IMG/VR virus record: IMGVR_UViG_3300027899_000001
Span: 334,373 to 398,372 of that record
Source of the DNA: a virus
Length of the DNA: 64,000 nucleotides
Strand: one strand, 5' to 3'
In this document: positions 1 through 64,000 of the stretch, piece by piece
Numbering within the stretch: position 1 is the stretch's first letter
Layout: each line of letters opens with the position of its first letter
Notes under the pieces: generated by a model
The model's database searches: none
Told to the model about the DNA's origin: nothing
The model's input: the letters and a program-made list of their open reading frames with translations, nothing else
Translations under genes and position numbers: made by a program

Positions 1-485
1 CCTTCTATTTTTTTATTACAGTTAATACAAAAACTATATGTATCTTCTTTTAAATTTATTTTTCTATTTTTATTATTAACAAATCCTACTATTTCTCCTC
101 TTCTAATTTTATCTTTAACAATTTTACTAAAATTCTTTTTTGATTCTTCTGTTCTTATATGTGTATTTGCACAAATTCTAGAACAATAATACTTTTCTTT
201 TTTAGGTTTATCTGTATTACATTCTTTTATTATTATTTCTTTATTACATTTACAACAATTTACATTAAATGAATTCCATTTATTTTCAAAATGTTCTTTA
301 CTTTTTTTTCGGGTTTCATCATTTTTAAAAAGATATCCTTTGTGTTCCCATCTATGATGATTTGCTTTTGCTTGAAAAGTTTCAAATTCTAAATTACATT
401 CTCCACATTTATACATAATAGTTTTATTTTATATATTCATGTGGAGAACATAATTATTGAATTCGTGTGTTAAATTTTTGTTAAA

Positions 486-559
486 GTGGAACCATCCGGC
501 TTCGAACCGGAGACTGGTGCTTGCAGGGCACCTGTGTTTGCCAGCTATACCATGATCCC
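486..559 (-). tRNA. tRNA with perfect GGTGC/GCACC anticodon stem and loop CCTGCAA, so the anticodon reads UGC (Ala) but with an unusual C33
   Basis: The reverse complement gives acceptor GGGATCA/TGGTTCC and T-arm TCCGG-TTCGAAG-CCGGA; cloverleaf parsed by eye. Confidence 0.5.
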
Positions 560-565
560 TTTTTG

Positions 566-648
566 CACGTAAGGTAGGATTCGAACCCACGAACTCTTTC
601 GAGGCTGGTTTTGGAGACCAGTGCCTTTAACCACTCGGCAACTTACGC
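566..648 (-). tRNA. class II (long variable arm) tRNA with apparent anticodon CCA
   Basis: Acceptor GCGTAAG/CTTACGT with G73, D-arm GCCGAGTGGTTAAAGGC (Ser-like), anticodon stem CTGGT/ACCAG with loop CTCCAAA, 14-nt variable arm, T-arm GTGGG-TTCGAAT-CCTAC. Confidence 0.55.
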
Positions 649-654
649 ATTTTG

Positions 655-730
655 CGATCCGTAGGGGTATCGAACCCCTTGTTTTACTTGGGTGACAGCC
701 AAGTTCTTCATCCTCAAAGCCTAACGGACC
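655..730 (-). tRNA. tRNA-Asp(GUC) candidate with an atypical D-region
   Basis: Anticodon stem CTTGG/CCAAG with loop CTGTCAC, T-arm AGGGG-TTCGATA-CCCCT, acceptor GGTCCGT/ACGGATC. Confidence 0.45.
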
Positions 731-739
731 ATTTAAATT

Positions 740-1432
740 TTAATTATTATTTTTAAAATATATTTGTTCATATTTTTTTATATCATTTAGAAATATAATT
801 TCTACATTATTATAATGAGATAAAATATACTTCATTTTAATTTTATCTTTATTACTATACCAACCTTTTACTTCAAAAAATTTTTGTAAATTTGGACACC
901 AGAAATCAGGAAAATATAAATGTTCTTTTTTATTATCATCAATCCAAATTAAATTTAAATTATCTTTATATGAAACAGGTTTTACCCAATCTTTATCTAG
1001 ATAATTTAAAATTTCTGCAAATCGTTTTTCATATGTTCCTTGAACTTTAACTATAGTTCCATCTAATTTTTTAGTTTCGTACCATTTACATCTTCTACTG
1101 CCTCCACTAGCATGCTTACCCCCACCCCCTTTATTATTTTTAGAAATTTGTTCCTTTGCTATTTGTGTATGCTTATATAAACTTTTTCTACCTTTTATGG
1201 GTGAAATTTTACCTTTATTTGGATGCCAATTTTTTCCTTTTTCTGTATGACAAGCCCATATATGAAATTTTACATTTTTAAATTCTTTATTACAATATGG
1301 ACATTGTTTTATAAATTTTTCTTTTTTTACTTTTACTTTTATTATTCCACATTTATCATAATGTTTTTTAAAATTTGATATACTAATTTCTTTGTTACAT
1401 TTATCACAAACTTTTTTAGTTCTTGATTTCAT
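740..1432 (-). CDS. zinc-finger plus PD-(D/E)XK nuclease, likely a freestanding homing endonuclease (paralog of 25884..26549 and 43701..44504)
   Basis: N-terminal CxxC...C2H2-like fingers (CPYCNKEF...HIWACH) and C-terminal YFPDFWCPNL...FEVKG PD-ExK signature; sits between two tRNA clusters. Confidence 0.6.
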   Translation of the reverse strand: MKSRTKKVCDKCNKEISISNFKKHYDKCGIIKVKVKKEKFIKQCPYCNKEFKNVKFHIWACHTEKGKNWHPNKGKISPIKGRKSLYKHTQIAKEQISKNNKGGGGKHASGGSRRCKWYETKKLDGTIVKVQGTYEKRFAEILNYLDKDWVKPVSYKDNLNLIWIDDNKKEHLYFPDFWCPNLQKFFEVKGWYSNKDKIKMKYILSHYNNVEIIFLNDIKKYEQIYFKNNN

Positions 1433-1520
1433 ATGAATTATTTTTTATTTATTATATTCATATTAACTCTTTTAGTTTTGCTACTTTTAAAAGTAACTCC
1501 ATTCCATTACTACTACTTAG

Positions 1521-1592
1521 TGCGGATAGAGGTAATCGAAACCTCATCTTAAGTTTGGAAGACTTGTACACTAGCCATTGTGCTATACCCGC
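1521..1592 (-). tRNA. tRNA-Gly(UCC)
   Basis: Acceptor GCGGGTA/TATCCGC, anticodon loop CTTCCAA, T-arm GAGGT-TTCGATT-ACCTC. Confidence 0.6.
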
Positions 1593-1715
1593 ATGATACT
1601 GAGAAAATTTAGAAGAATAAATTGCCGCGCCATTGCGGCTATTTCCCCTTATTATTATTTGGCGGGGAAATTCAGAATCGAACCGATGTAATTCTTACAG
1701 TTACTACAGTATTTG

Positions 1716-1788
1716 TGACCCCACCCAGAGTCGAACTGGGACAACTTGCTTAAAAGGCAAGGATTCTATCCATTGAAATTATGAGGTC
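1716..1788 (-). tRNA. tRNA-Lys(UUU)
   Basis: Parses as a canonical 73-nt cloverleaf: acceptor GACCTCA/TGGGGTC, anticodon stem CTTGC/GCAAG with loop CTTTTAA, T-arm CCCAG-TTCGACT-CTGGG. Confidence 0.65.
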
Positions 1789-1829
1789 AATTGCCAACAT
1801 GTCAAAGATCGTTGTTCTAAGTAGAACGT

Positions 1830-1865
1830 AAAAAAGCGGGAACTTTTGAGGAACCCGCTTTTTAG
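1830..1865. terminator. bidirectional rho-independent terminator
   Basis: GCGGGaacttttgaggaaCCCGC hairpin flanked by an A-run and a T-run. Confidence 0.5.
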
Positions 1866-2069
1866 ATTATTATGATTGTCTTTATTTACCAATCAAATAT
1901 ATCATATATACTGCGGGCGTAAGTTTTCCTCTAATGCCATTATCATTAGCATTCCAGTTGTTCACCATATGTTTCGCCATGCGTATCATTTTCTGCGTTG
2001 TTTAATTTATTATTTTATTTATATATATTAGCAAAGTTTTAATTTTTTACCACTAAATGCAAATTATTT

Positions 2070-2176
2070 ATTTTTTTTCTTACTAATTTTATACATTGTA
2101 AATAGAAAAGTAAATGCTAACAAAATAACTCCTAATTCAAATATAAATACTTTCCAAAATATTATAGTATCGTTCA
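2070..2176 (-). CDS. small hydrophobic ORF (about 35 aa), not in the ORF track
   Basis: ATG at 2176 lies 17 nt downstream of a copy of the conserved promoter motif; translation MNDTIIFWKVFIFELGVILLAFTFLFTMYKISKKKNK. Confidence 0.35.
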
Positions 2177-2190
2177 TAACATTTAATTTA

Positions 2191-2233
2191 GAGTGTAAAT
2201 ATAATACTAATTTCTGAATTAAAAAAATATTTT
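2191..2233 (-). promoter_or_regulatory. conserved promoter-like motif, copy 1
   Basis: gtgtaaatataatactaatttctgaattaaaaaaatatttt; in gene sense this is AAAATATTTTTTT..TCAA/TTCAG..TTATATTTACAC. Confidence 0.5.
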
Positions 2234-2238
2234 ATCAA

Positions 2239-2838
2239 TTATTTTCTAATAATATGATTATTTATTTTTTGAGGCATAGCTGCTTCTATTAGTTTATCTG
2301 AAAATTGAATATTAGGACATTTCTTTTGCGCTTTTTCAAGAAATACTTTATACTCGTTTATATATTTTTTATAGTTCGCGTATACATAAATTAATCTATT
2401 GCTTTCTCCAATTGCTATTGTATTTGAGTCTCCTACTCTTTGAACAGTTAAAAATTTAGATTTTGTAGGAAGAACTGTAGTCCAATTTTTATTTGTTTCT
2501 TGTAGTACTAATTGTTCAGCTTTTAACACTGAAAGAATATCATTGTGAATATTATTAGGTCTAAATTCTAAAAATAAATCTCCGTTTTCTATTATTACTC
2601 CTCTAACATCTTTTCCAAAATTGGTTAAATATTCTGGATTTCTCCATATTATAAAATCTTCATTTCTATAAAAAGGTTTTTTATCTCCTTTAAGTTTTTG
2701 TTTTTCTTGTTCTTCTTTATACTTTTTTTCAAATTCTTCATGTTCTCTTGGAACTCTTGATAAATTAGAATCTTGAGCAATAAACTTATCTGATATACTC
2801 TCTTCTATTTTAATATTTTCACGAACAATCTTTAACAT
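2239..2838 (-). CDS. hypothetical protein whose N-terminus (MLKIVRENIKIEESISDKF) is weakly related to the EKF/DMGIG-leader family
   Basis: 199 aa ORF; only the first ~18 residues resemble the family leader. Confidence 0.5.
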   Translation of the reverse strand: MLKIVRENIKIEESISDKFIAQDSNLSRVPREHEEFEKKYKEEQEKQKLKGDKKPFYRNEDFIIWRNPEYLTNFGKDVRGVIIENGDLFLEFRPNNIHNDILSVLKAEQLVLQETNKNWTTVLPTKSKFLTVQRVGDSNTIAIGESNRLIYVYANYKKYINEYKVFLEKAQKKCPNIQFSDKLIEAAMPQKINNHIIRK

Positions 2839-2853
2839 TTTTAATTTATATAT

Positions 2854-3063
2854 TCAATTTAAACCTATAGCAGTGAAACCTATTAGATAAGTATTATACA
2901 CTTTAAATATATGATATTCTTTTTTAACAGCTTGATATTGAGCATATGCTTCAAGAGATATAAATTCATTAATAGTTACTTTAGCCTGATCAAAACAATA
3001 TAACAATACATGATGCTGTCCAAGAGCTGCTGCATAAGTTGCAAAAATTTCTTTCTTTTTCAT
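2854..3063 (-). CDS. hypothetical small protein; the start is probably the internal Met (MKKKEIF), giving an ATGA overlap with the upstream gene
   Basis: The track ORF 2854..3129 overlaps 3060..3440 by 70 nt; using the internal ATG gives the 4-nt overlap seen elsewhere in this operon. Confidence 0.4.
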   Translation of the reverse strand: MKKKEIFATYAAALGQHHVLLYCFDQAKVTINEFISLEAYAQYQAVKKEYHIFKVYNTYLIGFTAIGLN

Positions 3064-3440
3064 AATAAATCTATCATTTCTTGAGTTAGTGTTCCTTGTA
3101 ATAATGTACAATTTGCAGGAGACCCCCAATATTCAATTTTATCTACTTCATAAAATCCTATTCTTTTGAACATTGAAGCTAATTTTTTAGTTATAGAAGC
3201 TGCTTGTAATAAAGTTTCAGGAGGAAAATAAGAAAGTAACTGTTTTAACATTAATTTAAATTTTCCAGTTCCTCTATATTCTTTAAAAACTATACTTCCA
3301 TTAAGAATAACCAAACCATTTGGATATTCTTTATTTATAATATAAAAATAGTCTATATTACCATATTGTGTTTCAAATATATGTGGCGTGAAGATCACCT
3401 CGTTATCATCGAGTGATTCTCTGACTACTTTAGTATCCAT
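3060..3440 (-). CDS. GNAT-family N-acetyltransferase (small)
   Basis: Motif-A-like segment VFKEYRGTGKFKLMLKQLL (R-x-x-G-x-G); about 126 aa. Confidence 0.45.
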   Translation of the reverse strand: MDTKVVRESLDDNEVIFTPHIFETQYGNIDYFYIINKEYPNGLVILNGSIVFKEYRGTGKFKLMLKQLLSYFPPETLLQAASITKKLASMFKRIGFYEVDKIEYWGSPANCTLLQGTLTQEMIDLL

Positions 3441-3475
3441 CTTATATGGTTATATTAAAATTTATTTATGTTCTT

Positions 3476-3521
3476 AGAGAGTAAATATAATAAAATTTTT
3501 TGATATAAAAAAATATTTTAT
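3476..3521 (-). promoter_or_regulatory. conserved promoter-like motif, copy 2
   Basis: gagagtaaatataataaaattttttgatataaaaaaatatttt, about 40 nt upstream of the ATG at 3440. Confidence 0.5.
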
Positions 3522-3530
3522 CAATTATTT

Positions 3531-3731
3531 TTATTCTTCTTTTATATAAGCGTTTTTTACTTTAACGTTTTTCTTTACAGCATTTATAAACTGCCATGGA
3601 TTTTCAATTCCATAAATTTCTTTTCTATAATTATTATCATATATTATGACTACACAATATGTAACAGGTTTAAGAGGCACATACCCATTAAAAAAGGATT
3701 TTGGATTATATGATTTAAAAAAATCACTCAT
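3531..3731 (-). CDS. hypothetical protein
   Basis: 66 aa ORF, ATGA-overlapped with the downstream gene. Confidence 0.4.
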   Translation of the reverse strand: MSDFFKSYNPKSFFNGYVPLKPVTYCVVIIYDNNYRKEIYGIENPWQFINAVKKNVKVKNAYIKEE

Positions 3732-4069
3732 TTATGTACTTTAAATCCTTTATCTTTTAGTAGTGCTTGTATACCAGATCTATACCAACTAAACGCAGTT
3801 TGAGGATTACCTTTAACTGTAATATATTTTGTAATAAAATCTCCTATTTTTTGATCATATTTATGAGGAAACCAGTTATCAGCAGATCTTATTATATCTT
3901 CAGGAATTTCACGTGTTTCTAAGATTTGATGTAAATGATCTACTATCCATTTATCTAATTCTAACCAAGTATTAAAATCGCGATGTACATAAAGTCCAAT
4001 TCCCATATCTTCTATAGGATCCGATTCTTCTTTAAATACTTCATTTATATTTTCTCTAACTAATTTCAT
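3728..4069 (-). CDS. EKF/DMGIG-leader family protein
   Basis: N-terminus MKLVRENINEVFKEESDPIEDMGIG. Confidence 0.7.
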   Translation of the reverse strand: MKLVRENINEVFKEESDPIEDMGIGLYVHRDFNTWLELDKWIVDHLHQILETREIPEDIIRSADNWFPHKYDQKIGDFITKYITVKGNPQTAFSWYRSGIQALLKDKGFKVHK

Positions 4070-4890
4070 TCGTAAAAAGGCATTTTAACTTTACAAATCT
4101 TTCTAATTTTCGCTTCAGTAATTCCATAATGCATAGACATACAAACAGTTCCATCTATTCTTTTTGGAAATCCTTTTAATGATCTTATATCGTTATCTGA
4201 TGCATTAAAATCTTCTTTTACATATTCAGGAAATCCTATGCATGATTGTATAGTTCCTGGAACACAAAAATTTCCATACACATGGTGAAATTTAATATAT
4301 TCAGGAAGTTTTTTATATTTTGGATAAGTATTTCTAACACAATATAAATTTACTTGACCTTGTACTGTAATGCTTAAATCTTTATTTATAGTATAATCAA
4401 TAATATTCATTTCTTTAAGCCAATCTTTAATCTTTTTAATGATTCCTATACCCATGTCTTGAATAGGATCAGTATCTTCAGCAAATTTTTCATTAACTGA
4501 TTCATTTATTTTTAATACATCAAAATATTCGTCCCAAACTTCTATAGGGGCAGATCCATATGTATAATAATATCCTCCCGAATCTATATACCTTCTTGCT
4601 GTTATAGCGTTCTGCACATTATCTCCAAAATTAATTATTACTAAACTTAAAATATTTTTTTCTTTGTTTACTTCTTTAACTATACTAGTATTGCCTTTAC
4701 GAATTCTTGCGGTGACCTTTTCAATATTTTCGTCAAAAATAATATCATTGTTTTTTTGATATAAATCTTGTTTAACTATAATTATATCTCCTTTCTTTAT
4801 TCTCGTAAATTTAGATCCAATACCTAAATCCCATATGGGATCAGTTCCTTGTTCAAATTTTTCATTTATATGTTCTTTTACTATTTTCAT
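4066..4890 (-). CDS. EKF/DMGIG-leader family protein with two tandem modules
   Basis: N-terminus MKIVKEHINEKFEQGTDPIWDLGIG and a second internal copy VLKINESVNEKFAEDTDPIQDMGIG near residue 127; ATGA overlap with 3728..4069. Confidence 0.7.
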   Translation of the reverse strand: MKIVKEHINEKFEQGTDPIWDLGIGSKFTRIKKGDIIIVKQDLYQKNNDIIFDENIEKVTARIRKGNTSIVKEVNKEKNILSLVIINFGDNVQNAITARRYIDSGGYYYTYGSAPIEVWDEYFDVLKINESVNEKFAEDTDPIQDMGIGIIKKIKDWLKEMNIIDYTINKDLSITVQGQVNLYCVRNTYPKYKKLPEYIKFHHVYGNFCVPGTIQSCIGFPEYVKEDFNASDNDIRSLKGFPKRIDGTVCMSMHYGITEAKIRKICKVKMPFYE

Positions 4891-4914
4891 ATATTCTATT
4901 TATCTAACAAAACA

Positions 4915-4943
4915 AAAGGCCAAGATTATAAAACCTTGGCCTT
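4915..4943 (-). terminator. hairpin GGCCAAG..CTTGGCC followed by a T-run on the minus strand
   Basis: ggccaagattataaaaccttggcc; in minus-strand sense it is followed by TTTTGTTTTGTT and lies just upstream of the start of 4066..4890. Confidence 0.4.
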
Positions 4944-4949
4944 TCAATA

Positions 4950-5560
4950 TCGTCTGAGAAAAATTAGGAAGCGTGTTTTTATAAGTTGTCTCTTATGCTC
5001 TAACCTACTTATCAATCTGTCCTGTACGTGATTAAAAGACGCCTAAGACACCGCACCTTCGGGAATTACGGCCCTTTCGGGAAAATTGATGTTCAGAATC
5101 AAGAGCGCTGTCATAGTTTGAATTTATCTAGGTTGCCGAAATCCATCAGCTGGGTTTTAACTATGTTGCCATAGAAAAAAGGTTTCGAAGTACCGCTTGA
5201 CCTTACTACAGATGTTGTTTAAAATATAACTGAGAATTGTTGTTTTGTGCGTTTTAAGGAATTATCTTTCCGAAAATCGTTGCGGTGATTTTCAATACCG
5301 TGCTGTGTTGTGTAGGCCGAAGCCGCAAACCTTGAGCGTTATTTAACTGATTTAATTGGCATTGCTGCCGATCAATAGTATGACTCTTTCGAGCCAGAAG
5401 TTGCCGAGGCAACGTTTTGTTGGTTTCGAAGTATCACAAAAACTTCACTACAGTTTTATTATTAAAAATTTTAAAGAACTTTTATATACTATATATGGAT
5501 TTAAAAAGTATTAGTTTTATAACTTAATGCATTTATTTCATTAATATATAAAATAAAAGT
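4950..5560. other. GC-rich (about 45-50%) non-coding island with stable tetraloop hairpins; candidate structured RNA or intron/mobile-element remnant
   Basis: No ORF of 60 aa or more; CTTCGG and CTTTCGG tetraloop hairpins; two copies of the GTTTCGAAGTA..CTTACTACAG repeat (about 5181-5210 and 5419-5448); composition contrasts with the flanks. Confidence 0.4.
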
Positions 5561-5570
5561 AGTAAGTTTT

Positions 5571-6146
5571 ATGATTAAAGAAGAAAAACATCATTATGTA
5601 TATTTAACTACTAATCTTATCAATGGTAAACAATATATTGGTGATAGAACATGTAAATGTAATCCTGAAAATGATAAGTATTTAGGAAGTGGCAGACCAT
5701 ATTTTCAAAATGCTATTAAAGAATATGGAAAAAATAATTTTAGCAAACAAATACTTGAATGTTTTAATACAAGAGAAGAAGCTTTTAATGCCCAAGAAAA
5801 ATATATTATACAATATAATACGCTTATTCCTAATGGATATAATATAAGTCCTAAAGGTGGCCATAATGTTAAAGAATGTTGGAGCAAAGAATCTAAAGAA
5901 AAATGCAGTAACACTAAAAAAGGAAAAATTGGATATTGGAAAAATAAAAAATTATCAGAAGAACATATTAAACATTTAAAAGAAAATCATAAAGGAATGT
6001 TAGGAAAATATCATTCAGATGATTCTAAATTACAACTTAGTAATTCAATGAAAATCAAAAATAACGGAAAAGAAACAGAAGAACATAAACAAAAAATAAA
6101 ATTAAGTATGCAAAATTATTGGGCAAAAAAGAAATTAGTGCATTAA
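5571..6146 (+). CDS. GIY-YIG homing endonuclease (Seg/I-TevI-like)
   Basis: N-terminus HYVYLTTNLINGKQYIGD matches GIY-YIG; the basic C-terminal repeats (GKIGYWKNKKLSEEHIKHLKENHKG) resemble NUMOD DNA-binding modules; it is on the opposite strand to its neighbours. Confidence 0.8.
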   Translation: MIKEEKHHYVYLTTNLINGKQYIGDRTCKCNPENDKYLGSGRPYFQNAIKEYGKNNFSKQILECFNTREEAFNAQEKYIIQYNTLIPNGYNISPKGGHNVKECWSKESKEKCSNTKKGKIGYWKNKKLSEEHIKHLKENHKGMLGKYHSDDSKLQLSNSMKIKNNGKETEEHKQKIKLSMQNYWAKKKLVH

Positions 6147-6150
6147 TTTT

Positions 6151-6363
6151 CTATCTTGTAATTGCAACATCTCCAGTAGAACTTATAACTACAACATAAT
6201 GTGTATTATTCATATCTAGTTGATAAACTGAAGCTTTTCCATCTAACGTTGTAACTTTATAAGAAGATTGCGGGGGTGCTACAACTTTAGTTGCAGCAAA
6301 TACAGTTATAGCAAAAAGTAAAACAAGTGTTACTAAAACAATAATAAATTTTGGAGTTTTCAT
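6151..6363 (-). CDS. small secreted protein
   Basis: N-terminal signal peptide MKTPKFIIVLVTLVLLFAITVFAAT. Confidence 0.45.
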   Translation of the reverse strand: MKTPKFIIVLVTLVLLFAITVFAATKVVAPPQSSYKVTTLDGKASVYQLDMNNTHYVVVISSTGDVAITR

Positions 6364-6364
6364 G

Positions 6365-7579
6365 TTATTTTATATTAAGTTGATATTTACAAAATTCTAT
6401 CATTTTTTCATCTCCTGTATGTTTTCCTTCTGAATCAGACAATTTAATACAAGGTACCCATTCATCGTCAGGATCAGGTTTTGCTGCAATTAGTTTAATA
6501 ACCATATTAAGTGGGTTAACTCCAACATCATTAGATAAATTTGTGCCTATTCCCATTGCGCATTTAATTTCTTTATTACATGATTTTGTTAATTCAATTG
6601 CAAGATCAGGATTAAGATTATCTGAAAAAATTATAGTTTTATCATTGGGGTCAATTCCCATACTTTGATAATGTTTAATAACTTTTTCTGCAAAATGAAA
6701 TGGATTTCCACTATCATGTCTTACACCATCAAAAAGCTTTGAGAATTTTTTTCCAAATGATTTAAAGAATGATTCTGTTGTAAATGTATCTGTAAGAGCA
6801 ATTCCAAGATCACCTTGATAAACATTTGACCAGTTTTCAAGAGCTAAAAAATTTGCTTGTTTAAATCCATATTTTGCAGCATGAAACATAAACCATTCAT
6901 GTGCATGAGTTCCTATTGGAGTAAGATTAAACATATGAGCAAAGTGTACATTAGAAGTTCCATTAAAATTATCTCTCATACTAAATGCTAAATCTTCTAC
7001 AACTTCTTTTTGATTTTCATATGAATATCTTCTACGAGTTCCAAATTCAGAAATCTTAACTCCATGATTATTAAATAATGCAGCTTTTTTTAGATTATTT
7101 TGTTCTCTTTCTACTCTTGAATTTATTTTTTCTCCCGTCATTTTAAAATACAATTCAGATATAAGAGCAAGAAGTGGAACTTCCCAAAGAATTGTACGAT
7201 ACCAGTAGCCTTCTACAGTTACTTGAAGTTCACTTCCATTTTGTATAACTCCAACTTCTGAAGGATTATATCTATATCCTGCCAAAAAATCAAAATACGC
7301 AGGATCGATATATTTACATTTAGTTTCAAAGAAGTGTTTTTCTGCAGTCAAAAGTTTAAGAGAAGACATATGAGAAATTTGTAATCTTAGTTCTTCTGCA
7401 AATCCTTCTGGAAAATTTACTTTTGAACGAACTATTAATGCATATTTAACTTTTGCTCTTGGAAAAAGTTTTAACACTGCATTCATCATACTAAATTTAT
7501 AAAGATCGTTATCGAGTATTGATGTAATTATAGGTTCCATTTTATATTTTTTTAGCATGAAAATAAGTGACTCCATCAA
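6365..7579 (-). CDS. pncB: nicotinate phosphoribosyltransferase
   Basis: N-terminus TSILDNDLYKFSMMNAV and GTHAHEW are characteristic of PncB; about 404 aa. Confidence 0.85.
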   Translation of the reverse strand: MMESLIFMLKKYKMEPIITSILDNDLYKFSMMNAVLKLFPRAKVKYALIVRSKVNFPEGFAEELRLQISHMSSLKLLTAEKHFFETKCKYIDPAYFDFLAGYRYNPSEVGVIQNGSELQVTVEGYWYRTILWEVPLLALISELYFKMTGEKINSRVEREQNNLKKAALFNNHGVKISEFGTRRRYSYENQKEVVEDLAFSMRDNFNGTSNVHFAHMFNLTPIGTHAHEWFMFHAAKYGFKQANFLALENWSNVYQGDLGIALTDTFTTESFFKSFGKKFSKLFDGVRHDSGNPFHFAEKVIKHYQSMGIDPNDKTIIFSDNLNPDLAIELTKSCNKEIKCAMGIGTNLSNDVGVNPLNMVIKLIAAKPDPDDEWVPCIKLSDSEGKHTGDEKMIEFCKYQLNIK

Positions 7580-8009
7580 TTTCTGTCATATCAAGAATTT
7601 TAAATTGATATGCACTAAATAATGCTGTTACAATTCTTGGTGTTAACGATCTATCAATTTTATTATCTAATAAATTAAATATAACATCTATAAGCTTTCC
7701 ATATAATATATGAGTTTTTAAACTCAACATAGGTTTACTTGCTATAAATTTTCCATATACATAAGTATTCTTTTTTAAAAGATTATTAAAATCTTTAATA
7801 GTATCGTCTAAATATTTAATTTCATTTAATTTTTTAAGATGAACAAGCGTTTTAATTCCTTTTAGTTCATCTTTATCATAGAAATAAAAATGTTTTCCCG
7901 AAAGAAATAAAACTTTTTCATCTTTAACTTTTTTATGTTTTTGCACATATGCATGCATAACATGATCATATGTTTCATCTTTATATTGAATATCATTAAA
8001 ACTTTTCAT
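7542..8009 (-). CDS. hypothetical protein
   Basis: 155 aa ORF in the operon. Confidence 0.4.
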   Translation of the reverse strand: MKSFNDIQYKDETYDHVMHAYVQKHKKVKDEKVLFLSGKHFYFYDKDELKGIKTLVHLKKLNEIKYLDDTIKDFNNLLKKNTYVYGKFIASKPMLSLKTHILYGKLIDVIFNLLDNKIDRSLTPRIVTALFSAYQFKILDMTEIDGVTYFHAKKI

Positions 8010-8011
8010 TA

Positions 8012-8377
8012 TTATCTTATTCTAAATGTATCAAAAAATGTTCTAAACGATAGTCTTTTTTTCAAAATTATTGTTTCAGATACGTATTGAGTATCATTTT
8101 CATAATATTTTGTTCCTTTAGGAATTATGAATTTAAATACAGTTAAGTAAGAATGAGCATCATCTGCCGCAATTTTAAAACTTTTATATGAATGATAGCC
8201 TATGTTAATAGAAACTTGATCATAATAAAAAGTAGCATCAAATTCTACTTTTTTATTTAAAAGATTTTTAGTATATTGAAAATCTGTAAACCAAGATATT
8301 CCTCTTCTAGTCATAGTTTTATAACAAACTATATCTTTTTTTGCTGTTTTAAGAACATTTTTTCCAGTAAAACACAT
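8012..8377 (-). CDS. hypothetical protein
   Basis: 121 aa ORF. Confidence 0.4.
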   Translation of the reverse strand: MCFTGKNVLKTAKKDIVCYKTMTRRGISWFTDFQYTKNLLNKKVEFDATFYYDQVSINIGYHSYKSFKIAADDAHSYLTVFKFIIPKGTKYYENDTQYVSETIILKKRLSFRTFFDTFRIR

Positions 8378-8388
8378 ATTTTTAATTT

Positions 8389-9293
8389 TTAAAAGATTAG
8401 ACTTCCTTCATCATCCCAACGACAATATAATTTACTATTTTCTCTTAAGATAACATATTTAAGAGATTCGTTATTGCCTTTAGACATACAATCATCATCA
8501 ATAACAACTGACATTCCATTTATAGAATAAACTTTTGCACCAAACGGAAGAGTATAAAGAAATTCACCATTTCCCGCCTTTTTAGGAAACATTCTCTCAG
8601 TTCCTATATATGCATTTTCTCCTGTAATATATTTCTTAATAGCACTTATAGTTTCGTCTTTACATGCATTTTCTTTAACCCATTCACCTTCGTCATTTAT
8701 AATAAATCCATCTTTATCTAACTCATAATATATTTTTCTAAAAGTAACTTGATTTGCACCAAGAAATTTACATCTAGCTATAATTTCTTTTGGAGTATGA
8801 TTATCATATTCTTTTAACATATTAAGACTTAAACGAATATTAAATCCTCGTGATTTAAGTAAAGAAATTAATTCTGATAAGTTAAATTTTAATTTTTTAG
8901 AAACTCCAATTATATTTAAATTATTTTCATCAGAAAAAATATCAGCAACAGAAAGACTTATCGTATTTACTTGAAGTTTTTGTAATAATCAATATTATCA
9001 TCATCTAATAATACTCCAGTAGTTTGTAACTCAACATTAGGAAATGGATAATTTAAATCTTTAAATAAAACAGATAAAACTTTTAAGAAATTTGTATTTT
9101 GCAAAGCTTCTCCTGTTCCTGTAAGAATACAAGTATTTACTCCATTCATTACAGCATACTTAATACGTTTTTCTATTTGAATATACATAAAAGTATCTTC
9201 ATATGGAGAATCATGCATTCTACTTACACAAAATGGACATTTATTTACACAACTTTTTGTAGGAACTACGATAGAAATTGTCTAAATGTTCAT
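8389..9293 (-). pseudogene. radical-SAM-like gene interrupted by an in-frame TAG (codon 4) and a -1 frame change at an AAAAAAC site; either a pseudogene or a recoded gene
   Basis: From the ATG at 9291-9293 the reading is ATG AAC ATT TAG ACA.. TKSCVNKCPFCVS (CxxxCxxC) ..LTGTGEAL (GGE-like) up to the stop at 8967. The -1 frame is open from 8991 and runs into ORF 8389..8820 with no start codon. The overlap contains TAC AAA AAC. Confidence 0.5.
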
Positions 9294-9307
9294 ATATTAA
9301 TTATTAT

Positions 9308-9350
9308 TGTGTAAATATAATACTAATTTCTGAATTAAAAAAATATTTTG
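9308..9350 (-). promoter_or_regulatory. conserved promoter-like motif, copy 3
   Basis: tgtgtaaatataatactaatttctgaattaaaaaaatatttt, 17 nt upstream of the ATG at 9293. Confidence 0.5.
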
Positions 9351-9359
9351 CTATTTATT

Positions 9360-10010
9360 TTAAATATTTCCTATAAAAGAAAGTGTAAGAGAATCTACAT
9401 AATAAACTTTAGCTTGTGTAAAAGCTTCTATAGTTTCTGACAAATCTGAATTTATTGATTTACACGCATCTTCAATAACATATGTATTAAAACCTTCCAT
9501 TGCTGCATCTATTGCAGTTTCTTTCACACAATAATCTAGAGCTAAACCACATACGTAAACTTCAACTACATTTCTTTCATTAAGAAAATCTTGAAGTTTT
9601 TTAGGAGCATCTGGATTTATTATTTTTGATCTATCAAATGCACTATAAACATGATTATTCCTTTCCATGCCTTTTTTAAAGATATAAAAATCTTTTTTGC
9701 ATTTTGATAAATTCAGATCTGGATGAAATGAAGCACCTAATGTATCTGCTACACAATGATCAGGCCAAAGAATATCTTTTTCTCCATTTTCTCTTACGTA
9801 ACTATCGTAAACAGAAGCTCCGGGATGTTGTGAGGCGAAAGCATCCATTTCTGGATCATGCCAATCTTGTGTAAATATAACTAAATCAAATCTTTCAAGG
9901 AGATCATTAACTACGGGTACAATTTTGTCTCCATCTGGTACTGCTAGTGATCCTCCAGGGCAAAAATCTCTTTGCAAATCGATCACTATTAATGCTTTTT
10001 TCTTTATCAT
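9360..10010 (-). CDS. pncA: nicotinamidase (isochorismatase family)
   Basis: VIDLQRDFCPGGSLAV matches the PncA N-terminal motif; about 216 aa. Confidence 0.8.
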   Translation of the reverse strand: MIKKKALIVIDLQRDFCPGGSLAVPDGDKIVPVVNDLLERFDLVIFTQDWHDPEMDAFASQHPGASVYDSYVRENGEKDILWPDHCVADTLGASFHPDLNLSKCKKDFYIFKKGMERNNHVYSAFDRSKIINPDAPKKLQDFLNERNVVEVYVCGLALDYCVKETAIDAAMEGFNTYVIEDACKSINSDLSETIEAFTQAKVYYVDSLTLSFIGNI

Positions 10011-10011
10011 A

Positions 10012-10170
10012 TCATCTTATAGTTTGAATTTCATATTCATCATATCCATCTCTTGATTCATCTGAATCTATACATACAATTTCTAATCCAAATGATTGTA
10101 AAGCGTCTGATATATTGTCTACAATTTCATCAGCTCTATCATCATAATCTACTCTAAATTTTGATTTCAT
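10012..10170 (-). CDS. small acidic ORF (52 aa) translationally coupled between nadE and pncA
   Basis: ATG at 10168-10170 overlaps the nadE stop (ATGA) and its own TGA overlaps the pncA ATG (ATGA); it is below the ORF-track size cutoff. Confidence 0.4.
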   Translation of the reverse strand: MKSKFRVDYDDRADEIVDNISDALQSFGLEIVCIDSDESRDGYDEYEIQTIR

Positions 10171-11102
10171 AATTCTTCCTTTTTATTTTTAACATATCTA
10201 TTGTATATACTATTTTCATTTTCTATTATATCGTGTCTATATATATTGACAGGATTATTTCTTTTGAATTGAGATTTTAAATGTCGTTGAATGACAGAGT
10301 GTTGACGCATTTTATTAATTTCATCCATATATACTGCATTAACAGTTGGTGAATGTTTTTCAATAAAGTCTAAATATTCTTTAAGTATTCTATCAACTTC
10401 TTTATAACCATCTCTAGAATTTCCTGTCCAGTCTGGCATTATTTGTCCAAGATCTCCAAGATTTGTAACTCCAAGGCCATCAGTTGCAAGTGCAGTTATC
10501 GTATTTATTATTGTACTTCCTGCTTCATAATTTCCAGCATATTCATTCATAGTTAACCATTCTGCCATATCATATACTTCTGTTTTCCAAAGATTTTGTA
10601 TCATACCATAATCACCTACATCACCATGAAGAGTCCAAAAACCAAGAAGAAATTCTGTATAATTATCAGTAGAAAGAACTATTCCACGATGATATGAAGC
10701 TAAATCATACAAATAAATCATACGCAGTCTTGCTTTAAGATTTCCATTACGTATACGACTTGATGAACCTTCAGGATTAGGCGCATGAAACAGCATATTA
10801 GATTCCATTTTGGAATACATAAAATTATATTCTTCTTCAACGCTATGCTCTAAGAATTTTGTACAAAATACTTTTCCTGTTAATTTGGCTCTTTCTAATT
10901 CTTCTGGTTGATTTGAACTTACTGGCAAACTTCTTCCTATAAGTGGAATATTTAATTCATCACAAACTGGTCTAGCAAGTGCTGCGCAAAGACAACTATC
11001 TATTCCACCTGAAATCCCTATAATAAGAGACTTTATATTATTGTTTGTAATATACAGACTTAATTCTTTTCGAATATTCGATACTGCTATTTGATAATTC
11101 AT
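10167..11102 (-). CDS. nadE: NH3-dependent NAD+ synthetase
   Basis: PP-loop GISGGIDS ATP-pyrophosphatase motif; about 311 aa. Confidence 0.8.
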   Translation of the reverse strand: MNYQIAVSNIRKELSLYITNNNIKSLIIGISGGIDSCLCAALARPVCDELNIPLIGRSLPVSSNQPEELERAKLTGKVFCTKFLEHSVEEEYNFMYSKMESNMLFHAPNPEGSSSRIRNGNLKARLRMIYLYDLASYHRGIVLSTDNYTEFLLGFWTLHGDVGDYGMIQNLWKTEVYDMAEWLTMNEYAGNYEAGSTIINTITALATDGLGVTNLGDLGQIMPDWTGNSRDGYKEVDRILKEYLDFIEKHSPTVNAVYMDEINKMRQHSVIQRHLKSQFKRNNPVNIYRHDIIENENSIYNRYVKNKKEEL

Positions 11103-11110
11103 ATTATTTT

Positions 11111-11344
11111 TTATTTACGTATTATCCAAAATAATAACCAAAGTATAGTCGTGGGTATCCAAATTGCCCAAGTAAATATTGAAAATTTTTCACTATTTTT
11201 TGCCCAACATAAAAATGTTAAAATAGCAGAAGTAGCACTCATTAAAAATAATACACCTGGATAAATAGGGATAAAAAGATTTCCTACTATTAAAATTACA
11301 GTAGTAATTATTAAAGCCATTGTGAAATTTTCAAAAATTTTCAT
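11111..11344 (-). CDS. small membrane protein (two TM helices)
   Basis: Hydrophobic 77 aa protein. Confidence 0.4.
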   Translation of the reverse strand: MKIFENFTMALIITTVILIVGNLFIPIYPGVLFLMSATSAILTFLCWAKNSEKFSIFTWAIWIPTTILWLLFWIIRK

Positions 11345-11371
11345 ATTTATTTGTGTTTAATTATTAAAAAA

Positions 11372-11875
11372 TTATAAATCATTTTCTTTGTGTTTACACC
11401 AAGTTAGATATTCATCTTGATCTCTTATCCATTGTAATAATTCTGGATCAGTAACTTGTTCATGTTCTATTTTAGACCATAATTCGTTATCTCTTTCATT
11501 TTTATCATATTGATTAACGAAATATATTTTCTTAATTCCCGCTGCTATTATATTTTTCAAACATTCACTGCAAGGTTCAAGTATACAATAAAGTTCTGCT
11601 TCTTCAATAGCAATTCCATGTTTGGCTGCAAAATTAATAGCATTCATTTCAGCATGAACCTCATATTTTTTAGACCAATTATGATGGGCTTCTCTATCAG
11701 TTAGAAAATTATAATTAGGAAAATGATCACAACAATTTTCAAATCCTTTAGGTGTCCCATTTATTCCCGTGGAAATAATTCTTCTATCATGAACAATAAG
11801 AGCTCCCACTTGTCTTGAGACACATTTAGATTCTTGTCCAAGTAAATATGCTGTTTTAAGAAAGAAATGTTTCAT
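11372..11875 (-). CDS. dCMP deaminase (cytidine/deoxycytidylate deaminase zinc-binding)
   Basis: HAE...PCxxC motif (HAEMNAI...EPCSECLKNI). Confidence 0.8.
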   Translation of the reverse strand: MKHFFLKTAYLLGQESKCVSRQVGALIVHDRRIISTGINGTPKGFENCCDHFPNYNFLTDREAHHNWSKKYEVHAEMNAINFAAKHGIAIEEAELYCILEPCSECLKNIIAAGIKKIYFVNQYDKNERDNELWSKIEHEQVTDPELLQWIRDQDEYLTWCKHKENDL

Positions 11876-12123
11876 TTGAATTCTGCTTCTAAATTTCTTA
11901 AATGTTCATTAGTATATTCGTATTCTATTTTATCTTCATAATCATAAAGATATATTTTATCTTTACATACTTTTGTTATTTTACACTTAAAATTTTTCCA
12001 AGAATAACAATTATATAAATTATCTACAACTCCTGACCAATTATATTTTTTACCTTCAACTAGTTGAAAACCATCATGAGTTACAAATATCTTTTTGGGT
12101 TTTTTCTTAAATGGATTTTTCAT
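11872..12123 (-). CDS. hypothetical protein
   Basis: 83 aa ORF. Confidence 0.4.
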   Translation of the reverse strand: MKNPFKKKPKKIFVTHDGFQLVEGKKYNWSGVVDNLYNCYSWKNFKCKITKVCKDKIYLYDYEDKIEYEYTNEHLRNLEAEFK

Positions 12124-12323
12124 GGTCTTAAGCTTTTTTGTTCATTTTCTTCTCCATCGCCATCCATTAAAGTAGCAATCATGTTAATAGATTCAAGAAT
12201 AGATTGTCTTAACATTTTAATCCAAGTTTCATAATCCTCTACTTTTGTGATATTAGGACGAATTGTTACGTTTTTTAGATTTTCACAAACAGTTTTAAGC
12301 ACTTTCTTTTCTAACTTTTCCAT
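12120..12323 (-). CDS. hypothetical protein
   Basis: 67 aa ORF. Confidence 0.4.
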   Translation of the reverse strand: MEKLEKKVLKTVCENLKNVTIRPNITKVEDYETWIKMLRQSILESINMIATLMDGDGEENEQKSLRP

Positions 12324-12395
12324 ATTGTTATTTGTTTATTATAATGCTAATATATAAAAAATATGAATACGATGTGATTTTTTGTTGTTAATTTT

Positions 12396-12437
12396 TTGTT
12401 AAAAAAGCAAAAGGGAGAATTTCTTCTCCCTTTCTAT
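12396..12437 (-). terminator. rho-independent terminator downstream of rsr
   Basis: AAGGGAGAAgaaatTCTCCCTT followed by a T-run in minus-strand sense. Confidence 0.55.
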
Positions 12438-12441
12438 TCTA

Positions 12442-14145
12442 TTAGATTTCAATCTTGTTGATTTCATCTATGATTACCTGTGGGTTTATTTCAACCTGAG
12501 GAATCTTTTCGTAGATGTCTTGACCGTAGCCGTAAAGACGGAATACTCTGTTTCCACCCTTTATAGGAGCAGTTGCTGCATATCCGCATACGTTGATGAT
12601 GTATACGTATGGTGTTCCGAACTTCTTGCAGTATCCTGCATAAGAATTTTCTACATTGCTGTATCCATCCTGTTCGTCAGAGATGATAAGAATTCTATCG
12701 TACTGCTTGTTAGTTCTTTCAAACAACTTGAAGCAAGAACCGAAATCTGTACCGTGACCGCAACATCCGTTGTAGGACATGAACTTCTGCTTTAACGTAT
12801 TGATTGAATCGATTGGGTTCCAACCTACAATCTGTTCAGCAGTAGAAGCGAAATGGTATACATCTCCACCAACACCCTTTGCAAATGTTGCAGCTACAAG
12901 TGCAGCCTTGTCAGCTGGCTTCTTATTGATAGCCTTCTTAGGGTCACCATTAAGATAAATGCTGGAGTATCCACCTTTCATAGAACCTGATGTATCGAAT
13001 ACAACTGCTGTTCTACCTTCTGGAAGCAAGTTCTGAAGGTTTGGAATTGACAATTCATATGCTGTTGAAAGTGCCTTTGCAACCTTAGCCAACTGTGTTC
13101 CGTTGAATTCAAGTGTCATCACTTCAAGAGCAATGTCAATCTGGTGTGGCCATACAAGAGACTTACGGATGAATTCCTTTTCAACAAGTAAATCGCACGC
13201 CTTGTCAAGAAGAACAGTATCATTGGTCTTAAGAATGTTACGTACGTTACGAAGTAATGCAAGGTACCCAATCTTCTTAGTTTCAATAAGTTCCTTGTAG
13301 TTTTCAGTCTTAGCTTCATTAAGTTCAACAGTTGCCTGTTCCTTAGTGATAGTTCCAGCCTTAACCTTTTCAGCTACAACCTTTCCTGCTTCAGTATTCT
13401 TATCTTCAACAGTGTTGAACTGCTTAAGAACGCCAAGAACAAGAGCCTTAAGAGTTGGAAGACCAACATTACCATTTTCAGGTGCATCTAAAAGATATTC
13501 ATCCTTTTCGAACTTAGTACCCTTAACAGCCTTCAAGTATTCAGCTTCTGATACAAATACTGTTCCATTTATAGGTGTTTCATGTGGGTGCACTAAGTTA
13601 ACGATGTCAACAAGGCTTACACCACGTGACTTCATCTGGTACTTAGCTAACTGATATGCATCTGCATGTTCAATTGCATCCTTGAATCCCTTCTTAATAG
13701 CGTTTGGAATTGGTGCTTCTACACCATTCTTAGCCTGGTAACATGCAAGAATTTCTGCCATGTCATCAAGACGATAAACGATACCTCCACGATTTTCCTT
13801 ACGGTCTCTCTTAGAGAAGAATCTCTTAGCGATTTCAGAACCTGCAAGGTGAGGGATTAATTCTACTGCACCGTAATGAGTAACAGAACGCTGTCCAAAT
13901 ACTGTACGTGCATAGATAAGTGCCTTAGCTGCGAATAATGCATTCTTCTGCGCAACTCTATTGATAACTTCACGGAATCTCTTTTCACGTTCAGTTTCCT
14001 TTTCGTAATAAGTATTATCTAAACCAGTAGATAAAATACCAATTAATTCATGTTCTGGCTTCTGTGTTAAACCAGTTCCACCCTGTAAAGTTACAGTTTC
14101 CTTAACTTCTGGGTTGCTTACTCTCTTTTCATTGTACTTTGACAT
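12442..14145 (-). CDS. rsr: Ro60-like TROVE-domain protein with C-terminal vWA domain
   Basis: TROVE-like N-terminal region; vWA MIDAS motif VVFDTSGSM; GC content clearly higher than its surroundings; strong Shine-Dalgarno AAAGGAGGT 7 nt upstream of the ATG, unlike the neighbouring genes. Confidence 0.7.
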   Translation of the reverse strand: MSKYNEKRVSNPEVKETVTLQGGTGLTQKPEHELIGILSTGLDNTYYEKETEREKRFREVINRVAQKNALFAAKALIYARTVFGQRSVTHYGAVELIPHLAGSEIAKRFFSKRDRKENRGGIVYRLDDMAEILACYQAKNGVEAPIPNAIKKGFKDAIEHADAYQLAKYQMKSRGVSLVDIVNLVHPHETPINGTVFVSEAEYLKAVKGTKFEKDEYLLDAPENGNVGLPTLKALVLGVLKQFNTVEDKNTEAGKVVAEKVKAGTITKEQATVELNEAKTENYKELIETKKIGYLALLRNVRNILKTNDTVLLDKACDLLVEKEFIRKSLVWPHQIDIALEVMTLEFNGTQLAKVAKALSTAYELSIPNLQNLLPEGRTAVVFDTSGSMKGGYSSIYLNGDPKKAINKKPADKAALVAATFAKGVGGDVYHFASTAEQIVGWNPIDSINTLKQKFMSYNGCCGHGTDFGSCFKLFERTNKQYDRILIISDEQDGYSNVENSYAGYCKKFGTPYVYIINVCGYAATAPIKGGNRVFRLYGYGQDIYEKIPQVEINPQVIIDEINKIEI

Positions 14146-14189
14146 AGTGTACCTCCTTTTTTTACTATTAGTTTATACTAAAGAATTAA

Positions 14190-14420
14190 TTAACATATTA
14201 CTATAAAATGTTTTCTGTTTTCATTATCTTCACACTTAACAGGCATGAATCTTTTATCTTCATAATCTTCTCTTGCAACTTGCATCCAACCATTTTCGGT
14301 TCCTGCTGGATTGTCTCTATTTGCTACCTCAAGTATTTCTTCATCAGTAGCGTCCCATTCTGCGCAAACTTGCATATAACATATGCCTATCATCGGCTGT
14401 GAAACTATTACTCTTTCCAT
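14190..14420 (-). CDS. hypothetical acidic protein
   Basis: 76 aa ORF. Confidence 0.4.
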   Translation of the reverse strand: MERVIVSQPMIGICYMQVCAEWDATDEEILEVANRDNPAGTENGWMQVAREDYEDKRFMPVKCEDNENRKHFIVIC

Positions 14421-14439
14421 ATTAAATTTTATTAAAAAT

Positions 14440-14480
14440 AAAAAAGCCTGAGTAATTTTTTACGATTTCTCAGGCTTTGC
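14440..14480 (-). terminator. rho-independent terminator (GCCTGAG..CTCAGGC followed by TTTTTTATTTTT) about 25 nt upstream of the ATG at 14420
   Basis: aaaaaagcctgagtaattttttacgatttctcaggc; the T-run is on the minus strand. Confidence 0.5.
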
Positions 14481-14686
14481 AATATAATCATAAAGTTCAA
14501 GTTATGAGCTATGCAAATAAAAGTTGAGAAATCTGAGAAGAGTTTAAATTGAAAATTCTAATAAAGATCGTTCGATGTAACTCTTTCTCTTACTACAATC
14601 AATTATATTATTATATATAAAGTCAAAAACTCTTTGTTTTTAGACTTAGTGTTAAAATTTTGTTAAAGATTTATTTATTAAAATTA

Positions 14687-14728
14687 TAGTGTAAATATAA
14701 TAAAAATTCTTGACAGAAAAAACTTTTT
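14687..14728 (-). promoter_or_regulatory. conserved promoter-like motif, copy 4
   Basis: tagtgtaaatataataaaaattcttgacagaaaaaacttttt; it lies about 210 nt upstream of the terminator at 14440-14480. Confidence 0.45.
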
Positions 14729-14742
14729 ATGTTAAAATTTTG

Positions 14743-15336
14743 TTAAAATAATGAAATATTTTTGGTACGATGTAATAATCCATATATTATAAATGCATGA
14801 CCCATCTTTTTATTTGGATCTGTAATAACATCCATAAGAGATTTATTCATCTTAACATGATTGTATCCATCAAAATCTATCAAATAAATATCTCGTTTTT
14901 CAGTTTTATATAATTCTAAAAGTTGCTTATATGCTTCGCTTTGTAATAAAGCTCTTTTATAAATAGGAATGTAAATTTTAATTCTTGCTTGAATATATGA
15001 TAATTTTTCTCCATCCCAATAACTATATAAAGGTTTTGCATCTCTACCCATAGGATATCTGTGAGCAAAATTATCATTCCATATTTTTTCAGCCCATTCA
15101 AAATATGCTGGAGAAGGATCGCCTTTTTCATCTACAAATTCTTTATATACCTTTGATGCTTGCCAGGCGTTTTCTACATTCTTTGCATAATATCCTTTAT
15201 ACAAATGCCCGCCCGGAAGAACAAAAGGAGATAAACCTTGAGTCCAATTTCCTGAACCTGCTCTTGAAGTTGTATTAATTACTACTGCGCCCTCAGGTAT
15301 CTCATACCTTTTAGCGTATGATTCTACGTATAACAT
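14743..15336 (-). CDS. NADAR/YbiA-like (DUF1768) domain protein; candidate ADP-ribose-processing or DNA ADP-ribosyl hydrolase
   Basis: SPFVLPGGHLYKGYYAKNVENAWQASKV resembles the NADAR core (SPF...G..Y...E.A.QA.K). Confidence 0.45.
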   Translation of the reverse strand: MLYVESYAKRYEIPEGAVVINTTSRAGSGNWTQGLSPFVLPGGHLYKGYYAKNVENAWQASKVYKEFVDEKGDPSPAYFEWAEKIWNDNFAHRYPMGRDAKPLYSYWDGEKLSYIQARIKIYIPIYKRALLQSEAYKQLLELYKTEKRDIYLIDFDGYNHVKMNKSLMDVITDPNKKMGHAFIIYGLLHRTKNISLF

Positions 15337-15376
15337 AGTGTAAATATAATAAAAAATTCTGAATTGAAAATATTTA
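15337..15376 (-). promoter_or_regulatory. conserved promoter-like motif, copy 5, directly abutting the ATG
   Basis: atagtgtaaatataataaaaaattctgaattgaaaatattt; only 3-4 nt separate the motif from the ATG at 15336, which suggests a leaderless mRNA. Confidence 0.5.
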
Positions 15377-15527
15377 TGTGTTAAAATTTTGTTAAAATGA
15401 TGAAACTAAACTTTATAGTTAATATATAAATTATATAACCTTGTACTTGGGGGTTTAGTGTTTGAAAGAACATTCGAGTTGGAGAAATACCAACGAATAA
15501 ATTCTCAAATATAAAATAACATAAGGA

Positions 15528-16397
15528 ATGAAAATAAATTACTCAACTCAAAGGGTAACTGTGCCCACTGTATACGTGACCAAAGGTCGCCAAAGAGTAA
15601 AACAGTATGATAACACAATCTATCTTAAAAATGGAGACGAATTCGAAATAGAATTATTCAATCCATTACAATCTAAAGTTTTAGCGAAAATTGAACTCAA
15701 CGGAAAGTATCTTGGTGCTGGAATAGTTTTACGTCCAGGTGAAAGAATGTTTCTTGAAAGATACATCGAAGAGTCCAGAAAATTCATGTTTCAAACATAT
15801 GAAGTTGATGGTGGTGATACTAATGTTCAAGAAGCTATTAAACTTAATGGAGTATTAGAGGTTAAATTTTATAAAGAAACTGCACCTTCACAACCATATT
15901 ACAGAAGTTCTACTATAACTTACACAACCAATCCAAGTTGGACAGTAACACCTACTTATACACATTATAATACAACAATAGGATATTCTGGTGTAAAAAG
16001 TTCAAAAGGAGACATAGAAAATCCTGGTGTTGTTTTTGGTAATGCTACTACTTTATCATGTTCTGTGGATAATACAAAATCATATGTAGATAGTATGCCC
16101 ATTGGAGGTGAAGGATTAGGATTTGCGGGATGCGCTGATTTTTCAAGAGACTTTGCTCCACAAGAACAAACAATAGAAACTGGAAGAGTAGAAAAAGGTT
16201 CAAAATCAGATCAAGAATTTTCTACAGATAATACGCAATTTGATGTTTATTATAGTTGGAGAAGTGTTTGGAAAATTCTTCCAGAATCTCAAAAGCCACT
16301 TATGTCTGAAGACTTAAAAGTATTTTGTACAAATTGTGGAGCTAAAAGAAAAAAATCTTCTCATAAATTTTGCCCAAACTGTGGCAACCAATTTTAA
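15528..16397 (+). CDS. hypothetical protein with C-terminal zinc ribbon
   Basis: C-terminus CTNCGAKRKKSSHKFCPNCGNQF. Confidence 0.45.
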   Translation: MKINYSTQRVTVPTVYVTKGRQRVKQYDNTIYLKNGDEFEIELFNPLQSKVLAKIELNGKYLGAGIVLRPGERMFLERYIEESRKFMFQTYEVDGGDTNVQEAIKLNGVLEVKFYKETAPSQPYYRSSTITYTTNPSWTVTPTYTHYNTTIGYSGVKSSKGDIENPGVVFGNATTLSCSVDNTKSYVDSMPIGGEGLGFAGCADFSRDFAPQEQTIETGRVEKGSKSDQEFSTDNTQFDVYYSWRSVWKILPESQKPLMSEDLKVFCTNCGAKRKKSSHKFCPNCGNQF

Positions 16398-16426
16398 TTA
16401 TTAACTAAACACAAGGTTATATAAAA

Positions 16427-16452
16427 AACTAAAGAGGACTTTAAGTCCTCTT
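16427..16452. terminator. bidirectional terminator between convergent genes
   Basis: GAGGACTttaAGTCCTC hairpin flanked by an A-run and a T-run. Confidence 0.5.
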
Positions 16453-16454
16453 TT

Positions 16455-16781
16455 TTATGAATATAATTCATCAATTTTATTTTGAATATTAGATTTTGGA
16501 CATAATCCTACTTGATGCCAAATATTACCGCCATCCTTAAAAAATATCAATGTGGGAATACTTCGTATACCAAATAATTTAGTAACTTCATGACTTTCAT
16601 CTACGTTACATTTAACAACTTCTATTTTTTGGTTTTCTTCTGAAAGTTCTTCCATAATTGGACCTAATACTCTACAAGGTCCACACCATTCTGCCCAAAA
16701 ATCAACTATTATAGATTTTCCCGAATCTATAAGAATTTCTTTATAATTTTTATCAGTTATTTCTCTCATATTATAATTCAT
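16455..16781 (-). CDS. thioredoxin
   Basis: WCGPC active site. Confidence 0.8.
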   Translation of the reverse strand: MNYNMREITDKNYKEILIDSGKSIIVDFWAEWCGPCRVLGPIMEELSEENQKIEVVKCNVDESHEVTKLFGIRSIPTLIFFKDGGNIWHQVGLCPKSNIQNKIDELYS

Positions 16782-16956
16782 TTATTAAAATTTGTGCTGC
16801 TATTTCACAATCATATTCATTTTCATATACGTGTGTACTTGCTCCTTTAACTACTGTACCATCTAAAGATTTTACTACAAACTCAAAATCATTATAAATA
16901 GGATGACAATGTATCTCAATCATATACCCATTATATTCGTAGTTTTTATTTATCAT
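16771..16956 (-). CDS. hypothetical protein
   Basis: 61 aa ORF. Confidence 0.35.
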   Translation of the reverse strand: MINKNYEYNGYMIEIHCHPIYNDFEFVVKSLDGTVVKGASTHVYENEYDCEIAAQILINEL

Positions 16957-17153
16957 GATACTATCCAGCCATCTTTATTTGCGGTTAAACGATTTATATA
17001 CAGTTTTGCATGTAATTCAGCTTCTGATGGATATGGAAAACTTGGTCCTGTTGGTGTAATTATTTTTCCATCTTTCATAATAGTATACTGATAAGCTGTA
17101 TGCGTTTCATTAATACTAATAAGATATCCGTTATAAACAATGTTATTTTCCAT
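16953..17153 (-). CDS. hypothetical protein
   Basis: 66 aa ORF with a 4-nt overlap. Confidence 0.35.
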   Translation of the reverse strand: MENNIVYNGYLISINETHTAYQYTIMKDGKIITPTGPSFPYPSEAELHAKLYINRLTANKDGWIVS

Positions 17154-17168
17154 AATTTATTTATTTTG

Positions 17169-17242
17169 GTTGTCCCGGCAAGGCTCGAACTTGAAGTCTT
17201 CAGAATCAAAATCTGACGTGTTAACCGATTACACCACGGGAC
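17169..17242 (-). tRNA. tRNA-Gln(UUG)
   Basis: Acceptor TGTCCCG/CGGGACA, anticodon stem TCAGA/TCTGA with loop TTTTGAT. Confidence 0.55.
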
Positions 17243-17885
17243 AATTTATAAAATCTAATAATTTTTCTATTGTAAAATATTTCAATTCATAATATGGTAT
17301 TCTATATATTCTCCATCCTTTAGATCTTAAAAAATTATCTTTTTTCATATCATGTTCAACCCTTTTTAATCCGTTAGTAAAATGAGGTTCTCCATCATAT
17401 TCAATAGCAATTTTTTGATCAACAAAAGCAAAATCTATAAAATAAGGATAAATTGGATATTCATTTATAATTGAATATTTTTCATAAAAACTATTATCTT
17501 TAAGCATTTTATTTATTATGCTTTCTCCTTTACTCATCAATCTTTTATGTCTATTTGTAAAAGTTGAAATATTATTTTCATCAGATAAATAGTCAAAACG
17601 TTTTTGTCTTAAAATTTCTTTAGATTGTTCGTTATGATGTTTATCCTTGAATGCGTTAGTTATGTTTCCTTCTTTATAATTTTGTTTTAATGTGTTTGAT
17701 TGTTGTAAAATAGACGCATTATTATGTTTTGTTTTTCCTTTTGCCCAGTGTATTTTTTCACCAGTTTTCAATGTTTTTCCCGTATCATGTGCTTTACCTT
17801 CTTCTGTATGAGTCCTCCAAATATGGCCTTTAATTCCATATTTATTATATTCTTTTTCGCAATAAGGACATTTCATACAATACAT
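17229..17885 (-). CDS. zinc-finger plus DUF559/Vsr-like (PD-(D/E)XK) endonuclease, homing-endonuclease-like
   Basis: N-terminal CPYCEKEY...HIWRTH finger; C-terminus IDFAFVDQKIAIEYDGEPHF...FLRSKGWRIYRIP is typical of DUF559; flanked by tRNA genes. Confidence 0.6.
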   Translation of the reverse strand: MYCMKCPYCEKEYNKYGIKGHIWRTHTEEGKAHDTGKTLKTGEKIHWAKGKTKHNNASILQQSNTLKQNYKEGNITNAFKDKHHNEQSKEILRQKRFDYLSDENNISTFTNRHKRLMSKGESIINKMLKDNSFYEKYSIINEYPIYPYFIDFAFVDQKIAIEYDGEPHFTNGLKRVEHDMKKDNFLRSKGWRIYRIPYYELKYFTIEKLLDFINCPVV

Positions 17886-17891
17886 TTAATT

Positions 17892-17969
17892 TGGTAGCGG
17901 GGAAGGGAATCGAACCCCTGTAGTACGGGTTATGAGCCCGAGCTGGAACCGTCTCCAGTCCACCCCGCG
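17892..17969 (-). tRNA. initiator tRNA-fMet(CAU), with CCA encoded
   Basis: CGCGGGG...TCGGG-CTCATAA-CCCGT carries the three G-C pairs in the anticodon stem; C1 is unpaired opposite U72; 3' end reads ...CCCCGCTACCA. It resembles E. coli tRNA-fMet. Confidence 0.65.
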
Positions 17970-17975
17970 ATATTT

Positions 17976-18182
17976 CTAAAAAGTTTTAATGTCTAGAGGA
18001 TTGCTTAAATCAAGATGATCCTCTTTAACAATATAAGTTCTTCCAATCGATTTTTGTGAAAAATAACTCTCAAGTAATTCTCCTAATCTAAGATTTGTGT
18101 ATTGATTTGGATTACTTTCTTTAGATAAAAGAATTTTCACTGCATCTGATCTGTGAATTTCAAAAAAAGTATTTTCTGACAT
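17976..18182 (-). CDS. hypothetical protein
   Basis: 68 aa ORF. Confidence 0.35.
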   Translation of the reverse strand: MSENTFFEIHRSDAVKILLSKESNPNQYTNLRLGELLESYFSQKSIGRTYIVKEDHLDLSNPLDIKTF

Positions 18183-18231
18183 ATTTTTAAGTATTTATAT
18201 TTTATATATCAAAAATTCTAAAAGTTTTGAG

Positions 18232-18519
18232 TTAATTATAGGTAACATTTATCGATTTCATAACCAATTTAGCAAGTTTTTTAGGCTTTTGTTTAGGATA
18301 ACGTAAATACCATTGCGCACCATTTCTTCCATGAAATGAACCATAAATTCCATAAAACATTACTTCTTTTATATAACGATTCATTGAATTATAGGTATAA
18401 TCGCCGATAACTTTAGTTAAAGGAAATATTTTTCCTTTACGTTTTTCTGATTTCCAAATCTTAAGAATTTTCTTAATTTTTGTTTTTACTTGCTCCTGTG
18501 TATATGTTTTATGTCTCAT
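18232..18519 (-). CDS. hypothetical basic protein
   Basis: 95 aa, lysine-rich. Confidence 0.4.
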   Translation of the reverse strand: MRHKTYTQEQVKTKIKKILKIWKSEKRKGKIFPLTKVIGDYTYNSMNRYIKEVMFYGIYGSFHGRNGAQWYLRYPKQKPKKLAKLVMKSINVTYN

Positions 18520-18529
18520 GATTTTATAA

Positions 18530-18937
18530 TTATTTTCTATCGCCTTTTAATTTCTGATCTATATCTAAAGGATTTCCAGTATCATGTTGCATACCTTTAC
18601 CTTGATAAATTGAAAATTCTGCATCTTCACATTGACTAACATAACTCATCCAATATCCCCAGTCTGAATATGCATCTGTTTCCCATATTTCAATATCTCC
18701 TGCATGAACAGTATAAGTTGTATGCATTCCAATTCCAAGTGTACGTTCACCAAGAAAGTCTTCTACTCTATAGTCATAAACATCTACAATTATAGCTCCT
18801 GGAAAATCATTGTAAATAGTAATTGTACCTGTATGATTTTCTTCACATGGTTCTTTATCTCCACAAGAAAAAATTCCAATAATAGCAATCATAAATAATG
18901 ATGCTATAAATAATTTAAAAAAGTTTGATCGTTTCAT
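18530..18937 (-). CDS. putative lipoprotein
   Basis: Signal peptide plus lipobox (IIGIFSCG). Confidence 0.5.
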   Translation of the reverse strand: MKRSNFFKLFIASLFMIAIIGIFSCGDKEPCEENHTGTITIYNDFPGAIIVDVYDYRVEDFLGERTLGIGMHTTYTVHAGDIEIWETDAYSDWGYWMSYVSQCEDAEFSIYQGKGMQHDTGNPLDIDQKLKGDRK

Positions 18938-18956
18938 TTGTTATCATATTTAATTA

Positions 18957-19457
18957 TTAATAATTTTTGAATAAAGGAATTCCTAATGTTAATTCACCTG
19001 TCCATACTCCAGTATATTCATTCCATCCATATCCTATTCCTGCTTTAAAATATACTCTATTACCGTTATATTTTGAACCTACCATAACTATAGTTACTGG
19101 CTCTGTTCCTCCATAACCATAACTATCTTCATATTGATAACCATCAGATGCTACACCCACTGATAAATAAAAAGTATAAATATCAGTTGGAGGTCCACTA
19201 TATAAAGAAGCAGCAAATCCAAAAGAATTTATATTTTCTCCAGTCATAGGCATTGTAGTTGGCATCCAACCTCCTGTTAGTCCAAATAATCCTGATTGAA
19301 AGTCTGCGCCAACCACTCCATCAAGCCAAGAATATCCTCCGTGAATACTTAAAGCATATGGTGTATGAGTTGTTAAATCATTTGTTTGTTGCGCATTTAA
19401 TGTTGATGAAATGAATACAGACATCATCAAGCAAAAAACAAAAAGAAATTTTTTCAT
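18957..19457 (-). CDS. putative outer-membrane beta-barrel protein
   Basis: Signal peptide MKKFLFVFCLMMSVFISSTLNA, Gly/Tyr-rich alternating pattern, C-terminal aromatic residue (..LFKNY). Confidence 0.5.
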   Translation of the reverse strand: MKKFLFVFCLMMSVFISSTLNAQQTNDLTTHTPYALSIHGGYSWLDGVVGADFQSGLFGLTGGWMPTTMPMTGENINSFGFAASLYSGPPTDIYTFYLSVGVASDGYQYEDSYGYGGTEPVTIVMVGSKYNGNRVYFKAGIGYGWNEYTGVWTGELTLGIPLFKNY

Positions 19458-19554
19458 GTGTATAAATGTTTAGTTAATAAAAAATTTATATTTATATATA
19501 TGTTAAAAGTTTTATATTTTGATGTAAACAAAATGATATTTGATGTAAAATTTG

Positions 19555-19627
19555 TCCCTCTAGAGAGATTCGAACTCTCGACACGCGGGATTAGAAGCCG
19601 CTGGTCTGACCACTGACCTATAGAGGG
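19555..19627 (-). tRNA. tRNA with apparent CUA (amber-suppressor) anticodon; the alternative reading is Arg(UCU)
   Basis: The 73-nt canonical parse gives acceptor CCCTCTA/TAGAGGG, D-arm GGTC-AGTGGTCA-GACC, anticodon stem GCGGC/CCCGC (4 of 5 bp) with loop TTCTAAT, T-arm GAGAG-TTCGAAT-CTCTC. Reading the loop as CTTCTAA (UCU) requires dropping nt 26 and leaves a poor stem. Confidence 0.5.
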
Positions 19628-19655
19628 TAAAAGAGGGCATTTAACCCTCATTGTT

Positions 19656-19982
19656 TTATTCTTTTTTTGTATGAAATTCTATACATTTATTTATTGCGTT
19701 TGGATATTGATTAAGAGGGTGATTTTCTTCAGGGTAATGATTTTCAATCTGTGAGAATTTTTTTCCTCTCATTAATCCATATGCTGCATATTTAATTCTT
19801 AATTCTAATCCGCCTACGTAAGATTTCCATGCGGCGTCTTTAGGTTCTATAATTCTTTCACCTTTTAAATGAACAGTCTTTCTTTGATTTTTCATAGCTC
19901 TTTGTAATGCTGCGCTTTGTTTAATATCTTTTTTTAAAGATTCGATTGCGACTTTATCGATTGTTTTTTCTATTGTTTCCAT
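19656..19982 (-). CDS. hypothetical protein
   Basis: 108 aa ORF. Confidence 0.4.
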   Translation of the reverse strand: METIEKTIDKVAIESLKKDIKQSAALQRAMKNQRKTVHLKGERIIEPKDAAWKSYVGGLELRIKYAAYGLMRGKKFSQIENHYPEENHPLNQYPNAINKCIEFHTKKE

Positions 19983-20111
19983 AATGATTATTTTATTTTA
20001 GTTATTAAATTAATTGATCAAGGACATAATGTCTTTGAGATTGTCTTCGATAACCTAATCATTAGGGAGATCTAATCTAGTGTGTCATAGTTTTAAGTTT
20101 TAATTTAGTTT

Positions 20112-20150
20112 AAATCTAATAAAAATTTTTGATATAATTTTATTGTATAT
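20112..20150 (-). promoter_or_regulatory. degenerate copy of the promoter-like motif
   Basis: taaatctaataaaaatttttgatataatttt. Confidence 0.3.
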
Positions 20151-20151
20151 A

Positions 20152-20502
20152 TTAAAGTTTTGTTAATGTTTCTTCTTTTAAAGCTAATGGTAAATTGGAT
20201 GTTAATTTATGAGATCTTTCTCCAGGTTCAATAGCGATCGCAGTTAATTGATTTCCAATATCTGGTTCAAGAAACGTTGTATACTTTAAATCGTAAAATT
20301 TAATTTTTTCTAAAAGGTGTTTAAGTTGTTGTTCATTTTCAACAGATAAGAATATCAAATACTTAGAATTAGTATTCCATTCCTTTGCGATTTCTGGATG
20401 TTCATGTTGAAATTCAATTGCAGCATGTGCGGCTTGAACTGCCTGATAACCCGGAGTTAAATCTCTACGGGTAATAACAATTAATTTGTGTATCTATTTC
20501 AT
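20152..20502 (-). CDS. peptidyl-tRNA hydrolase PTH2 family; the only ATG is followed by an in-frame TAG at codon 3
   Basis: ATG AAA TAG ATA CAC AAA.. reads M K * I H K L I V I T R R D L T P G Y Q A V Q A A H A A I E F Q H E H P E I A K E W N..; this matches PTH2 in pattern (hVVRxDLxMGKGKxAAQxSHAA, PExLKxW, ..AIxxGP). The track shows only the C-terminal 68 aa starting at an internal Met. Confidence 0.6.
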
Positions 20503-20705
20503 TTTATTTACTATTTTTTTTATAACTTACATAAAGTATAAGTAATACTACTATTGATATAATTATGATAATTGTTCCCATATTTTATTATATATTTAAA
20601 TTGAAAAAAGTTTCATAATTAATATAACTAACATAATTCCTATCATACTCCAAAAAACTACTTTATAGGAATAAGATTTGTCTCTATTGTAATAATCTTC
20701 ACTTT

Positions 20706-21023
20706 TCATTTGTATTCTTCTCCAGATATATCTACTAGTGCTTTAGGAATAAAAATTTCATCTTGTCCTTCATACCATTCATTTGGCCAATTATCAATAT
20801 CTAATATTGGTCTTTTAAATGCTTTTTTAATTTCTTTTCTAACCCATTTTAAATCTTTAATAGAAGTATGTTCAACCATTAAACTCTTATCTGAATAACT
20901 TGTTGGAACATCGTTTTTATCATAATAAACTTCTGATATGGAAAAATATCTTTCTTTTCCTTTTGCATATCTTCCAGTTATTACTCTAAAATTCCAATGA
21001 TGTTGAGGTTTATATTTTTTCAT
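20706..21023 (-). CDS. hypothetical protein
   Basis: 105 aa ORF. Confidence 0.4.
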   Translation of the reverse strand: MKKYKPQHHWNFRVITGRYAKGKERYFSISEVYYDKNDVPTSYSDKSLMVEHTSIKDLKWVRKEIKKAFKRPILDIDNWPNEWYEGQDEIFIPKALVDISGEEYK

Positions 21024-21047
21024 GATGTTGAGGTTTATATTTTTTCA

Positions 21048-21266
21048 TTAAAAATCATCTTCTAAATAATATACAAAATCATAAATATCTGCTACCATAG
21101 TTTCTTGTAAACATACATCGCAAGTATCTTCCCAAAATGATGCTACACCTGCTAAAGTTTTGCCTTGTTTTTTAGCGCACTTTTCGCAAATTTGGACAAT
21201 CATTTTTCTATCATTCTTTGACATCTTCTTCCTTTTTGACATCTTCTTCTTTTTTAGTATTTTCAA
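21048..21266 (-). CDS. small putative zinc-binding protein
   Basis: CEKC..C..C cysteine pairs; basic N-terminus. Confidence 0.35.
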   Translation of the reverse strand: MKILKKKKMSKRKKMSKNDRKMIVQICEKCAKKQGKTLAGVASFWEDTCDVCLQETMVADIYDFVYYLEDDF

Positions 21267-21495
21267 TTATTTTTGGTCCTCTTCCTGTCATAACACCAAG
21301 AACTATTACCGCAACGATATCTAAAAATACTGTTAATCCTTGTACATCATTAATTGTACCTCCGGCAGATCCTACACTAAGTCCAATTAAAAAACCCACA
21401 AATAATGCAGCGCCTAAAGGAATTAAAGCATACCATCTCCAACCTTTACGCCAAGCTAAAATAGTTAGAACTATTTGAAGAATAAATAAAATCAT
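21211..21495 (-). CDS. membrane protein
   Basis: Three predicted TM helices and a KEEDVKKEEDVKE C-terminal tail. Confidence 0.4.
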   Translation of the reverse strand: MILFILQIVLTILAWRKGWRWYALIPLGAALFVGFLIGLSVGSAGGTINDVQGLTVFLDIVAVIVLGVMTGRGPKIIENTKKEEDVKKEEDVKE

Positions 21496-21528
21496 AATTT
21501 TATTTTATTAAATGAATACTAAAAATTG

Positions 21529-21610
21529 TGGCCAAAAAGGGACTCGAACCCTTACGTCTTTCAACACATGCTTTTGAGGCATACGCGTCTACCAATTTCG
21601 CCATCTGGCC
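21529..21610 (-). tRNA. tRNA-Leu(CAA), class II
   Basis: Acceptor GGCCAGA/TTTGGCC, D-arm GCGAAATTGGTAGACGC, anticodon stem TATGC/GCATG with loop CTCAAAA, long variable arm, T-arm AAGGG-TTCGAGT-CCCTT. Confidence 0.6.
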
Positions 21611-21909
21611 AGGCTAGCCTCCGCCGATCTTTCATCAGTTTCTTTTGTTAAACCTTTTCTCCAATTTCTTTTTCCTACAAATCCGTCTATAGCTGGTTTT
21701 CCTTCTCTATGAATTAAACAGTGTAAAAAATGTGAATTTAAACTTTGATGATTATTGAATTCTTTTTCACATTCGCATCTATATAAATTTTCATTAATTT
21801 TATATTTTGATGGTTGTTTTTCTTTTTTAACATAGATTTTACAAAAAGTTTTATGCCCATTTATTCCTTGAGAACTTTCAAATTCTCTTCCACATTCACA
21901 CTTATACAT
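21589..21909 (-). CDS. C2H2-type zinc-finger protein; overlaps the tRNA-Leu(CAA) call by about 22 nt
   Basis: CECGREFESSQGINGHKTFC and CECEKEFNNHQSLNSHFLHC. Its 3' end at 21589 overlaps the tRNA at 21529-21610; either the ORF end or the tRNA boundary may be wrong. Confidence 0.45.
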   Translation of the reverse strand: MYKCECGREFESSQGINGHKTFCKIYVKKEKQPSKYKINENLYRCECEKEFNNHQSLNSHFLHCLIHREGKPAIDGFVGKRNWRKGLTKETDERSAEASLARWRNW

Positions 21910-21962
21910 TTTTAATTTATATATTCATAAACAAATTTGGGAGAGTCAATGATTATTCTATG

Positions 21963-22050
21963 TGCTCTTGAAGGGGATCGAACCCTCAATCCTTTTTAAG
22001 GCATTAATTTTTGAGACTAACGTGTATTTCCTATTTTCCACCACAAGAGC
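21963..22050 (-). tRNA. class II tRNA, anticodon probably CAA (Leu); 88 nt
   Basis: Acceptor GCTCTTG/CAAGAGC, anticodon stem TTAGT/ATTAA with loop CTCAAAA, variable arm CCTTaaaAAGG, T-arm GAGGG-TTCGATC-CCCTT. Confidence 0.5.
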
Positions 22051-22065
22051 AAAATTTATTTTTTG

Positions 22066-22139
22066 TACTGCGTGCGGAGCTCGAATCCGCGAATTCAGGA
22101 TTGAAAGTCCTGTGTGTTAACCAACTTCACCAACGCAGC
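22066..22139 (-). tRNA. tRNA-Glu(UUC)
   Basis: Acceptor GCTGCGT/ACGCAGT, anticodon stem CAGGA/TCCTG with loop CTTTCAA, T-arm GCGGA-TTCGAGC-TCCGC. Confidence 0.55.
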
Positions 22140-22416
22140 ATATTTAATTTCAGAAATTCTGAGAATCGAGAATCACCGTGAAACTTTTGTCTATCACAAG
22201 GATGCCAACCCACCCTTCAACTGTTTTAACGCCGAGTTGGGGTCGCTTTATCAGTTGCATTTAATAACTTAAAAAAATCGTTACAAGGAATCAAACCCTG
22301 TTATTTCTTCGCTGAGTCCATACTATAGCTAGGATTATTCATTTACTTCATAGATTTCACTACCTCTTGGTTTTTAAGCGAATCGAGGATAACGATTTTT
22401 TATTTTTTCAAAGAAC

Positions 22417-22647
22417 TTATAATAATCTTTTATCTTTTTTATATTTTTTAAATTCTACGTCTGTATCTATTGTTGTATCTAATTTATCTTTGTATTCTTT
22501 CATTAACCATTTTGCAAATCCCAATTTTAATTTAGTAGTTTCAAGATCATCAATAGTAAATAACATATTATATTGTATTGAATAATCTGCTCTATCTATT
22601 AAACTATCCAATTGATCTGTTATAACTTTTGATACTGATCCTGTCAT
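22417..22647 (-). CDS. hypothetical protein
   Basis: 76 aa ORF. Confidence 0.4.
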   Translation of the reverse strand: MTGSVSKVITDQLDSLIDRADYSIQYNMLFTIDDLETTKLKLGFAKWLMKEYKDKLDTTIDTDVEFKKYKKDKRLL

Positions 22648-22656
22648 ATTATATTT

Positions 22657-22857
22657 TTATCTATTTAAAAATTTATTCCAAATTTCATCTGCATCAATTT
22701 CTTTATTTAAATTTCCTTTAAGCTCTAAAATAAGAAATTTTACGAAATTAATATCTTTATTCATAATAGCCACATCTTTTGTATTCATTGATAATACTTC
22801 TTGAACATCAGATAAATGACTCATTGCTATTAAAGACGCTGTTGTTTTCATTATCAT
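22657..22857 (-). CDS. hypothetical protein
   Basis: 66 aa ORF; a promoter motif lies 16 nt upstream. Confidence 0.4.
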   Translation of the reverse strand: MIMKTTASLIAMSHLSDVQEVLSMNTKDVAIMNKDINFVKFLILELKGNLNKEIDADEIWNKFLNR

Positions 22858-22865
22858 TTTTTATT

Positions 22866-22910
22866 TTATAGTGTAAATATAATAAAAAGATTTGACAGAA
22901 AAAAATATTT
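22866..22910 (-). promoter_or_regulatory. conserved promoter-like motif, copy 6
   Basis: tagtgtaaatataataaaaagatttgacagaaaaaaatattt. Confidence 0.5.
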
Positions 22911-22916
22911 AAGCAA

Positions 22917-23222
22917 CTATTTTTCAGTTTCTACAAAATTTTCATCTATAAAATTTGATAACTTTTTTGCTTCTGTTGGAGTTAATAAAATTTCATCTAA
23001 ATGCATTTTACCTGTTTTCATATAGTGCCACATTACTTTCAATTTATCCCAAAATCTCGGTTTTTCTGAATAATTTCCATAACTAAACATTGCTAAAGTA
23101 AATTCTTGTCTTACTCTAGTTGTTTTAGATATCGTATCGTCAAAGTATTCTGTTTCACTTTGTACTACTAATAAATGTGCTCCACATTCACATTCAATTA
23201 TGGTTTTCTTTGTTTCTTCCAT
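22917..23222 (-). CDS. hypothetical protein
   Basis: 101 aa ORF. Confidence 0.4.
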   Translation of the reverse strand: MEETKKTIIECECGAHLLVVQSETEYFDDTISKTTRVRQEFTLAMFSYGNYSEKPRFWDKLKVMWHYMKTGKMHLDEILLTPTEAKKLSNFIDENFVETEK

Positions 23223-23533
23223 TATTGTTCTATTTTATATAAATTATTATTAAATTCAAAATGATCTCCACAACAATTCTGAGATCCATCATCGTTTTCT
23301 AGTTCGCAAAATTGTTGTGTAGAACTTATAAACTTATGAATACAATAATCACATTTAAATTCATGATTTTTAAAATCTACACAGTATTTTGAACATAAAT
23401 GTTTATCATGTTCATATATGCAAGTCGTACAGTTTTTAGCAATAGTAATCATAATTTTAAATATTTGTGCCGCCGGAGGGACTCGAACCCCCAAGCCTTT
23501 CGGGTCTGATCTACAGTCAGGTGAGCCAACCAA
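23222..23533 (-). CDS. cysteine-rich hypothetical protein; overlaps the tRNA-Tyr call by about 66 nt
   Basis: Several CxxC pairs (CTTCIYEHDKHLC..CDYC). Its 5' end (23533) overlaps the tRNA at 23467-23548; either the ORF start or the tRNA boundary may be wrong. Confidence 0.35.
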   Translation of the reverse strand: MVGSPDCRSDPKGLGVRVPPAAQIFKIMITIAKNCTTCIYEHDKHLCSKYCVDFKNHEFKCDYCIHKFISSTQQFCELENDDGSQNCCGDHFEFNNNLYKIEQ

Positions 23534-23548
23534 TTGCTCAACGTCGGC
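23467..23548 (-). tRNA. tRNA-Tyr(GUA), class II
   Basis: Acceptor GCCGACG/CGGCGGC, D-arm GAGC-AATTGGTTG-GCTC, anticodon loop CTGTAGA, variable arm CCCGAAAGGCTT, T-arm GGGGG-TTCGAGT-CCCTC. Confidence 0.55.
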
Positions 23549-23588
23549 GTTTGGCTGTCTTTCCAGCCTGTCATTATCAATTCGTGAA

Positions 23589-23780
23589 TTATATTAATTT
23601 AACATTAATTGCATTCAATCCTTTTGGTCCTTCTTTTAAATCGAATTCGACTTTGTCGTTTTCGTTAATAGTATCTACACATCCTGTTACGTGTACAAAA
23701 TACTCTTTAGAATCTCTGTTGTCTTTGATAAATCCAAATCCTTTAACTGAGTTAAAAAATTTTACTGTTCCTTCATTCAT
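23589..23780 (-). CDS. cold-shock protein (CspA family)
   Basis: GTVKFFNSVKGFGFI RNP motif. Confidence 0.75.
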   Translation of the reverse strand: MNEGTVKFFNSVKGFGFIKDNRDSKEYFVHVTGCVDTINENDKVEFDLKEGPKGLNAINVKLI

Positions 23781-23828
23781 ATTATTAATTTATTTTAATT
23801 AGCATAGACACTATGTCTATGTTTACTT

Positions 23829-24194
23829 TTAACCATGTTCCATTTGTGAGTCATATTCAATTGCTTCAATAACTGAAACTGTTATATCTTTTATATCATC
23901 TATTTCTTTTATTTCCTTTTCCCAAAAGTGATTTGATATAAGTCTAGAATCTAATTCTTCATAGTTTACAATTTCTGTATATCCTGCTCCATAACCACTT
24001 CTTTTATTATATTCTGCTCTTTGGCTTATCCAATCATTTAGGGCGTCAATAAACATATCTCTTTTCATTTTTATTAAACAAAATTTATCGTCAGAATAAT
24101 ATCCATAATTACCTGGTAGCCATACATAATCTTCATCTGCTAAAACTATTGTTAAACCATCAAAATTAAATGTTACTAATTCTTTTTCTTTCAT
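23829..24194 (-). CDS. hypothetical protein
   Basis: 121 aa ORF. Confidence 0.4.
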   Translation of the reverse strand: MKEKELVTFNFDGLTIVLADEDYVWLPGNYGYYSDDKFCLIKMKRDMFIDALNDWISQRAEYNKRSGYGAGYTEIVNYEELDSRLISNHFWEKEIKEIDDIKDITVSVIEAIEYDSQMEHG

Positions 24195-24994
24195 GATATT
24201 AATTTTTTAAATTCTTCTATTTGTTTATATAATTTTTCTTTATTAATTTCATTTATAGGGTTAACCCATTTTATTCTAATAACTTTCCACTCATGCTGTA
24301 ATAAAAAATCATCTTTTATTTTATCTTTTTCTTTTCGTTCTTCATGTTGTTTTCCATCTATTTCTAAAGCTATTTTTTTATCTACAAATGCAAAATCAAT
24401 CCACCATCTATTAACTTTATAGTCTCTATGCCATCCAGTTATATTTTCATTTTCAAATAAAGATATAAAGTATTTTTCAGGATATGATGGCGCATTATCT
24501 TTTCTAGATTTCCATCCTATAAAAGTTCCGTTTGCAATTCTTTCGTGTGCTTTATCAGAAATCTTTTTCTTAGCAGATTCACTACAACCATGGTGTTTTC
24601 TTGCACATTCTCTAGAACAATATATTCGCCTTTTATATCTTGTTTTATATTCTTTTTTACATTCAGGACATATTTTTTGAATATATTCTAATGATAATAT
24701 ATCAGTTTCATGCTGTTTATACCTTAGAGTTTTTCCTATTTTTTCTTTAGTTTCTTTACTTAATATACGTTTTTTATTGTTGAAAGAATTTGAACAGCTT
24801 TTAGAACAAAAAGTACTATAGCGATGTTTATAATCAAAACCAACATTACAATTTTTACATTTTTTAGGAGCTTTATTATATTCAGCTATTCTTTTTTGTT
24901 TTAATAATGATAGTTTTTCTCTTCCTTTTTTAAATGCATTTCTTGCATTTTCTTGATGTTTTAATGAACCTTGATAATTTTTATCTTTAGACAT
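24191..24994 (-). CDS. zinc-finger plus DUF559/Vsr-like endonuclease (paralog of 17229..17885)
   Basis: Multiple CxxC fingers; C-terminus WIDFAFVDKKIALEIDGKQHEE...EWKVIRIKW. Confidence 0.6.
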   Translation of the reverse strand: MSKDKNYQGSLKHQENARNAFKKGREKLSLLKQKRIAEYNKAPKKCKNCNVGFDYKHRYSTFCSKSCSNSFNNKKRILSKETKEKIGKTLRYKQHETDILSLEYIQKICPECKKEYKTRYKRRIYCSRECARKHHGCSESAKKKISDKAHERIANGTFIGWKSRKDNAPSYPEKYFISLFENENITGWHRDYKVNRWWIDFAFVDKKIALEIDGKQHEERKEKDKIKDDFLLQHEWKVIRIKWVNPINEINKEKLYKQIEEFKKLIS

Positions 24995-25054
24995 ATTGTT
25001 TTTATATTATATATCTAAAAATTAGTCGAGTTTTAATTATTCGAACAAAAAATG

Positions 25055-25134
25055 TAGGGTGAACGGGATTCGAACCCGCGTAAAAACTCCTGATCCCAAA
25101 TCAGGCGAGATAAACCTGGCTCCTCTACCACCCT
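25055..25134 (-). tRNA. tRNA-Pro(UGG) candidate
   Basis: Acceptor AGGGTGG/TCACCCT, anticodon stem CCTGA/TCAGG with loop TTTGGGA, T-arm GCGGG-TTCGAAT-CCCGT. Confidence 0.5.
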
Positions 25135-25142
25135 ATTTATTG

Positions 25143-25226
25143 TGCTCTCTGTCGGACTCGAACCGACATCCATTTAAGGACAGCTTCTTAGGCTGATGCG
25201 TCTTATTCCAGTTGCGCCAAGAGAGC
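25143..25226 (-). tRNA. class II tRNA-Leu paralog with an altered anticodon loop (CTAAGAA, apparent AAG)
   Basis: Its acceptor, D-arm and T-arm are nearly identical to the tRNA-Leu(UAG) at 25322-25405, but the anticodon arm differs (ATCAGCCTAAGAAGCTGT). Confidence 0.5.
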
Positions 25227-25232
25227 ATTTTG

Positions 25233-25317
25233 TGCCTCTGAAGGGAGTCGAACCCTCATGGTCTTTCGACCCACGGATTTTAAGTCCGTTGCGTACTACC
25301 AATTTCGCCACAGAGGC
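25233..25317 (-). tRNA. tRNA-Leu(UAA), class II
   Basis: Acceptor GCCTCTG/CAGAGGC, anticodon stem ACGGA/TCCGT with loop CTTAAAA, long variable arm. Confidence 0.65.
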
Positions 25318-25321
25318 ATTG

Positions 25322-25405
25322 TGCTCTCTGTCGGACTCGAACCGACATCCAACTAAGGCGTGCTCCTAAGGCACGTGCGTCTTAATCCAGTTGCGCCAAG
25401 AGAGC
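25322..25405 (-). tRNA. tRNA-Leu(UAG), class II
   Basis: Acceptor GCTCTCT/AGAGAGC, anticodon stem CGTGC/GCACG with loop CTTAGGA, long variable arm. Confidence 0.65.
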
Positions 25406-25435
25406 AAAAATCAACATGTCAAAGACCTAAAATTG

Positions 25436-25508
25436 TGGAGCAAATTGTATCGAAACAATACCTTATGTTCTTCAGACATACGTGACACACCTATTACACC
25501 ATTGCTCC
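25436..25508 (-). tRNA. tRNA-Phe(GAA)
   Basis: Acceptor GGAGCAA/TTGCTCC, anticodon stem TATGT/ACATA with loop CTGAAGA; the T-loop is atypical. Confidence 0.55.
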
Positions 25509-25570
25509 ATTTATGGCTGGTGATTTGAATCCCATTTAATCGTTCTACCTTAACGAACCATATTTTTTAT

Positions 25571-25656
25571 TTGCTGCCCTGAGTGGATTCGAACCACTAT
25601 CCCAAGTTTCAAAGACTCAGATAATTAACTTTCGCACCTTTATACGACAGGGCAAT
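25571..25656 (-). tRNA. tRNA-like gene with an oversized D-region (possible Gln-like UUG loop); uncertain
   Basis: T-arm AGTGG-TTCGAAT-CCACT and acceptor TGCCCTG/CAGGGCA are convincing, but the D-region is about 25 nt. Confidence 0.3.
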
Positions 25657-25731
25657 AAACTGAGAAATTCGGTTAGAGCATTTTTTCTAATTTCCAGGTT
25701 TCGAAGTATCTCTTTACCTTACTACAGTTTG

Positions 25732-25806
25732 CTGTTCTACCTGGATTCGAACCAGGATGGACCTGGCTTCAGAGGCCAGCGCGATATCCAGTTACGCTAT
25801 AGAACA
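25732..25806 (-). tRNA. tRNA-Gln(CUG)
   Basis: Acceptor TGTTCTA/TAGAACA, anticodon stem CTGGC/GCCAG with loop CTCTGAA, T-arm CCTGG-TTCGAAT-CCAGG. Confidence 0.6.
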
Positions 25807-25883
25807 ATTTAAGTTGAGAAATGTGGAGTGAGTGTCTTTTTTATTAGATTTGCATGTCTTTTACGAAGTAACTCATTTCCTTA

Positions 25884-26549
25884 CTACAACTTTATATTAA
25901 ATATTTTTTCATAATTTTGAATATCTGATAAAAATATCATTTCAATATTATTATAATTACTCAAAATATATCTCATTTTCTTTTTATCTTCTTCTTCATA
26001 TCTTCCTTTAACTTCAAAGAACTTTTTTAAATTTGGACACCAAAAATCTGGATAATATGTGTGAATTTCCCCGAATTCATTTGTCCAAGATAAACCATCA
26101 GAAAAAGGCTTTATCCAATCTTTATCTATAATATTTAAAATAACTGCGAAACGTTTTTCATAGGTTCCTTGTACTTTTATCTTTGTTCCATCAGGTTTTA
26201 TAATTTCATACCATTTACATTTTCCGCCAGTTATCCATCCTTTATTATTTATAGATATTTTTCTTTTTGTTTCTAAATCTCTTGGACCATTTTTTCTTCC
26301 TTTCAATTTAGAAGGTCTTCCTTTTTTAGTATCCCAAACTCTATTTTCAGAATGAATAGCCCAAATATGAAATTTTACGCCTCTAGGATTATCATATTCT
26401 TTTTCACATATTGGACATTTATGAAAACCATTAGGTTGTTTATAAATATTAACTTTATTTTGTCTATTACCACATTTTTCATAATGTTTCTTAAAATTTG
26501 ATAAACTTATTTCTTTATTACATTTATCACAAATTCTTTTATTTACCAT
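25884..26549 (-). CDS. zinc-finger plus PD-(D/E)XK nuclease (paralog of 740..1432)
   Basis: MVNKRICDKCNKEISLSNFKKHYEKCG.. and YYPDFWCPNLKKFFEVKG. Confidence 0.6.
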   Translation of the reverse strand: MVNKRICDKCNKEISLSNFKKHYEKCGNRQNKVNIYKQPNGFHKCPICEKEYDNPRGVKFHIWAIHSENRVWDTKKGRPSKLKGRKNGPRDLETKRKISINNKGWITGGKCKWYEIIKPDGTKIKVQGTYEKRFAVILNIIDKDWIKPFSDGLSWTNEFGEIHTYYPDFWCPNLKKFFEVKGRYEEEDKKKMRYILSNYNNIEMIFLSDIQNYEKIFNIKL

Positions 26550-26673
26550 ATTTTTATTTTATATATTCATATAGTAATTCTTTAATTTACTACTTAATGT
26601 AACACTTGTTCATTACTACATTGCTGAGAAAGCCGAAAAGTGTGTAATTAGCTTTTAACTTTTCCCCCATTTG

Positions 26674-26756
26674 AGACCGAGAAGGGATTCGAACCCTTGT
26701 GAGCTTTCGCTAATGGTTTTGCAGACCATCCTTTTCAACCACTCAAGCACTCAGTC
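26674..26756 (-). tRNA. class II (long variable arm) tRNA with apparent GCA anticodon
   Basis: Acceptor GACTGAG/CTCGGTC, D-arm CTTGAGTGGTTGAAAAG, anticodon stem ATGGT/ACCAT with loop CTGCAAA, variable arm about 14 nt, T-arm AAGGG-TTCGAAT-CCCTT. Confidence 0.5.
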
Positions 26757-26786
26757 AAATTTTATTCCAATATTTCAAATAACTTA

Positions 26787-26830
26787 TAATGCAAATATAA
26801 TACTAATTTCTGAATTAAAAAAATATTTTT
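26787..26830 (-). promoter_or_regulatory. conserved promoter-like motif, copy 7
   Basis: atgcaaatataatactaatttctgaattaaaaaaatatttt. Confidence 0.45.
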
Positions 26831-26941
26831 GCATTTATTTTCTATTTTTTTTACTTATCTTAAAAATTGTATACAAATATAAACAATAATCTTGATATAA
26901 AAAAATAATTTAACACTTATTTTAAAGAACTATATAAACAA

Positions 26942-26966
26942 AGAACCCTCCGTATTTTGGAGGGTT
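26942..26966 (-). terminator. rho-independent terminator (9-bp stem)
   Basis: GAACCCTCCgtatttTGGAGGGTTC followed by TTTGTTTAT in minus-strand sense. Confidence 0.5.
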
Positions 26967-27198
26967 CAGAAAGGAGTATATAATAAATGATATTATTACC
27001 TACGCTTAACTATTCCCTCCGTTTTAACAAAATAACATAACGGTAGCTGCTCGCTAACTTGTGGGAGTTGTTGTGAAAAAGAAGAATATGTAGGTTTCAA
27101 TATCATCACTTAATATTTCTTAATTTTAATATATATCAATGTATATTTGTAAATTATATATACTGAATGCAAAAAGTTTTAAAAAAATGAAAAATAAT

Positions 27199-27420
27199 TT
27201 AATCATTAAAAATTTTAACCAAATATAATGCTTCTTGTCTTTGTAAAAGTTCTTCATTTAATCTATCATGCAGATCTTCTATATTTACTAAACCATTCTT
27301 TTTGGCTGCTTTAACGTAATTATTTATTAGAACCTTACAATTAGTTATCTGATCTTCATTTTGACAAGAATTTATAATTCCTAATATTTTTTTAACTGGT
27401 ACAGAATTTTTATTTTTCAT
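27199..27420 (-). CDS. hypothetical protein
   Basis: 73 aa ORF. Confidence 0.4.
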   Translation of the reverse strand: MKNKNSVPVKKILGIINSCQNEDQITNCKVLINNYVKAAKKNGLVNIEDLHDRLNEELLQRQEALYLVKIFND

Positions 27421-27437
27421 GGCATTATATAATTTTT

Positions 27438-27836
27438 TTATTTCATTGTTATCTTATACGTGTGACTATCATCTAAAGAATACGGAGTTCCTCTTCTAGT
27501 ATAAACACGAACTTCATAAATTCTATCAGACATATTTACACTACTAAAGTCTAATTTTATTTTAACTACTTCTATAGAAATATTTTTAGCCCATTTATAT
27601 GTGTTAAAATTAAAAAAATCACCCGTTATTATTTTTCCTAATAATTTTTGTTTAAATAATTTGCGTAATTGAGCACGTCTTTTTTTAATTATAGTACTAA
27701 TGTCTTTTTGTACATTTGTATAATATATTTCATTTTGATCTCTTAAAATAAAATTCTCTTTGTATCCTATACCCATATCTTTTACTGGATCGGAATCTTC
27801 AACAAATTTTTCATTTATATGTTCTTTAACTATCAT
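27438..27836 (-). CDS. EKF/DMGIG-leader family protein
   Basis: MIVKEHINEKFVEDSDPVKDMGIG...KLLGKIITGDFF. Confidence 0.7.
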   Translation of the reverse strand: MIVKEHINEKFVEDSDPVKDMGIGYKENFILRDQNEIYYTNVQKDISTIIKKRRAQLRKLFKQKLLGKIITGDFFNFNTYKWAKNISIEVVKIKLDFSSVNMSDRIYEVRVYTRRGTPYSLDDSHTYKITMK

Positions 27837-27839
27837 AAT

Positions 27840-28244
27840 TTAAATCATTCTTAATGTATACATATTTTTGTAGTCTTCTAAAACAAAAGAATTTCCATCT
27901 TCATCATATACGCGAACTTCAGAAAGAGTATCACACCCATATCCATCATGAAAACTTACTCTTATTCTAACTACATTTACAGTTTTATTTTTTAGTGGTC
28001 TATAATAATCTCCTTTTTTAACTAAAAAAGTTCCTGTCATTTCTTTACCAACTAGTTTTTCTTTTAATTCTTTACGTAAAGTTTTTCTATATTTTTCTAC
28101 TATCTTTTGAAATTGTTGATATGTGTATGAACCATATTCTTTTTTTGTTTAGAAAAATCATATTCTTCCTTATGACCTATACCCATTTGACGAATAGGAT
28201 CACCTTCTTCTTTAAACTTTTCAAATATATGTTCTTTAACTATC
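27840..28244 (-). pseudogene. EKF/DMGIG-leader family member with a frameshift at an A7 tract (pseudogene, homopolymer error or slippage)
   Basis: The ATG at 28244 gives MIVKEHIFEKFKEEGDPIRQMGIGHKEEYDFSKQKK, then the frame changes at caaaaaaag and continues EYGSYTYQQFQKIVEKYRKTLRKELKEKLVGKEMTGTFLVKK.. into ORF 27840..28040; the joined product resembles 27438..27836 and 28541..28933. Confidence 0.5.
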
Positions 28245-28533
28245 ATGCGGGTATTCTCCAATGTGTTTTTAAAAATTCTTCTTCAGTATTAAAAGTTGTT
28301 ATATCAATATTTTTTGTTATTATAAAATTATACCATAATTGTTCCCATTGATCAACATTTTGTAATTTTCCTGCTTTGTGTCTTTTCATTAGATCTTTTA
28401 CATAATTCCAATTATTTATAATTTCTAAAACAGTTTCATTATGAATTATATATTCAGGCACGGACTGTTGAGCTTGCATATTTTGTTGTCCTGGTCCAAA
28501 GAACGCTTGAAAAAAATGTGGTGGTTGTTGCAT
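28243..28533 (-). CDS. hypothetical Gln-rich protein
   Basis: 96 aa ORF. Confidence 0.4.
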   Translation of the reverse strand: MQQPPHFFQAFFGPGQQNMQAQQSVPEYIIHNETVLEIINNWNYVKDLMKRHKAGKLQNVDQWEQLWYNFIITKNIDITTFNTEEEFLKTHWRIPA

Positions 28534-28540
28534 ATTTATT

Positions 28541-28933
28541 TTATTTAGCTGTTATTACATATTCTTGTTCACCCCAACTAGAGGTATTCATATTATATTT
28601 TCTTCCTTTATTTGATGTTACTATTAATTCTCTTACATATCCATAATCTAAATCTACTACAACTTCAACACTTTTTATTAATAATGATCTTGTCATTTCT
28701 TTATATTCTGTAAAAAAATCACCCGTCACAATTTTTCCAACAAATTTTTCACTCAGTTCTTTTTGTAATGAACTTTCCATTATTTTTAAAAGTTTTCTTT
28801 TTTCTTTATTAAATTTTTTCGCGTGAGTTGTACATAACACTTCCATATCAATTTTTTCTTTGTATCCTATACCCATATCGTGTATAGGATCAGATTGTTC
28901 CTGAAATTTTTCAAATATGAAGTGAGCTTTCAT
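28541..28933 (-). CDS. EKF/DMGIG-leader family protein
   Basis: MKAHFIFEKFQEQSDPIHDMGIG...KFVGKIVTGDFF. Confidence 0.7.
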   Translation of the reverse strand: MKAHFIFEKFQEQSDPIHDMGIGYKEKIDMEVLCTTHAKKFNKEKRKLLKIMESSLQKELSEKFVGKIVTGDFFTEYKEMTRSLLIKSVEVVVDLDYGYVRELIVTSNKGRKYNMNTSSWGEQEYVITAK

Positions 28934-28938
28934 TTAGA

Positions 28939-29715
28939 TTATTTTATTTTGAATAATTTTCTAAATAATCCTCGTGATGCTTTATGAGCATCTGCTTTTG
29001 CTGATAGATTTTCAGGATTTGAATCAGCATCAATAGCAGTCCAAACTTCCCACTGAAATCCCCATTCAGCAAAAGGAAAATAAGTATATCCTTGATCGCC
29101 CCATTCTGCTGTCCATGAATTTCTAATAATAAATTTATCTTTAAGATATCCAGCAACACAAACTGCATGTCCACCTAACATTTCTTGACCAGTAAAATCT
29201 GGTTTCCAAAAATCCATTTTATCTGAATTAAATACTGGAAATGCAATATAACAAGGTCCATTAGCAAATAAAGCTTTTTTAAGTGAATCTACTGTATTGA
29301 TTTGAGCATATCCTTGAATTTTATATTTAGCTGCTTTAAATTTTAATTCTGGCGTAATAGCTTTAAATTGTCCATAAGGATAATCTTTTTCTGTAACAAT
29401 TCCAATCTTATATAAAATATCCATTGTATCTCTTGGTGTCATTCCAGAAGATTCTTGATTTGATCTTAAATTATATACAAATTGAGGTGATAAATATTCT
29501 CTAAGTTCAACATCTGTTAATTCTTCCCATTCTTTAAGTGCTGCTGCAGTTTGTGCAGAGCATGTACCTTGCTGACCTTGATCTCTTACTGGTCTCATTT
29601 GAGGTCTCAAATCCCATATTTCTGGAAGAACTACTCTGTTAGGATATATTGATTCTAACATAAAGTCCCTTTTATCTACGGGAGATTTTTCAAGATTAAA
29701 TAAATACTTTTGCAT
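28939..29715 (-). CDS. papain-like (C1 family) cysteine peptidase
   Basis: QGQQGTCSAQTAA is the catalytic Cys region; GGHAVCVAGY the His region; NSWTAEWGDQGY the Asn/Trp region. It is embedded in the leader-family cluster. Confidence 0.65.
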   Translation of the reverse strand: MQKYLFNLEKSPVDKRDFMLESIYPNRVVLPEIWDLRPQMRPVRDQGQQGTCSAQTAAALKEWEELTDVELREYLSPQFVYNLRSNQESSGMTPRDTMDILYKIGIVTEKDYPYGQFKAITPELKFKAAKYKIQGYAQINTVDSLKKALFANGPCYIAFPVFNSDKMDFWKPDFTGQEMLGGHAVCVAGYLKDKFIIRNSWTAEWGDQGYTYFPFAEWGFQWEVWTAIDADSNPENLSAKADAHKASRGLFRKLFKIK

Positions 29716-29724
29716 ATTATTAAA

Positions 29725-30246
29725 TTATTTTAATTTATCTACTACACTTTTTATTTTTTCTGCGCTTTTTATAATGTGATCTAATGTATCTAAAAAATAT
29801 TGATTAACTGGAGTATACTTATTACGAAAATCTACTGATGATCTTTTGTCTCCTGGCATAATTTCTTTATCTTGCCATATATTATATACTGGTTCAAAAT
29901 ATATTTTTATTGTTCTATATGAATATGAACTTGGAATGCCTGCACCTGTCACTCTATATAATGCCGTAATTATATCTGGAAATTTTACATCATCTTCATA
30001 CCATAATTGATTAGCGCCTTGTTTTACACAAAATTTAATAAGATTTATTCTTTCAAATGTATTTTCTGCATAATGAGTTACTCCGATTACTAATATATCA
30101 TTATATGTTGATTGAGAAGTAATTTCTTCTCTAGAGTATTCCGGAAATTTTTTTAATATTTGAGCAAGTGGACCAATACCCATGTCTTTAATAGGATCTG
30201 ATTCTTCAGAGAATTTTTCATTAAGATATTCACGTACACGGTCCAT
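29725..30246 (-). CDS. EKF/DMGIG-leader family protein
   Basis: MDRVREYLNEKFSEESDPIKDMGIG. Confidence 0.7.
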   Translation of the reverse strand: MDRVREYLNEKFSEESDPIKDMGIGPLAQILKKFPEYSREEITSQSTYNDILVIGVTHYAENTFERINLIKFCVKQGANQLWYEDDVKFPDIITALYRVTGAGIPSSYSYRTIKIYFEPVYNIWQDKEIMPGDKRSSVDFRNKYTPVNQYFLDTLDHIIKSAEKIKSVVDKLK

Positions 30247-30284
30247 GAAGAGATTTTTTATTATATATTCATAGTCCAGAACAG

Positions 30285-30325
30285 CAAAAAACCCTTAGAA
30301 TCATCTAAGGGTTTTATTTTTGAGA
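30285..30325. terminator. bidirectional terminator
   Basis: ACCCTTAGAatcaTCTAAGGGT flanked by an A-run and a T-run. Confidence 0.45.
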
Positions 30326-30476
30326 TAAGGAATACTATTTCTTATCAGGTTTTGGTGTCTCTGAATTGCTTGGAAGCATCTTAGTAAGATCTTCAGGCTT
30401 CATTCCAATGAATTAAAAAAATTTAATGCATTAAGTACCTCAAAAAATTAAATTTTCATTAATATATAAAATAAAG

Positions 30477-31181
30477 ATGAACTACCAAAAAATTTATGAA
30501 TCTATAATTCAAAAAGCTAAATCTGAAAATAGAGTAAAACACAAAGAAGTATATTATGAAAATCATCATATTATGCCTAAATGTTTAGGTGGAAATAACG
30601 ATATATCAAATTTAATTTTATTAACGGCAAAAGAACATTTTATATGTCATAAATTATTAACATATATTTATCCAACGAATAGAAAAATAATATGTGCTTT
30701 ACATATGATGACATATTCTTGTAATGAAAATTCTATTAAATCTTCAAGAGATTATAAATTTGTAAAAGAGCTTTTATCAGATAATAGTAAAGGAAAAAAA
30801 CATCCTATGTTTGGAAAACATCATTCAGAAGATGCAATAAATAAAATGAAAAAACCACATAAAAAATATTCGAAAGATTATATGTTAAGCTTAAAAGAAA
30901 TTCGTAAAGGAGAAAAAAATCCTATGTATGGCAAAAAACAAACTAAAGAATCAAATGAAAAAAATTCTCAATCTCATATAGGAAAAAAACATACAACAGA
31001 AAGTAAGAAAAAAATGTCTATAACTCGTATATCAAAACATTTTAAACATACAGAACAAACAAAAAAGAAACAAGGAGAATGGCAAAAAGGAAAAACATAT
31101 ATAGAACTATATGGAGAAGAAAAGGCATCACAAATGAAAGAAAAACAAAGACTTGCTAAATTACAAAAAAATAGGAAGTAA
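30477..31181 (+). CDS. HNH homing endonuclease (paralog of 37928..38629)
   Basis: YYENHHIMPKCLGGNNDISNLILLTAKEHFICH; opposite strand to the flanking operon. Confidence 0.8.
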   Translation: MNYQKIYESIIQKAKSENRVKHKEVYYENHHIMPKCLGGNNDISNLILLTAKEHFICHKLLTYIYPTNRKIICALHMMTYSCNENSIKSSRDYKFVKELLSDNSKGKKHPMFGKHHSEDAINKMKKPHKKYSKDYMLSLKEIRKGEKNPMYGKKQTKESNEKNSQSHIGKKHTTESKKKMSITRISKHFKHTEQTKKKQGEWQKGKTYIELYGEEKASQMKEKQRLAKLQKNRK

Positions 31182-31210
31182 TTACTTCCTATTTTTAAAT
31201 AAATTTAATT

Positions 31211-32770
31211 TTATTTTTTATCTACTTCTGTTTTTGGTTTAAGCATAGCTATTGCGTCTTCTGGTTTTACTCCTATAAAATTTAATAAAGATGTCATATC
31301 GAAACCTGTTCCTTTTAAACCTTCAAACATTTTAGTAAGTACTTCTACTGGTATAGTTCCAAATTTTGATGTAGCAGAACCTCCTTCTTTTCCAGATCCA
31401 AAATCTACTATTTTAATATCTTTAACATTTCCGAGATGTGATGTACTTGCTGCCATAACTCCTGCAAATTCTTTTATAACATTTGGTCCAAGAGTTTGAA
31501 GAGCTGACAAAACTTCTAAAAAACGGCCAGTTTGATCAAGTTTTGCATAAGCTTCAGCTTTTTCCAATGTACCTTTAGCTTCTGCAGAAAGTTTAGCATA
31601 AATTGCATTACCTTCAGCCTGTCCTTTTTTCGTAATAATAGCAGCTTCACCCTCAGCTTCTGCATTCTTTTTCAACACAATTGCCTTAGCTTCACCTTCT
31701 GCTTTAATACGCTGTGCTTCTCTTTGTCCTTCAGCTTCAAGAATATAAGCCTGTTTTGCCGCATCTGCATTAATGATTTTCTGTTGTTTTTGAGCTTCAG
31801 CTGGAACAATCATTTCAGCTTCATATTGTTTCTGAGTTTTAAGAGCTCTTTGTTCTTGAACAGCAATATTAGCCTTTTCTGCTGCAGCTTCTGTAGCTGC
31901 TCTTGCTTCTACTACATTTTTCATTGCCTGTGCTTGAGATAAAGGACCAGCCTGATTTGCAATTTCATTCTGTCTATCAGTTTCAGCCTTCATTTCAGCC
32001 TTCCTTACATTCATACTTCTATTAGCTTCTGCAATCTTCATTTCATTCTGGTTTGCAGCTTCAACTGCTAGTCTATTAGCATCAGTTGTTTTGATTGTAG
32101 AATCTCTCAAAGCTTCTGCAGTACCAATTTCTGCGTCTCTCTTGATTTCAGCAGTTCTTTTCTTACCAAGGTTAATAATATAACCATCTTTATCAGTTAC
32201 ATTCTGAATGTTAAGAGAATCTACAGTAATACCAAGTTTCTTAAAATCTTCTGATGCATCTTCAAGAACAGCCTGATTAAGTTTTTGCTTGTCACCGATT
32301 AATTCTTCAATAGTCATTTTACCTACTACAGAACGAAGGTGACCTTCAAGATTTTGAAAAATAATTTTATCAACTTCATCATCATCTTTTCCAAGGAATC
32401 TTTCAACTGCGATTTCCAATAGTGCTTTATCACTTGAGAATTTAGTATTAGCTACGCCTTCTACGGTTGTCATAACTCCGTTTTTATTAGGTGCATTATC
32501 CACCTTTATGTTAATTACTCGGTTAGACAAATCCATCATCTGTACTTCTTCCAAAAAAGGAAGCTTAAATACACCGCCACCTGTGATAAGACGATATCCT
32601 TTCGTGCCACCGCCCGCGGCTTTATTTTTTCTACCATAAAGAACAGCAGCTTTATTAGGAGCGATTCGAATATAGTTTTTTACTAGTATGGCTATTAATC
32701 CTACTAAAACTATAATGGAAACAAGCGTGATAGCTGCAACAACTAACATTGATTTTGCTTCTGGGTTCAT
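31211..32770 (-). CDS. SPFH/band-7 (flotillin/YqiK-like) protein
   Basis: N-terminal TM helix, SPFH core, then a long Ala/Glu/Lys-rich coiled-coil region. Confidence 0.7.
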   Translation of the reverse strand: MNPEAKSMLVVAAITLVSIIVLVGLIAILVKNYIRIAPNKAAVLYGRKNKAAGGGTKGYRLITGGGVFKLPFLEEVQMMDLSNRVINIKVDNAPNKNGVMTTVEGVANTKFSSDKALLEIAVERFLGKDDDEVDKIIFQNLEGHLRSVVGKMTIEELIGDKQKLNQAVLEDASEDFKKLGITVDSLNIQNVTDKDGYIINLGKKRTAEIKRDAEIGTAEALRDSTIKTTDANRLAVEAANQNEMKIAEANRSMNVRKAEMKAETDRQNEIANQAGPLSQAQAMKNVVEARAATEAAAEKANIAVQEQRALKTQKQYEAEMIVPAEAQKQQKIINADAAKQAYILEAEGQREAQRIKAEGEAKAIVLKKNAEAEGEAAIITKKGQAEGNAIYAKLSAEAKGTLEKAEAYAKLDQTGRFLEVLSALQTLGPNVIKEFAGVMAASTSHLGNVKDIKIVDFGSGKEGGSATSKFGTIPVEVLTKMFEGLKGTGFDMTSLLNFIGVKPEDAIAMLKPKTEVDKK

Positions 32771-32802
32771 TTGTTTATTTGTATTTAGTTAATATAAGAA
32801 AT

Positions 32803-33327
32803 TTAGATTTTTTCAACGATAAGTAAACCTTCTTGTGCTTCAATAACTTTAACAGTTTGGCTTTTTCTTAAAGGCTTGTCACTTTTATCTTTACATGTAT
32901 AATATAAATTATCTACATAAATTTCACCAAGACCTTGATCGCCTGAAGCAATTGTTATAGTTCCTGATTTTCCTACAAGATTTTTTGCATCTTTCACTTC
33001 TCCTGCCTGTTGACTATAAAAGGCTTTAATTATTAGAAAAGCAAAAAACATCATTACAAATCCTATTAAAAATCCCAAGAATAGTTGTCCGCCTATACTC
33101 CAATTAAGAAGAGTTTTAGCACATATACCAGCTACTCCAAATCCTGCTAGAAAAGCAGAAATAGTACGAATAGAAAATAGACCAGGAGAATCTGTGTCTG
33201 TATCTGCATGTCCATCAAAATCGTGATGGAAATCAAAATGTGTATCAAAATCGTGGTCTATGCCACCGAAGATTGCTAGAGAAAATACTACCAATCCTAC
33301 AATAAGAAATACTAAATAAAGTGTCAT
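32803..33327 (-). CDS. NfeD-like membrane protein (SPFH partner)
   Basis: N-terminal TM helices and C-terminal OB-like soluble beta-domain (GKSGTITIASGDQGLGEIYVDN...); lies immediately downstream of the SPFH gene. Confidence 0.6.
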   Translation of the reverse strand: MTLYLVFLIVGLVVFSLAIFGGIDHDFDTHFDFHHDFDGHADTDTDSPGLFSIRTISAFLAGFGVAGICAKTLLNWSIGGQLFLGFLIGFVMMFFAFLIIKAFYSQQAGEVKDAKNLVGKSGTITIASGDQGLGEIYVDNLYYTCKDKSDKPLRKSQTVKVIEAQEGLLIVEKI

Positions 33328-33416
33328 TTTTCGTTTGTTTTTAATTATTAAATGTTATGTAAATATAAACATTATTCTTGATGTGAAATAATAGTTTTTG
33401 TTAATGTTATGTTAAT

Positions 33417-34016
33417 TTATTTAGTTATTTTTTCTTCAACTGTCATTGATAACATATCTGCGCAATGTATAAGTCTTACTAATGGATGATCTATAGCTGT
33501 ATTGTATGCGTAATTCTGAGGAGAATTTGCAAAGTTAACACTCATTTCAGTAGCACCCATATGCCATCTTATTGCCATTGCTTCTGCATCTGTAAGTTTC
33601 ATATATTTTGAAATTAAATGTACGCTTTTTTCTCCATGTCCATACGGAAACTTATCTTCTACAACATAAGCAAGATATTTTTCCCATTTATCTTCTGTAT
33701 TTTTTCTAAATTTTTCTTGTTGTTTATAATAATTTGTTTTACAAACATCATGAAATAATGCAGAAATGATAACAGATTCTTTAAGATATTCTAAATCTGG
33801 TTTATTACTAATAATAAAATTAAAATTATGAAGTGCAAATTTAAGCACTAACATAGTATGGTCAAGTAAACCTCCTTCATAGTTTCCATGAAATTTTGTA
33901 GAAGCAGGAGCTGTATAAAAATCGGTATCTGTTTGTAACCAATTTAACAATTCAGTTATTCCCGGTCTTGTAATAAAGGATACTGCTTGATTAAATCCTT
34001 CTCTTGATGGTGTCAT
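33417..34016 (-). CDS. HD-domain phosphohydrolase
   Basis: H..H (GLLDHTMLV) and HD (ALFHDVCK) motifs. Confidence 0.6.
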   Translation of the reverse strand: MTPSREGFNQAVSFITRPGITELLNWLQTDTDFYTAPASTKFHGNYEGGLLDHTMLVLKFALHNFNFIISNKPDLEYLKESVIISALFHDVCKTNYYKQQEKFRKNTEDKWEKYLAYVVEDKFPYGHGEKSVHLISKYMKLTDAEAMAIRWHMGATEMSVNFANSPQNYAYNTAIDHPLVRLIHCADMLSMTVEEKITK

Positions 34017-34018
34017 TT

Positions 34019-34690
34019 TTATTTTTGTTTAAATGTTATTAATAATTCTTTGTTTTCTATTGAGAAATATGATAAAAGTTCTGTATTTGTTAAATTAAAT
34101 GTTTCTTGATACATTTTTATATAAGATTGTTGATCTATTGTTTCTATGATGAATCTTAATTGTTGTTCATAATATAATGAAGTTGCATATCTGTCTCCAT
34201 ATATATTTTCAAATCCATTATCTTGAATTAAATTATCAACATTTTTCTTTACTAAATATTCGGTTCTTAATAATTGCAAGTAAGGTTCTATAGATTCATT
34301 TACATCATTATATGTGCATCTAACTTCTCCATTATCAAATGTGCCAACATTAAAAATAGATTTAGTATATAACGCCTTGCCCTTTGTTCCTAAATGCGAT
34401 TCTGCGATTCCTTGTGCTAATACTAATCTAATATCTACTTTATATTGTTCACATTTTCGAACTAAAAAATTTACATTAATTTTTGAATCGGGCGCTATAT
34501 TATCAACCACTTTTTTAACTTCTGTAACTAAATGTTCATGTATCTGTTGTCTTACAAGTATAGGAAAAACCGTTTGATTTTTACTATAATTTTCTTGTGT
34601 GGTCATCGGCGATGAAAAAGTTTTATAATTCGGATTACCAACATTTAAGAAAAAAAGTATTATAATTATTATTAAAGTTTTAAAAATCAT
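34019..34690 (-). CDS. secreted GH73-like N-acetylglucosaminidase / peptidoglycan hydrolase
   Basis: Signal peptide; LAQGIAESHLG resembles the FlgJ/GH73 AQAALESGWG motif. Confidence 0.45.
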   Translation of the reverse strand: MIFKTLIIIIILFFLNVGNPNYKTFSSPMTTQENYSKNQTVFPILVRQQIHEHLVTEVKKVVDNIAPDSKINVNFLVRKCEQYKVDIRLVLAQGIAESHLGTKGKALYTKSIFNVGTFDNGEVRCTYNDVNESIEPYLQLLRTEYLVKKNVDNLIQDNGFENIYGDRYATSLYYEQQLRFIIETIDQQSYIKMYQETFNLTNTELLSYFSIENKELLITFKQK

Positions 34691-34712
34691 TCATTAAATT
34701 TATGTTTGTTTA

Positions 34713-35240
34713 TCACTCAGTAAAGAGTGATATACTTCCAACATGATGCTCAAAGTCATCATCTTGAGAAGGTTTAATCGGAGTAATAACCATTACTTCC
34801 ACATCATGTTCACCATATATTTCATTTATATATCTTTGTGACGTCGTTAATTTTCCATCTTCTTCAATATGTTTAAGTATCATATAGGCTTTATCTTTAA
34901 TATGGCCATCAATTAATTTAAGTGCATTGAAAGATAACTCTTCTTCCTCTTCAACTATTCTAGCTATGCAATTAAGTAATCTGCTTTTTATTAAAATATA
35001 TTTTCCATAAGGAAGTCCCAAAGAATAATTAAGAACATCTTTTGAAAAAACGCCACCCTTGCCTCTTCCCCAAGCTTTAAAAAATGTTCCAGTTACATGA
35101 TCAGGAAGAACCACAGTATGATGGCCTTCAAATAAAGTAACAATATAATTATCTATAACATTTGGAGTAATTTGATCAATAGTAACATCAGTAATTACAT
35201 CACTTACTTCTTCTCCTGTTTGTATTTTATCTTTCATCAT
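34713..35240 (-). CDS. hypothetical protein
   Basis: 175 aa ORF. Confidence 0.4.
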   Translation of the reverse strand: MMKDKIQTGEEVSDVITDVTIDQITPNVIDNYIVTLFEGHHTVVLPDHVTGTFFKAWGRGKGGVFSKDVLNYSLGLPYGKYILIKSRLLNCIARIVEEEEELSFNALKLIDGHIKDKAYMILKHIEEDGKLTTSQRYINEIYGEHDVEVMVITPIKPSQDDDFEHHVGSISLFTE

Positions 35241-35443
35241 TTTATTTTTATTAGTTTATATGCCATTATTTCTATTAATTCTTTAGCGGTAATAAATTGT
35301 TTATCTTCTATTAATTTTTTTACAGTTCCAGACCAAGTACTTGGATCAACTATCATATCAGGTTCAGTAAGATATTCATATACCTTTACAAGATTGCCTT
35401 CTGTATATTTTTGTACAAGTATTTTTACTCTGGGCTCTTTCAT
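35237..35443 (-). CDS. hypothetical protein
   Basis: 68 aa ORF; ATGA overlap. Confidence 0.35.
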   Translation of the reverse strand: MKEPRVKILVQKYTEGNLVKVYEYLTEPDMIVDPSTWSGTVKKLIEDKQFITAKELIEIMAYKLIKIK

Positions 35444-35664
35444 AAGTTTATTTCTTCTTGTGTTTCAATAACTATAAGCCAATCTATTGTATTATTTCTT
35501 CCTGCTACTCTAGCTGGAGTTATGCTTATAACTTTTCCATTTTTACCCATTGAATTATTAATGTCCTCTAATTCCTTCATTGTTAAAGATTCATTTTGAG
35601 AGGTACATAAGTATACAATTTTTTGCATATTATTCTGATTTACAAAGTTTATAAGTTTCGTCAA
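35440..35664 (-). CDS. hypothetical protein
   Basis: 74 aa ORF. Confidence 0.35.
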   Translation of the reverse strand: MTKLINFVNQNNMQKIVYLCTSQNESLTMKELEDINNSMGKNGKVISITPARVAGRNNTIDWLIVIETQEEINL

Positions 35665-35820
35665 AACACATTTGAAGAGCTAAATTTACATTTTTTCTGG
35701 ACATGTATCTATAAGTTTCTTCACAACTTCCTTCTACTTGAACATCAAAGTTTTCAAAGTTTTCTTTACAAAATACATTTACTTTTTCAACCACTTGTTT
35801 ATATATTTCTTCTCTTTCCA

Positions 35821-36240
35821 TCACTTTTGATTTATAACTTTTTCAAATTCTTTTAATTCTTTAATCATTTCATCTGGATAAAATGTAAGAGCATCTCTTA
35901 CTGTTTTAGGATCTAATTCAAATGCTTTACAATATTCTTTTATTAAATCATTACTTATATTAAGCTTTTTTTCTTTAACTTCTGCTACTTTTTTAACGCC
36001 TTTAGTATATATCCATTTAGGAAGATATCCTTTATAAGTTTTTCTTAAATATAAATGCCAAAAATCAATAACTGCTTCTTGATTTATTTTATTATGTTGT
36101 AAAGCATTTGCTTGAAGAGGATGTTGAATTGCAAATCTTCTATTACACATGAAAAAGTGTTTTCTTTTCTCACCAACAGAGAGGTTTAGATATTCACGAG
36201 GATTTGTGAAGATAATATCAATAAAAGGAAATAATTCCAT
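35821..36240 (-). CDS. hypothetical protein
   Basis: 139 aa ORF. Confidence 0.4.
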   Translation of the reverse strand: MELFPFIDIIFTNPREYLNLSVGEKRKHFFMCNRRFAIQHPLQANALQHNKINQEAVIDFWHLYLRKTYKGYLPKWIYTKGVKKVAEVKEKKLNISNDLIKEYCKAFELDPKTVRDALTFYPDEMIKELKEFEKVINQK

Positions 36241-36350
36241 AGTTTATTAAGTTTTTATTCTAGAGACAGGATTTCCTAGAGAGTTAAAGGTATTAATTAT
36301 ATGGTAGCTAAGAAAAAAGTTTTGCATTTTTTGTTAAAATTTTGTTAATG

Positions 36351-36731
36351 TTATTTCCAAGGTAAGTTTGTTACAGGGAATAACGTAGTGCCATTTTGAG
36401 GTGGTGGAGATTGATATTGTTCATTTTGTGTTATAGCTGGAGGTGGTTGAGAATTCTTAGTTTTATTATAAGGATTTTTTTCACCCACAGAATCATAATT
36501 ATAAGTTCTTGTTAAATCTTCTTTAGTAATTATCATAGGTTTTACTTCTCTAACTATAAATAATGAGGGTTTATTTTGTATATACTGAACAAACTGCCAT
36601 TTTCCAGTTTTTTCAACAGTTTCAATAATAGAAGAAAGTAAAATTTTCATGTCTGAATAATTTTGTCCTTCAAGTTGAAGAGTTTCAGGAATTAATTTTT
36701 GTAATTCTGAAATTGTAACTACGTGTGTCAT
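36351..36731 (-). CDS. hypothetical protein with Pro/Gln-rich C-terminus
   Basis: 126 aa ORF. Confidence 0.4.
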   Translation of the reverse strand: MTHVVTISELQKLIPETLQLEGQNYSDMKILLSSIIETVEKTGKWQFVQYIQNKPSLFIVREVKPMIITKEDLTRTYNYDSVGEKNPYNKTKNSQPPPAITQNEQYQSPPPQNGTTLFPVTNLPWK

Positions 36732-36750
36732 TTGTTTATGATTTTAATTA

Positions 36751-37923
36751 TTAAAATAATGCTGTTCCAGATATTCTATCAATTTGTTTGAATATAGATG
36801 CTTCATTTTCATTTTTCTTTTCACTAATATATCTAGTTCCTTCAAGAAGATCTTTCATATTTAAGCTGCTATAATTAACTCGAGGTTTATCAAGTTCTTT
36901 TTGTTTAACTTCATTAAATTTATTAATGATTTCTTCTGGAAATACATCAGGACTTAACACAACAAGTTTAATTTGTCGTCTAAGTCTATCATCAATTTTG
37001 AAGGTGGGCTTAGTTTTAGATACAGCTTTTATTAATTTCATTACATCATTTCTTCTTTCCCATAAAGTATCATGATCCATAAGTTCATCTGATTCTATTT
37101 TGATGCCTTCATATATCTTTTCAAATTTAGAATTTGTTATTCTAACTTCAACATCTTTTTCATTTAACCAAGTATGTATTGCAGGAATATTATCTCCATC
37201 ATCTCCACAGAAAATTTTACGAAGCATAATCATTCTTCCATTGACAACTTCCATCTTAGTTTTTTCTGCATTTATGATTTTTCTAAAATCTTCTTTATCT
37301 ACATTTATAGTTCCTTTAAGATTCATGAAATCTACTGCATCTGCAGTGTTTATCCAATCTTCAAAATGTTGAGGAACATAGAGTTTACGAGAAGAATTTT
37401 TTCCTTGCATAAAAGGATTATATACAGTTGTATAAGCTATTTTTCCTGACTCATATGGCCAAAAACTTACTAACTGTCTCATATCTTCATCACCAGATAC
37501 GATTATTGCATGTTGATGTTGTTTATGTTGTATTTCATCTGCCCAAAGAGTTAATAAATCGTCAGATTCGGCTGTAGAAATTCCAGAAACTGTTATTCCG
37601 TTATTTTCAGCTATTTTACAAAATTCTTCTAATGCTGAATAAATATTATTCCAGTTTATATTTGTAGATTTTATTCTCTGCGCTTTATAACCATCATTTT
37701 CTTCTATTTTTATTTCTTTTCTCCATGAACGATCATCTTTAGTAAAAATTACTCTAGAAGGGTTGATTAAACGAATTATAGAAGATATATCTATTGATAT
37801 TTTTCTAATAAGTTGATCTATTTCATTTTGAGAATCAAATGTCATTGTTTTAGATCCATACCCAGATATAATAAAAAGACTTCTATATACTAAATTGTTT
37901 AAATCAAATAATAAGTTAATCAT
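36751..37923 (-). CDS. rnh: T4 RNase H-like 5'-3' exonuclease / flap endonuclease
   Basis: MINLLFDLNNLVYRS, VIFTKDDRSWRKEI..YKAQR and IIVSGDEDMRQL parallel the T4 rnh motifs. Confidence 0.65.
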   Translation of the reverse strand: MINLLFDLNNLVYRSLFIISGYGSKTMTFDSQNEIDQLIRKISIDISSIIRLINPSRVIFTKDDRSWRKEIKIEENDGYKAQRIKSTNINWNNIYSALEEFCKIAENNGITVSGISTAESDDLLTLWADEIQHKQHQHAIIVSGDEDMRQLVSFWPYESGKIAYTTVYNPFMQGKNSSRKLYVPQHFEDWINTADAVDFMNLKGTINVDKEDFRKIINAEKTKMEVVNGRMIMLRKIFCGDDGDNIPAIHTWLNEKDVEVRITNSKFEKIYEGIKIESDELMDHDTLWERRNDVMKLIKAVSKTKPTFKIDDRLRRQIKLVVLSPDVFPEEIINKFNEVKQKELDKPRVNYSSLNMKDLLEGTRYISEKKNENEASIFKQIDRISGTALF

Positions 37924-37927
37924 ATGT

Positions 37928-38629
37928 TTATTTTTTAAATTTACAATTGTTAAAATGATATCTTGTCATATTTGGACCCTTTCCAATTAATCCACAATGC
38001 GGACATATTTTTTTAATATGTTCATGGTGTTTTCCTATTTGTGCTGCACTCATTTTTTGTTTTGATTTTTCTGTATGTTTTAATCCTATACGCGAATTAG
38101 ACATATTATCCTTTATTTGTTTTGATTTTTTTATTCCATAAAATTCTTCATACGTTTTTCCTTTGCGTTTTTTATTATATTTTTTTAACCCCCAAGTATG
38201 ATAATTTTTACCAAATGCTCCATTGTTAGATCCCTGTAGTTTTTTTCCATTTTTAAACATTCCGTTATGTTTACCAGAACTTTTAATACTTAATTTTTCT
38301 TTAGTTTCATAAGACAATGATTTATTTGATCTTAATGATCTTGCTAATTCATAATCTCTAGCAGAAATATATTTTTTATTTTTATTTACACAAGTCATCA
38401 TATGAAATGCATATATAATTTTGGTATTTTCGGAATGAATATAACACAATAATTTATGACATACATAATGTTCTCTTGCTGTTAATAAAATTTTATTTTC
38501 TTTATCATCAGTGCCTCCTATACATTTAGGAATTATATGATGATTTTCATAATATTTTCCATTTTCTTTTAATCTATTTTCTAATTTTGCTTTGTTAATT
38601 ATAGACTCATAAATTTTTTGATAATTCAT
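37928..38629 (-). CDS. HNH homing endonuclease
   Basis: YYENHHIIPKCIGGTDDKENKILLTAREHYVCH. Confidence 0.8.
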   Translation of the reverse strand: MNYQKIYESIINKAKLENRLKENGKYYENHHIIPKCIGGTDDKENKILLTAREHYVCHKLLCYIHSENTKIIYAFHMMTCVNKNKKYISARDYELARSLRSNKSLSYETKEKLSIKSSGKHNGMFKNGKKLQGSNNGAFGKNYHTWGLKKYNKKRKGKTYEEFYGIKKSKQIKDNMSNSRIGLKHTEKSKQKMSAAQIGKHHEHIKKICPHCGLIGKGPNMTRYHFNNCKFKK

Positions 38630-38822
38630 TTTCCTGGATAAATTTAGTTTCAGGAAGAATATATAAAAATTTTCTTTTATTCATTTTTTTATATTTAATA
38701 ATTCCGCCGCGTCTCCAATTGTTTAATGTTTGGCGATGAATCTTAAATATATTTAAAATTTCCCTTTGCGAATATAATTTTTGTTCTTCCATATATTTTA
38801 TATATTCATGAAATTTATACAA
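38607..38822 (-). CDS. helix-turn-helix DNA-binding protein (excisionase/AlpA-like)
   Basis: ILNIFKIHRQTLNNWRRGGIIKYKK. Confidence 0.45.
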   Translation of the reverse strand: MYKFHEYIKYMEEQKLYSQREILNIFKIHRQTLNNWRRGGIIKYKKMNKRKFLYILPETKFIQENELSKNL

Positions 38823-38967
38823 GTTTTTACATCTATGTTAAATTTATGTTAATTTTTTATATTACCAGTTTTCCAAAAATATTTTATATTTTGTCTTTGT
38901 TCTATTGTAAGTGTTTTACCCTTCATAAATTTTATAGAATGTTCAATATCATCTTTAGTTATTTTTG

Positions 38968-39438
38968 TCATGTATTGAGTTTTTTAATTATTTCTTCACG
39001 TTTTCCTGTTTGTTTTATTCCTTCATAAAATCTTGTGCATATTACAAATCTTTTTTCTGGAAGCCAAAGAGATAAATCTAAATCATCTACTGCAGTCCAA
39101 TGAAGAGGTTTTATTCTATTCACATGCTCAAGTATTTCTTCTGATCTATATTTTTCCAGTAATTGCATTGTTCTTCCTTTAAGAGATACTGTAACATCTA
39201 TGGGAGCTTTTTTAACTCCCATCATTTCGACAAATATTTCTTGTAAAGAAGTCAACGAATAATGATCTTTCCAATCACTTGATAGTATAATATCTGTATC
39301 AGTCTCATCTATTATTTCATTCAATACTCTTACTGCTTTTTTATTTACTCTATGAACATATCCCCACTTTGTAAGTTTTGGATGTATTTCACTTCCCAAT
39401 GACAATACACCATCAATATCTAAGTATAGAAATTTCAT
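38968..39438 (-). CDS. HAD-superfamily phosphatase
   Basis: Motif I LYLDIDGVL (DxDG). Confidence 0.5.
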   Translation of the reverse strand: MKFLYLDIDGVLSLGSEIHPKLTKWGYVHRVNKKAVRVLNEIIDETDTDIILSSDWKDHYSLTSLQEIFVEMMGVKKAPIDVTVSLKGRTMQLLEKYRSEEILEHVNRIKPLHWTAVDDLDLSLWLPEKRFVICTRFYEGIKQTGKREEIIKKLNT

Positions 39439-39440
39439 AA

Positions 39441-39480
39441 TGTAAATATAATAAAAAATTATGATATTAGAATATAATAG
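39441..39480 (-). promoter_or_regulatory. conserved promoter-like motif, copy 8, abutting the ATG
   Basis: atgtaaatataataaaaaattatgatattagaatataat; 3 nt from the ATG at 39438. Confidence 0.4.
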
Positions 39481-39494
39481 GAGTTAATATTTTG

Positions 39495-39680
39495 TTAAAT
39501 TGTAAGATCAATTACTTCTATGTATTCTATTAAAACGCCATGACGACTAGTGCCAGAACCAGAACAACTCATAGCATAGTGTACACTTGTTATATTAACT
39601 TTAGGATTTTCTTCGATCCATTCATTTATCTCGTTTTCCAACCCATCTGATTCGTAATGTTCAAATACTTTTACTTTCAT
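39495..39680 (-). CDS. hypothetical protein
   Basis: 61 aa ORF. Confidence 0.35.
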   Translation of the reverse strand: MKVKVFEHYESDGLENEINEWIEENPKVNITSVHYAMSCSGSGTSRHGVLIEYIEVIDLTI

Positions 39681-39885
39681 CGTTTTTATGTTTAGTTAAT
39701 AAATAATCAGAAGTTGAATACATTAAAATCATTGCTCCAACTGCTAATGTAATTATAGGAACAAAGATTAAATTATGAGGAAATTTATTGTTTCCTATGA
39801 AGTATGAAAGTGTTAAAAATAAAAATATTTTTAATTCGCACATCCAAAAGTATCTCCAATTAATCTTTTGTAAAAACTTTTTCAT
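39661..39885 (-). CDS. small membrane protein
   Basis: Two TM helices. Confidence 0.35.
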   Translation of the reverse strand: MKKFLQKINWRYFWMCELKIFLFLTLSYFIGNNKFPHNLIFVPIITLAVGAMILMYSTSDYLLTKHKNDESKSI

Positions 39886-39886
39886 C

Positions 39887-40843
39887 TTAATAATTTATTA
39901 TAATTTGTATCTTCATTACACATGCTAATAAAGTAATAAGAGGATCTATAACCATATTTCGTTGAGCTTGAAATTCTGCTACTGCAATTATGATCATAGG
40001 AATTTTATCTATTTTTGAAGAATGTGTTTTTCTTAAATACTCAATAAAATCTAAACCTAAAGCTGATAATGCTTCATCTATTTTAGAAGCATAATTCTCA
40101 ACTATAAATTTATAATTATCTGCTGGTTTATCTGCTTTTCCTAAACATATCTTATATAAATCTTCAAAACTAAAATCAATGTTAAAATTCTTTTCATTAA
40201 GTTCTGTAATCTGTTGAAGATGAAAACTTTGAAGTTTATTCATAAGTCTTCTCATATCTGGAAAATCATTACGAACAAATTTATCAAGAATTTGATCTGT
40301 ATATGTTATTTTTGCTGCATTCAAAATCAATGTTACTCGTTTCTTATATTCTTCTATAAGAAATTCTTCTTCCTTATTATCTATTGCATCATAAGAAATA
40401 CAATTAAAACGGGATTTTATAGGATCTGGAACCTTTGTAAGATTATTACAAGATGCAATAAATCTTGCAATACTTGCATATTTTTCCATTGAAGCTTTGA
40501 ATGCTCCAAAAAATTCTGGCGTTGCTCCATCAATCTCATCAAGAATTACACATTTAAGTTTTTCCTTTCCTCCTTCAAGAGATATAGTTGAACAAAAATT
40601 TGGAATTTTTTCTCTTAACACTTCGATACCTCTTTCAGAAGATGCATTTATATACAAAGTTGTATATGGTTGAGCTAAGATAAATAATGTGCTTGTTTTT
40701 CCAGTTCCTGCACTTCCATAAAGTAAAAGATTTTGAACAAGCCCCTGAGATAATTCTGCTTTTATTCTTTTTGGTGCTATTAAAGTTGCTAATTCTTTTG
40801 GACGAAATTTTTCTGTGAACAATTCTTTAGCGGTATTACTCAT
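39887..40843 (-). CDS. sliding-clamp loader subunit (T4 gp44 / RFC small-subunit-like AAA+ ATPase)
   Basis: FTEKFRPKELATLI followed by the Walker A LLLYGSAGTGKTS. Confidence 0.75.
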   Translation of the reverse strand: MSNTAKELFTEKFRPKELATLIAPKRIKAELSQGLVQNLLLYGSAGTGKTSTLFILAQPYTTLYINASSERGIEVLREKIPNFCSTISLEGGKEKLKCVILDEIDGATPEFFGAFKASMEKYASIARFIASCNNLTKVPDPIKSRFNCISYDAIDNKEEEFLIEEYKKRVTLILNAAKITYTDQILDKFVRNDFPDMRRLMNKLQSFHLQQITELNEKNFNIDFSFEDLYKICLGKADKPADNYKFIVENYASKIDEALSALGLDFIEYLRKTHSSKIDKIPMIIIAVAEFQAQRNMVIDPLITLLACVMKIQIIINY

Positions 40844-40907
40844 ATATCGTTTTTGTTTTGTATGTATAAAATAGAACGCAGTTTTTTAAAAATGTGTTAA
40901 TTAACAC

Positions 40908-41078
40908 TGAACATTAATTTCTGTTCCATCATCTAATCTTATAGTAGCGAGACAATTTTCATCCATAAATATAAGTGTTCCTTCAAGAACTTCTTGTTTA
41001 ATGTTTAACCATTGAACTCTTTCGCCCACATTTGATAAATAATCAAGAAAGGGAATTCTTTTTTGTGTCTTTGTCATG
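40908..41078 (-). CDS. Hfq-like Sm-fold small protein (about 56 aa), not in the ORF track
   Basis: MTKTQKRIPFLDYLSNVGERVQWLNIKQEVLEGTLIFMDENCLATIRLDDGTEINVQC; IPFLDYL and the alternating hydrophobic pattern resemble Hfq Sm1/Sm2. Confidence 0.4.
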
Positions 41079-41081
41079 ATG

Positions 41082-41678
41082 TTACTGTTTTTTATATAAA
41101 ATATTAAATTTTTCTAATGCCATTTTAATTCTCTTATCATGTTCAAACGCCCATTCATATTTATCAATATCTTCAACCGGAATCCAATGCACCATATCTA
41201 CTTCTTCACTGATAAATTGTTCAATATCTCTTGGAAGTAATTTTTGTGCAAGCGTAAAATCAAAAGCTAAACAATAATTTAATGCTATATTTTGACGGCA
41301 TTCTTTAGATTCTGTTTCAACATAAAAAGGTTCTTTATTATTTGTAAATGCAAGATATTTTGAATAATCTTCAATAAGAAATGAGGTTTCTTCATATAGC
41401 TCTCTTCGTACTGCATCCCAGCCATTTTCATTCCAGTCTATGTATCCTCCTGGAGCTACCCATTTTCCAGGTTCGTCTCTTATTATTTCAGATCTTTTTT
41501 CTCCAAGAACATGCACGCCATCACTAAATTCACCAAATACTATCGCTACTACTGCAACTGAACGAGATTCCCAAACTTCTCTTTTCTTAAAGAATTTTGA
41601 AAGTATCCAATAAATCCATTTTGGAAAAATAAAAACAAAATGGCAAGAGTTTAATTTATTAGTAAATATCGGTATCAT
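41082..41678 (-). CDS. Nudix hydrolase
   Basis: Nudix box GGYIDWNENGWDAVRRELYEETS. Confidence 0.7.
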   Translation of the reverse strand: MIPIFTNKLNSCHFVFIFPKWIYWILSKFFKKREVWESRSVAVVAIVFGEFSDGVHVLGEKRSEIIRDEPGKWVAPGGYIDWNENGWDAVRRELYEETSFLIEDYSKYLAFTNNKEPFYVETESKECRQNIALNYCLAFDFTLAQKLLPRDIEQFISEEVDMVHWIPVEDIDKYEWAFEHDKRIKMALEKFNILYKKQ

Positions 41679-41971
41679 TTTTTATTTTTTATATTTTTTA
41701 TCATTTCTATAAGATTTTCAGCCATGCCTGTTGATTTATCTTTACACCCTAATAAATCTTCATACATTCCTAAAAAATCTTCTTCAGATACAGAATTAAC
41801 TATTACACATTGATATTCTATTCCATATTTTTTTCTACAGTAAGTATCGAGTTTTGCTTTGGCATGCATTTTAGACATACAATTTTTTATTACCATTTCT
41901 TTACCGAAAAAATTTTGAAGTTTGCAATGAACTTCATACTTAAGTCGATAGGATTTACTATATTCAGCCAT
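41675..41971 (-). CDS. hypothetical protein
   Basis: 98 aa ORF. Confidence 0.4.
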   Translation of the reverse strand: MAEYSKSYRLKYEVHCKLQNFFGKEMVIKNCMSKMHAKAKLDTYCRKKYGIEYQCVIVNSVSEEDFLGMYEDLLGCKDKSTGMAENLIEMIKNIKNKK

Positions 41972-41973
41972 GA

Positions 41974-42294
41974 CTAAAGTTTATTAATGATATCTAATAT
42001 GTCATTATATGCTGTAATTTTTCCACGAATAAAATTACGTAAAAGCTTGTAATCAGGATCAAGTTCTTCATATTCTTTTTCCATTTCATTTTCACGTGTT
42101 ACTATTTCTTCAACTAGCTTTCCTACAACTTTATCATTTTTAATATCTGAATAAGATTTATCAAATACTATTTTATCTGCAATTGCATCTGCAACAAATT
42201 GAGGATTAAAATGACTTGATGCATCAAGTTGTCCTGCCAATGAATTTTGAAGAAGAGTTACAATAATTTCTTTTGCCCTTGCGTTATTTTCCAT
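41974..42294 (-). CDS. hypothetical protein
   Basis: 106 aa ORF; promoter motif 14 nt upstream. Confidence 0.4.
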   Translation of the reverse strand: MENNARAKEIIVTLLQNSLAGQLDASSHFNPQFVADAIADKIVFDKSYSDIKNDKVVGKLVEEIVTRENEMEKEYEELDPDYKLLRNFIRGKITAYNDILDIINKL

Positions 42295-42305
42295 GATTTT
42301 TTATT

Positions 42306-42348
42306 TATGTAAATATAATCAAAATACTTGATATAAAAAAATATATTA
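42306..42348 (-). promoter_or_regulatory. conserved promoter-like motif, copy 9
   Basis: tgtaaatataatcaaaatacttgatataaaaaaatatatt. Confidence 0.45.
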
Positions 42349-42576
42349 CCAAGATATTGTTGTTTCCACTGAATTTCCTTTTGACCATACTTCAATATTA
42401 AAACCATCTTTTACAAGCCAATCTTTTGTAATCTTAAAAAGATGTTCATTTATTTCTAATTCAAATTGGCCTTCTCTTACTTTTCTTTCAATATAAGATT
42501 TAATACGAGTGTATTGTTCTTGGCCCAATTCTGTACCCCATCCTTCTGCTTTTTCTCTTGCTTCTTGTGCGTTCAT
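42346..42576 (-). CDS. hypothetical protein
   Basis: 76 aa ORF. Confidence 0.35.
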   Translation of the reverse strand: MNAQEAREKAEGWGTELGQEQYTRIKSYIERKVREGQFELEINEHLFKITKDWLVKDGFNIEVWSKGNSVETTISW

Positions 42577-42577
42577 A

Positions 42578-42844
42578 TTATTTACATTTTTTAATTGTAT
42601 CGCCTACATTAAATGTTTGACTTATAGCATTTGCAAATGCTGAAGTGCATACAAAAGATTTAAATGTTCCATCGGCATCTTTTAAAACAAAAGAACCCCA
42701 TTTTCCCGTTGAATCTTTTGTAGATTCAGCAAACATAATAACAGGGCATTTCATTCTAGCAAGTACTTGTTCTGGAAAATCTTGTCCACATGAATTTAAC
42801 ATAAATGTTAATAACACTATTAAAATAAAACCTTTAATTTTCAT
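42578..42844 (-). CDS. putative lipoprotein
   Basis: MKIKGFILIVLLTFMLNSCG lipobox. Confidence 0.5.
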   Translation of the reverse strand: MKIKGFILIVLLTFMLNSCGQDFPEQVLARMKCPVIMFAESTKDSTGKWGSFVLKDADGTFKSFVCTSAFANAISQTFNVGDTIKKCK

Positions 42845-43098
42845 ATTGATTTATTATTTAATTTATCTTCTTTAATCGTAGTTTTTGCAGAATTAACTAG
42901 TAGCCATAAACCATCTATAGCCATAGCTAAAGAACATCCTGTACAAAATAATGCTACTATCCATACCATCCACCCCGGAGTATTTACATCTATTAAACTT
43001 CTTACTACTATGCCCCCAATAACTCCCATTGAAATTGCACCTAAAATAAGAAACCACCAATAAAATTTAATTCGTTTTCCTGTTATTTCTGTTCTCAT
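42841..43098 (-). CDS. membrane protein
   Basis: Two TM helices. Confidence 0.4.
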   Translation of the reverse strand: MRTEITGKRIKFYWWFLILGAISMGVIGGIVVRSLIDVNTPGWMVWIVALFCTGCSLAMAIDGLWLLVNSAKTTIKEDKLNNKSI

Positions 43099-43391
43099 TA
43101 TTTAAGTATTTTAATTTGTTTTGCTAAAAACCATTTTCCACCTTGACTTGCGGGTCTATTAAATTCTGTGTAATCTTTCATTTCAACTTGTAACCAGACT
43201 CTACCTTTATTGCTTAAATGTGGTGCATCTGGATGCTCTGTACAATGCCAAAAAGGACGTACCTTATATCCCTTTGTTGGATAAGATTTTGCATCTAACC
43301 ATACATTTGCTTGTAATTTTTCACTTTTATTTATGAAAAGAGATGTAATTTCTCCTGATTTAAGTTGTCTAAATAACTTATATACTATCAT
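43098..43391 (-). CDS. hypothetical protein
   Basis: 97 aa ORF. Confidence 0.4.
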   Translation of the reverse strand: MIVYKLFRQLKSGEITSLFINKSEKLQANVWLDAKSYPTKGYKVRPFWHCTEHPDAPHLSNKGRVWLQVEMKDYTEFNRPASQGGKWFLAKQIKILK

Positions 43392-43567
43392 TTCTTTAAA
43401 TCGTTATCAAGTTTATTTAATATTTCCACTCTTGCATTTTCTATTTTATACATAATTAAAGCACCAATAGATCCCATAAAAAAGGAATCAGTTGGATGAA
43501 TAATAGTAAATATCATTAAAATAATTACTAAAGATAAGTAAAATAAACTGTAGTCTTTTGTTTTCAT
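43391..43567 (-). CDS. small membrane protein (about 59 aa), not in the ORF track
   Basis: MKTKDYSLFYLSLVIILMIFTIIHP...; ATGA overlap with 43098..43391; promoter motif 23 nt upstream. Confidence 0.35.
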
Positions 43568-43587
43568 GTTATGTATTTTTATTTTGA

Positions 43588-43630
43588 AAGTTAAATATAA
43601 TATAAATTCTTGATAAATAAAAATATTTAA
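43588..43630 (-). promoter_or_regulatory. conserved promoter-like motif, copy 10
   Basis: gttaaatataatataaattcttgataaataaaaatattt. Confidence 0.45.
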
Positions 43631-43700
43631 TGAATATTTTTTTCAAAAAATTAAAACAACTTATATTATTTTTTATATAAAATTTATATAATGATTAATC

Positions 43701-44504
43701 ATGAAAGATTTTAGAAAAACAGAAAATGGATTTTTTATTTGTGAAGAATGTGGGATAATAACTAAAAGAAAATCTGGGTTAAGTAAACATATTAATATTC
43801 ATCATATTAATGTAAAAACATATTTTGATAAATGGATAAAAGATATCGATGATGATAAATGTAAAATATGTAAAAAAGAAACTAAATATCTTAACATAAA
43901 AACTGGATATAAAAATACTTGTTGTAAAAAATGCGAAAATTTATATAAACATAATAGAACAAAAGAAGAGTGTATTAAAAAATATGGAGTAGAACACCCT
44001 TTGCAAGATATATCTATAAATGAAAAACAAAAACAATCAATGATAAATGTTTGGGGTGTAAGTAATCCTGGCCAATCAAATGAATTAAAATTAAAAAAGA
44101 AAAAAACTTTTGTATTAAGATATAAGTGTGAAAATCCTTTACAAATTAAAACAATATTTTATAAAACTCAAATATCTGGATATAATTGTAAATTATTCAA
44201 AAATACTACTATTTATTATAGAGGCTCATATGAATTAGATTTTTTAGAAAAATATTATGACATATACCCCGATATTGAAAACGGTCCATCTATTAAATAT
44301 AAAATCGGTGTAAAAAATAAAATATATTATCCGGACTTTTTTATTCCGTCATTAAATCTTATAATTGAATGTAAAAATTCGTATTTAGCTAAAAAAGATA
44401 AAAAACTTATAAAGATTAAAGAAAATGCATGTATTGAAAACGGTTTTAATTATTGTATTATAATAAATAAACAATATGAAAATTTAAGATGGCTCAAGAA
44501 TTAA
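43701..44504 (+). CDS. C2H2 zinc-finger plus PD-(D/E)XK nuclease, homing-endonuclease-like
   Basis: CEECGIITKRKSGLSKHINIHH; C-terminus YYPDFFIPSLNLIIECK; opposite strand to its neighbours. Confidence 0.55.
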   Translation: MKDFRKTENGFFICEECGIITKRKSGLSKHINIHHINVKTYFDKWIKDIDDDKCKICKKETKYLNIKTGYKNTCCKKCENLYKHNRTKEECIKKYGVEHPLQDISINEKQKQSMINVWGVSNPGQSNELKLKKKKTFVLRYKCENPLQIKTIFYKTQISGYNCKLFKNTTIYYRGSYELDFLEKYYDIYPDIENGPSIKYKIGVKNKIYYPDFFIPSLNLIIECKNSYLAKKDKKLIKIKENACIENGFNYCIIINKQYENLRWLKN

Positions 44505-45185
44505 TCCTATTCCTGAAATATTTTTTATATTTAATTTTATTTTATTTTCTTTAAATGTCTTTCGTAAATAAGATAAATAAACATCACAAGATCTACCAGC
44601 AAAATAATCATTTGGTTTTCTCCAAACTTTTTCAAGTATAACTTCTTTTCTTACAACTTGTCCGTAATTTATTGCTAATACTTCAAGTATACTACCTTCT
44701 TTAGGAGAAAGCTCTTTAACTTCTTTTCCGTTATAAGAAAGAATTCTACGAGTTGGATCATAAACACATTTTGCAAATTCAATTTTATCATGCATTTTAA
44801 CTGTAAGTTTCTGAAGAACTTCAAATGTTTTTGTGTATGAAAGAATATTATGTACAACTGATTTGACAAATACATTATATGCAGCATCTCCTTCAAATTT
44901 CATGGGTTCATTCACATAAATATCAGCAGGAACAGTAAAAGTTAATTCATTTACAATAATTCCTATGATAGGAGTATATGGCGTACTTTTTTTAATAAAA
45001 CCTACAGCCTTTTTGAAAAATAGAGTATCGTTTGATAAAATATAAGCTTCTGCACTGCCTTGCTCAATTTGTTCAAATAAAACATGTTCCATTTTTGCCC
45101 CAATTATTTCGTGGCCAGATTCTTTTGCGAATCTTATAAACATATTTAACAAATCAGTGTTTTCTGTATTCACTACAATTTTCAT
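44484..45185 (-). CDS. OmpR/PhoB-type winged-helix transcriptional regulator with an atypical N-terminal domain
   Basis: The C-terminus SPKEGSILEVLAINYGQVVRKEVILEKVWRKPNDYFAGRSCDVYLSYLRKTF resembles trans_reg_C; the N-terminal domain lacks an obvious receiver Asp pocket. Confidence 0.5.
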   Translation of the reverse strand: MKIVVNTENTDLLNMFIRFAKESGHEIIGAKMEHVLFEQIEQGSAEAYILSNDTLFFKKAVGFIKKSTPYTPIIGIIVNELTFTVPADIYVNEPMKFEGDAAYNVFVKSVVHNILSYTKTFEVLQKLTVKMHDKIEFAKCVYDPTRRILSYNGKEVKELSPKEGSILEVLAINYGQVVRKEVILEKVWRKPNDYFAGRSCDVYLSYLRKTFKENKIKLNIKNISGIGLILEPS

Positions 45186-45203
45186 ATGTATTTTGTTAAT
45201 TTA

Positions 45204-45246
45204 TAATGCAAATATAAACAAAATCTTTGAATTAAAAAAATATTTG
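45204..45246 (-). promoter_or_regulatory. conserved promoter-like motif, copy 11
   Basis: aatgcaaatataaacaaaatctttgaattaaaaaaatatttg. Confidence 0.45.
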
Positions 45247-45281
45247 TTAAAAATTAATTAAGATTTAATGTTAATGTTTTG

Positions 45282-45482
45282 TTAATGTTCTTTTATGTAA
45301 TGAGAAATTACACTTACAAGTGCATCAGATTCTTCTTGAGTAAATTCTCCATTTTTTACGGCTTCTGTCATTCTTTTTTTCACATCTCTAAGATATAAAA
45401 AATCGCTTAATTTTTCAAATATGAATATTAATATACATAATCCGGTAATAGACATTGTGATAATAAATAAAATGTTATTCAT
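45282..45482 (-). CDS. small membrane protein
   Basis: N-terminal TM helix. Confidence 0.35.
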   Translation of the reverse strand: MNNILFIITMSITGLCILIFIFEKLSDFLYLRDVKKRMTEAVKNGEFTQEESDALVSVISHYIKEH

Positions 45483-45497
45483 TGTTATAATATTAAA

Positions 45498-46280
45498 TTA
45501 AAATCCTAAGTGTTTTCTACGAACATATTCAAGATCATATGAAGTTGTTGTTAATGGAAATTCTGGATTATTAAAAGGATAATGCCATGGCCACATAGTC
45601 CTCCAATGTACTCCCCATTTTTTAGTAAGATATTCAAAATTTATAATATTTACTTCATTTATTCTATTCCATAAAGCTTCATCACATCTTTTCGTTTGAG
45701 CTCCTGTTTTATAATAATCTGTTCCTCCGCCATGATAATATACATGATCAAGCCCCATTACTCTTTTTATTGGATTATGTTTAAGTCTCATTATATAATC
45801 AGCATCTTCTCCATATGCAGGATATAAATTTTCATCAAATAATCCATATTTTTGAACGACCCAATCTTTTATAAGAAAAAGTTCCCAAGATCCAACTTCA
45901 GGAAAATCTCCAGGAGAACTATGAACTATACCTACTTCAGGATCACTTGCTTTTTCCATCATTTCATCTAAAAATCCCGGTGTAAATTCAATATCATGAT
46001 TACAAATTATCCAATAAGGAGCATTCATAAAACATTTTATTATTAAATTCCATGCGCCAGAACATCCTACATTTGCGGGCATATGCGTAACAATTATATT
46101 TTTAATATAAGGATGTGGAATTTTTGCAATATTATCAAGTTCTTCAATTAATTGACCACGACCGTTATTATCAAATATTACTAGTGTATCAGTAGGATAA
46201 TCAACACTATCGATTAATTTTTGTATCCAATGTGGTCCATTAACTATGGCAGTTCCTATTACAGGAATAGATGTATTCAT
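45498..46280 (-). CDS. putative nucleotide-sugar glycosyltransferase-like protein (tandem paralog A)
   Basis: IPVIGTAIVNGPHWIQKLIDSVDYPTDTLVIFDNNGRG has a GT-A-like N-terminal layout with a DxD-like DNN; about 45% identical to 46292..47065. Confidence 0.35.
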   Translation of the reverse strand: MNTSIPVIGTAIVNGPHWIQKLIDSVDYPTDTLVIFDNNGRGQLIEELDNIAKIPHPYIKNIIVTHMPANVGCSGAWNLIIKCFMNAPYWIICNHDIEFTPGFLDEMMEKASDPEVGIVHSSPGDFPEVGSWELFLIKDWVVQKYGLFDENLYPAYGEDADYIMRLKHNPIKRVMGLDHVYYHGGGTDYYKTGAQTKRCDEALWNRINEVNIINFEYLTKKWGVHWRTMWPWHYPFNNPEFPLTTTSYDLEYVRRKHLGF

Positions 46281-46291
46281 AAATTAATTTA

Positions 46292-47065
46292 TTAAAAACC
46301 TAAATATTTTTGTCTCATAAAATAAATGTCAAATGAATATGTAGTTAATTGCATTCTTGGATCATTGAAAGGTGTTTGATATGGATTAGTTTCCCAGTCA
46401 TATCCCCATTTTCTATCAATGTAATTAAGATTTAGACTATTTACATATTTTAATTTTTCTGATAAAGAAGGATCACTTTTTTTAGTATTTTCGCCTGTTT
46501 TATAATAATCAGTGCTTAATCCGTGATAATAAGGCTTACTTAATTTATATATAGCTTTTAATGGATATATTTTTAATCTTATAGCATAATCTAAATCTTC
46601 ACAATAAGCAGGATACAAATTTTCATCAAATAAGCCTCTATATTGAATACTCCAATCTCTGATTAAAAATAAGTCATAACTTCCATCTCCAGTATCACCC
46701 GGTTTTCCAAAAATTATACCTACATCTAAATGTTTATTTGCGGTTTCTACCATTTCTTCTAAAAGTCCTGATGAAAATGATATATCATGATTACAAAAAA
46801 TCCAGTAAGGAGCATTCATATAACATTTTATAGTTAAATTCCATGATGCTGCTAAACCTATATTAGCAGGCATATGTGTTACTGTAATTTTTTTAATAAA
46901 CTTATGAGTCATTTTTTTCATATTATCTAACTCTTCGTCTATTTCTCCTCTGCCATTGTTATTAATAATGACAAGATTATCTACTGGATAATCTATGCTT
47001 GCAATTAAACGATATAACCAATATGGATCATTAACTATTGCAGTGCTTATTACTGGTATTGACAT
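46292..47065 (-). CDS. putative glycosyltransferase-like protein (tandem paralog B)
   Basis: IPVISTAIVNDPYWLYRLIASIDYPVDNLVIINNNGRG; paralog of 45498..46280. Confidence 0.35.
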   Translation of the reverse strand: MSIPVISTAIVNDPYWLYRLIASIDYPVDNLVIINNNGRGEIDEELDNMKKMTHKFIKKITVTHMPANIGLAASWNLTIKCYMNAPYWIFCNHDISFSSGLLEEMVETANKHLDVGIIFGKPGDTGDGSYDLFLIRDWSIQYRGLFDENLYPAYCEDLDYAIRLKIYPLKAIYKLSKPYYHGLSTDYYKTGENTKKSDPSLSEKLKYVNSLNLNYIDRKWGYDWETNPYQTPFNDPRMQLTTYSFDIYFMRQKYLGF

Positions 47066-47117
47066 AATTAAAAAAATTAGTGAATTATAATATATATAAT
47101 CACTAAAAAATAGAAGT

Positions 47118-47166
47118 TTCCGGCGGGGTAGGTCTATATCATGTATGCCGGAAACTTCTGAAAAAT
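47118..47166 (-). terminator. rho-independent terminator with a 12-bp stem
   Basis: GAAGTTTCCGGC...GCCGGAAACTTC followed by TATTTTTTAG in minus-strand sense. Confidence 0.5.
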
Positions 47167-47167
47167 A

Positions 47168-47368
47168 TTATATTACTTTGAAAAGAAAAAGAGAAAAAGA
47201 TAATAAACAAATTCCTAATAAAGTTAGATAACCTATTCGTATAGGTCTTTTGAAATCTGCCCACTCTTTTGATAACTTTTTCATTACAATATAATAGCTT
47301 ATGCCTACTATTGTTAAGAGTACTACTAAATTTAGTAATTGAGGCAAAATGCTTCTTAAAAAGTCCAT
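47168..47368 (-). CDS. small membrane protein
   Basis: Two TM helices. Confidence 0.4.
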   Translation of the reverse strand: MDFLRSILPQLLNLVVLLTIVGISYYIVMKKLSKEWADFKRPIRIGYLTLLGICLLSFSLFLFKVI

Positions 47369-47385
47369 AATTTTAATTATTAAAG

Positions 47386-47586
47386 TTAGCGAATTTTACG
47401 AATAAGAATGTGTTTAGAAAGAACCATATATACGTTACAAGATTCAGTGATGTTGTAAACATGAAGTTCATTTTTAACTTTATCAATTCCTTTAATTTGT
47501 ACAAGGTCATTAGCGTGAGTAATATAAACTCCGTCTTTTTTCAATTCGTCTACTGGAAGAGATGGGTCTTTAAGTATTGGTTTCAT
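47386..47586 (-). CDS. hypothetical protein
   Basis: 66 aa ORF. Confidence 0.35.
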   Translation of the reverse strand: MKPILKDPSLPVDELKKDGVYITHANDLVQIKGIDKVKNELHVYNITESCNVYMVLSKHILIRKIR

Positions 47587-47619
47587 ATTGTAAATATTAA
47601 ATTAAAACTTCAAATTATT

Positions 47620-47705
47620 TGCTCCAATATATAGATTCGAACTATAAGCCTTTTCAGGTTCCTGGCCTCTATTTGGGCTCTCATCCAAATGAGTAAAGGA
47701 GTATA
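47620..47705 (-). other. tRNA-like element or tRNA pseudogene
   Basis: Perfect T-arm TATAG-TTCGAAT-CTATA, but no clean acceptor or D-arm pairing; it lies between a promoter-motif copy and the next gene. Confidence 0.25.
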
Positions 47706-47747
47706 TTTTTAATTTTAAAGAACTGTTGTATTAATTATAGTGTAAAT

Positions 47748-47781
47748 ATAATACAAATATTTGATACAAAAAAATATTTTT
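47748..47781 (-). promoter_or_regulatory. conserved promoter-like motif, copy 12
   Basis: tagtgtaaatataatacaaatatttgatacaaaaaaatatttt. Confidence 0.45.
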
Positions 47782-47805
47782 CCATTTATTTTAACAAAAT
47801 CTTAA

Positions 47806-48027
47806 TTATTTTTCTACAGCCATTAAAAGTTCAAGATCTTTAAAAACTGCTTCTACTATTTTTATTTTATCTTTATAAGCTGAAATATGAGCATCCATTA
47901 CAGTTGTTAAATAATCTGCGCCTGTTTGTTTTTTAAGTTTTTCTATTTCAGCAATAGCATTTTCATATACAGTTATTAAACTTGTATATTTCTCAATGAT
48001 TCTTTCGTACTCTTCTTTTTGTGTCAT
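47806..48027 (-). CDS. hypothetical protein
   Basis: 73 aa ORF. Confidence 0.35.
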   Translation of the reverse strand: MTQKEEYERIIEKYTSLITVYENAIAEIEKLKKQTGADYLTTVMDAHISAYKDKIKIVEAVFKDLELLMAVEK

Positions 48028-48034
48028 GATATTT

Positions 48035-48796
48035 TTATTTTAATCGATTAAAAAATAATTCTGGTTTAAGTATTTCTTCTACAGTTGGAGGTTTATTATG
48101 AGCTAATATTTGTATTCCTTTTTTGAGCCCATATTTATCTAAAAAATCTCGTAAAAAATAATAAGAATAAACATATTTATTATTCACTTCATTATTTTTA
48201 TCTAATAAATCTTCTATAGTTTGAGGAATTTGAATTTTATCTAATGGTGAACATTCCTTTAAATGATACACAACATATTCGCACGTACCTTCTTCTATAA
48301 AATCTGCACTAAATTGAGAATTATAGGTTGAAACTGTTCTTAATATTTGATATTCTGGAGAAACTGATAAACTATCATTTTTCATCAGTATTGTTAGCTG
48401 ATGAAAATATACGTGTGTTAATTCATGAAATACAACTGCTTTAACACTTCTTTCTCTATATGAAGTTAGCATTTTTCGAAATTTAGATAAATCTTTATAT
48501 TCATAACAAAGATATTTTTCTCTATTGGTTATAGCTATATCATTAGGAGGATAAAATTCGCCTAAATTATCTTCAGGAGAATCACCCAAGTCATCGGTAT
48601 AAAGATTAACATCATATAATGTATCTATTTTATATTCATATTCTTTAATAAGACTTTCATTATTATCTTCAATATATTTTGTTATTCCATATCTTGAAGG
48701 TGCATGAAGATTATTATACATAATATCCTTTTGAAAAGGAGATATCATAATAAGCCATAAAATAAAAATACCTACAAGATTATTGATACTATTCAT
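48035..48796 (-). CDS. putative zinc metallopeptidase (HExxH), membrane-anchored
   Basis: HELTH motif (VVFHELTHVYFHQ); N-terminal TM helix. Confidence 0.5.
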   Translation of the reverse strand: MNSINNLVGIFILWLIMISPFQKDIMYNNLHAPSRYGITKYIEDNNESLIKEYEYKIDTLYDVNLYTDDLGDSPEDNLGEFYPPNDIAITNREKYLCYEYKDLSKFRKMLTSYRERSVKAVVFHELTHVYFHQLTILMKNDSLSVSPEYQILRTVSTYNSQFSADFIEEGTCEYVVYHLKECSPLDKIQIPQTIEDLLDKNNEVNNKYVYSYYFLRDFLDKYGLKKGIQILAHNKPPTVEEILKPELFFNRLK

Positions 48797-48803
48797 ATAT
48801 ATT

Positions 48804-48847
48804 TTTTACAAATATAAACCAAATTCTTGAATAAAAAAAATATTTTT
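48804..48847 (-). promoter_or_regulatory. conserved promoter-like motif, copy 13
   Basis: acaaatataaaccaaattcttgaataaaaaaaatattttt; about 10 nt from the ATG at 48796. Confidence 0.45.
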
Positions 48848-49113
48848 ATATTTATTTTAGTAACTATACCATTTTAATATACGTGTCGCGCGAGGGTTTT
48901 TATGATTCAGTCTAGAGTATCTGCATTCCTAGAGGGCTTTAGTCTTCAGTTATATGCAGTCAGTGAAAATAGTTTCGCACCAAAATTAATGTTCTGTTAA
49001 AAATAATTTAAAAATAAATGCATAAATATTTTTTTATTACATTAATATTGTTTATATTTGTTCTCAACATAAATATATAAAGTAATGAATGCAATACTAA
49101 ACAAATAAACAAG

Positions 49114-49635
49114 ATGGAAGTAATTAACAAATTAATATTCAAAAAGGCTTCAGGGGAAGTCGTTGATAATGTAGAAAAATATGTTAAGGATTGGACTAAA
49201 GAAAATCCTTATGGAAAAATTATTGTTGGATGTGATAGTCAAGTACATGGACGCAGAATCAAATATTCAATAATTATTTGTATGCATTTTATTGACAGAA
49301 TGCAGGTTGGTCACGGATGTCACTTATTAATATGTGATATTTGGGAAAAACGAATGAATAAATCTCAAGTTGATGAAATGCCATCTAAACTTTGGAAAGA
49401 AGCTGAATTTGCATTACAGACTGCAGAATTGGTAAATGGAACAGATGAATACTTCAAAAATCATATAGAAGTTCATTTGGATTTTAATTCAATTGCTGAA
49501 TCTAATTCACATCAAAATCTATCCAATAGAATGTATGCATCTGGTATAGGATTGCTAAGTGGATATGGATATAAGGTTTTTGGAAAGCCTTTCGCAAAAA
49601 TTTCCTCAAACTGTGCAGACCATTTCTGCAGATAA
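49114..49635 (+). CDS. hypothetical protein
   Basis: 173 aa ORF; followed by a terminator. Confidence 0.4.
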   Translation: MEVINKLIFKKASGEVVDNVEKYVKDWTKENPYGKIIVGCDSQVHGRRIKYSIIICMHFIDRMQVGHGCHLLICDIWEKRMNKSQVDEMPSKLWKEAEFALQTAELVNGTDEYFKNHIEVHLDFNSIAESNSHQNLSNRMYASGIGLLSGYGYKVFGKPFAKISSNCADHFCR

Positions 49636-49672
49636 TTCAAAAGCCCGTATTTCTCGGGCCTTTTTTAATTTT
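49636..49672 (+). terminator. rho-independent terminator
   Basis: AAAGCCCGtatttctCGGGCcTTTTTT. Confidence 0.6.
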
Positions 49673-49702
49673 AATATAGATGAATAAATATAATAAAAGG
49701 CC

Positions 49703-50041
49703 ATGAAAAAACTTCTTATTATTTTATTATTATCTTTAAGTTTAATATCTTGCAGTAAATATTATACAATGGTTATCTATGATAGAACGTATCCTGCGGC
49801 AGATTCTGAAATAGCATATGCAGATTTATATCAACATTTGAAATCATATAATATGGAATCTATTCCACTTGATAAATGGATTTATAATGACATGCAACAT
49901 GATACTATTCATATTACTCAAAAAATGGCAGCAAAAGAAATAGGTAAAAAAGATAATGTATTATTTGTATTTACAGAATTTAAGTATCCAAAATCTTCAT
50001 ATTATAAATTTGTTATAAGATATACAGGAAAAAAGTACTAA
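49703..50041 (+). CDS. putative lipoprotein
   Basis: MKKLLIILLLSLSLISCS lipobox. Confidence 0.5.
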   Translation: MKKLLIILLLSLSLISCSKYYTMVIYDRTYPAADSEIAYADLYQHLKSYNMESIPLDKWIYNDMQHDTIHITQKMAAKEIGKKDNVLFVFTEFKYPKSSYYKFVIRYTGKKY

Positions 50042-50081
50042 ATTATTTTTTTATATCAAGTATTTTGTTTATATTTGTATA
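50040..50081 (+). promoter_or_regulatory. conserved promoter-like motif in plus orientation, immediately upstream of a plus-strand gene
   Basis: ttatttttttatatcaagtattttgtttatatttgtataATG; same gene-sense consensus as the minus-strand copies. Confidence 0.5.
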
Positions 50082-50546
50082 ATGAAAATCTTAATCACAG
50101 GAAGAAGAAATTTTAATAAAATGATGGAATACAATGGTATCACTGATGCTAATGTAGAACAACATGATGATACTATGTTTATTTCAATCGTAAGTCCCGT
50201 AGAACCAGATTTATCTAAAAAAGATAATTCAGATTCCTATTTCAAAGAATGCCATTCAAATGTAAAAGTAATGTCTTTTGGAGATTATATGGATAGTGAA
50301 GCTAAAAGCAATCCTAATGTATTCACAAAAGAACAGGCTAAGGAACTTTATGAGTTTATTATTAAAAATAAAGATAAGAAAATGGCCATTTTGCACTGTG
50401 GCGCTGGAATTTCAAGAAGTGGAGCAATCGGCACTTTCTTATTTGAAAATTTTGGTGATGGCAATTACGAAGAATTCAAAAGAAAAAATCCTCAAATTTG
50501 TCCTAATCCAAGAGTTCTTAGATTACTTAATGAATGTAAGAAATGA
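50082..50546 (+). CDS. dual-specificity / protein-tyrosine phosphatase
   Basis: CX5R P-loop HCGAGISRSG. Confidence 0.7.
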   Translation: MKILITGRRNFNKMMEYNGITDANVEQHDDTMFISIVSPVEPDLSKKDNSDSYFKECHSNVKVMSFGDYMDSEAKSNPNVFTKEQAKELYEFIIKNKDKKMAILHCGAGISRSGAIGTFLFENFGDGNYEEFKRKNPQICPNPRVLRLLNECKK

Positions 50547-51298
50547 TATTAACAGAAGATCAATTACTGATGTTAAATAAATGTGTAGCTCAGGGGCCTA
50601 TAGATAAGGCCTCTGTAGTTATATTTGGCAATGAGTTTGGAACTGCTGGTGGAGAAGGTGATACTGAAAGATGTGTTAATAGATTTATGCATGAATTTGC
50701 CACAAGAAAATTATTACAAATAGGTGAAGGATTTTCAACAATAGAAATAGACTCGCCACCTGTAAACTCAACTTTTCTTCAGTTCATTTCAAGATTTATG
50801 TTAGCACGTAAATATAAAGATGAAAGATTTTTCGGTGAGTTGTCAGAAGAAGGAAAAGTAGTTCTTAATAAGTATATAATGTATGACCTTTATAGAAAAG
50901 ATAGTGCTATAATAAATCTCAGACCACTACCGCGTCACACAGAAAGGCATTGGGACTACTCTAATATAGATGAAAAGGAATATAATAGGCAATACAATTT
51001 TAGCCTTAAGAAGCCTTTGAATGACAAGTATAAAGAGATAAGATTGACAGCTATGAAAGAAGCTTTTCAATTAGCCAAGAATGCTTTGATATTAGGATCA
51101 GGCGATAAAGATAATAAAAAGAAATTTTTTGAAACGATATATCCTGATATTAAATTTGAAGAATACATATTACTTGGAAATGTAAAGATATACGTATCAG
51201 AATTTCCTAAAATAATTCTTTCAAATTACTATGATCATAGAAGTGGTGTAGGATTAAATGGATTGAAAGAAATCTATAGATTTGTTAATACCCTTTAG
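50543..51298 (+). CDS. hypothetical protein
   Basis: 251 aa ORF; ATGA overlap with the PTP gene. Confidence 0.4.
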   Translation: MILTEDQLLMLNKCVAQGPIDKASVVIFGNEFGTAGGEGDTERCVNRFMHEFATRKLLQIGEGFSTIEIDSPPVNSTFLQFISRFMLARKYKDERFFGELSEEGKVVLNKYIMYDLYRKDSAIINLRPLPRHTERHWDYSNIDEKEYNRQYNFSLKKPLNDKYKEIRLTAMKEAFQLAKNALILGSGDKDNKKKFFETIYPDIKFEEYILLGNVKIYVSEFPKIILSNYYDHRSGVGLNGLKEIYRFVNTL

Positions 51299-51821
51299 GT
51301 CTAGTATGAATATCACTTATACAATCGCAAACATCTAAAATATCGTCTCTTGTAAATTCACCAGGATTTTGTGCGCAATAAATTACTCCACTAAGACTGA
51401 CATGACCTGGCATCTTTTTTCTTGGAGGATGTACTATTTCTGGAAAATATTTTAATGATGATATTTTATTGTCTTGAAAAGAAAAATATCCATATATTTC
51501 TCTTGGACATCCTTTTAATGATGTCATATCATTACCCATTATATTAAATTCACCATCTATCACTCCAAATTTTATATAATAGGGGAAATTTCCTAAATGC
51601 TGATTACGTAAATCTACACTACCATATACATCTATAGTTCCATCTATATTGAATGTATATTGATTTTCTGTGAAACCGTGTCTTTCAAAAAATGCAGTAT
51701 TTTTACCTATGTATTTATCTAACCATCTTTTTTGAATAGTTTTTAATCCAATTCCTAAATCATGAATTGGATCGCTTTCTTCTGAAAACCTTTCAGTAAT
51801 ATATTCTCGTACTAATTTCAA
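51285..51821 (-). CDS. EKF/DMGIG-leader family protein; probable TTG start coupled to the upstream stop (TTGA)
   Basis: The leader LKLVREYITERFSEESDPIHDLGIG begins 12 codons inside the track ORF 51285..51854; a TTG at 51819-51821 overlaps the TGA of 51818..52255. Confidence 0.55.
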   Translation of the reverse strand: MKLVREYITERFSEESDPIHDLGIGLKTIQKRWLDKYIGKNTAFFERHGFTENQYTFNIDGTIDVYGSVDLRNQHLGNFPYYIKFGVIDGEFNIMGNDMTSLKGCPREIYGYFSFQDNKISSLKYFPEIVHPPRKKMPGHVSLSGVIYCAQNPGEFTRDDILDVCDCISDIHTRPKGY

Positions 51822-52255
51822 GTTTTTTCTATAATTTTGAAGTATTCTGCCCAAGTAGAATACTTTTCGTCGCTATATAATATCGCTAATCCTAAATAAT
51901 TTTTTTCTAAATTATAGCCTTTTTTTATTTCTTTTTTACAATAATTAAAAAACTCATTATCTCCAAAAAATGCTATATATAATTCTAGTGATTTAGAATG
52001 TTTTTTACTTTTAACAACTACTCCTTTTATATCTTCTTTTGCCCACGGAAGGAAATTTTTTCCAAGAGTATCAGATGGTGAAAAATACATTTTTTTAAGA
52101 TTTGAGGGTGTATCTGCATTATAAAAATCTTTTTTAACTTTTATTGTATCTCCCCTTTTAATATTGCCGAATCCCATCGTTCCTATACCCATATCAGCAA
52201 TAGGGTCGCTTTCTTCTGTAAATTTCTCGTTAATATTTTCTCGTACTATGCGCAT
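51818..52255 (-). CDS. EKF/DMGIG-leader family protein
   Basis: MRIVRENINEKFTEESDPIADMGIG. Confidence 0.7.
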   Translation of the reverse strand: MRIVRENINEKFTEESDPIADMGIGTMGFGNIKRGDTIKVKKDFYNADTPSNLKKMYFSPSDTLGKNFLPWAKEDIKGVVVKSKKHSKSLELYIAFFGDNEFFNYCKKEIKKGYNLEKNYLGLAILYSDEKYSTWAEYFKIIEKT

Positions 52256-52317
52256 CTTCTTTTTTATTTTATTTATTCCAGATTAGAATGAATAAATAAA
52301 TAAAATAAATCGCGAAT

Positions 52318-55300
52318 ATGCAATTTTCAAATTTCTCTAGATTAGATGAAGGATTAGCAATCACATTATATAACACGGTTCCTATTGAAAATGTAGGAAC
52401 TCTTAAGTATTTTACAGATAATTCGCAAGGTACTTTTACAAAAAAAGAATTTTGTTGGTCATTTAATAATGAGTATTGGTCTGCATGGGAAACACTTACT
52501 CAAAATGGTATATCTTCAATAAACACATATGGCAATTATTATTTATTTGTAAAAATTAGATATACATTAAGTTCTGCTGGTTCGGGAACAGTTAGCACAT
52601 TTAATCTTAATTATCTTAATGGAAGTGCAACTTCTACATCTCCTGCATATTTTCACGGTGATATTGAATCACGAGATACATCTGCAGTTATTATTCATGA
52701 TATTATACAATCGTTTGATGTAATTCCAATTGTTGATGCATGCACATTAAGTGGATATGTAGGTAATTATTATTTAGATAGATCACACCATAAAGGTCAA
52801 CAGCCTATTACTTCTATTACGGGATTACAAAGCGCTTTGAATACTATAACAACTACTCAGGGAATACAAGGTATTCAGGGAATAATAGGAACTCAAGGAA
52901 TTGAAGGGTTACAGGGAATTCAGGGTATTCAAGGAATAGGAACACCTGGAACTCAAGGTTCTCAAGGAACTCAGGGAACACAAGGAACTCAGGGAGCACA
53001 AGGCGCTCAAGGAACTCAGGGAACACAAGGAACTCAGGGAAGACAAGGTATTCAGGGTTCTCAGGGGACCCAAGGAACTCAAGGAACACAGGGTACTCAA
53101 GGAACTCAAGGTGCTCAAGGAATACAGGGAACACAAGGAACACAAGGTACTCAGGGAATTCAAGGAACACAAGGAACACAAGGGACTCAGGGAACACAAG
53201 GCACTCAAGGAATTCAAGGAATTCAAGGAATTCAAGGAATGTACGGAATTCAAGGAATACAAGGAATATCTTTTAGCGATGCATCTTTATCACTTTATGT
53301 TCCTTATACTGGAGCAACTCAAGATTTATCATTAAATAATCATTCTATAAAATCAATCGATGCAATTATATTTAATCAAAATATAACTATGCCTCGTCAA
53401 AATGGACAATTATTTTATGATACATCAAATTATACTCTTGGACTTCATACAGCTGATGATGTAACACTTCAACTTGGTCAAGAACAAGTAATGGTAGTAC
53501 ATAATGATACAGGAAACACTATTTATAATGGTGAAGTAGTTTATATTACAGGCACATATAATGTTGATATTCCTAATGTTGATTTAGCTAAAGCTGATAT
53601 ATTCAGTACCGCTGCTGCTATTGGTGTTGCAACACAAAATATTAATCCAGGAGCAATAGGATTAATAACAACTAATGGCATTGTACATGATGTAAGTACT
53701 GGAGGATATACACCAGGACAATTTTTATATTTATCAGATATAAGTGCTGGAGGTCTTACGCCAACAGCCGTTATATCACCGAGTATATGGGTAAGAGTTG
53801 CTAAAGTTATACAAGCAAGTGATACTGCTGGTTCTATATTAGTTTATGTACAAATAGGAAGATCAATTACAACATTATATGATGTTGGAATAATTAATCC
53901 TCAATTAGATGAAACTCTAAAATGGAATGGAAGCAGATGGATAAATTCTACAGGATCTACTGTATCTGCAGGTGCAGGTGTAATTTATTTTTTATCTGAT
54001 GAAATTTCTGATATATCTACATATGAATCTGCATCTCACGTTCCTTCTGCTAATCCTGAAGTAATAGAATATAAAGTAATTAATTCTAGTACGCATTTAG
54101 TAATTGATAATTATGCATCAGAACCTAGTAGTGGTTTAGGAATATCTTTAATAGATGGAGGAATATGGGAATTTAATACATTTGCATCTGTTGCAGATTC
54201 ATTATCAGCAACATCAGAAATAAAAACATTTGTATATAAAAGAGATTATTTAGGCGTTGAAACTTCTTTATTTAGTGTAACAACTGGAGATATAAATTCA
54301 GAAACTGTAATGCTTTATACGACTACAAGTGTACAGCCATCATTTGTAGTTAACTCAAGTGATAGACTTATATTTAGATATGAAGCATGGACTGATTCTT
54401 CTATTGATGTTTCAATTAATCTTTATCATTGTGGAAATACTAATTATACTCATATACATACACCACTTGCAACACGTCATAATGATTTGGCAGGATTACA
54501 GGGGGGATTACCTGATCAATTTTTTCATGTTAATAGAGCACAACTTACTGTAATAGAAAATACCTCTGGAGTTAATACAGGAAATCAAGATCTTAGCCCT
54601 TATGCTGTTACAGTAAATGTTAATTCATCAATAAACGATGTTAGATCAACTTATATACCAGATTCATCTTTGGGCAATGAATCATTTTATTATGATGTAT
54701 CTAATTATTTACAATCAAGTGCGGGTTCAGGCGTAGGTATTGTTGGAAAATGGAAATACGAAAATATAATATCTGATGCTGATCCCGGAACAGGATATTT
54801 TAGATTAAATAATGCAGATCCTTCATTAGCAACATATGCATATATAAATAATTTTAATTTAGGTGGTGCAGATGTAAAAAATATATTATTAAAACTTAAA
54901 GTTGGTGACAATTTTTATGTTCAAAAATTACCAGATTCTGCTGAATATGCTACATATGTATTAACTGCTGATGCTTCAAGTGCAACAAGTTATATAAAAT
55001 TAGCTGTTAATTCTATTAATTCATCAGGCTCATCTTTTAGTGATAAAAAGGAATTTGGTTTTATATTTTTATTTACAAGTTCGACAGTAGGAGCTCAAGG
55101 GATTCAAGGTGTACAAGGAACTCAAGGAACACAGGGTACTCAAGGGACTCAAGGAACTCAAGGTGTTCAAGGGACTCAGGGAACTCAGGGAATTCAAGGT
55201 ACAGATGGAATTCAAGGTATTCAAGGTACTCAAGGAACACAAGGAACACAGGGAACTCAAGGAATTCAAGGTATAGATGGAATTCAAGGTATTCAAGGTA

Positions 55301-56205
55301 CTCAAGGGATTCAAGGTGCCCAAGGAACTCAAGGCGCTCAAGGTATAGATGGAATTCAAGGTGTTCAAGGTACTCAAGGAACACAGGGAACTCAAGGTAC
55401 TCAAGGAACACAGGGAACTCAAGGAATTCAAGGTATAGATGGAATTCAAGGTATTCAAGGTACTCAAGGGACGCAAGGTGTCCAAGGAACACAGGGAACT
55501 CAAGGAACACAAGGTGCTCAAGGAACGCAAGGAACGCAGGGAATTCAAGGAGTTCAAGGAGTTCAAGGAGTTCAAGGAGTTCAGGGAAGACAAGGAACTC
55601 AGGGTACACAAGGAACTCAAGGTGTTCAAGGAAGACAAGGAATTCAAGGAATACAAGGATTAGATGGATTATATGCTGCTCAAGGAGTTCAAGGTACTCA
55701 AGGAATTCAAGGTCCTTCAGATGGTGCACAAGGTACTCAAGGAATTCAAGGAATTCAAGGTATTCAAGGTGTTCAAGGTGTTCAAGGTGTTCAAGGTGTT
55801 CAAGGAAGACAAGGAACTCAAGGAACTCAAGGAAGACAAGGAGCTACATCAGATGCACGTGTTAAAAAGAATGTTCGTCCATACGTTGATGGTATTAATA
55901 TAATAGACCAAATAGAACCTGTTATATATCAATGGAATGGTTTATTTGGAACTCCAACAGATGATAAAGATGTTGTAGGAGTAATTGGAAATGACCTTGA
56001 AAGAATACTTCCTACTGCAGTTTATAGAATTAAAGGAAAATTAGTTGAAGATGGTGTTGAATCTGAAGTAGTTCAAATTGATTATCAACCAGTTATTTTA
56101 GCTCTAGTAAATGCAGTAAAAGAATTAAGTAAAAAAGTATATAATCTTGAAAAAGAAATGAGACTTTCAAAAGGAGCTCAAGGTGTACAGGATTTATTAA
56201 AATAA
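52318..56205 (+). CDS. tail fibre / tailspike-like protein with two collagen-like Gly-X-Y blocks and a C-terminal S74 intramolecular-chaperone (autoproteolytic) domain
   Basis: GTQGTQGIQG.. repeats at about 52860-53280 and 55080-55860; the C-terminus SDARVKKNVRPYVDGINIIDQIEPVIYQWN matches the S-D-x-R-x-K auto-cleavage context of endosialidase-type chaperone domains. Confidence 0.7.
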   Translation: MQFSNFSRLDEGLAITLYNTVPIENVGTLKYFTDNSQGTFTKKEFCWSFNNEYWSAWETLTQNGISSINTYGNYYLFVKIRYTLSSAGSGTVSTFNLNYLNGSATSTSPAYFHGDIESRDTSAVIIHDIIQSFDVIPIVDACTLSGYVGNYYLDRSHHKGQQPITSITGLQSALNTITTTQGIQGIQGIIGTQGIEGLQGIQGIQGIGTPGTQGSQGTQGTQGTQGAQGAQGTQGTQGTQGRQGIQGSQGTQGTQGTQGTQGTQGAQGIQGTQGTQGTQGIQGTQGTQGTQGTQGTQGIQGIQGIQGMYGIQGIQGISFSDASLSLYVPYTGATQDLSLNNHSIKSIDAIIFNQNITMPRQNGQLFYDTSNYTLGLHTADDVTLQLGQEQVMVVHNDTGNTIYNGEVVYITGTYNVDIPNVDLAKADIFSTAAAIGVATQNINPGAIGLITTNGIVHDVSTGGYTPGQFLYLSDISAGGLTPTAVISPSIWVRVAKVIQASDTAGSILVYVQIGRSITTLYDVGIINPQLDETLKWNGSRWINSTGSTVSAGAGVIYFLSDEISDISTYESASHVPSANPEVIEYKVINSSTHLVIDNYASEPSSGLGISLIDGGIWEFNTFASVADSLSATSEIKTFVYKRDYLGVETSLFSVTTGDINSETVMLYTTTSVQPSFVVNSSDRLIFRYEAWTDSSIDVSINLYHCGNTNYTHIHTPLATRHNDLAGLQGGLPDQFFHVNRAQLTVIENTSGVNTGNQDLSPYAVTVNVNSSINDVRSTYIPDSSLGNESFYYDVSNYLQSSAGSGVGIVGKWKYENIISDADPGTGYFRLNNADPSLATYAYINNFNLGGADVKNILLKLKVGDNFYVQKLPDSAEYATYVLTADASSATSYIKLAVNSINSSGSSFSDKKEFGFIFLFTSSTVGAQGIQGVQGTQGTQGTQGTQGTQGVQGTQGTQGIQGTDGIQGIQGTQGTQGTQGTQGIQGIDGIQGIQGTQGIQGAQGTQGAQGIDGIQGVQGTQGTQGTQGTQGTQGTQGIQGIDGIQGIQGTQGTQGVQGTQGTQGTQGAQGTQGTQGIQGVQGVQGVQGVQGRQGTQGTQGTQGVQGRQGIQGIQGLDGLYAAQGVQGTQGIQGPSDGAQGTQGIQGIQGIQGVQGVQGVQGVQGRQGTQGTQGRQGATSDARVKKNVRPYVDGINIIDQIEPVIYQWNGLFGTPTDDKDVVGVIGNDLERILPTAVYRIKGKLVEDGVESEVVQIDYQPVILALVNAVKELSKKVYNLEKEMRLSKGAQGVQDLLK

Positions 56206-56214
56206 ATAAAAACT

Positions 56215-56490
56215 ATGAAATTATTCGGAAAAGAAATTGGAAGAGATAAACTATTACATTTTGTTTCAGGATTTATTCTTGGAATATTAGGAATATGCAT
56301 AACATTAATATTTACTTCAAAAATAATTTTATTAACTTTTTTTGGTATAGCTCTTCCAACATTTGTAGGAATATTAAAAGAGTTACGTGATAGTTATGGA
56401 GCAGGACAAGTAGAAATGCTAGATGCTGCATTTACTATATTTGGAGGTATGTTAGCGACCATATTGATTTTATTATTTATTTTATTATAA
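56215..56490 (+). CDS. small three-TM membrane protein (holin-like topology, unproven)
   Basis: Three hydrophobic helices; sits between fibre genes. Confidence 0.35.
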   Translation: MKLFGKEIGRDKLLHFVSGFILGILGICITLIFTSKIILLTFFGIALPTFVGILKELRDSYGAGQVEMLDAAFTIFGGMLATILILLFILL

Positions 56491-56525
56491 GAAATTTTAA
56501 TATCATGCGAGAGAAAATATAAATA

Positions 56526-56978
56526 TTGATAAATATAATAAAAACTATGTGTTTATTTAGAAGCAGTTCAAGTTCACAAGGAGCACAAGGTCGTCAAGGT
56601 GCGCAGGGCACACAAGGTATACAAGGAATTCAAGGTATTAAAGGTGCTCAGGGAATTTCGGGAATTTCAGGAACTACTGGCTTACAAGGTATTCAAGGAT
56701 CGATTGGAGACGGTGTTACAAAATTATACGTTGACGGTTCATTGAATTCAAGAGATGCTTCAATAAATAGTATTTTTAATATCATAAATAATAAACTTGA
56801 TGCAACTTCTATATTTTATACAAAAATACAATCAGATTCTTTATATTATAAAATAGTTGCAAAGCCACTTAGTTCAACTTCTCCGGGACTTGTTGGATAT
56901 ATAGCTTTTGATTCAAGTTATTTATATGCATGCGTATCAACAAATAAGTGGACAAGAACAGTAATGTCTGCTTGGTAA
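56526..56978 (+). CDS. small collagen-like fibre protein
   Basis: GAQGRQGAQGTQGIQGIQGIKGAQGISGISGTTGLQGIQG followed by a globular C-terminus. Confidence 0.55.
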   Translation: MINIIKTMCLFRSSSSSQGAQGRQGAQGTQGIQGIQGIKGAQGISGISGTTGLQGIQGSIGDGVTKLYVDGSLNSRDASINSIFNIINNKLDATSIFYTKIQSDSLYYKIVAKPLSSTSPGLVGYIAFDSSYLYACVSTNKWTRTVMSAW

Positions 56979-57025
56979 AATAAAATAAATTCAAAAGTTA
57001 TACTTTTAAGGACGAGACAATCTAT

Positions 57026-60000
57026 ATGAAATCAATAATACTAAGATATTTAGGAAAGATATTAAGATTTGCCAATAAAGTTTTTAGAGTTCCTCATTAT
57101 AATCTTGTTTTAGAATTTGTAACTAATGCTGGAATTGGTCAGACATTTGATGCATCAATAGGAGTAATACCAGACATTATTCTTAAATGGGATTTGGGTG
57201 ATGCATCAACAGTTTTTGCAAATTCTGTAAATCATAATTATACGTATAATGGAAATAAAACTGTCAAAGTATATTCAGACAATGTAAATGATATCACTGC
57301 TATAATACAACGTGTAGGGGGTACTAGTGGTACATTTATAACAGGAACTTTAGATATATCCGCACTTACTAATTTAAATTCTTTATTTATATATGAAGCA
57401 AGTTTGAATAAAATACTTAATCCAGTTTCATCGCAAGTATTTAGATATTATAGTATATTGGATTCTGGTTTAACTGGAACTTTAGATGTTTCAGGACTTA
57501 CAGGATTAGGTGGAGATTTTGAAGTTTATAATAATCCAAATCTTACACAGATACTTAATCCAGATTCATCTCAAGTATTTACGTCTTATTATGCATATGA
57601 TTGTAATTTGACTGGAATTTTAGATATTTCAGGACTTACCGGATTAGGTGGAGATTTTGAAGTTTATAATAATCCAAATCTTACACAGATACTTAATCCG
57701 GATTCGTCTCAAGTATTTGAATATTATTTTGCATATGATTGTAATTTAACTAGAACATTAGATTTAAGAGGACTTATAGGATTAGGTGGACAGTTTGATG
57801 TTGCGCCAAGTCCGAATCTTATTGAAATACTTAATCCAGATTCATCTCAATTATTTACAGGATATTATGCATATGATTGTAGTCTTAATGGAACTTTAGA
57901 CTTAAGAGGACTTACAGGATTAGGTGGAGATTTTCAAGTTAATAATAATCCAAATCTTACACACATACTTAATCCAGATTCATCTCAAGTATTTGTTGGT
58001 TATTATGCATATCAATGTAATTTAACAGATACTTTGGATCTTCGAGGACTTACAGGATTGGGCGGATATTTTGGTGTTGATAATAATCCAAATCTTACAC
58101 AGATACTTAATCCAAATTCATCTCAAGTATTTTATTGGTATATGGCATATGATTGTGATTTAACTGGAACTTTAGATGTATCAGGACTTACAGGATTAAG
58201 TGGAGATTTTCAAGTTAATAATAATCCAAATCTTACACAAATATTTAATCCAACTTCTTCTCAAATATTTAATACTTATTATGCATATGATTGCAGTCTT
58301 AATGGAACTTTAGATGTTTCGGGACTTACGGGATTGTGTGGACGATTTCACGTTTACAATAATCGTAATTTAACTCAAATACTTAATCCAGATTCATCTC
58401 AAGTATTTACACGATATTGGGCATATCAGTGTAACTTAACTGGAACTTTAGATTTACGAGGACTTACAGGATTAGGTGGAGATTTTGAAGTTTTTGATAA
58501 TCCAAATCTTACGCAGATACTTAATCCGGATTCATCTCAATTATTTACGTGGTATGTAGCATGCAATTGTAACCTAACTGGAACTCTAGATGTATCGTCT
58601 TTAAGTGGTTTAGGTGGTTGGTATCATAGATTTGATATTCATAATAATCCAAATTTAACATCTATATTATTGCCTACAGCAAGTTTAGAATTTGTATATT
58701 TTCATGCTTATGATTGTTCTTTAGATTTATTTACAGTTAATGATATATTTGCTAAATTAAATACATGGTATAGCAGTAACACTCCAACGTATTCATTGTA
58801 TGTAAATCTAAGCGGCGGCAAAAACATGCCGCCTACAGGAAGCTATTCTAATTCTGATATAGTTAGCTTATATTCTATATTTGCGGGTGCTGGACAGACT
58901 CTTGAAATAATTATAAATCAAGAAGAATTTATAACTAAGTGGAAGACAGACAATGATGGCTCAACAAACTCGACATCTATAGGTATTCCAACTACAGGTT
59001 CGGGATATGACTGCAGTATCTTTTGGGGTGATGGCAGTATAGGTAGTTATACTGGGTCACCCGAATTAATAACTCATGATTATGGAGAAGCTAGTACATA
59101 CACAGTTAAAATCTCGGGAACATTTCCAAGGATATTCTTTAATTATGAAAATGACTGTCTGAAGTTAGTGGAATTAGTAAACTGGGGTGTAGGTGAGTGG
59201 GACTCAATGGAAGCAGCATTTGCTGGATGCGAGAACATGGTCGCAACTTACGTAGATGTGCCAAGAACATCGAGCGTAACTAATATGGTAGCGATGTTTG
59301 ATAGTTGTTATTTATTTAATGGAAAAGTAGATTTTGATACATCTAATGTAACAAATATGGATGGCATTCTTTCTTCATGTTATCTATTTAATCAATCAGT
59401 ATCAAAATTTAATACATTAAATGTAACAAATATGTTTATGATGTTTAATTATTGTTTTGCATTTAATCAATTAGTTTCAAATTTTGACACATCTAATGTA
59501 ACTAATATGGCAGCGATGTTTAATAGTTGTTATTTATTTAATCAATCTGTTTCCAATTTTGATACATCAAAAGTAACACGCATGGATTATATGTTTGCTT
59601 ATTGTTTTGCATTTAATCAATTAGTTTCAAATTTTGACACATCTAATGTAACAAATATGGATGGCATTCTTTCTTCATGTTATCTATTTAATCAATCTGT
59701 TTCCAATTTTGATACATCAAAAGTAACACGCATGGATTATATGTTTGCTGGTTGTTATGTATTTAATCAATCACTTGTTAATTTTGATACATCGAAAGTA
59801 ATAGATATGCAATATATGTTTTATGATGCTTCTTCATTTAATCAATCATTGGCTACTTTCAATGTTCAAGATGTGTCTTACATGGATGATATGCTCAATG
59901 GCGCTAATGCATGGTCCACACCTAACTATGACTCTACACTTATTGCTTGGGCAGGTGAAACAAGTACTTATACTGATAATTTTGAATCGTATGCAGTAGA

Positions 60001-63000
60001 CACATCACTTGCAGGAAATAGCAGATGGTTTGAATTGGATAATTGGTTATCTCCTATGATTAGAGATGTTAGTTCTAATAAAGTAATATCATTTGAAGAA
60101 GATTGGCGCATTTCAGGTATAGATGTATCATCTAAAGATATTGCTGTTAGCTTTAAGTTTATATCAACATACACAGAAGAAACTACATATTTTATGATTT
60201 CTATATTTGGTAATATTGAATATACATCTGCAGGGATATGGTTAGTTTGGGCAAATGATGGTGTGTATGTTTATTTTAGAATGTTCGGAGAGTCAGCAGC
60301 ATATGGACAGTTATTAAGAACTATTCCATATAATAATGGTGATATTGTAACTATCACTAAAAATGGTAGTTATGTTAATTTTTATTGTAATGGCGTAATT
60401 GATTCTTCTTTTGGTCAACATAGCCTGCATCCTGAGTGGGGAGATAAAGGAGAATACATTATATCTAACATAGATACTAGTAATGGAGTAATATGGATTG
60501 AAGGAACAGAAAATGCTGGGCATAGTTTTCAAGTTGATGATTTTTCTATAATTGCAACAAATCTTCAACCCAATGTTAACTTTCATGCTGGAGATGCTAT
60601 GTATACTTGGGGAGCTCCAACAGTTTCAAGAGGAATTTTGACAAGCCCTCCTAACAATTGGACAATTACAGATGGTGGTCAATTACCAATTTTTCAATTT
60701 GTGACTAATGCATCAACTGATATATTTGACCCATCTATTGGAGTTTCTGCAGGAACTTTAGTATGGGATTTAGATGATGCATCTTCAGCCGTAGTTGCAA
60801 ATAGTTTAGAACATACATATACAAGTGCAGGAAATAAAACCGTGACAATATATGCAGGAAGTGTTAGTGAGTATAGCAGTATTACTTCCATAGAAATAAA
60901 TACAGATAATATAGTAGGAGTTTTAGATATTTCATCATTTTATAATTTAGGAAGTTGGTTTACTGCTAGTCGTAATTCACTTCTTACACATATACTTAAT
61001 CCAGATTCATCTCAGGTATTTGATATAGGATATGCTGCATATGGTTGTGATTTAACGGGAACTTTAGATGTATCAGGACTTACAGGATTAGGTGGATATT
61101 TTGATGTTGATAGTAATTCAAATCTAACTCAGATACTTAATCCCTTTTCATCACAAGTGTTTACATATTATTATGCGTATAGTTGTGATTTAACTGGAAC
61201 TTTAGATTTACAAGGACTTACAGGATTAGGCGGAGAGTTTCAAGTTTTTAATAATTCAAATTTAACTTCTATACTTAATCCAGATTCATCTCAAATATTT
61301 GATGGATATTCAGCAAGAGATTGTAGTTTAGCCGGAACTTTAGACTTAAGAAGTTTAACAAATTTAGGTGGACTTACTCAATGGATTGAATTCGAAAAGA
61401 ATTCTAATCTTACACAGATACTTTTTCCGAATTCGCCTCAACCTATTAAAGAAGGATTAAGTGCTTGGAATTGTAATCTAACTGGAACACTAGACATATC
61501 AGGACTTACGGGATTAGGTGGATGGTTTTCTGTTAGTTCTAATCCAAATCTAACTCAGATACTTAATCCAGTTTCATTTCAAATCTTCACCTGGTATTCT
61601 GCACGTAATTGTAATTTAACTGGAACATTAGATTTAACAGGACTTACGGGATTAGGAGGAGTTTTTCACGCTGATAGTAATTCAAATCTTACACAAATAC
61701 TTAACCCCGATTCATCTCAAATATTTAATACTTATTTTGCATATAATTGTAATTTAACTGGAACTTTAGATGTATCAGGACTTACAGGATTAAGTGGAGA
61801 TTTTCAAGTTAATAATAATCCAAATCTTACACAAATACTTAATCCAGATTCATCTCAAGTATTTATATATTATTATGCATATAATTGTAGCTTATCAGGA
61901 ACTTTAGATGTATCTGGACTTACAAGTTTAGGCGGAGAATTTGATGTCTATAATAATCCAAATCTTATACAGATATTATTTCCAGATTCATCTCAAGTAT
62001 TTACAGATTTTGCATTAAGTTCTAATAATCTAACTGGAACCTTAGATTTAACAGGGCTTACAGGTTTTTGTAAATGGTTTTATGCGCATAATAATCCAAA
62101 TCTTATACAAATACTTAATCCAGATTCATCACAAATATTTGAAATTTATTGGGCACATGATTGTAATTTAACAGGAATATTAGATGTTTCATCACTTACT
62201 GGATTAGGGGGAGATTTTAAAATTTATAACAATTCAAATCTTACTTCAATATTATTACCAACAATAAATCAAGAATTTACAACATTTAATGCTAATAACT
62301 GTGCTCTAGATGCATCTGCTGTCGATGATATTTTATATAAACTTGATACTTGGTATTCTAGTAATCCGCCAACAACTACTTTAACACTTAATCTTGCTGA
62401 TGGTAATAACATGTCACCTACAGATGGAAGTTCTAATGCAAATCTGATTCACTTACAATCTGTGTTTACAAGTGCTGGAAAAACTTTAAATGCAAGTATA
62501 AACGATTATATATTTAAGCTTGTAACAGATGCTTCATCAAGAGCATTTGACCCAACAATAACTACTTCTGCTGGAACTCTTCACTGGGATTTAGGAGATG
62601 GTTATATAATAGATTCAAATAATTTTAGTTATAATTATACATTACCTGGAAATAAAACTGTTAAAGTGTATAAAGGAACAACTAACGGAAGATCTGGTAT
62701 TACACAAATAATACTTGACGAGGATAATTTAATTGGAACTTTAGATTTAAGAGGACTTACAAAATTACAGGGATATTTTACTGTTGCTTATAATTCAAAT
62801 CTCACACGGATACTTAATCCAGTTTCATCAGAAGTATTTACTACTTATCATGCGTATTTTTCTAATTTAACTGGAACGTTGGATGTTTCAGGACTTACAG
62901 GATTAGGAGGATATTTTAATGTTGGAATTAACCCAAATCTTACACAGATACTTAATCCAGTTTCATCTCAATTATTTAATGAATATTATGTATATTCATC

Positions 63001-63898
63001 TAATTTAACTGGAACGTTAGATTTACGAGGACTTACGGGATTAGGTAAAGAATTTGCTGTTGGTAATAATCCAAATCTTACACAAATACTTAATCCAGAT
63101 TCATCACAAGTATTTACAGGTTATGCTGCGCAGGCGTGTAATTTAACTGATACTTTAGATTTAAGAGGACTTACGGGATTGGGAGGGCGTTTCAGTATTA
63201 GTACTAATCCTAATCTTACTCAAATACTTAATCCAGATTCATCTCAAGTATTTATTACTTATATAGCATATGGTTGTAATTTAACTGGAACTTTAGATGT
63301 AACAGGACTTACAGGATTAGGTGGAGAGTTTAAAGTATATAATAATCCAAATCTTACACAAATACTTAATCCAGATTCATCTCAAGTATTTACTGGTTAT
63401 GATGTAGATGCTTGTAATCTAACTGGAACCTTAGATTTAAGAGGACTTACAGGATTAGGTGGATACTTTGATGCTACTAATAATCCAAATCTTACTCAAA
63501 TACTCAATCCCGTTTCATCTCAAACATATGAATATGGTTATTATGCTTATGATTGTAATTTAACAGGTATTTTAGATGTTTCAGGACTTACTGGATTAGG
63601 CAGAGATTTTCAAGTTTATAACAATTCAAATCTAACATCGATATTATTACCTACTATAAATCAAGAATTTAGTCAATTTCATGCTTACGATTGTTCTTTA
63701 GATTCATTCACAGTTAACGATGTATTTGCAAAATTTGATACTTGGTATTCTAGCAATCCGCCAACGCAAAGTTTACAAATTTATTTGAAAGGTGGAAATA
63801 ATGCATCTCCAACAGACGGATCTTCTAACACAAATATCGTTCATTTAGAATCTATATTTAGTGGAGCTGGAAAAACATTTACTTATAATATCAACTGA
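57026..63898 (+). CDS. giant (2290 aa) repeat adhesin / tail-fibre protein with three tandem LRR-array modules and a DUF285 (BspA-type) block
   Basis: Dozens of about 42-aa repeats (LTGTLDVSGLTGLGGDFQVNNNPNLTQILNPDSSQVF..YAYDCNL); the DUF285-like repeat MFxxCxxFNQxVSNFDTSNVTNM occurs 8 times (about 59.2-59.9 kb); each of the three modules starts with a homologous head (FVTNA..D.SIG....W..DAS.....S..H.Y...GNKTV.VY) and ends with a conserved cap (DCSLD.FTVND.F.K.DTWYSSN.PT). Confidence 0.7.
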   Translation: MKSIILRYLGKILRFANKVFRVPHYNLVLEFVTNAGIGQTFDASIGVIPDIILKWDLGDASTVFANSVNHNYTYNGNKTVKVYSDNVNDITAIIQRVGGTSGTFITGTLDISALTNLNSLFIYEASLNKILNPVSSQVFRYYSILDSGLTGTLDVSGLTGLGGDFEVYNNPNLTQILNPDSSQVFTSYYAYDCNLTGILDISGLTGLGGDFEVYNNPNLTQILNPDSSQVFEYYFAYDCNLTRTLDLRGLIGLGGQFDVAPSPNLIEILNPDSSQLFTGYYAYDCSLNGTLDLRGLTGLGGDFQVNNNPNLTHILNPDSSQVFVGYYAYQCNLTDTLDLRGLTGLGGYFGVDNNPNLTQILNPNSSQVFYWYMAYDCDLTGTLDVSGLTGLSGDFQVNNNPNLTQIFNPTSSQIFNTYYAYDCSLNGTLDVSGLTGLCGRFHVYNNRNLTQILNPDSSQVFTRYWAYQCNLTGTLDLRGLTGLGGDFEVFDNPNLTQILNPDSSQLFTWYVACNCNLTGTLDVSSLSGLGGWYHRFDIHNNPNLTSILLPTASLEFVYFHAYDCSLDLFTVNDIFAKLNTWYSSNTPTYSLYVNLSGGKNMPPTGSYSNSDIVSLYSIFAGAGQTLEIIINQEEFITKWKTDNDGSTNSTSIGIPTTGSGYDCSIFWGDGSIGSYTGSPELITHDYGEASTYTVKISGTFPRIFFNYENDCLKLVELVNWGVGEWDSMEAAFAGCENMVATYVDVPRTSSVTNMVAMFDSCYLFNGKVDFDTSNVTNMDGILSSCYLFNQSVSKFNTLNVTNMFMMFNYCFAFNQLVSNFDTSNVTNMAAMFNSCYLFNQSVSNFDTSKVTRMDYMFAYCFAFNQLVSNFDTSNVTNMDGILSSCYLFNQSVSNFDTSKVTRMDYMFAGCYVFNQSLVNFDTSKVIDMQYMFYDASSFNQSLATFNVQDVSYMDDMLNGANAWSTPNYDSTLIAWAGETSTYTDNFESYAVDTSLAGNSRWFELDNWLSPMIRDVSSNKVISFEEDWRISGIDVSSKDIAVSFKFISTYTEETTYFMISIFGNIEYTSAGIWLVWANDGVYVYFRMFGESAAYGQLLRTIPYNNGDIVTITKNGSYVNFYCNGVIDSSFGQHSLHPEWGDKGEYIISNIDTSNGVIWIEGTENAGHSFQVDDFSIIATNLQPNVNFHAGDAMYTWGAPTVSRGILTSPPNNWTITDGGQLPIFQFVTNASTDIFDPSIGVSAGTLVWDLDDASSAVVANSLEHTYTSAGNKTVTIYAGSVSEYSSITSIEINTDNIVGVLDISSFYNLGSWFTASRNSLLTHILNPDSSQVFDIGYAAYGCDLTGTLDVSGLTGLGGYFDVDSNSNLTQILNPFSSQVFTYYYAYSCDLTGTLDLQGLTGLGGEFQVFNNSNLTSILNPDSSQIFDGYSARDCSLAGTLDLRSLTNLGGLTQWIEFEKNSNLTQILFPNSPQPIKEGLSAWNCNLTGTLDISGLTGLGGWFSVSSNPNLTQILNPVSFQIFTWYSARNCNLTGTLDLTGLTGLGGVFHADSNSNLTQILNPDSSQIFNTYFAYNCNLTGTLDVSGLTGLSGDFQVNNNPNLTQILNPDSSQVFIYYYAYNCSLSGTLDVSGLTSLGGEFDVYNNPNLIQILFPDSSQVFTDFALSSNNLTGTLDLTGLTGFCKWFYAHNNPNLIQILNPDSSQIFEIYWAHDCNLTGILDVSSLTGLGGDFKIYNNSNLTSILLPTINQEFTTFNANNCALDASAVDDILYKLDTWYSSNPPTTTLTLNLADGNNMSPTDGSSNANLIHLQSVFTSAGKTLNASINDYIFKLVTDASSRAFDPTITTSAGTLHWDLGDGYIIDSNNFSYNYTLPGNKTVKVYKGTTNGRSGITQIILDEDNLIGTLDLRGLTKLQGYFTVAYNSNLTRILNPVSSEVFTTYHAYFSNLTGTLDVSGLTGLGGYFNVGINPNLTQILNPVSSQLFNEYYVYSSNLTGTLDLRGLTGLGKEFAVGNNPNLTQILNPDSSQVFTGYAAQACNLTDTLDLRGLTGLGGRFSISTNPNLTQILNPDSSQVFITYIAYGCNLTGTLDVTGLTGLGGEFKVYNNPNLTQILNPDSSQVFTGYDVDACNLTGTLDLRGLTGLGGYFDATNNPNLTQILNPVSSQTYEYGYYAYDCNLTGILDVSGLTGLGRDFQVYNNSNLTSILLPTINQEFSQFHAYDCSLDSFTVNDVFAKFDTWYSSNPPTQSLQIYLKGGNNASPTDGSSNTNIVHLESIFSGAGKTFTYNIN

Positions 63899-64000
63899 CA
63901 TCAATCAACCAAATAAAAAGAAATATATAAAATAAATTAAAGTAATTTTTTCTATAACTTAAGTAACTTTCATTCAAATTGATAACACAGAATCTTACTT

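What the first reader, a model, noticed from the sequence alone, without database searches (positions are those of the whole stretch)
12324..14742. GC-rich Ro60/TROVE+vWA (rsr) island with its own Shine-Dalgarno and flanking terminators; candidate Y-RNA-like locus upstream
rsr is visibly more GC-rich than everything around it. It is one of the few genes with a strong SD (AAAGGAGGT, contrasting with the SD-less phage genes) and is followed by a clean terminator. These features point to a recent horizontal acquisition. Ro60 proteins work with Y RNAs, and bacterial rsr loci usually carry a Y RNA gene nearby. The roughly 210-nt segment 14480-14690, bounded by a promoter-motif copy and a strong terminator, has no ORF and is a candidate small RNA, although it is AT-rich and I could not see Y-RNA-like terminal pairing.
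Basis: partly seen in the sequence, partly recalled or inferred. Interest (0 to 1): 0.55.

Follow-up and report, generated by a model that had tools for sequence, protein, structure and literature searches.

The report
Phage Ro60 gene with Y-like RNAs
A giant phage carries a Ro60 RNA-binding protein gene, tuned for heavy translation, next to a conserved small RNA; that RNA belongs to an apparently undescribed family of "clamp" RNAs that travels with Ro60 in many Bacteroidota-type phages and probably plays the role of Y RNAs.

Summary
ORF 12442-14145 (-) is a genuine Ro60 (TROVE+vWA). It is the compositional outlier of the window, the only gene with a Shine-Dalgarno site, and it is followed by a terminator.

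The "recent horizontal acquisition" reading fails. The extra G+C sits only in two-fold codons (AAG 98%, CAG 94%, TTC, TAC, ATC). G+C at four-fold sites is below the genome mean. The same bias recurs in relatives of 59-83% identity, all on phage contigs. This points to selection for translation, not foreign DNA.

The guessed small RNA exists, at 14438-14601 (-), with its own promoter-like block and terminator. Its 5' 81 nt form a bulged "clamp": nnnnGURGUAAG-stem-UUACWUCG...stem-UUUCYCnnnn. Covariation is strong (92% paired across 82 distinct copies; 302 double changes against 75 in shuffles).

Five more copies lie in the window. One carries a YrlA-type permuted tRNA-like domain and two carry about 200-nt cargos. 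The clamp tracks Ro60 even where the protein is only 23-37% identical, including crAss-like phages.

It does not match Rfam Y_RNA or YrlA and lacks the canonical GNCGAA motif. Verdict: a new variant of the Ro60-Y RNA system. Ro60 binding is inferred, not shown.

The parts
12442..14145 (-). rsr: Ro60 orthologue (TROVE/HEAT ring plus vWA domain with a DTSGS MIDAS-type motif), 567 aa. Codon usage is extreme for this genome.
   Evidence: Pfam TROVE. A profile of the family hits Thermus phage phiLo Ro60 9L5Y/9KOP at E 3.6e-23 and X. laevis and human Ro60. The AlphaFold model (pLDDT 76) matches 13 Ro60 chains over 550-600 alignment columns, E 1e-15 to 5e-10. Codon table.
14151..14159 (-). Shine-Dalgarno site AAAGGAGGT, 6 nt from the ATG. 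It is the only one in the window.
   Evidence: Present in about half of the relatives.
14162..14170 (-). Conserved leader element TAATAGTAA just upstream of the SD. It shares UAGUAA with the clamp's 5' motif. Function unknown.
   Evidence: Found in 22 of 39 relatives, in some as TAGTAGTAAA. Read by eye, not tested further.
12401..12434 (-). Intrinsic terminator of rsr.
14190..14420 (-). Small ORF (76 aa, Cys-rich) between the RNA and rsr. Not a conserved partner.
   Evidence: No Pfam family. Homologues occur only on the L004 contig and in L038. Absent in L001, where the RNA abuts rsr.
14438..14601 (-). rsr-proximal Y-like RNA, about 164 nt. It consists of the clamp (14521-14601), a second hairpin (about 14476-14517) and a terminator hairpin with a U6 tract (14440-14477).
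   Evidence: Conserved in L001 and L004. The full-length model R1 finds it upstream of rsr in about 40 loci at E <= 3.5e-5. R2 scores the clamp 70.4 bits, E 6e-14. MFE fold z = -2.2.
14603..14666 (-). Promoter-like block of the RNA: TTAACAAAATTTTAACA (14650-14666) and a conserved TTTATATATAATA with TATAAT at 14610-14615. Inferred transcription start near 14604.
   Evidence: Conserved block in alignment A1. Motif enrichment. The spacing does not fit sigma-70. Promoter activity is not tested.
1596..1712 (-). Clamp RNA with a YrlA-type permuted tRNA-like cargo (T-arm, closed acceptor-like stem, D-arm). It lies between tRNA-Gly and tRNA-Lys.
   Evidence: R2 44.3 bits, E 7e-8. The MFE fold shows the three hairpins inside the clamp, z = -3.5. 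No Rfam YrlA hit at E <= 1.
5227..5456 (-). Clamp RNA with a structured cargo of about 170 nt, the first of a tandem pair in an ORF-free gap.
   Evidence: The 5' and 3' arms carry all conserved motifs and complementary P1/P2 stems. The cargo is partly conserved in L001 8845-9095. It is too long for R2 to span.
4953..5214 (-). Clamp RNA with a cargo of about 200 nt, the second of the pair. A terminator follows at about 4915-4950.
   Evidence: Similar large-cargo clamps lie just 3' of rsr in L047, L062, L068 and L089.
25811..25892 (-). Clamp RNA with a simple loop, 5 nt upstream of tRNA-Gln(CUG) in a tRNA array.
   Evidence: R2 78.7 bits, E 7e-16. Sequence.
25657..25730 (-). Clamp RNA with a simple loop, immediately 3' of the same tRNA.
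   Evidence: R2 72.1 bits, E 2.5e-14. Sequence.

Best explanation
The locus is the Ro60 module of a huge phage (contig of at least 405 kb). It comprises a Ro60 (Rsr) gene built for very efficient translation and, 375 nt upstream on the same strand, a separately promoted and terminated small RNA that is its likely Y-RNA-type partner.

The RNA belongs to a family defined by an 81-nt 'clamp':
- a 4-6 bp terminal helix;
- an invariant G-C pair, a bulged U, a covarying R:Y pair and a second G-C pair;
- a UAA/UUU junction;
- a covarying second helix of about 8 bp;
- an invariant single-stranded UUACWUCG.

The loop of the clamp is a free cargo slot. Across the family it holds nothing, a YrlA-like permuted tRNA-like domain, a whole tRNA, or a 200-nt RNA.

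Inferred mechanism, by analogy with Ro60-Y RNA particles: Ro60 docks on the clamp, and the cargo recruits or mimics tRNA-handling factors or a host nuclease such as PNPase. This would give the phage an RNA quality-control, decay or protection particle early in infection.

Shown here: the protein's identity, the RNA's conservation and structure, the clamp's co-occurrence with Ro60, and the translational-selection signature of the gene.

Inferred only: transcription of the RNA, Ro60 binding, and the downstream function.
For: Protein: (Pfam TROVE; sequence and fold matches to solved Ro60s including phage phiLo Ro60).

RNA conservation:
- The same RNA lies upstream of rsr in L001 and L004.
- R1 finds it in about 40 loci.
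- R2 gives 113 hits at E < 1e-3, all on the rsr strand and none in Herpetosiphon-type loci.
- 55 of 62 loci have a clamp upstream of rsr, at a median distance of 494 nt.

Structure:
- MAFFT alignment A5: 88% of cells paired against 71% in shuffles and <=52% when partners are slid; 153 double-sided changes against 45.5.
- Model-based alignment A6: 82 distinct copies, 92% paired against 68%, 302 against 75 double changes, covariation score 0.625 against 0.188. The R:Y pair is A-U in 56 copies, G-C in 26 and unpaired in none.
- An anchor-based test that does not depend on any structure-fitted alignment gives 75-80% pairing against 40-50% in shuffles.

Link to Ro60, found independently of the protein:
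- An RNA-pattern scan of IMG/VR followed by R2 gave 26 loci with true clamps. Fourteen of them hold a Ro60 homologue within the stretch held, seven of those at only 30-37% identity. Six more are other stretches of contigs known to carry rsr.
- Only 1 of the 54 chance-pattern loci holds one.
- Clamps also flank Ro60 in LR745206.1, in csAssE-Sib and probably in crAss001.

Y-RNA-like modularity:
- The cargo in L047 2573-2648 matches the tRNA-like core of Rfam YrlA (33.8 bits, E 1e-5 in a local search).
- Window copy 1596-1712 folds into T, acceptor and D hairpins in the YrlA order.

Expression design: AAG 98% against 10%, CAG 94% against 15%, C-ending pyrimidine codons, CGT, GGT and CTT are favoured. 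GAA stays at 100% and four-fold GC3 is not raised. The pattern is conserved across the clade.

Precedent: Y-like RNAs lie next to phage Ro60 genes (PMC4201824). phiLo Ro60 binds two upstream Yrl RNAs and host PNPase (PMC12135203). The crAss001 TROVE gene is an early gene (PMC8375218).
Against: - There is no Rfam Y_RNA or YrlA match for any window copy.
- The 5' strand reads GURGUAAG. It is not the GNCGAAN0-1G / GGUCCGA motif thought to be contacted by Ro60 (PMC4201824).
- Five of the six window copies lie 7-12 kb from rsr, in tRNA/ncRNA clusters. Adjacency is therefore not exclusive.
- Six clamp-bearing IMG/VR stretches could not be tied to an rsr gene, because only part of each contig is held.
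- There are no expression or binding data for this phage.
- The rsr-proximal transcript extends beyond the clamp by a hairpin and a terminator, unlike classical Y RNAs, whose own ends form the stem.
Confidence: 0.68

Rival explanations
1. One reading: rsr is a recently acquired foreign island whose higher G+C and SD reflect a donor genome.
For: GC 0.397 against 0.281, and the only SD in the window.
Against: - Four-fold GC3 is 0.045 against a mean of 0.10. All the excess lies in two/three-fold codons.
- G/C-ending Ala, Pro, Thr and Val codons are not raised, and GAA stays at 100%.
- The bias is shared by relatives of 59-83% identity that have diverged at synonymous sites.
- Neighbouring genes (dCMP deaminase, isochorismatase/nicotinamidase-like, NAD synthase) recur around rsr in relatives.
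- No close bacterial homologue was found among 185,579 species genomes.
- The flanking RNA partner is conserved along with the gene.
Confidence: 0.04
2. The clamp is a processing or stability stem (a leader-trailer duplex for RNase III, RNase P/Z or another factor) that punctuates the phage's tRNA/ncRNA arrays. It lies near rsr only because rsr sits in RNA-gene-rich regions. Ro60 does not bind it.
For: Several copies are embedded in tRNA arrays only 0-5 nt from tRNAs. In relatives, clamps enclose whole tRNAs whose 5' end abuts UUACUUCG. rsr loci of distant relatives are crowded with tRNAs, GOLLD RNA and tmRNA.
Against: - The best conserved copies are 'empty' clamps with unconserved 8-35 nt loops. 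They have their own promoter-like block and terminator next to rsr, so there is nothing for a processing stem to release.
- Invariant bulge and junction nucleotides and an invariant single-stranded octamer suggest recognition by a specific protein rather than a generic dsRNA site.
- Most tRNAs in the same arrays lack clamps.
- The clamp tracks Ro60 down to about 23-37% protein identity, in crAss-like phages as well as huge phages.
Confidence: 0.15
3. The rsr-proximal RNA acts mainly in cis, as a leader/attenuator of an ORF76-rsr operon. Terminator read-through, possibly controlled by Ro60 binding to the clamp, would set the Ro60 level. It would not be a trans-acting partner.
For: It is on the same strand and directly upstream. 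No promoter-like block is visible between the terminator (14440) and rsr. In L001 the terminator lies about 50 nt from the SD. A UAGUAA element resembling the clamp's 5' motif sits in the rsr leader.
Against: Other copies lie far from rsr, or downstream of it (window copies; L047, L068, crAss001). The distance to rsr varies from 84 to 2777 nt, with intervening ORFs. A strong terminator with a U6 tract predicts mostly short transcripts. This reading is compatible with the main explanation rather than exclusive of it.
Confidence: 0.13

Closest known systems
Bacterial and phage YrlA-type Y RNAs with Rsr/Ro60 (Chen et al. 2014, PMC4201824; Rfam RF02553)
   Same: - Small RNAs encoded next to a Ro60 orthologue on the same strand, often several per genome.
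- A stem with bulges carries a variable module.
- Some members carry a permuted tRNA-like domain in the order T-arm, closed acceptor stem, D-arm (window 1596-1712; L047 2533-2675).
- They are also found in phages.
   Different: - No window copy reaches any Rfam threshold.
- The stem sequence differs: GURGUAAG ... UUUCYC plus an invariant UUACWUCG, instead of GNCGAAN0-1G.
- Most copies have no tRNA-like domain.
- The cargo can be a complete, unpermuted tRNA or an RNA of about 200 nt.
- There are up to six or more copies per genome region, some interleaved with tRNAs.
Thermus phage phiLo Ro60 with Yrl1/Yrl2 (PMC12135203; PDB 9KOP, 9L5Y)
   Same: This is the closest solved protein by both sequence (E 3.6e-23) and fold (E 1e-15). 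Two Y-like RNAs lie directly upstream of the phage Ro60 gene. The proposed role is hijacking of host PNPase.
   Different: Protein identity is only about 20%. The phiLo RNAs were picked by a CGAA motif within a stem-bulge-stem, whereas the clamp family has no conserved CGAA. The host and phage type differ. Binding has been shown for phiLo but not here.
Deinococcus radiodurans Rsr-Y RNA-PNPase (RYPER) and metazoan Ro60-Y RNA particles
   Same: Ring-shaped Ro60 (fold match to 2NVO, 1YVP and 9NEN). The RNA partner has a bulged helix near its ends and an effector-binding module.
   Different: In metazoan Y RNAs the bulged pyrimidine is a C within GGUCCGA, and the helix is formed by the true 5' and 3' ends. 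Here a U is bulged, and the primary transcript of the rsr-proximal copy continues 3' of the clamp.

Membership tests
Ro60 / TROVE (Rsr) proteins | TROVE domain detectable by profile | tested here: met
   Pfam PF05731, E 4.7e-9, 36.4 bits against a cut-off of 23. The family profile hits phiLo, Xenopus and human Ro60.
Ro60 / TROVE (Rsr) proteins | C-terminal vWA domain with a MIDAS DxSxS motif | tested here: met
   VVFDTSGSM aligns with phiLo LVDVSGSM. The C-terminal part of the model matches vWA domains (ranks 14-50).
Ro60 / TROVE (Rsr) proteins | Overall fold of solved Ro60 (HEAT-repeat ring plus vWA) | tested here: met
   The AlphaFold model (pLDDT 76, pTM 0.55) has 13 Ro60 chains as its top 13 Foldseek hits, E 1e-15 to 5e-10, TM 0.44-0.65, over 550-600 alignment columns. 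Ring closure itself was not inspected.
Ro60 / TROVE (Rsr) proteins | Binds Y RNA and misfolded RNA | not testable with these tools
   Needs EMSA, RIP or a structure.
Y RNA (Rfam RF00019) / YrlA (RF02553) | Covariance-model score at or above the gathering threshold | tested here: not met
   No hit at gathering over the whole window. No hit at E <= 10 in 11800-15600 or at E <= 1 in 1-5700. In relatives there are only sub-threshold hits to the tRNA-like core (28-34 bits against 69). Caveat: the model also missed the Herpetosiphon loci at gathering.
Y RNA (Rfam RF00019) / YrlA (RF02553) | Encoded adjacent to a Ro60 gene | tested here: met
   The gap is 375 nt in the window. 55 of 62 related loci have a copy upstream of rsr, at a median of 494 nt. 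Co-occurrence was also found starting from the RNA side.
Y RNA (Rfam RF00019) / YrlA (RF02553) | Long bulged stem enclosing a variable loop or module | tested here: met
   Two helices with a bulged U and an internal loop, supported by covariation. In the rsr-proximal copy the stem closes the first 81 nt, not the transcript ends.
Y RNA (Rfam RF00019) / YrlA (RF02553) | Conserved 5'-strand Ro60 recognition motif GNCGAAN0-1G / GGUCCGA | tested here: not met
   The 5' strand is GURGUAAG, identical at 4 of 8 positions and 6 of 8 if the two N positions are counted. CGAA after UUACWUCG occurs only in some copies.
Y RNA (Rfam RF00019) / YrlA (RF02553) | tRNA-like domain (T-arm, acceptor-like stem, D-arm; YrlA subfamily) | tested here: inconclusive
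   Present by fold prediction in window 1596-1712 and in relatives. Absent from the rsr-proximal copy and from the two copies in the tRNA array.
Y RNA (Rfam RF00019) / YrlA (RF02553) | Physically bound by Ro60 in vivo | not testable with these tools
   Needs RIP-seq or EMSA.

The most novel reading that the evidence does not exclude
The clamp is a portable, non-canonical Ro60 docking module used by phages of Bacteroidota-type hosts: huge phages, crAss-like csAssE-Sib and probably the cultured crAss001. Inserting a cargo into its loop would make that RNA a Ro60 client. Such cargos include empty loops, permuted tRNA-like domains, complete tRNAs (Gln-UUG, Lys, Tyr, Gly, Pro, Leu) and RNAs of about 200 nt. 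On this reading these phages deploy an early, heavily translated Ro60 with a whole repertoire of Y-type RNAs, including 'clamped' tRNAs, to control, protect or mimic tRNAs during infection.
Probability: 0.45. Interest if true: 0.78.

Novelty: new variant of a known kind. Interest (0 to 1): 0.63.

Why it matters
Ro60-Y RNA particles are known from animals, bacteria and a few phages. Their partners have been found only with one motif and one covariance model, and their role in phage infection is unknown.

This locus shows three things:
- A large, apparently undescribed RNA family travels with divergent Ro60 genes in huge phages and in crAss-like phages of the human gut. It has a different putative recognition helix and a cargo slot that can hold whole tRNAs.
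- The phage Ro60 gene has been shaped for exceptional translation. It is the only SD in the window and uses optimal-type codons in a genome that otherwise uses A/T-ending codons. That argues for an abundant, probably early, protein.
- The idea can be tested at once in a cultured system. crAss001 on Bacteroides intestinalis has published strand-specific RNA-seq, and clamp-like repeats sit directly downstream of its early TROVE gene.

It also warns annotators that some 'tRNAs' next to phage Ro60 genes are nested inside a larger conserved RNA.

Tried and rejected
- Rfam at gathering and at permissive E-values over the window and the locus gave only tRNAs and noise.
- The 'YrlA' hit in L071 6577-6693 is an artefact of two adjacent tRNAs.
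- The Herpetosiphon loci, intended as a positive control, gave long 'tRNA' hits upstream of rsr but no YrlA at gathering. Rfam negatives therefore carry limited weight.
- An alternative pairing of GUAGUAA with UUACUUC was rejected: A.A and G.A mismatches occur where R and W vary, with no covariation (alignment).
- Sigma-70 and Bacteroides-type (-33 TTTG / -7 TAnnTTTG) promoter spacings do not fit the conserved TTTATATATAATA block (and by eye). The promoter type is left open.
- The bare DNA pattern GTAGTAAG..TTACTTCG in IMG/VR is mostly chance: 54 of 80 listed loci lack a real clamp.
- R2 cannot span cargos of more than about 150 nt. The two large window copies therefore rest on arm motifs and complementarity read by eye.
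- Two regex hits, 3378-3578 (+) and 33181-33296 (-), were discarded as false positives.
- ORF76 was checked as a possible conserved partner and is not one.
- The look-up of encoding contigs has no record for the exact window protein.
- The idea that avoiding AAA and CAA makes rsr immune to anticodon nucleases is weakened by GAA staying at 100%.
- TAG recoding, suggested by the tRNA with anticodon CUA, has no clear support in this window.
Full report
**Setting.** The window has 28.9% G+C. Almost all genes are on the minus strand, and ARAGORN tRNA genes (Rfam 18). It encodes a collagen/S74 tail-fibre-like protein and an NAD-salvage set. The Ro60 protein is identical to a metagenomic protein seen on a 405-kb contig, so this is a huge phage.

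**Checking the observation.** ORF 12442-14145 (-) is a 567-aa TROVE protein.
- Its G+C is 0.397 against 0.281 +/- 0.033 for the 56 other ORFs of >=100 aa. GC3 is 0.331 against 0.133 (z = 6.6).
- AAAGGAGGT lies 6 nt from the ATG. It is the only SD core upstream of any of the 57 ORFs of >=100 aa.
- A clean terminator follows at 12409-12434, and another precedes the locus at 14440-14477.
- The interval 14421-14742 has no ORF of >=40 aa. It carries two exact copies of TTAACAAAATTTTAACA, a motif found 17 times in the window against 4.8 expected.

**The protein.**
- A profile of 24 family members hits the Ro60 of Thermus phage phiLo (9L5Y/9KOP, E 3.6e-23), then Xenopus and human Ro60. The vWA MIDAS-type motif DTSGS aligns.
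- An AlphaFold model (pLDDT 76) has 13 Ro60 chains as its top 13 PDB matches, including phiLo, D. radiodurans Rsr, Xenopus and human. These span 550-600 alignment columns at E 1e-15 to 5e-10. vWA domains follow.

It is a Ro60 orthologue.

**Why the gene is not a foreign island.** More than 1,200 metagenomic proteins are 62-83% identical.
- 74 IMG/VR phage loci encode the family, on contigs of up to 434 kb.
- A scan of one genome for each of 185,579 bacterial and archaeal species found only five short MAG contigs (2-10 kb, probably mis-binned phage) and Herpetosiphon-type Ro at 21-22% identity.
- Neighbouring genes (dCMP deaminase, isochorismatase/nicotinamidase-like, NAD synthase) recur around rsr in relatives.

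The decisive result is codon-level. Values are rsr against the other genes:

| Codon | rsr | Other genes |
|---|---|---|
| AAG | 98% | 10% |
| CAG | 94% | 15% |
| TTC | 80% | 10% |
| TAC | 67% | 8% |
| ATC | 47% | 5% |
| CGT | 57% | 13% |
| GGT | 55% | 27% |
| CTT | 61% | 30% |
| GAA | 100% | 94% |

G/C-ending four-fold codons are not raised. GC3 at four-fold sites is 0.045 against 0.10 (z = -1.2). At two/three-fold sites it is 0.54 against 0.10 (z = 10.8).

A gene imported from a genome richer in G+C would be enriched at all synonymous sites. This pattern is instead the signature of selection for particular codons. The same split (two-fold sites raised 2-4 fold, four-fold sites not raised) is seen in most of the 19 tested relatives of 57-83% identity. 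It is weak in L045 and L049, and L023 and L037 show no four-fold deficit. About half of the relatives keep an AAAGGAGG site. Relatives near 50% identity show a TTC/TAC-type bias instead.

I conclude that rsr is an old resident gene under sustained selection for efficient translation, probably from the host tRNA pool. The phage's own tRNAs mostly read A-ending codons. In crAss001 the TROVE gene is transcribed within 10 minutes of infection (PMC8375218). That fits an early, abundant protein, but it is evidence from another phage.

**The small RNA.** On the minus strand the ORF-free stretch reads as follows:
- the promoter-like motif (14650-14666);
- a conserved TTTATATATAATA block, with TATAAT at 14610-14615;
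- about 164 nt of RNA, ending in a hairpin plus U6 tract at 14440.

The same element lies directly upstream of rsr in L001, and upstream of a small ORF plus rsr in L004. Compensatory changes are visible: GAGA/UCUC becomes GGGA/UCCC, and AG/CU becomes GG/CC. A full-length covariance model built from these three sequences (R1) finds the RNA on the rsr strand within 3 kb upstream of rsr in about 40 loci at E <= 3.5e-5. It is often present in tandem pairs.

The conserved core is the first 81 nt, which I call the clamp:

5' nnnn-G-U(bulge)-R-G-UAA-[5' strand of P2]-UUACWUCG-(loop/cargo)-[3' strand of P2]-nn(n)UUU-C-Y-C-n'n'n'n' 3'

**Structure tests.**
- On a MAFFT alignment of 52 simple-loop copies, the named structure has 88.2% of cells paired against 70.7% in shuffles and at most 52% when partners are slid. 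It shows 153 double-sided changes against 45.5 (0 of 500 shuffles reach this).
- Model R2 retrieved 113 copies at E < 1e-3 in 85 sources. All are on the rsr strand, and none is in the Herpetosiphon loci.
- On that alignment (82 distinct sequences), 92.1% of cells pair against 68.1%, with 302 double changes against 75. The covariation score is 0.625 against 0.188, and at most 0.164 when slid. The R:Y pair is A-U in 56 copies, G-C in 26 and unpaired in none.
- A test anchored only on the invariant motifs, so independent of any structure-fitted alignment, gives 75-80% pairing in the outer helix against 40-50% in shuffles. All four Watson-Crick pair types occur.

The structure is real.

**Family members in the window.** With filters off, R2 finds four copies, all on the minus strand:

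| Coordinates | Score | Note |
|---|---|---|
| 14521-14601 | 70.4 bits | rsr-proximal copy |
| 25811-25892 | 78.7 bits | flanks tRNA-Gln(CUG) in a tRNA array at 0-5 nt |
| 25657-25730 | 72.1 bits | flanks the same tRNA at 0-5 nt |
| 1596-1712 | 44.3 bits | lies between tRNA-Gly and tRNA-Lys |

The cargo of 1596-1712 folds into a T-arm (loop GUUCGAU), an 8-bp closed acceptor-like stem and a D-like hairpin. That is the order found in YrlA (z = -3.5).

Two further copies, 5227-5456 and 4953-5214, carry cargos of about 170-200 nt. They lie in tandem in an ORF-free gap ended by a terminator. Their arms have every conserved motif and complementary stems, and one cargo is partly conserved in L001. 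R2 cannot span them.

**Cargo diversity in relatives.** Clamps in related loci enclose several kinds of cargo:
- unconserved loops;
- YrlA-like permuted tRNA-like domains; L047 2573-2648 matches positions 23-87 of Rfam YrlA at 33.8 bits (E 1e-5 in a local search, below the gathering score of 69);
- complete tRNAs that both Rfam and ARAGORN call, including Gln-UUG in L047, L050 and L062, Lys-CUU in L050, Gly in L062, and Pro and Leu in L071;
- RNAs of 200-280 nt, placed just 3' of rsr.

**Is the clamp tied to Ro60?**
- 55 of 62 loci with at least 2 kb of upstream sequence have a clamp upstream of rsr, at a median of 494 nt.
- Starting from the RNA side, a pattern scan of IMG/VR gave 80 listed loci, and R2 confirmed real clamps in 26. 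Fourteen of these hold a Ro60 homologue within the <=15 kb held. Seven of those are only 30-37% identical to the window protein, so they were not found through the protein. Six more are other stretches of contigs known to carry rsr.
- Only 1 of the 54 chance-pattern loci has a Ro60-like hit.

GenBank records show the same association:
- LR745206.1 (a 635-kb phage with Ro60 at 34% identity) has a clamp about 580 nt upstream of its Ro60 (44.8 bits).
- The crAss-like phage csAssE-Sib has three tandem clamps directly upstream of its annotated 'Ro sixty-related protein'. One has a permuted tRNA-like cargo, and two enclose the annotated tRNA-Tyr and tRNA-Lys.
- crAss001 has a 900-nt ORF-free gap directly downstream of its TROVE gene Gp96. 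The gap holds two tandem divergent clamps (26.1 and 15.4 bits) that differ by compensatory changes in both helices. It also holds four TAGTG...TTACWTCA motifs against 0.07 expected, all on the TROVE strand. The crAss001 assignment is probable, not certain.

**Comparison with the known.** Y RNAs next to Ro60 in bacteria and phages are established (PMC4201824), and phiLo Ro60 binds two upstream Yrl RNAs and host PNPase (PMC12135203).
- The present RNAs share with these the context, the bulged stem, the modular design and, in some members, the permuted tRNA-like domain.
- They fail two defining tests. There is no Rfam Y_RNA or YrlA match for any window copy. The 5' strand reads GURGUAAG rather than GNCGAAN0-1G or GGUCCGA.
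- The Rfam consensus for the YrlA stem (acggCgaAUGCuuggGg ... cCccaaAaAcUuGucGccg, seen) places its motif across the end of the outer helix and the internal loop. GURGUAAG sits in the same place, but the sequences agree at only 4 of 8 positions.
- I found no paper in the searchable library that links Y RNAs with huge phages or Crassvirales. That library is incomplete.

**Mechanism.**
- Shown: a Ro60 gene; a conserved, structured RNA family with its own promoter-like block and terminator; co-occurrence of the two; and a translational-selection signature on the gene.
- Inferred: Ro60 docks on the clamp. The cargo supplies tRNA mimicry, or presents a real tRNA or another RNA, to partners such as PNPase or tRNA-processing and repair enzymes. 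The particle acts early in infection.
- Rivals: the clamp may be a processing or stability stem unrelated to Ro60, or the proximal copy may act as a cis attenuator of rsr. The first is weakened by 'empty' clamps that stand as separate transcription units beside rsr, and by the invariant unpaired nucleotides. The second is compatible with the main model.

**Verdict.** The Ro60 identity and the Y-like RNA hold, and the horizontal-transfer reading is rejected. This is a new variant of the Ro60-Y RNA system with an apparently undescribed recognition module. It is directly testable in crAss001.

Noticed in passing
L004 4220-5010: A GIY-YIG ORF (226 aa, Pfam E 6.6e-5) is inserted between the SD and the start codon of rsr. 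The start region is duplicated (…AAGGAGGAAACATC ATGGCAAAGCATTCATGA … TTAATAGTAAA ATGGCAAAGTAC…). It looks like a homing-endonuclease insertion exactly at the rsr start, leaving rsr without its SD.
   Followed up: partly
window 19554-19627 (-): A tRNA with anticodon CUA (amber suppressor type; ARAGORN labels it Pyl). Stop codon use among ORFs of >=100 aa is TAA 40, TGA 12, TAG 5. Few ORFs would lengthen if TAG were read as sense, so recoding is not evident in this window.
   Followed up: partly
window 6365-7576, 9360-10010, 10167-11102 (-): An NAD salvage set (nicotinate phosphoribosyltransferase, isochorismatase/nicotinamidase-like protein, NAD synthase) lies just downstream of rsr. The isochorismatase-like and NAD synthase genes recur beside rsr in L004, and the isochorismatase-like gene in L001. 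It could be a counter to NAD-depleting defences.
   Followed up: no
L071 1489-1905; L059 2491-2917 and 1387-1586; L057 685-1083: In relatives of about 50% Ro60 identity, rsr sits inside tRNA arrays that also hold GOLLD RNA (277 and 239 bits), a group I intron and a tmRNA. Ro60 is thus embedded in a dense non-coding RNA island.
   Followed up: no
window 14162-14170 (-), and upstream of rsr in 22 of 39 relatives: A conserved TAATAGTAA (or TAGTAGTAAA) lies immediately before the SD or ATG of rsr. It shares UAGUAA with the clamp's 5' motif, and it is also three in-frame stop codons. It could be an autoregulatory Ro60 site or a translation insulator.
   Followed up: partly
window 25575-25652 (-): A tRNA-like sequence (acceptor GCCCUG/CAGGGC, T-loop GGUUCGAAUCC) with a long insert in its 5' half. 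It lies right after clamp copy 25657-25730 and is called by neither Rfam nor ARAGORN.
   Followed up: no
window 14680-14746 (-) compared with 15337-15395 (-): The block 'TTAACAAAATTTTAACA … TTTTTATTATATTTACACT' precedes the ATG of the DUF6939 gene with no leader. It is duplicated downstream of that gene, but is followed there by ATA instead of ATG. A similar TTATTATATTTACAT-ATG precedes ORF 38968-39438. This suggests leaderless mRNAs from a phage-specific promoter.
   Followed up: no
L216 (crAss001 MH675552) 12440-12600 (-): A tRNA-like sequence (GGAGGGAUAGCUCAGUUGGUAGAGC … GGUUCAAGUCCAAUUCCCUCCA) carries clamp arms in reversed order (…AAUGUUCC … GGUGUAGAAUAGAGUUACUUCA…) where the anticodon arm should be. 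The clamp may therefore also occur in a permuted topology, capped at its outer helix and inserted into a tRNA.
   Followed up: no
L215 (csAssE-Sib OR575929.1) 4456-4730: The annotated tRNA-Tyr and tRNA-Lys next to the Ro gene are each nested inside a clamp (R2 35.7 and 27.4 bits). Current annotation therefore misses the larger RNA units.
   Followed up: partly

What the first reader, a model, noticed from the sequence alone, without database searches (positions are those of the whole stretch)
19555..19627. tRNA with an apparent CUA (amber) anticodon, plus two genes whose only ATG is followed by an in-frame TAG within 1-2 codons
The canonical 73-nt parse of this tRNA gives anticodon loop TTCTAAT (34-36 = CUA) on a 4/5-bp stem. 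The alternative Arg(UCU) reading needs a missing nt 26 and a poor stem. Its 5' half (CCCTCTATAGgtcagtgg) resembles the window's tRNA-Gln(CUG) (tgTTCTATAGcgtaactgg). Two coding regions with strong domain signatures have no usable canonical start except an ATG that runs straight into TAG. The PTH2 gene reads ATG AAA TAG ATA CAC AAA.. (20494-20502), followed in frame by the complete PTH2 catalytic domain starting KLIVITRRDL. The radical-SAM-like gene reads ATG AAC ATT TAG ACA.. (9282-9293), followed in frame by CxxxCxxC. Elsewhere TAG seems rarely used as a stop: all stops I checked were TAA or TGA. This pattern fits amber read-through by a phage-encoded suppressor acting as an expression gate for selected genes. 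Large genes are intact under the standard code, so this is not genome-wide recoding.
Basis: partly seen in the sequence, partly recalled or inferred. Interest (0 to 1): 0.8.

Follow-up and report, generated by a model that had tools for sequence, protein, structure and literature searches.

The report
Amber-gated PTH2 gene with suppressor tRNA
A giant-phage fragment carries a tRNA that reads the UAG stop codon next to a peptidyl-tRNA hydrolase gene that can only be translated by reading through a UAG at its third codon, and the same pairing recurs in many unrelated phages, which may explain what their puzzling suppressor tRNAs are for.

Summary
ARAGORN and Rfam both call 19555-19627 (minus strand) as a tRNA with a CUA anticodon. 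The PTH2 gene starts ATG AAA TAG (20502-20494, minus), with the domain directly after. The radical-SAM gene starts ATG AAC ATT TAG (9293-9282).

The window otherwise uses the standard code.

The early UAG in PTH2 is conserved:
- 42 of 68 distinct phage PTH2 homologues have a start, usually 1-3 codons, then an in-frame TAG.
- The base after that TAG is a purine in all 42.
- 33 of 42 have no canonical start between TAG and domain.
- Some carry a second, internal TAG with homology continuing past it.
- dN/dS is 0.11-0.33.

A tRNA(CUA) lies in 45 of 68 loci and is the tRNA nearest to PTH2 in 18 of 22. Cultured phages share the pattern (Salmonella Arash, Serratia BF, Acinetobacter ME3, Tenacibaculum pT24, Xanthomonas XacN1).

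The radical-SAM TAG replaces a conserved Gln, but that gene also has a frameshift and is probably decaying.

Best reading: PTH2 is gated by the phage's own suppressor, not by genome-wide recoding. I found no paper describing this. No experiment supports it yet.

The parts
19555..19627 (-). Amber-suppressor tRNA, anticodon CUA. It has a 7-bp acceptor stem (C1-G72), discriminator A73, a 5-nt variable loop, no encoded CCA, and a C.C mismatch at the loop-proximal anticodon-stem pair.
   Evidence: ARAGORN. Rfam RF00005 gives 59.8 bits, with the alignment shown. It is the nearest of the window's 19 tRNAs to PTH2.
20494..20502 (-). Leader of the PTH2 gene: ATG AAA TAG. This is the start codon, one Lys codon and an in-frame amber codon, followed by A (ATA).
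   Evidence: Sequence. The same start + 1-3 codons + TAG architecture is found in 42 of 68 PTH2 homologues, always followed by a purine.
20152..20493 (-). PTH2-type peptidyl-tRNA hydrolase domain ORF: 113 codons after the TAG plus a TAA stop. There is no ATG/GTG/TTG until codon 46.
   Evidence: Pfam PF01981, 9.5e-10, 39.1 bits against 23. A profile of the phage family hits solved Pth2 structures, 2zv3 at 1.3e-9. dN/dS against relatives is 0.11-0.33.
19656..19982 (-). 108-aa ORF of unknown function lying between PTH2 and the tRNA, on the same strand.
   Evidence: ORF list. No Pfam or NCBIfam hit.
19633..19649 (.). GC-rich hairpin (GAGGGCATTTAACCCTC). On the minus strand it is followed by TTTTA and then the tRNA 5' end. 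It may be a weak terminator or a processing hairpin between orf108 and the tRNA.
   Evidence: Terminator scan, reported on the plus strand. Sequence. The minus-strand reading is my inference.
8967..9293 (-). Radical-SAM gene, N-terminal frame: ATG AAC ATT TAG(9284-9282), then the CxxxCxxC motif. It ends prematurely at TAA 8967 because of a frameshift.
   Evidence: Pfam Radical_SAM. The TAG aligns with Gln in 43 of 46 homologues.
8389..8988 (-). Radical-SAM gene, C-terminal part in the -1 frame. The break is near 8985-8990, most simply a 1-nt deletion (TATTTAC to TATTAC).
   Evidence: All 46 homologues are contiguous ORFs. An independent Logan assembly of SRR5272498 is identical here.

Best explanation
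The window is a fragment of a megaphage distantly related to the Lak phages that uses the standard genetic code here. It carries a two-part translational module.

Part one is an amber-suppressor tRNA (anticodon CUA, 19555-19627, minus strand). Part two lies 0.5 kb upstream on the same strand. It is a PTH2-type peptidyl-tRNA hydrolase gene whose only usable start is followed by one Lys codon and then UAG (ATG AAA TAG, 20502-20494).

A ribosome that starts at this ATG has two outcomes. Host RF1 can release it at UAG after two residues. Or, when charged phage tRNA(CUA) is available, it reads through and makes the full enzyme of about 116 residues. PTH2 synthesis therefore depends on, and scales with, the phage's own suppressor. 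This is a coherent feed-forward gate.

Putting the UAG in a short, non-conserved leader has two consequences. The failure product is a harmless di- or tripeptide. And the identity of the inserted amino acid does not matter, which fits the very different tRNA bodies that carry CUA in different phages. The purine after the UAG is the context known to favour suppression.

Shown here: the anatomy, its conservation, the synteny, purifying selection, and Shine-Dalgarno placement in relatives.

Inferred: that read-through actually happens, which amino acid is inserted (Gln is weakly suggested), and the purpose. My best guess at the purpose is that PTH2 is wanted only once the phage tRNA set and suppressor are active. 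It would then recycle peptidyl-tRNAs produced when suppression and tRNA take-over disturb termination.

The second in-frame TAG, at codon 4 of the radical-SAM gene, replaces a conserved Gln. It sits in a gene that is also frameshifted, so it is probably a tolerated or decaying lesion and not a designed gate.
For: 1. The tRNA is called with anticodon CUA by two independent tools.
2. The PTH2 domain begins 1-3 residues after the TAG, and the first canonical start is 46 codons in.
3. 14 of 15 IMG/VR relatives (35-81% identity) have ATG + 1-12 codons + in-frame TAG at varying positions. So do four huge-phage genomes, LR756500, LR756501, LR756504 and LR745206.
4. HMM census: 42 of 68 distinct PTH2 homologues have a leader TAG (38 after dropping 4 doubtful cases). 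The distance from ATG to TAG is 2 codons in 23 of them. The next base is A in 31 and G in 11. There is no ATG/GTG/TTG between TAG and domain in 33 of 42.
5. The PTH2 genes of L002, L032 and L074 have internal TAGs with homology continuing past them.
6. dN/dS is 0.11-0.33 for the ORF after the TAG.
7. Cultured phages show the same leader: pT24 (MK@I), ME3 (MT@I), Arash (ML@N), BF (MTH@N), XacN1 and RAS14 (MK@T). In Arash, BF, XacN1 and RAS14 a GAGGA/AGGA Shine-Dalgarno sits 6-8 nt before the ATG that precedes the TAG. Homology between RAS14 and XacN1 runs right up to the TAG.
8. A tRNA(CUA) is in the same locus and on the same strand in 45 of 68 cases despite short flanks. It is the tRNA nearest to PTH2 in 18 of 22 loci with at least 3 tRNAs, against 3.4 expected by chance. 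In the 14 IMG/VR radical-SAM loci (L017-L030), which serve as a control, the only CUA tRNA found again lies next to a PTH2 gene (L030).
9. PTH2 is the only credible gene with a TAG leader in every locus scanned.
10. The window has 0 TAG-split ORFs against 1 TGA-split. Lak loci have ORFs with 30-40 TAGs.
11. The radical-SAM TAG aligns with Gln (CAA or CAG) in 43 of 46 homologues.
Against: - There are no expression, charging or proteomic data. Read-through is inferred.
- The tRNA has a C.C mismatch in its anticodon stem.
- About 7 window genes end in TAG and would be extended by 0-31 codons by an efficient suppressor. Suppression must therefore be partial or timed.
- 26 of 68 PTH2 homologues lack a leader TAG, yet 17 of these still have a CUA tRNA nearby. 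The tRNA-PTH2 link is thus broader than gating and not fully explained by it.
- The codon after the TAG is often ATT, ATA, GTG or ATG (17 of 42), all of which can act as start codons.
- In mycobacteriophages Alice and Myrna the Shine-Dalgarno spacing fits the GTG after the TAG.
- The protein scores far below the NCBIfam Pth2 equivalog cut-offs (32.9 against 126), and the catalytic Lys of archaeal Pth2 is not obviously aligned. Its exact activity is uncertain.
- Discriminator A73 does not fit E. coli GlnRS identity rules (the rule is from my own knowledge).
Confidence: 0.65

Rival explanations
1. Start-stop mini-ORF with re-initiation or a non-canonical start. ATG AAA TAG would be a two-codon upstream ORF. 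PTH2 would really initiate at the codon just after the TAG (ATA or ATT here, GTG in mycobacteriophages). The tRNA(CUA) would be irrelevant to it.
For: The codon after the TAG is ATT (12), ATA (2), GTG (2) or ATG (1) in 17 of 42 cases. In Alice and Myrna the Shine-Dalgarno spacing fits the GTG after the TAG, and that GTG is the annotated start.
Against: In 25 of 42 cases the next codon is not a start codon (ACN, AAY, GTA, AGA, GAC and others). The TAG lies 1-14 codons from the domain, at variable positions, and L015 has two TAGs. Internal TAGs occur in L002, L032 and L074. The Shine-Dalgarno is placed for the upstream ATG in Arash, BF, XacN1 and RAS14. This model does not explain why tRNA(CUA) is the nearest tRNA in 18 of 22 loci.
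Confidence: 0.12
2. Whole-genome TAG reassignment (code 15), as in the Lak megaphages. TAG would be a sense codon everywhere in this phage and simply rare in this 64-kb stretch. Heavily recoded late genes would lie outside the window.
For: The closest named relatives by clamp loader are the Lak phages (41% identity), which are densely TAG-recoded. The contig of origin is 0.2-1 Mb, so most of the genome is unseen. The window is AT-rich (28.9% GC), a condition linked to recoding in the Borges et al. preprint.
Against: About 7 genes end in TAG at ordinary gene junctions, for example TAG..ATG of the next gene at 41974/41971, and a TAG TAA tandem at 25884. Tail-fibre-like genes of 1295 and 2290 aa contain no TAG. 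The window has 0 TAG-split ORFs against 1 TGA-split, and the 40-kb segments of four related huge phages look the same.
Confidence: 0.08
3. Decay or error. Both TAG-containing genes would be pseudogenes or assembly artefacts, and the tRNA would be an orphan with no client in this genome.
For: The radical-SAM gene carries two lesions, a TAG at codon 4 and a frameshift. None of its 46 homologues shares either.
Against: For PTH2 the early TAG is conserved in dozens of divergent phages, and the ORF is under purifying selection. An independent assembly has the identical sequence across the radical-SAM gene.
Confidence: 0.04
4. The tRNA is really tRNA-Arg(UCU) with a mis-parsed anticodon loop.
For: Its nearest neighbours in my tRNA set are Arg(UCU) and Arg(CCU) tRNAs at 76-79% identity. 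The loop region reads CUUCUAAUC, so UCU is one register away.
Against: ARAGORN and the Rfam covariance model both place CUA at positions 34-36 in a 7-nt loop with U33 and A37. The UCU register needs a worse stem. Every related PTH2 locus has an unambiguous CUCUAAA-loop CUA tRNA.
Confidence: 0.02

Closest known systems
TAG-recoded (code 15) phages with suppressor tRNAs: Lak megaphages and crAss-like phages (Borges et al. preprint 10.1101/2021.08.26.457843; Peters et al. PMC9523058; Yutin et al. PMC7886860)
   Same: A phage-encoded tRNA(CUA) decodes in-frame UAG in phage genes while the host uses the standard code. The proposed role is to make expression of certain genes conditional on the suppressor. 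The genome is AT-rich, and the window's clamp loader is 41% identical to that of the Lak phages.
   Different: In those phages tens to hundreds of TAGs are spread through late, structural and lysis genes (for Lak). Here there is one conserved client gene (PTH2), with the TAG placed in a 2-4 codon leader. TAG is still used as a stop for about 7% of genes, and structural genes are untouched. The Lak PTH2 genes themselves lack the TAG.
'Orphan' amber-suppressor tRNAs reported in standard-code phages: Xanthomonas XacN1 (PMC5852040) and Stenotrophomonas Summit (PMC9022506)
   Same: CUA tRNAs sit in genomes that otherwise use the standard code. XacN1 also encodes a protein with a PTH2 domain.
   Different: Those papers report that no target genes could be identified. 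The XacN1 authors tested read-through of the amber codons that end ORFs. Here a candidate target is identified. XacN1 ORF364 is preceded in frame by ATG AAG TAG, with a Shine-Dalgarno placed for that ATG.
Synthetic suppressor-tRNA feed-forward 'leak dampener' (PMC7969014, abstract seen)
   Same: The logic is the same. Translation of the target gene depends on a co-supplied suppressor tRNA.
   Different: That system is engineered in E. coli. This one is natural, conserved, and tied to one enzyme family. I read only the abstract, so the placement of the amber codons in that system comes from my own recollection.
Phage lambda bar minigenes and host Pth
   Same: ATG AAA TAG is formally a two-codon minigene. 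Such minigenes are known to cause peptidyl-tRNA drop-off, and their recycling depends on peptidyl-tRNA hydrolase. Here the minigene sits at the head of a peptidyl-tRNA hydrolase gene.
   Different: The bar minigenes are free-standing and toxic in pth mutants. Here the mini-ORF is in frame with the enzyme, and the TAG can lie up to 14 codons from the domain. No drop-off data exist for this gene.
PTH2 genes of jumbo phages (Iyer et al., PMC7824862)
   Same: The same archaeo-eukaryotic-type PTH2 domain is noted across jumbo phages and proposed to act in ribosome rescue and tRNA recycling.
   Different: That survey mentions neither the in-frame TAG nor the link to tRNA(CUA); the word 'suppressor' does not occur in the paper.
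bldA tRNA-Leu(UAA) and the TTA codon in Streptomyces adpA (own knowledge; PMC10732093 listed, not read)
   Same: A single codon near or within a gene makes its translation depend on one specific tRNA, which gives developmental timing.
   Different: That system uses a rare sense codon and a cellular tRNA, not a stop codon and a phage-encoded suppressor.

Membership tests
tRNA (Rfam RF00005), amber-suppressor type | Cloverleaf scoring above the family gathering threshold | tested here: met
   59.8 bits against 29, full-length model match. ARAGORN cloverleaf with 7-bp acceptor, 4-bp D stem, 5-bp T stem and a TTCGAAT T-loop.
tRNA (Rfam RF00005), amber-suppressor type | Anticodon CUA at positions 34-36 in a 7-nt loop with U33 and a purine at 37 | tested here: met
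   The loop is U-U-C-U-A-A-U in both tools. The closing stem pair is a C.C mismatch.
tRNA (Rfam RF00005), amber-suppressor type | Is expressed, aminoacylated and decodes UAG | not testable with these tools
   There is only indirect support: conserved client TAGs in PTH2 genes.
PTH2 peptidyl-tRNA hydrolase (Pfam PF01981) | Sequence match above the Pfam gathering score over the whole domain | tested here: met
   39.1 bits against 23, profile positions 2-112 of 115. A family profile hits solved Pth2 chains 2zv3, 24bt, 1rzw, 1q7s, 1wn2, 1rlk and 1xty.
PTH2 peptidyl-tRNA hydrolase (Pfam PF01981) | Equivalog-level match to archaeal Pth2 (NCBIfam NF003314 / TIGR00283) | tested here: not met
   32.9 bits against a cut-off of 126, and 27.4 against 82. 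This is a divergent phage subfamily.
PTH2 peptidyl-tRNA hydrolase (Pfam PF01981) | Catalytic residues and hydrolase activity | tested here: inconclusive
   Q20, H23, E76, P77, D78 and T84 are invariant in the phage family. The EPD...T motif aligns with the region before the conserved TA of archaeal Pth2. The 'GK' Lys region aligns with a gap. Activity was not tested.
Code-15 (TAG-reassigned) phage genome | Many in-frame TAGs inside otherwise continuous genes, especially structural and lysis genes | tested here: not met
   There are 0 TAG-split ORFs in 64 kb against 1 TGA-split. Lak loci show ORFs with 30-40 TAGs. Genes of 1295 and 2290 aa are intact. The rest of the genome is unseen.
Code-15 (TAG-reassigned) phage genome | TAG not used as a terminator | tested here: not met
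   About 7 plausible genes end in TAG.
Suppressor-tRNA-dependent translational gate (feed-forward) | In-frame stop codon early in the client ORF, with no alternative start before the functional domain | tested here: met
   This holds in 33 of 42 homologues that have a leader TAG.
Suppressor-tRNA-dependent translational gate (feed-forward) | Cognate suppressor encoded by the same element and linked to the client gene | tested here: met
   In the window the two are 0.5 kb apart on the same strand. The CUA tRNA is the nearest tRNA in 18 of 22 loci against 3.4 expected.
Suppressor-tRNA-dependent translational gate (feed-forward) | Client expression depends on the tRNA | not testable with these tools
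   Needs reporter or proteomic experiments.
Radical SAM superfamily (PF04055), second proposed client | CxxxCxxC motif and a match above the gathering score | tested here: met
   34.5 bits against 29.5, motif CVNKCPFC. An intact homologue matches only generic radical-SAM models such as MoaA-like, all far below their cut-offs.
Radical SAM superfamily (PF04055), second proposed client | Continuous reading frame (apart from the TAG) | tested here: not met
   There is a frameshift near 8985-8990. All 46 homologues are continuous ORFs of roughly 280-313 codons.

The most novel reading that the evidence does not exclude
PTH2 plus tRNA(CUA) is an ancient, mobile two-gene module of tRNA-rich phages. 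The principal client of the suppressor, perhaps its only one, would be the hydrolase gene itself. The leader ATG-X-UAG would act as a bar-like minigene sensor. Its outcome (release by RF1, peptidyl-tRNA drop-off, or read-through) would set PTH2 synthesis according to the state of termination and tRNA recycling in the infected cell. Standing suppressors maintained for this purpose would be the pre-adaptation from which genome-wide TAG recoding, as in the Lak phages, evolved.
Probability: 0.25. Interest if true: 0.9.

Novelty: new variant of a known kind. Interest (0 to 1): 0.78.

Why it matters
Phage genome papers repeatedly report amber-suppressor tRNAs in standard-code phages with no identifiable target. 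Examples are XacN1 (PMC5852040) and Summit (PMC9022506).

This analysis points to one conserved target, the PTH2 hydrolase gene. In public records that gene is often unannotated, truncated or split because of the TAG (Serratia BF, Salmonella Arash, Tenacibaculum pT24).

If confirmed, the finding would do four things:
- Give a function to these tRNAs.
- Provide a natural, minimal example of stop-codon gating of a single gene.
- Offer a plausible stepping stone towards full TAG reassignment in the Lak and crAss-like phages.
- Link suppression mechanistically to peptidyl-tRNA recycling.

It can be tested directly in cultured systems (Salmonella, Serratia, Acinetobacter, Xanthomonas, Tenacibaculum). 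It also has a practical consequence. Gene callers and annotators should look for start-X-TAG leaders on PTH2 genes whenever a CUA tRNA is present.

Tried and rejected
- Megablast of 10 kb around the tRNA against 50,697 phage records gave no match.
- An exact search for the tRNA's D and anticodon arms in IMG/VR gave no match, so I could not build an orthologue alignment to test covariation for this particular tRNA.
I replaced it with a degenerate EPDIGNQxTA DNA motif scan.
- I tried to walk out of the window with the look-up of encoding contigs. The 2290-aa protein is not on record. The other look-ups returned only short Logan contigs of SRR5272498 that are identical to the window. The rest of the genome therefore stays unseen.
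- I tried to assign the amino acid from tRNA similarity. CUA tRNAs of different loci are only 42-70% identical to the window's, and each resembles a different isoacceptor (Arg, Leu, Ile, Glu, Trp). No assignment was possible.
- I looked for further TAG-interrupted genes in ORF-free gaps of the window (1789-2238, 4880-5580, 14400-14760, 22130-22430, 26880-27210). Nothing convincing turned up.
- A sigma-70 promoter scan around the module gave a count no higher than in shuffled sequence.
- A first regex-based census timed out and was replaced by an hmmsearch on six-frame ORFs.
- Eight literature searches found no paper linking a PTH2 leader TAG to suppressor tRNAs. The library lacks most subscription journals, so prior description cannot be excluded.
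Full report
**What is in the window**

The window is AT-rich (28.9% GC). Genes are densely packed, mostly on the minus strand up to about 48.8 kb and then on the plus strand. It carries 19 tRNA genes, all on the minus strand.

Recognisable genes include:
- a sliding-clamp loader, a 5'-3' exonuclease, NAD-salvage enzymes and a TROVE/Ro-like protein;
- a collagen-like tail-fibre protein of 1295 aa and a 2290-aa DUF285/PKD protein.

There is no nucleotide-level relative among 50,697 phage records. By protein, the closest named relatives are the Prevotella Lak megaphages (clamp loader 41% identical) and unnamed metagenomic phage genomes of 462-735 kb (LR756500, LR756501 and others). Its proteins also occur on contigs of 0.2-1 Mb. 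So this is a fragment of a megaphage.

**Checking the observation**

ARAGORN calls 19554-19627 (minus) as a tRNA with anticodon CTA. The Rfam tRNA model matches 19555-19627 at 59.8 bits (E 2e-10). That is the fourth best of the window's tRNAs. The anticodon loop is UUCUAAU, and one non-standard pair (C.C) closes the anticodon stem. The alternative Arg(UCU) register has no support from either tool.

On the minus strand the PTH2 gene reads ATG AAA TAG ATA CAC AAA TTA ATT GTT ATT ACC CGT (20502 onward) and stays open to TAA at 20152. Pfam PTH2 matches from the third residue after the TAG, at 39.1 bits against a cut-off of 23. The first ATG/GTG/TTG after the TAG is 46 codons in.

The radical-SAM gene reads ATG AAC ATT TAG ACA..., followed by CVNKCPFC.

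First, TAG is an ordinary minority stop. It ends 13 of 111 ORFs in a greedy set, and about 7 plausible genes end in TAG. Second, the radical-SAM gene also has a frameshift near 8985-8990. The likeness to the window's tRNA-Gln(CUG) is only 63%.

**Is the window recoded?**

No. I counted long ORFs that become continuous only if TAG is read as sense. The window has 0, against 1 for the TGA control. Forty-kb segments of four related huge phages look the same. Lak phage segments, in contrast, contain ORFs with 30-40 in-frame TAGs. ORF-free gaps hide nothing convincing.

**The early TAG in PTH2 is conserved**

This is the key result. Of 15 IMG/VR loci encoding PTH2 relatives (35-81% identity), 14 have an ATG, then 1-12 codons, then an in-frame TAG directly before the domain. 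The TAG position varies (codon 3, 5, 7, 9 or 10), and two identical loci have two TAGs. Four huge-phage genomes show ATG + 1-2 codons + TAG.

A degenerate motif scan (EPDIGNQxTA) brought in 49 viral loci. I then ran an HMM census over six-frame ORFs of everything fetched and found 68 distinct PTH2 homologues:
- 42 have a leader TAG, or 38 after removing RaK2, two mycobacteriophages and one case without an upstream ATG.
- The distance from ATG to TAG is 2 codons in 23 of the 42.
- The base after the TAG is a purine in 42 of 42 (A 31, G 11).
- 33 of 42 have no canonical start between the TAG and the domain.

Three genes (L002, L032, L074) have an additional TAG inside the domain, with clear homology continuing past it. 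The ORF after the TAG is under purifying selection, with dN/dS of 0.11-0.33 against seven relatives. A gene that is conserved, selected and lacks any other start must be translated through the TAG.

**Cultured phages show the same thing**

| Phage | Leader | tRNA(CUA) | State of public annotation |
|---|---|---|---|
| Tenacibaculum pT24 | ATG AAA TAG ATA | tRNA-Sup 2.6 kb upstream | annotated CDS starts inside the domain |
| Acinetobacter ME3 | ATG ACT TAG ATT | 'anticodon CTA' tRNA about 0.45 kb upstream | annotated CDS starts 6 codons after the TAG |
| Salmonella Arash | ATG CTG TAG AAC | 1 kb downstream, annotated as tRNA-Phe | 'peptidyl-tRNA hydrolase' CDS truncated to 50 aa |
| Serratia BF | ATG ACG CAC TAG AAT | tRNA-Sup 3.3 kb downstream | ORF not annotated at all |
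| Xanthomonas XacN1 (ORF364), Stenotrophomonas RAS14 | ATG AAG TAG ACC, at the head of an HD-domain + PTH2 fusion | none within the 3-5 kb flanks I fetched; the XacN1 paper reports two CUA tRNAs | annotated starts lie downstream of the TAG |

In Arash, BF, XacN1 and RAS14 a GAGGA/AGGA Shine-Dalgarno sits 6-8 nt upstream of the ATG that precedes the TAG. Homology between RAS14 and XacN1 runs right up to the TAG.

The XacN1 paper states that no targets could be found for its two CUA tRNAs. The authors tested read-through of the amber codons that end ORFs.

Mycobacteriophages Alice and Myrna have ATG/GTG TAG GTG, but there the Shine-Dalgarno spacing fits the GTG after the TAG. I treat them as ambiguous. 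Alice nevertheless has an annotated 'tRNA-suppressor (cta)' 250 nt after its Pth gene.

**Linkage to the tRNA**

A CUA tRNA lies in the same locus and on the same strand in 45 of 68 cases, although many loci are short. Among loci with at least 3 tRNAs, it is the tRNA nearest to PTH2 in 18 of 22, where 3.4 would be expected by chance. This includes the window, where it is the nearest of 19.

In the 14 IMG/VR radical-SAM loci (L017-L030), which serve as an unplanned control, the only CUA tRNA again lies next to a PTH2 gene (L030).

A second PTH2 subfamily (MKKLYVLVRKDLS...) has no leader TAG, but the CUA tRNA starts within about 100 nt of its stop codon. Contigs binned into bacterial or archaeal MAGs show the same module.

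PTH2 is the only credible gene with a TAG leader in every locus scanned.

**The radical-SAM gene**

Across 13 viral and 33 metagenomic homologues, the residue aligned with the window's TAG is Gln in 43 (mostly CAA) and Ala in 3. None has a TAG there, and all are continuous ORFs.

The window copy also lacks one base, most simply TATTTAC to TATTAC, which splits the gene. A separate Logan assembly of SRR5272498 has the identical sequence.

So this TAG is not a conserved gate. It is either a lesion in a decaying gene or a Gln-to-TAG change that is tolerated because a suppressor is present. It is the only hint here that the suppressor might insert Gln.

**Which amino acid?**

Unresolved. CUA tRNAs of different phages are only 42-70% identical to the window's, and they resemble different isoacceptors. 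Most have discriminator A73. Internal TAGs align with E, Q or D positions. Because the leader is not conserved, the identity of the inserted residue probably does not matter. That would explain why such different tRNA bodies can serve.

**Mechanism proposed**

Ribosomes start at the ATG. At UAG they are either released by RF1 after a di- or tripeptide, or they read through using the phage tRNA(CUA). PTH2 output is thus gated by, and scaled to, the active suppressor.

The A or G after the UAG is the context known to favour amber suppression (own knowledge). Very short nascent chains terminate poorly and are prone to drop-off (own knowledge: the lambda bar minigene literature), which would also favour the suppressor.

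The purpose is inferred. I think PTH2 is needed when the phage tRNA set and the suppressor are active, to recycle peptidyl-tRNAs that arise from disturbed termination. The tRNA is also linked to PTH2 genes that have no TAG, so the functional tie goes beyond gating. That part remains unexplained.

**Comparison with what is known**

Stop-codon recoding with phage suppressor tRNAs is established for the Lak and crAss-like phages. It has been proposed to time late-gene expression, and standard-code relatives that acquire suppressors have been described as an evolutionary precursor. PTH2 in jumbo phages has been noted.

I found no paper that connects the two, or that describes a start-X-TAG leader on PTH2. 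The library is incomplete, so this is not proof of novelty.

I therefore file the finding as a new variant of a known kind: single-gene, leader-positioned amber gating with a dedicated, syntenic suppressor in otherwise standard-code phages.

**Verdict**

Its interpretation is largely right for PTH2, doubtful for the radical-SAM gene, and wrong about TAG usage. The wider pattern uncovered here is more interesting than the single locus, and it can be tested in cultured phages.

Noticed in passing
window 565-648 (-) and 26673-26756 (-); also L006 3849-3932: tRNA-Trp(CCA) and tRNA-Cys(GCA) are 84 nt long, with a 3-bp D stem and a long stem-loop variable arm. In bacteria this class II architecture normally belongs to Ser, Leu and Tyr tRNAs. 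They could be charged with an amino acid other than the one their anticodon implies. tRNA-Pro(UGG) at 25054-25134 is also long (81 nt).
   Followed up: partly
L038 (Lak-B4) 7344-7416 and L040 (Lak-A1) 7233-7305: In the TAG-recoded Lak phages the PTH2 gene has no TAG. It lies about 500-600 nt downstream of a tRNA with a UUA anticodon, which would read the ochre codon TAA. Lak-B4 has an in-frame ATG AAT ATT TAA ATA five codons upstream of the PTH2 ATG.
   Followed up: partly
Public records: Serratia phage BF NC_041917 286092-286406; Salmonella phage Arash OQ632216 (L095 2989-3315 and tRNA at 4301-4375); Tenacibaculum pT24 NC_049383 (L037 4950-5903); Myrna NC_011273 (L035 6463-6534): Likely annotation errors caused by the TAG. 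The BF PTH2 ORF is not annotated. The Arash Pth CDS is truncated to 50 aa and its CUA tRNA is labelled tRNA-Phe. The pT24 CDS starts inside the domain. ARAGORN calls the Myrna tRNA annotated as tRNA-Ser as CUA.
   Followed up: partly
L004 about 9200-9990 (+): A second, partial PTH2-like N-terminus (MKNYTDGGTGTPM@IGSKLIVITRRDLSPGYQAVQAA...) also contains an in-frame TAG. It is fused to unrelated sequence and lies just upstream of the full PTH2 gene. L059 has a similar weak second copy (MT@I).
   Followed up: no
XacN1 L091 2448-3309, RAS14 L039 4439-5300, pT24 L037 4950-5903: In these phages PTH2 is fused to an HD-type domain (motifs HGLSV..., HDIGKP). The HD domain is N-terminal in XacN1 and RAS14 and C-terminal in pT24. 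This hints at a combined tRNA-end repair and peptidyl-tRNA hydrolysis function.
   Followed up: no
window 4890-5570: About 680 bp has no ORF of any length on either strand and lies between convergent or divergent genes. No Rfam family reaches its gathering score there. It could be a non-coding RNA or a regulatory region.
   Followed up: no
window 6365-11102 (-) and 12442-14145 (-): An NAD-salvage cluster: an NAMPT/NAPRTase-like gene at 6365-7579, an isochorismatase/nicotinamidase-like gene at 9360-10010 and NAD synthetase at 10167-11102. There is also a dCMP deaminase (11372-11875) and a 567-aa TROVE/Ro60-like RNA-binding protein.
   Followed up: no
L148 (JAOZSQ010000001.1, 426,929 bp, labelled Thermoplasmatota archaeon MAG): The contig carries a phage-style tRNA island, with PTH2 followed immediately by tRNA(CUA). 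It is probably a huge phage binned into an archaeal MAG by mistake.
   Followed up: no
window 25884-26549 (-) and 50543-51298 (+): The two largest TAG-terminated genes have a second stop right after the first (TAG TAA, and TAG GTC TAG). This would limit extension if the suppressor is active. With only two cases it may be chance.
   Followed up: no
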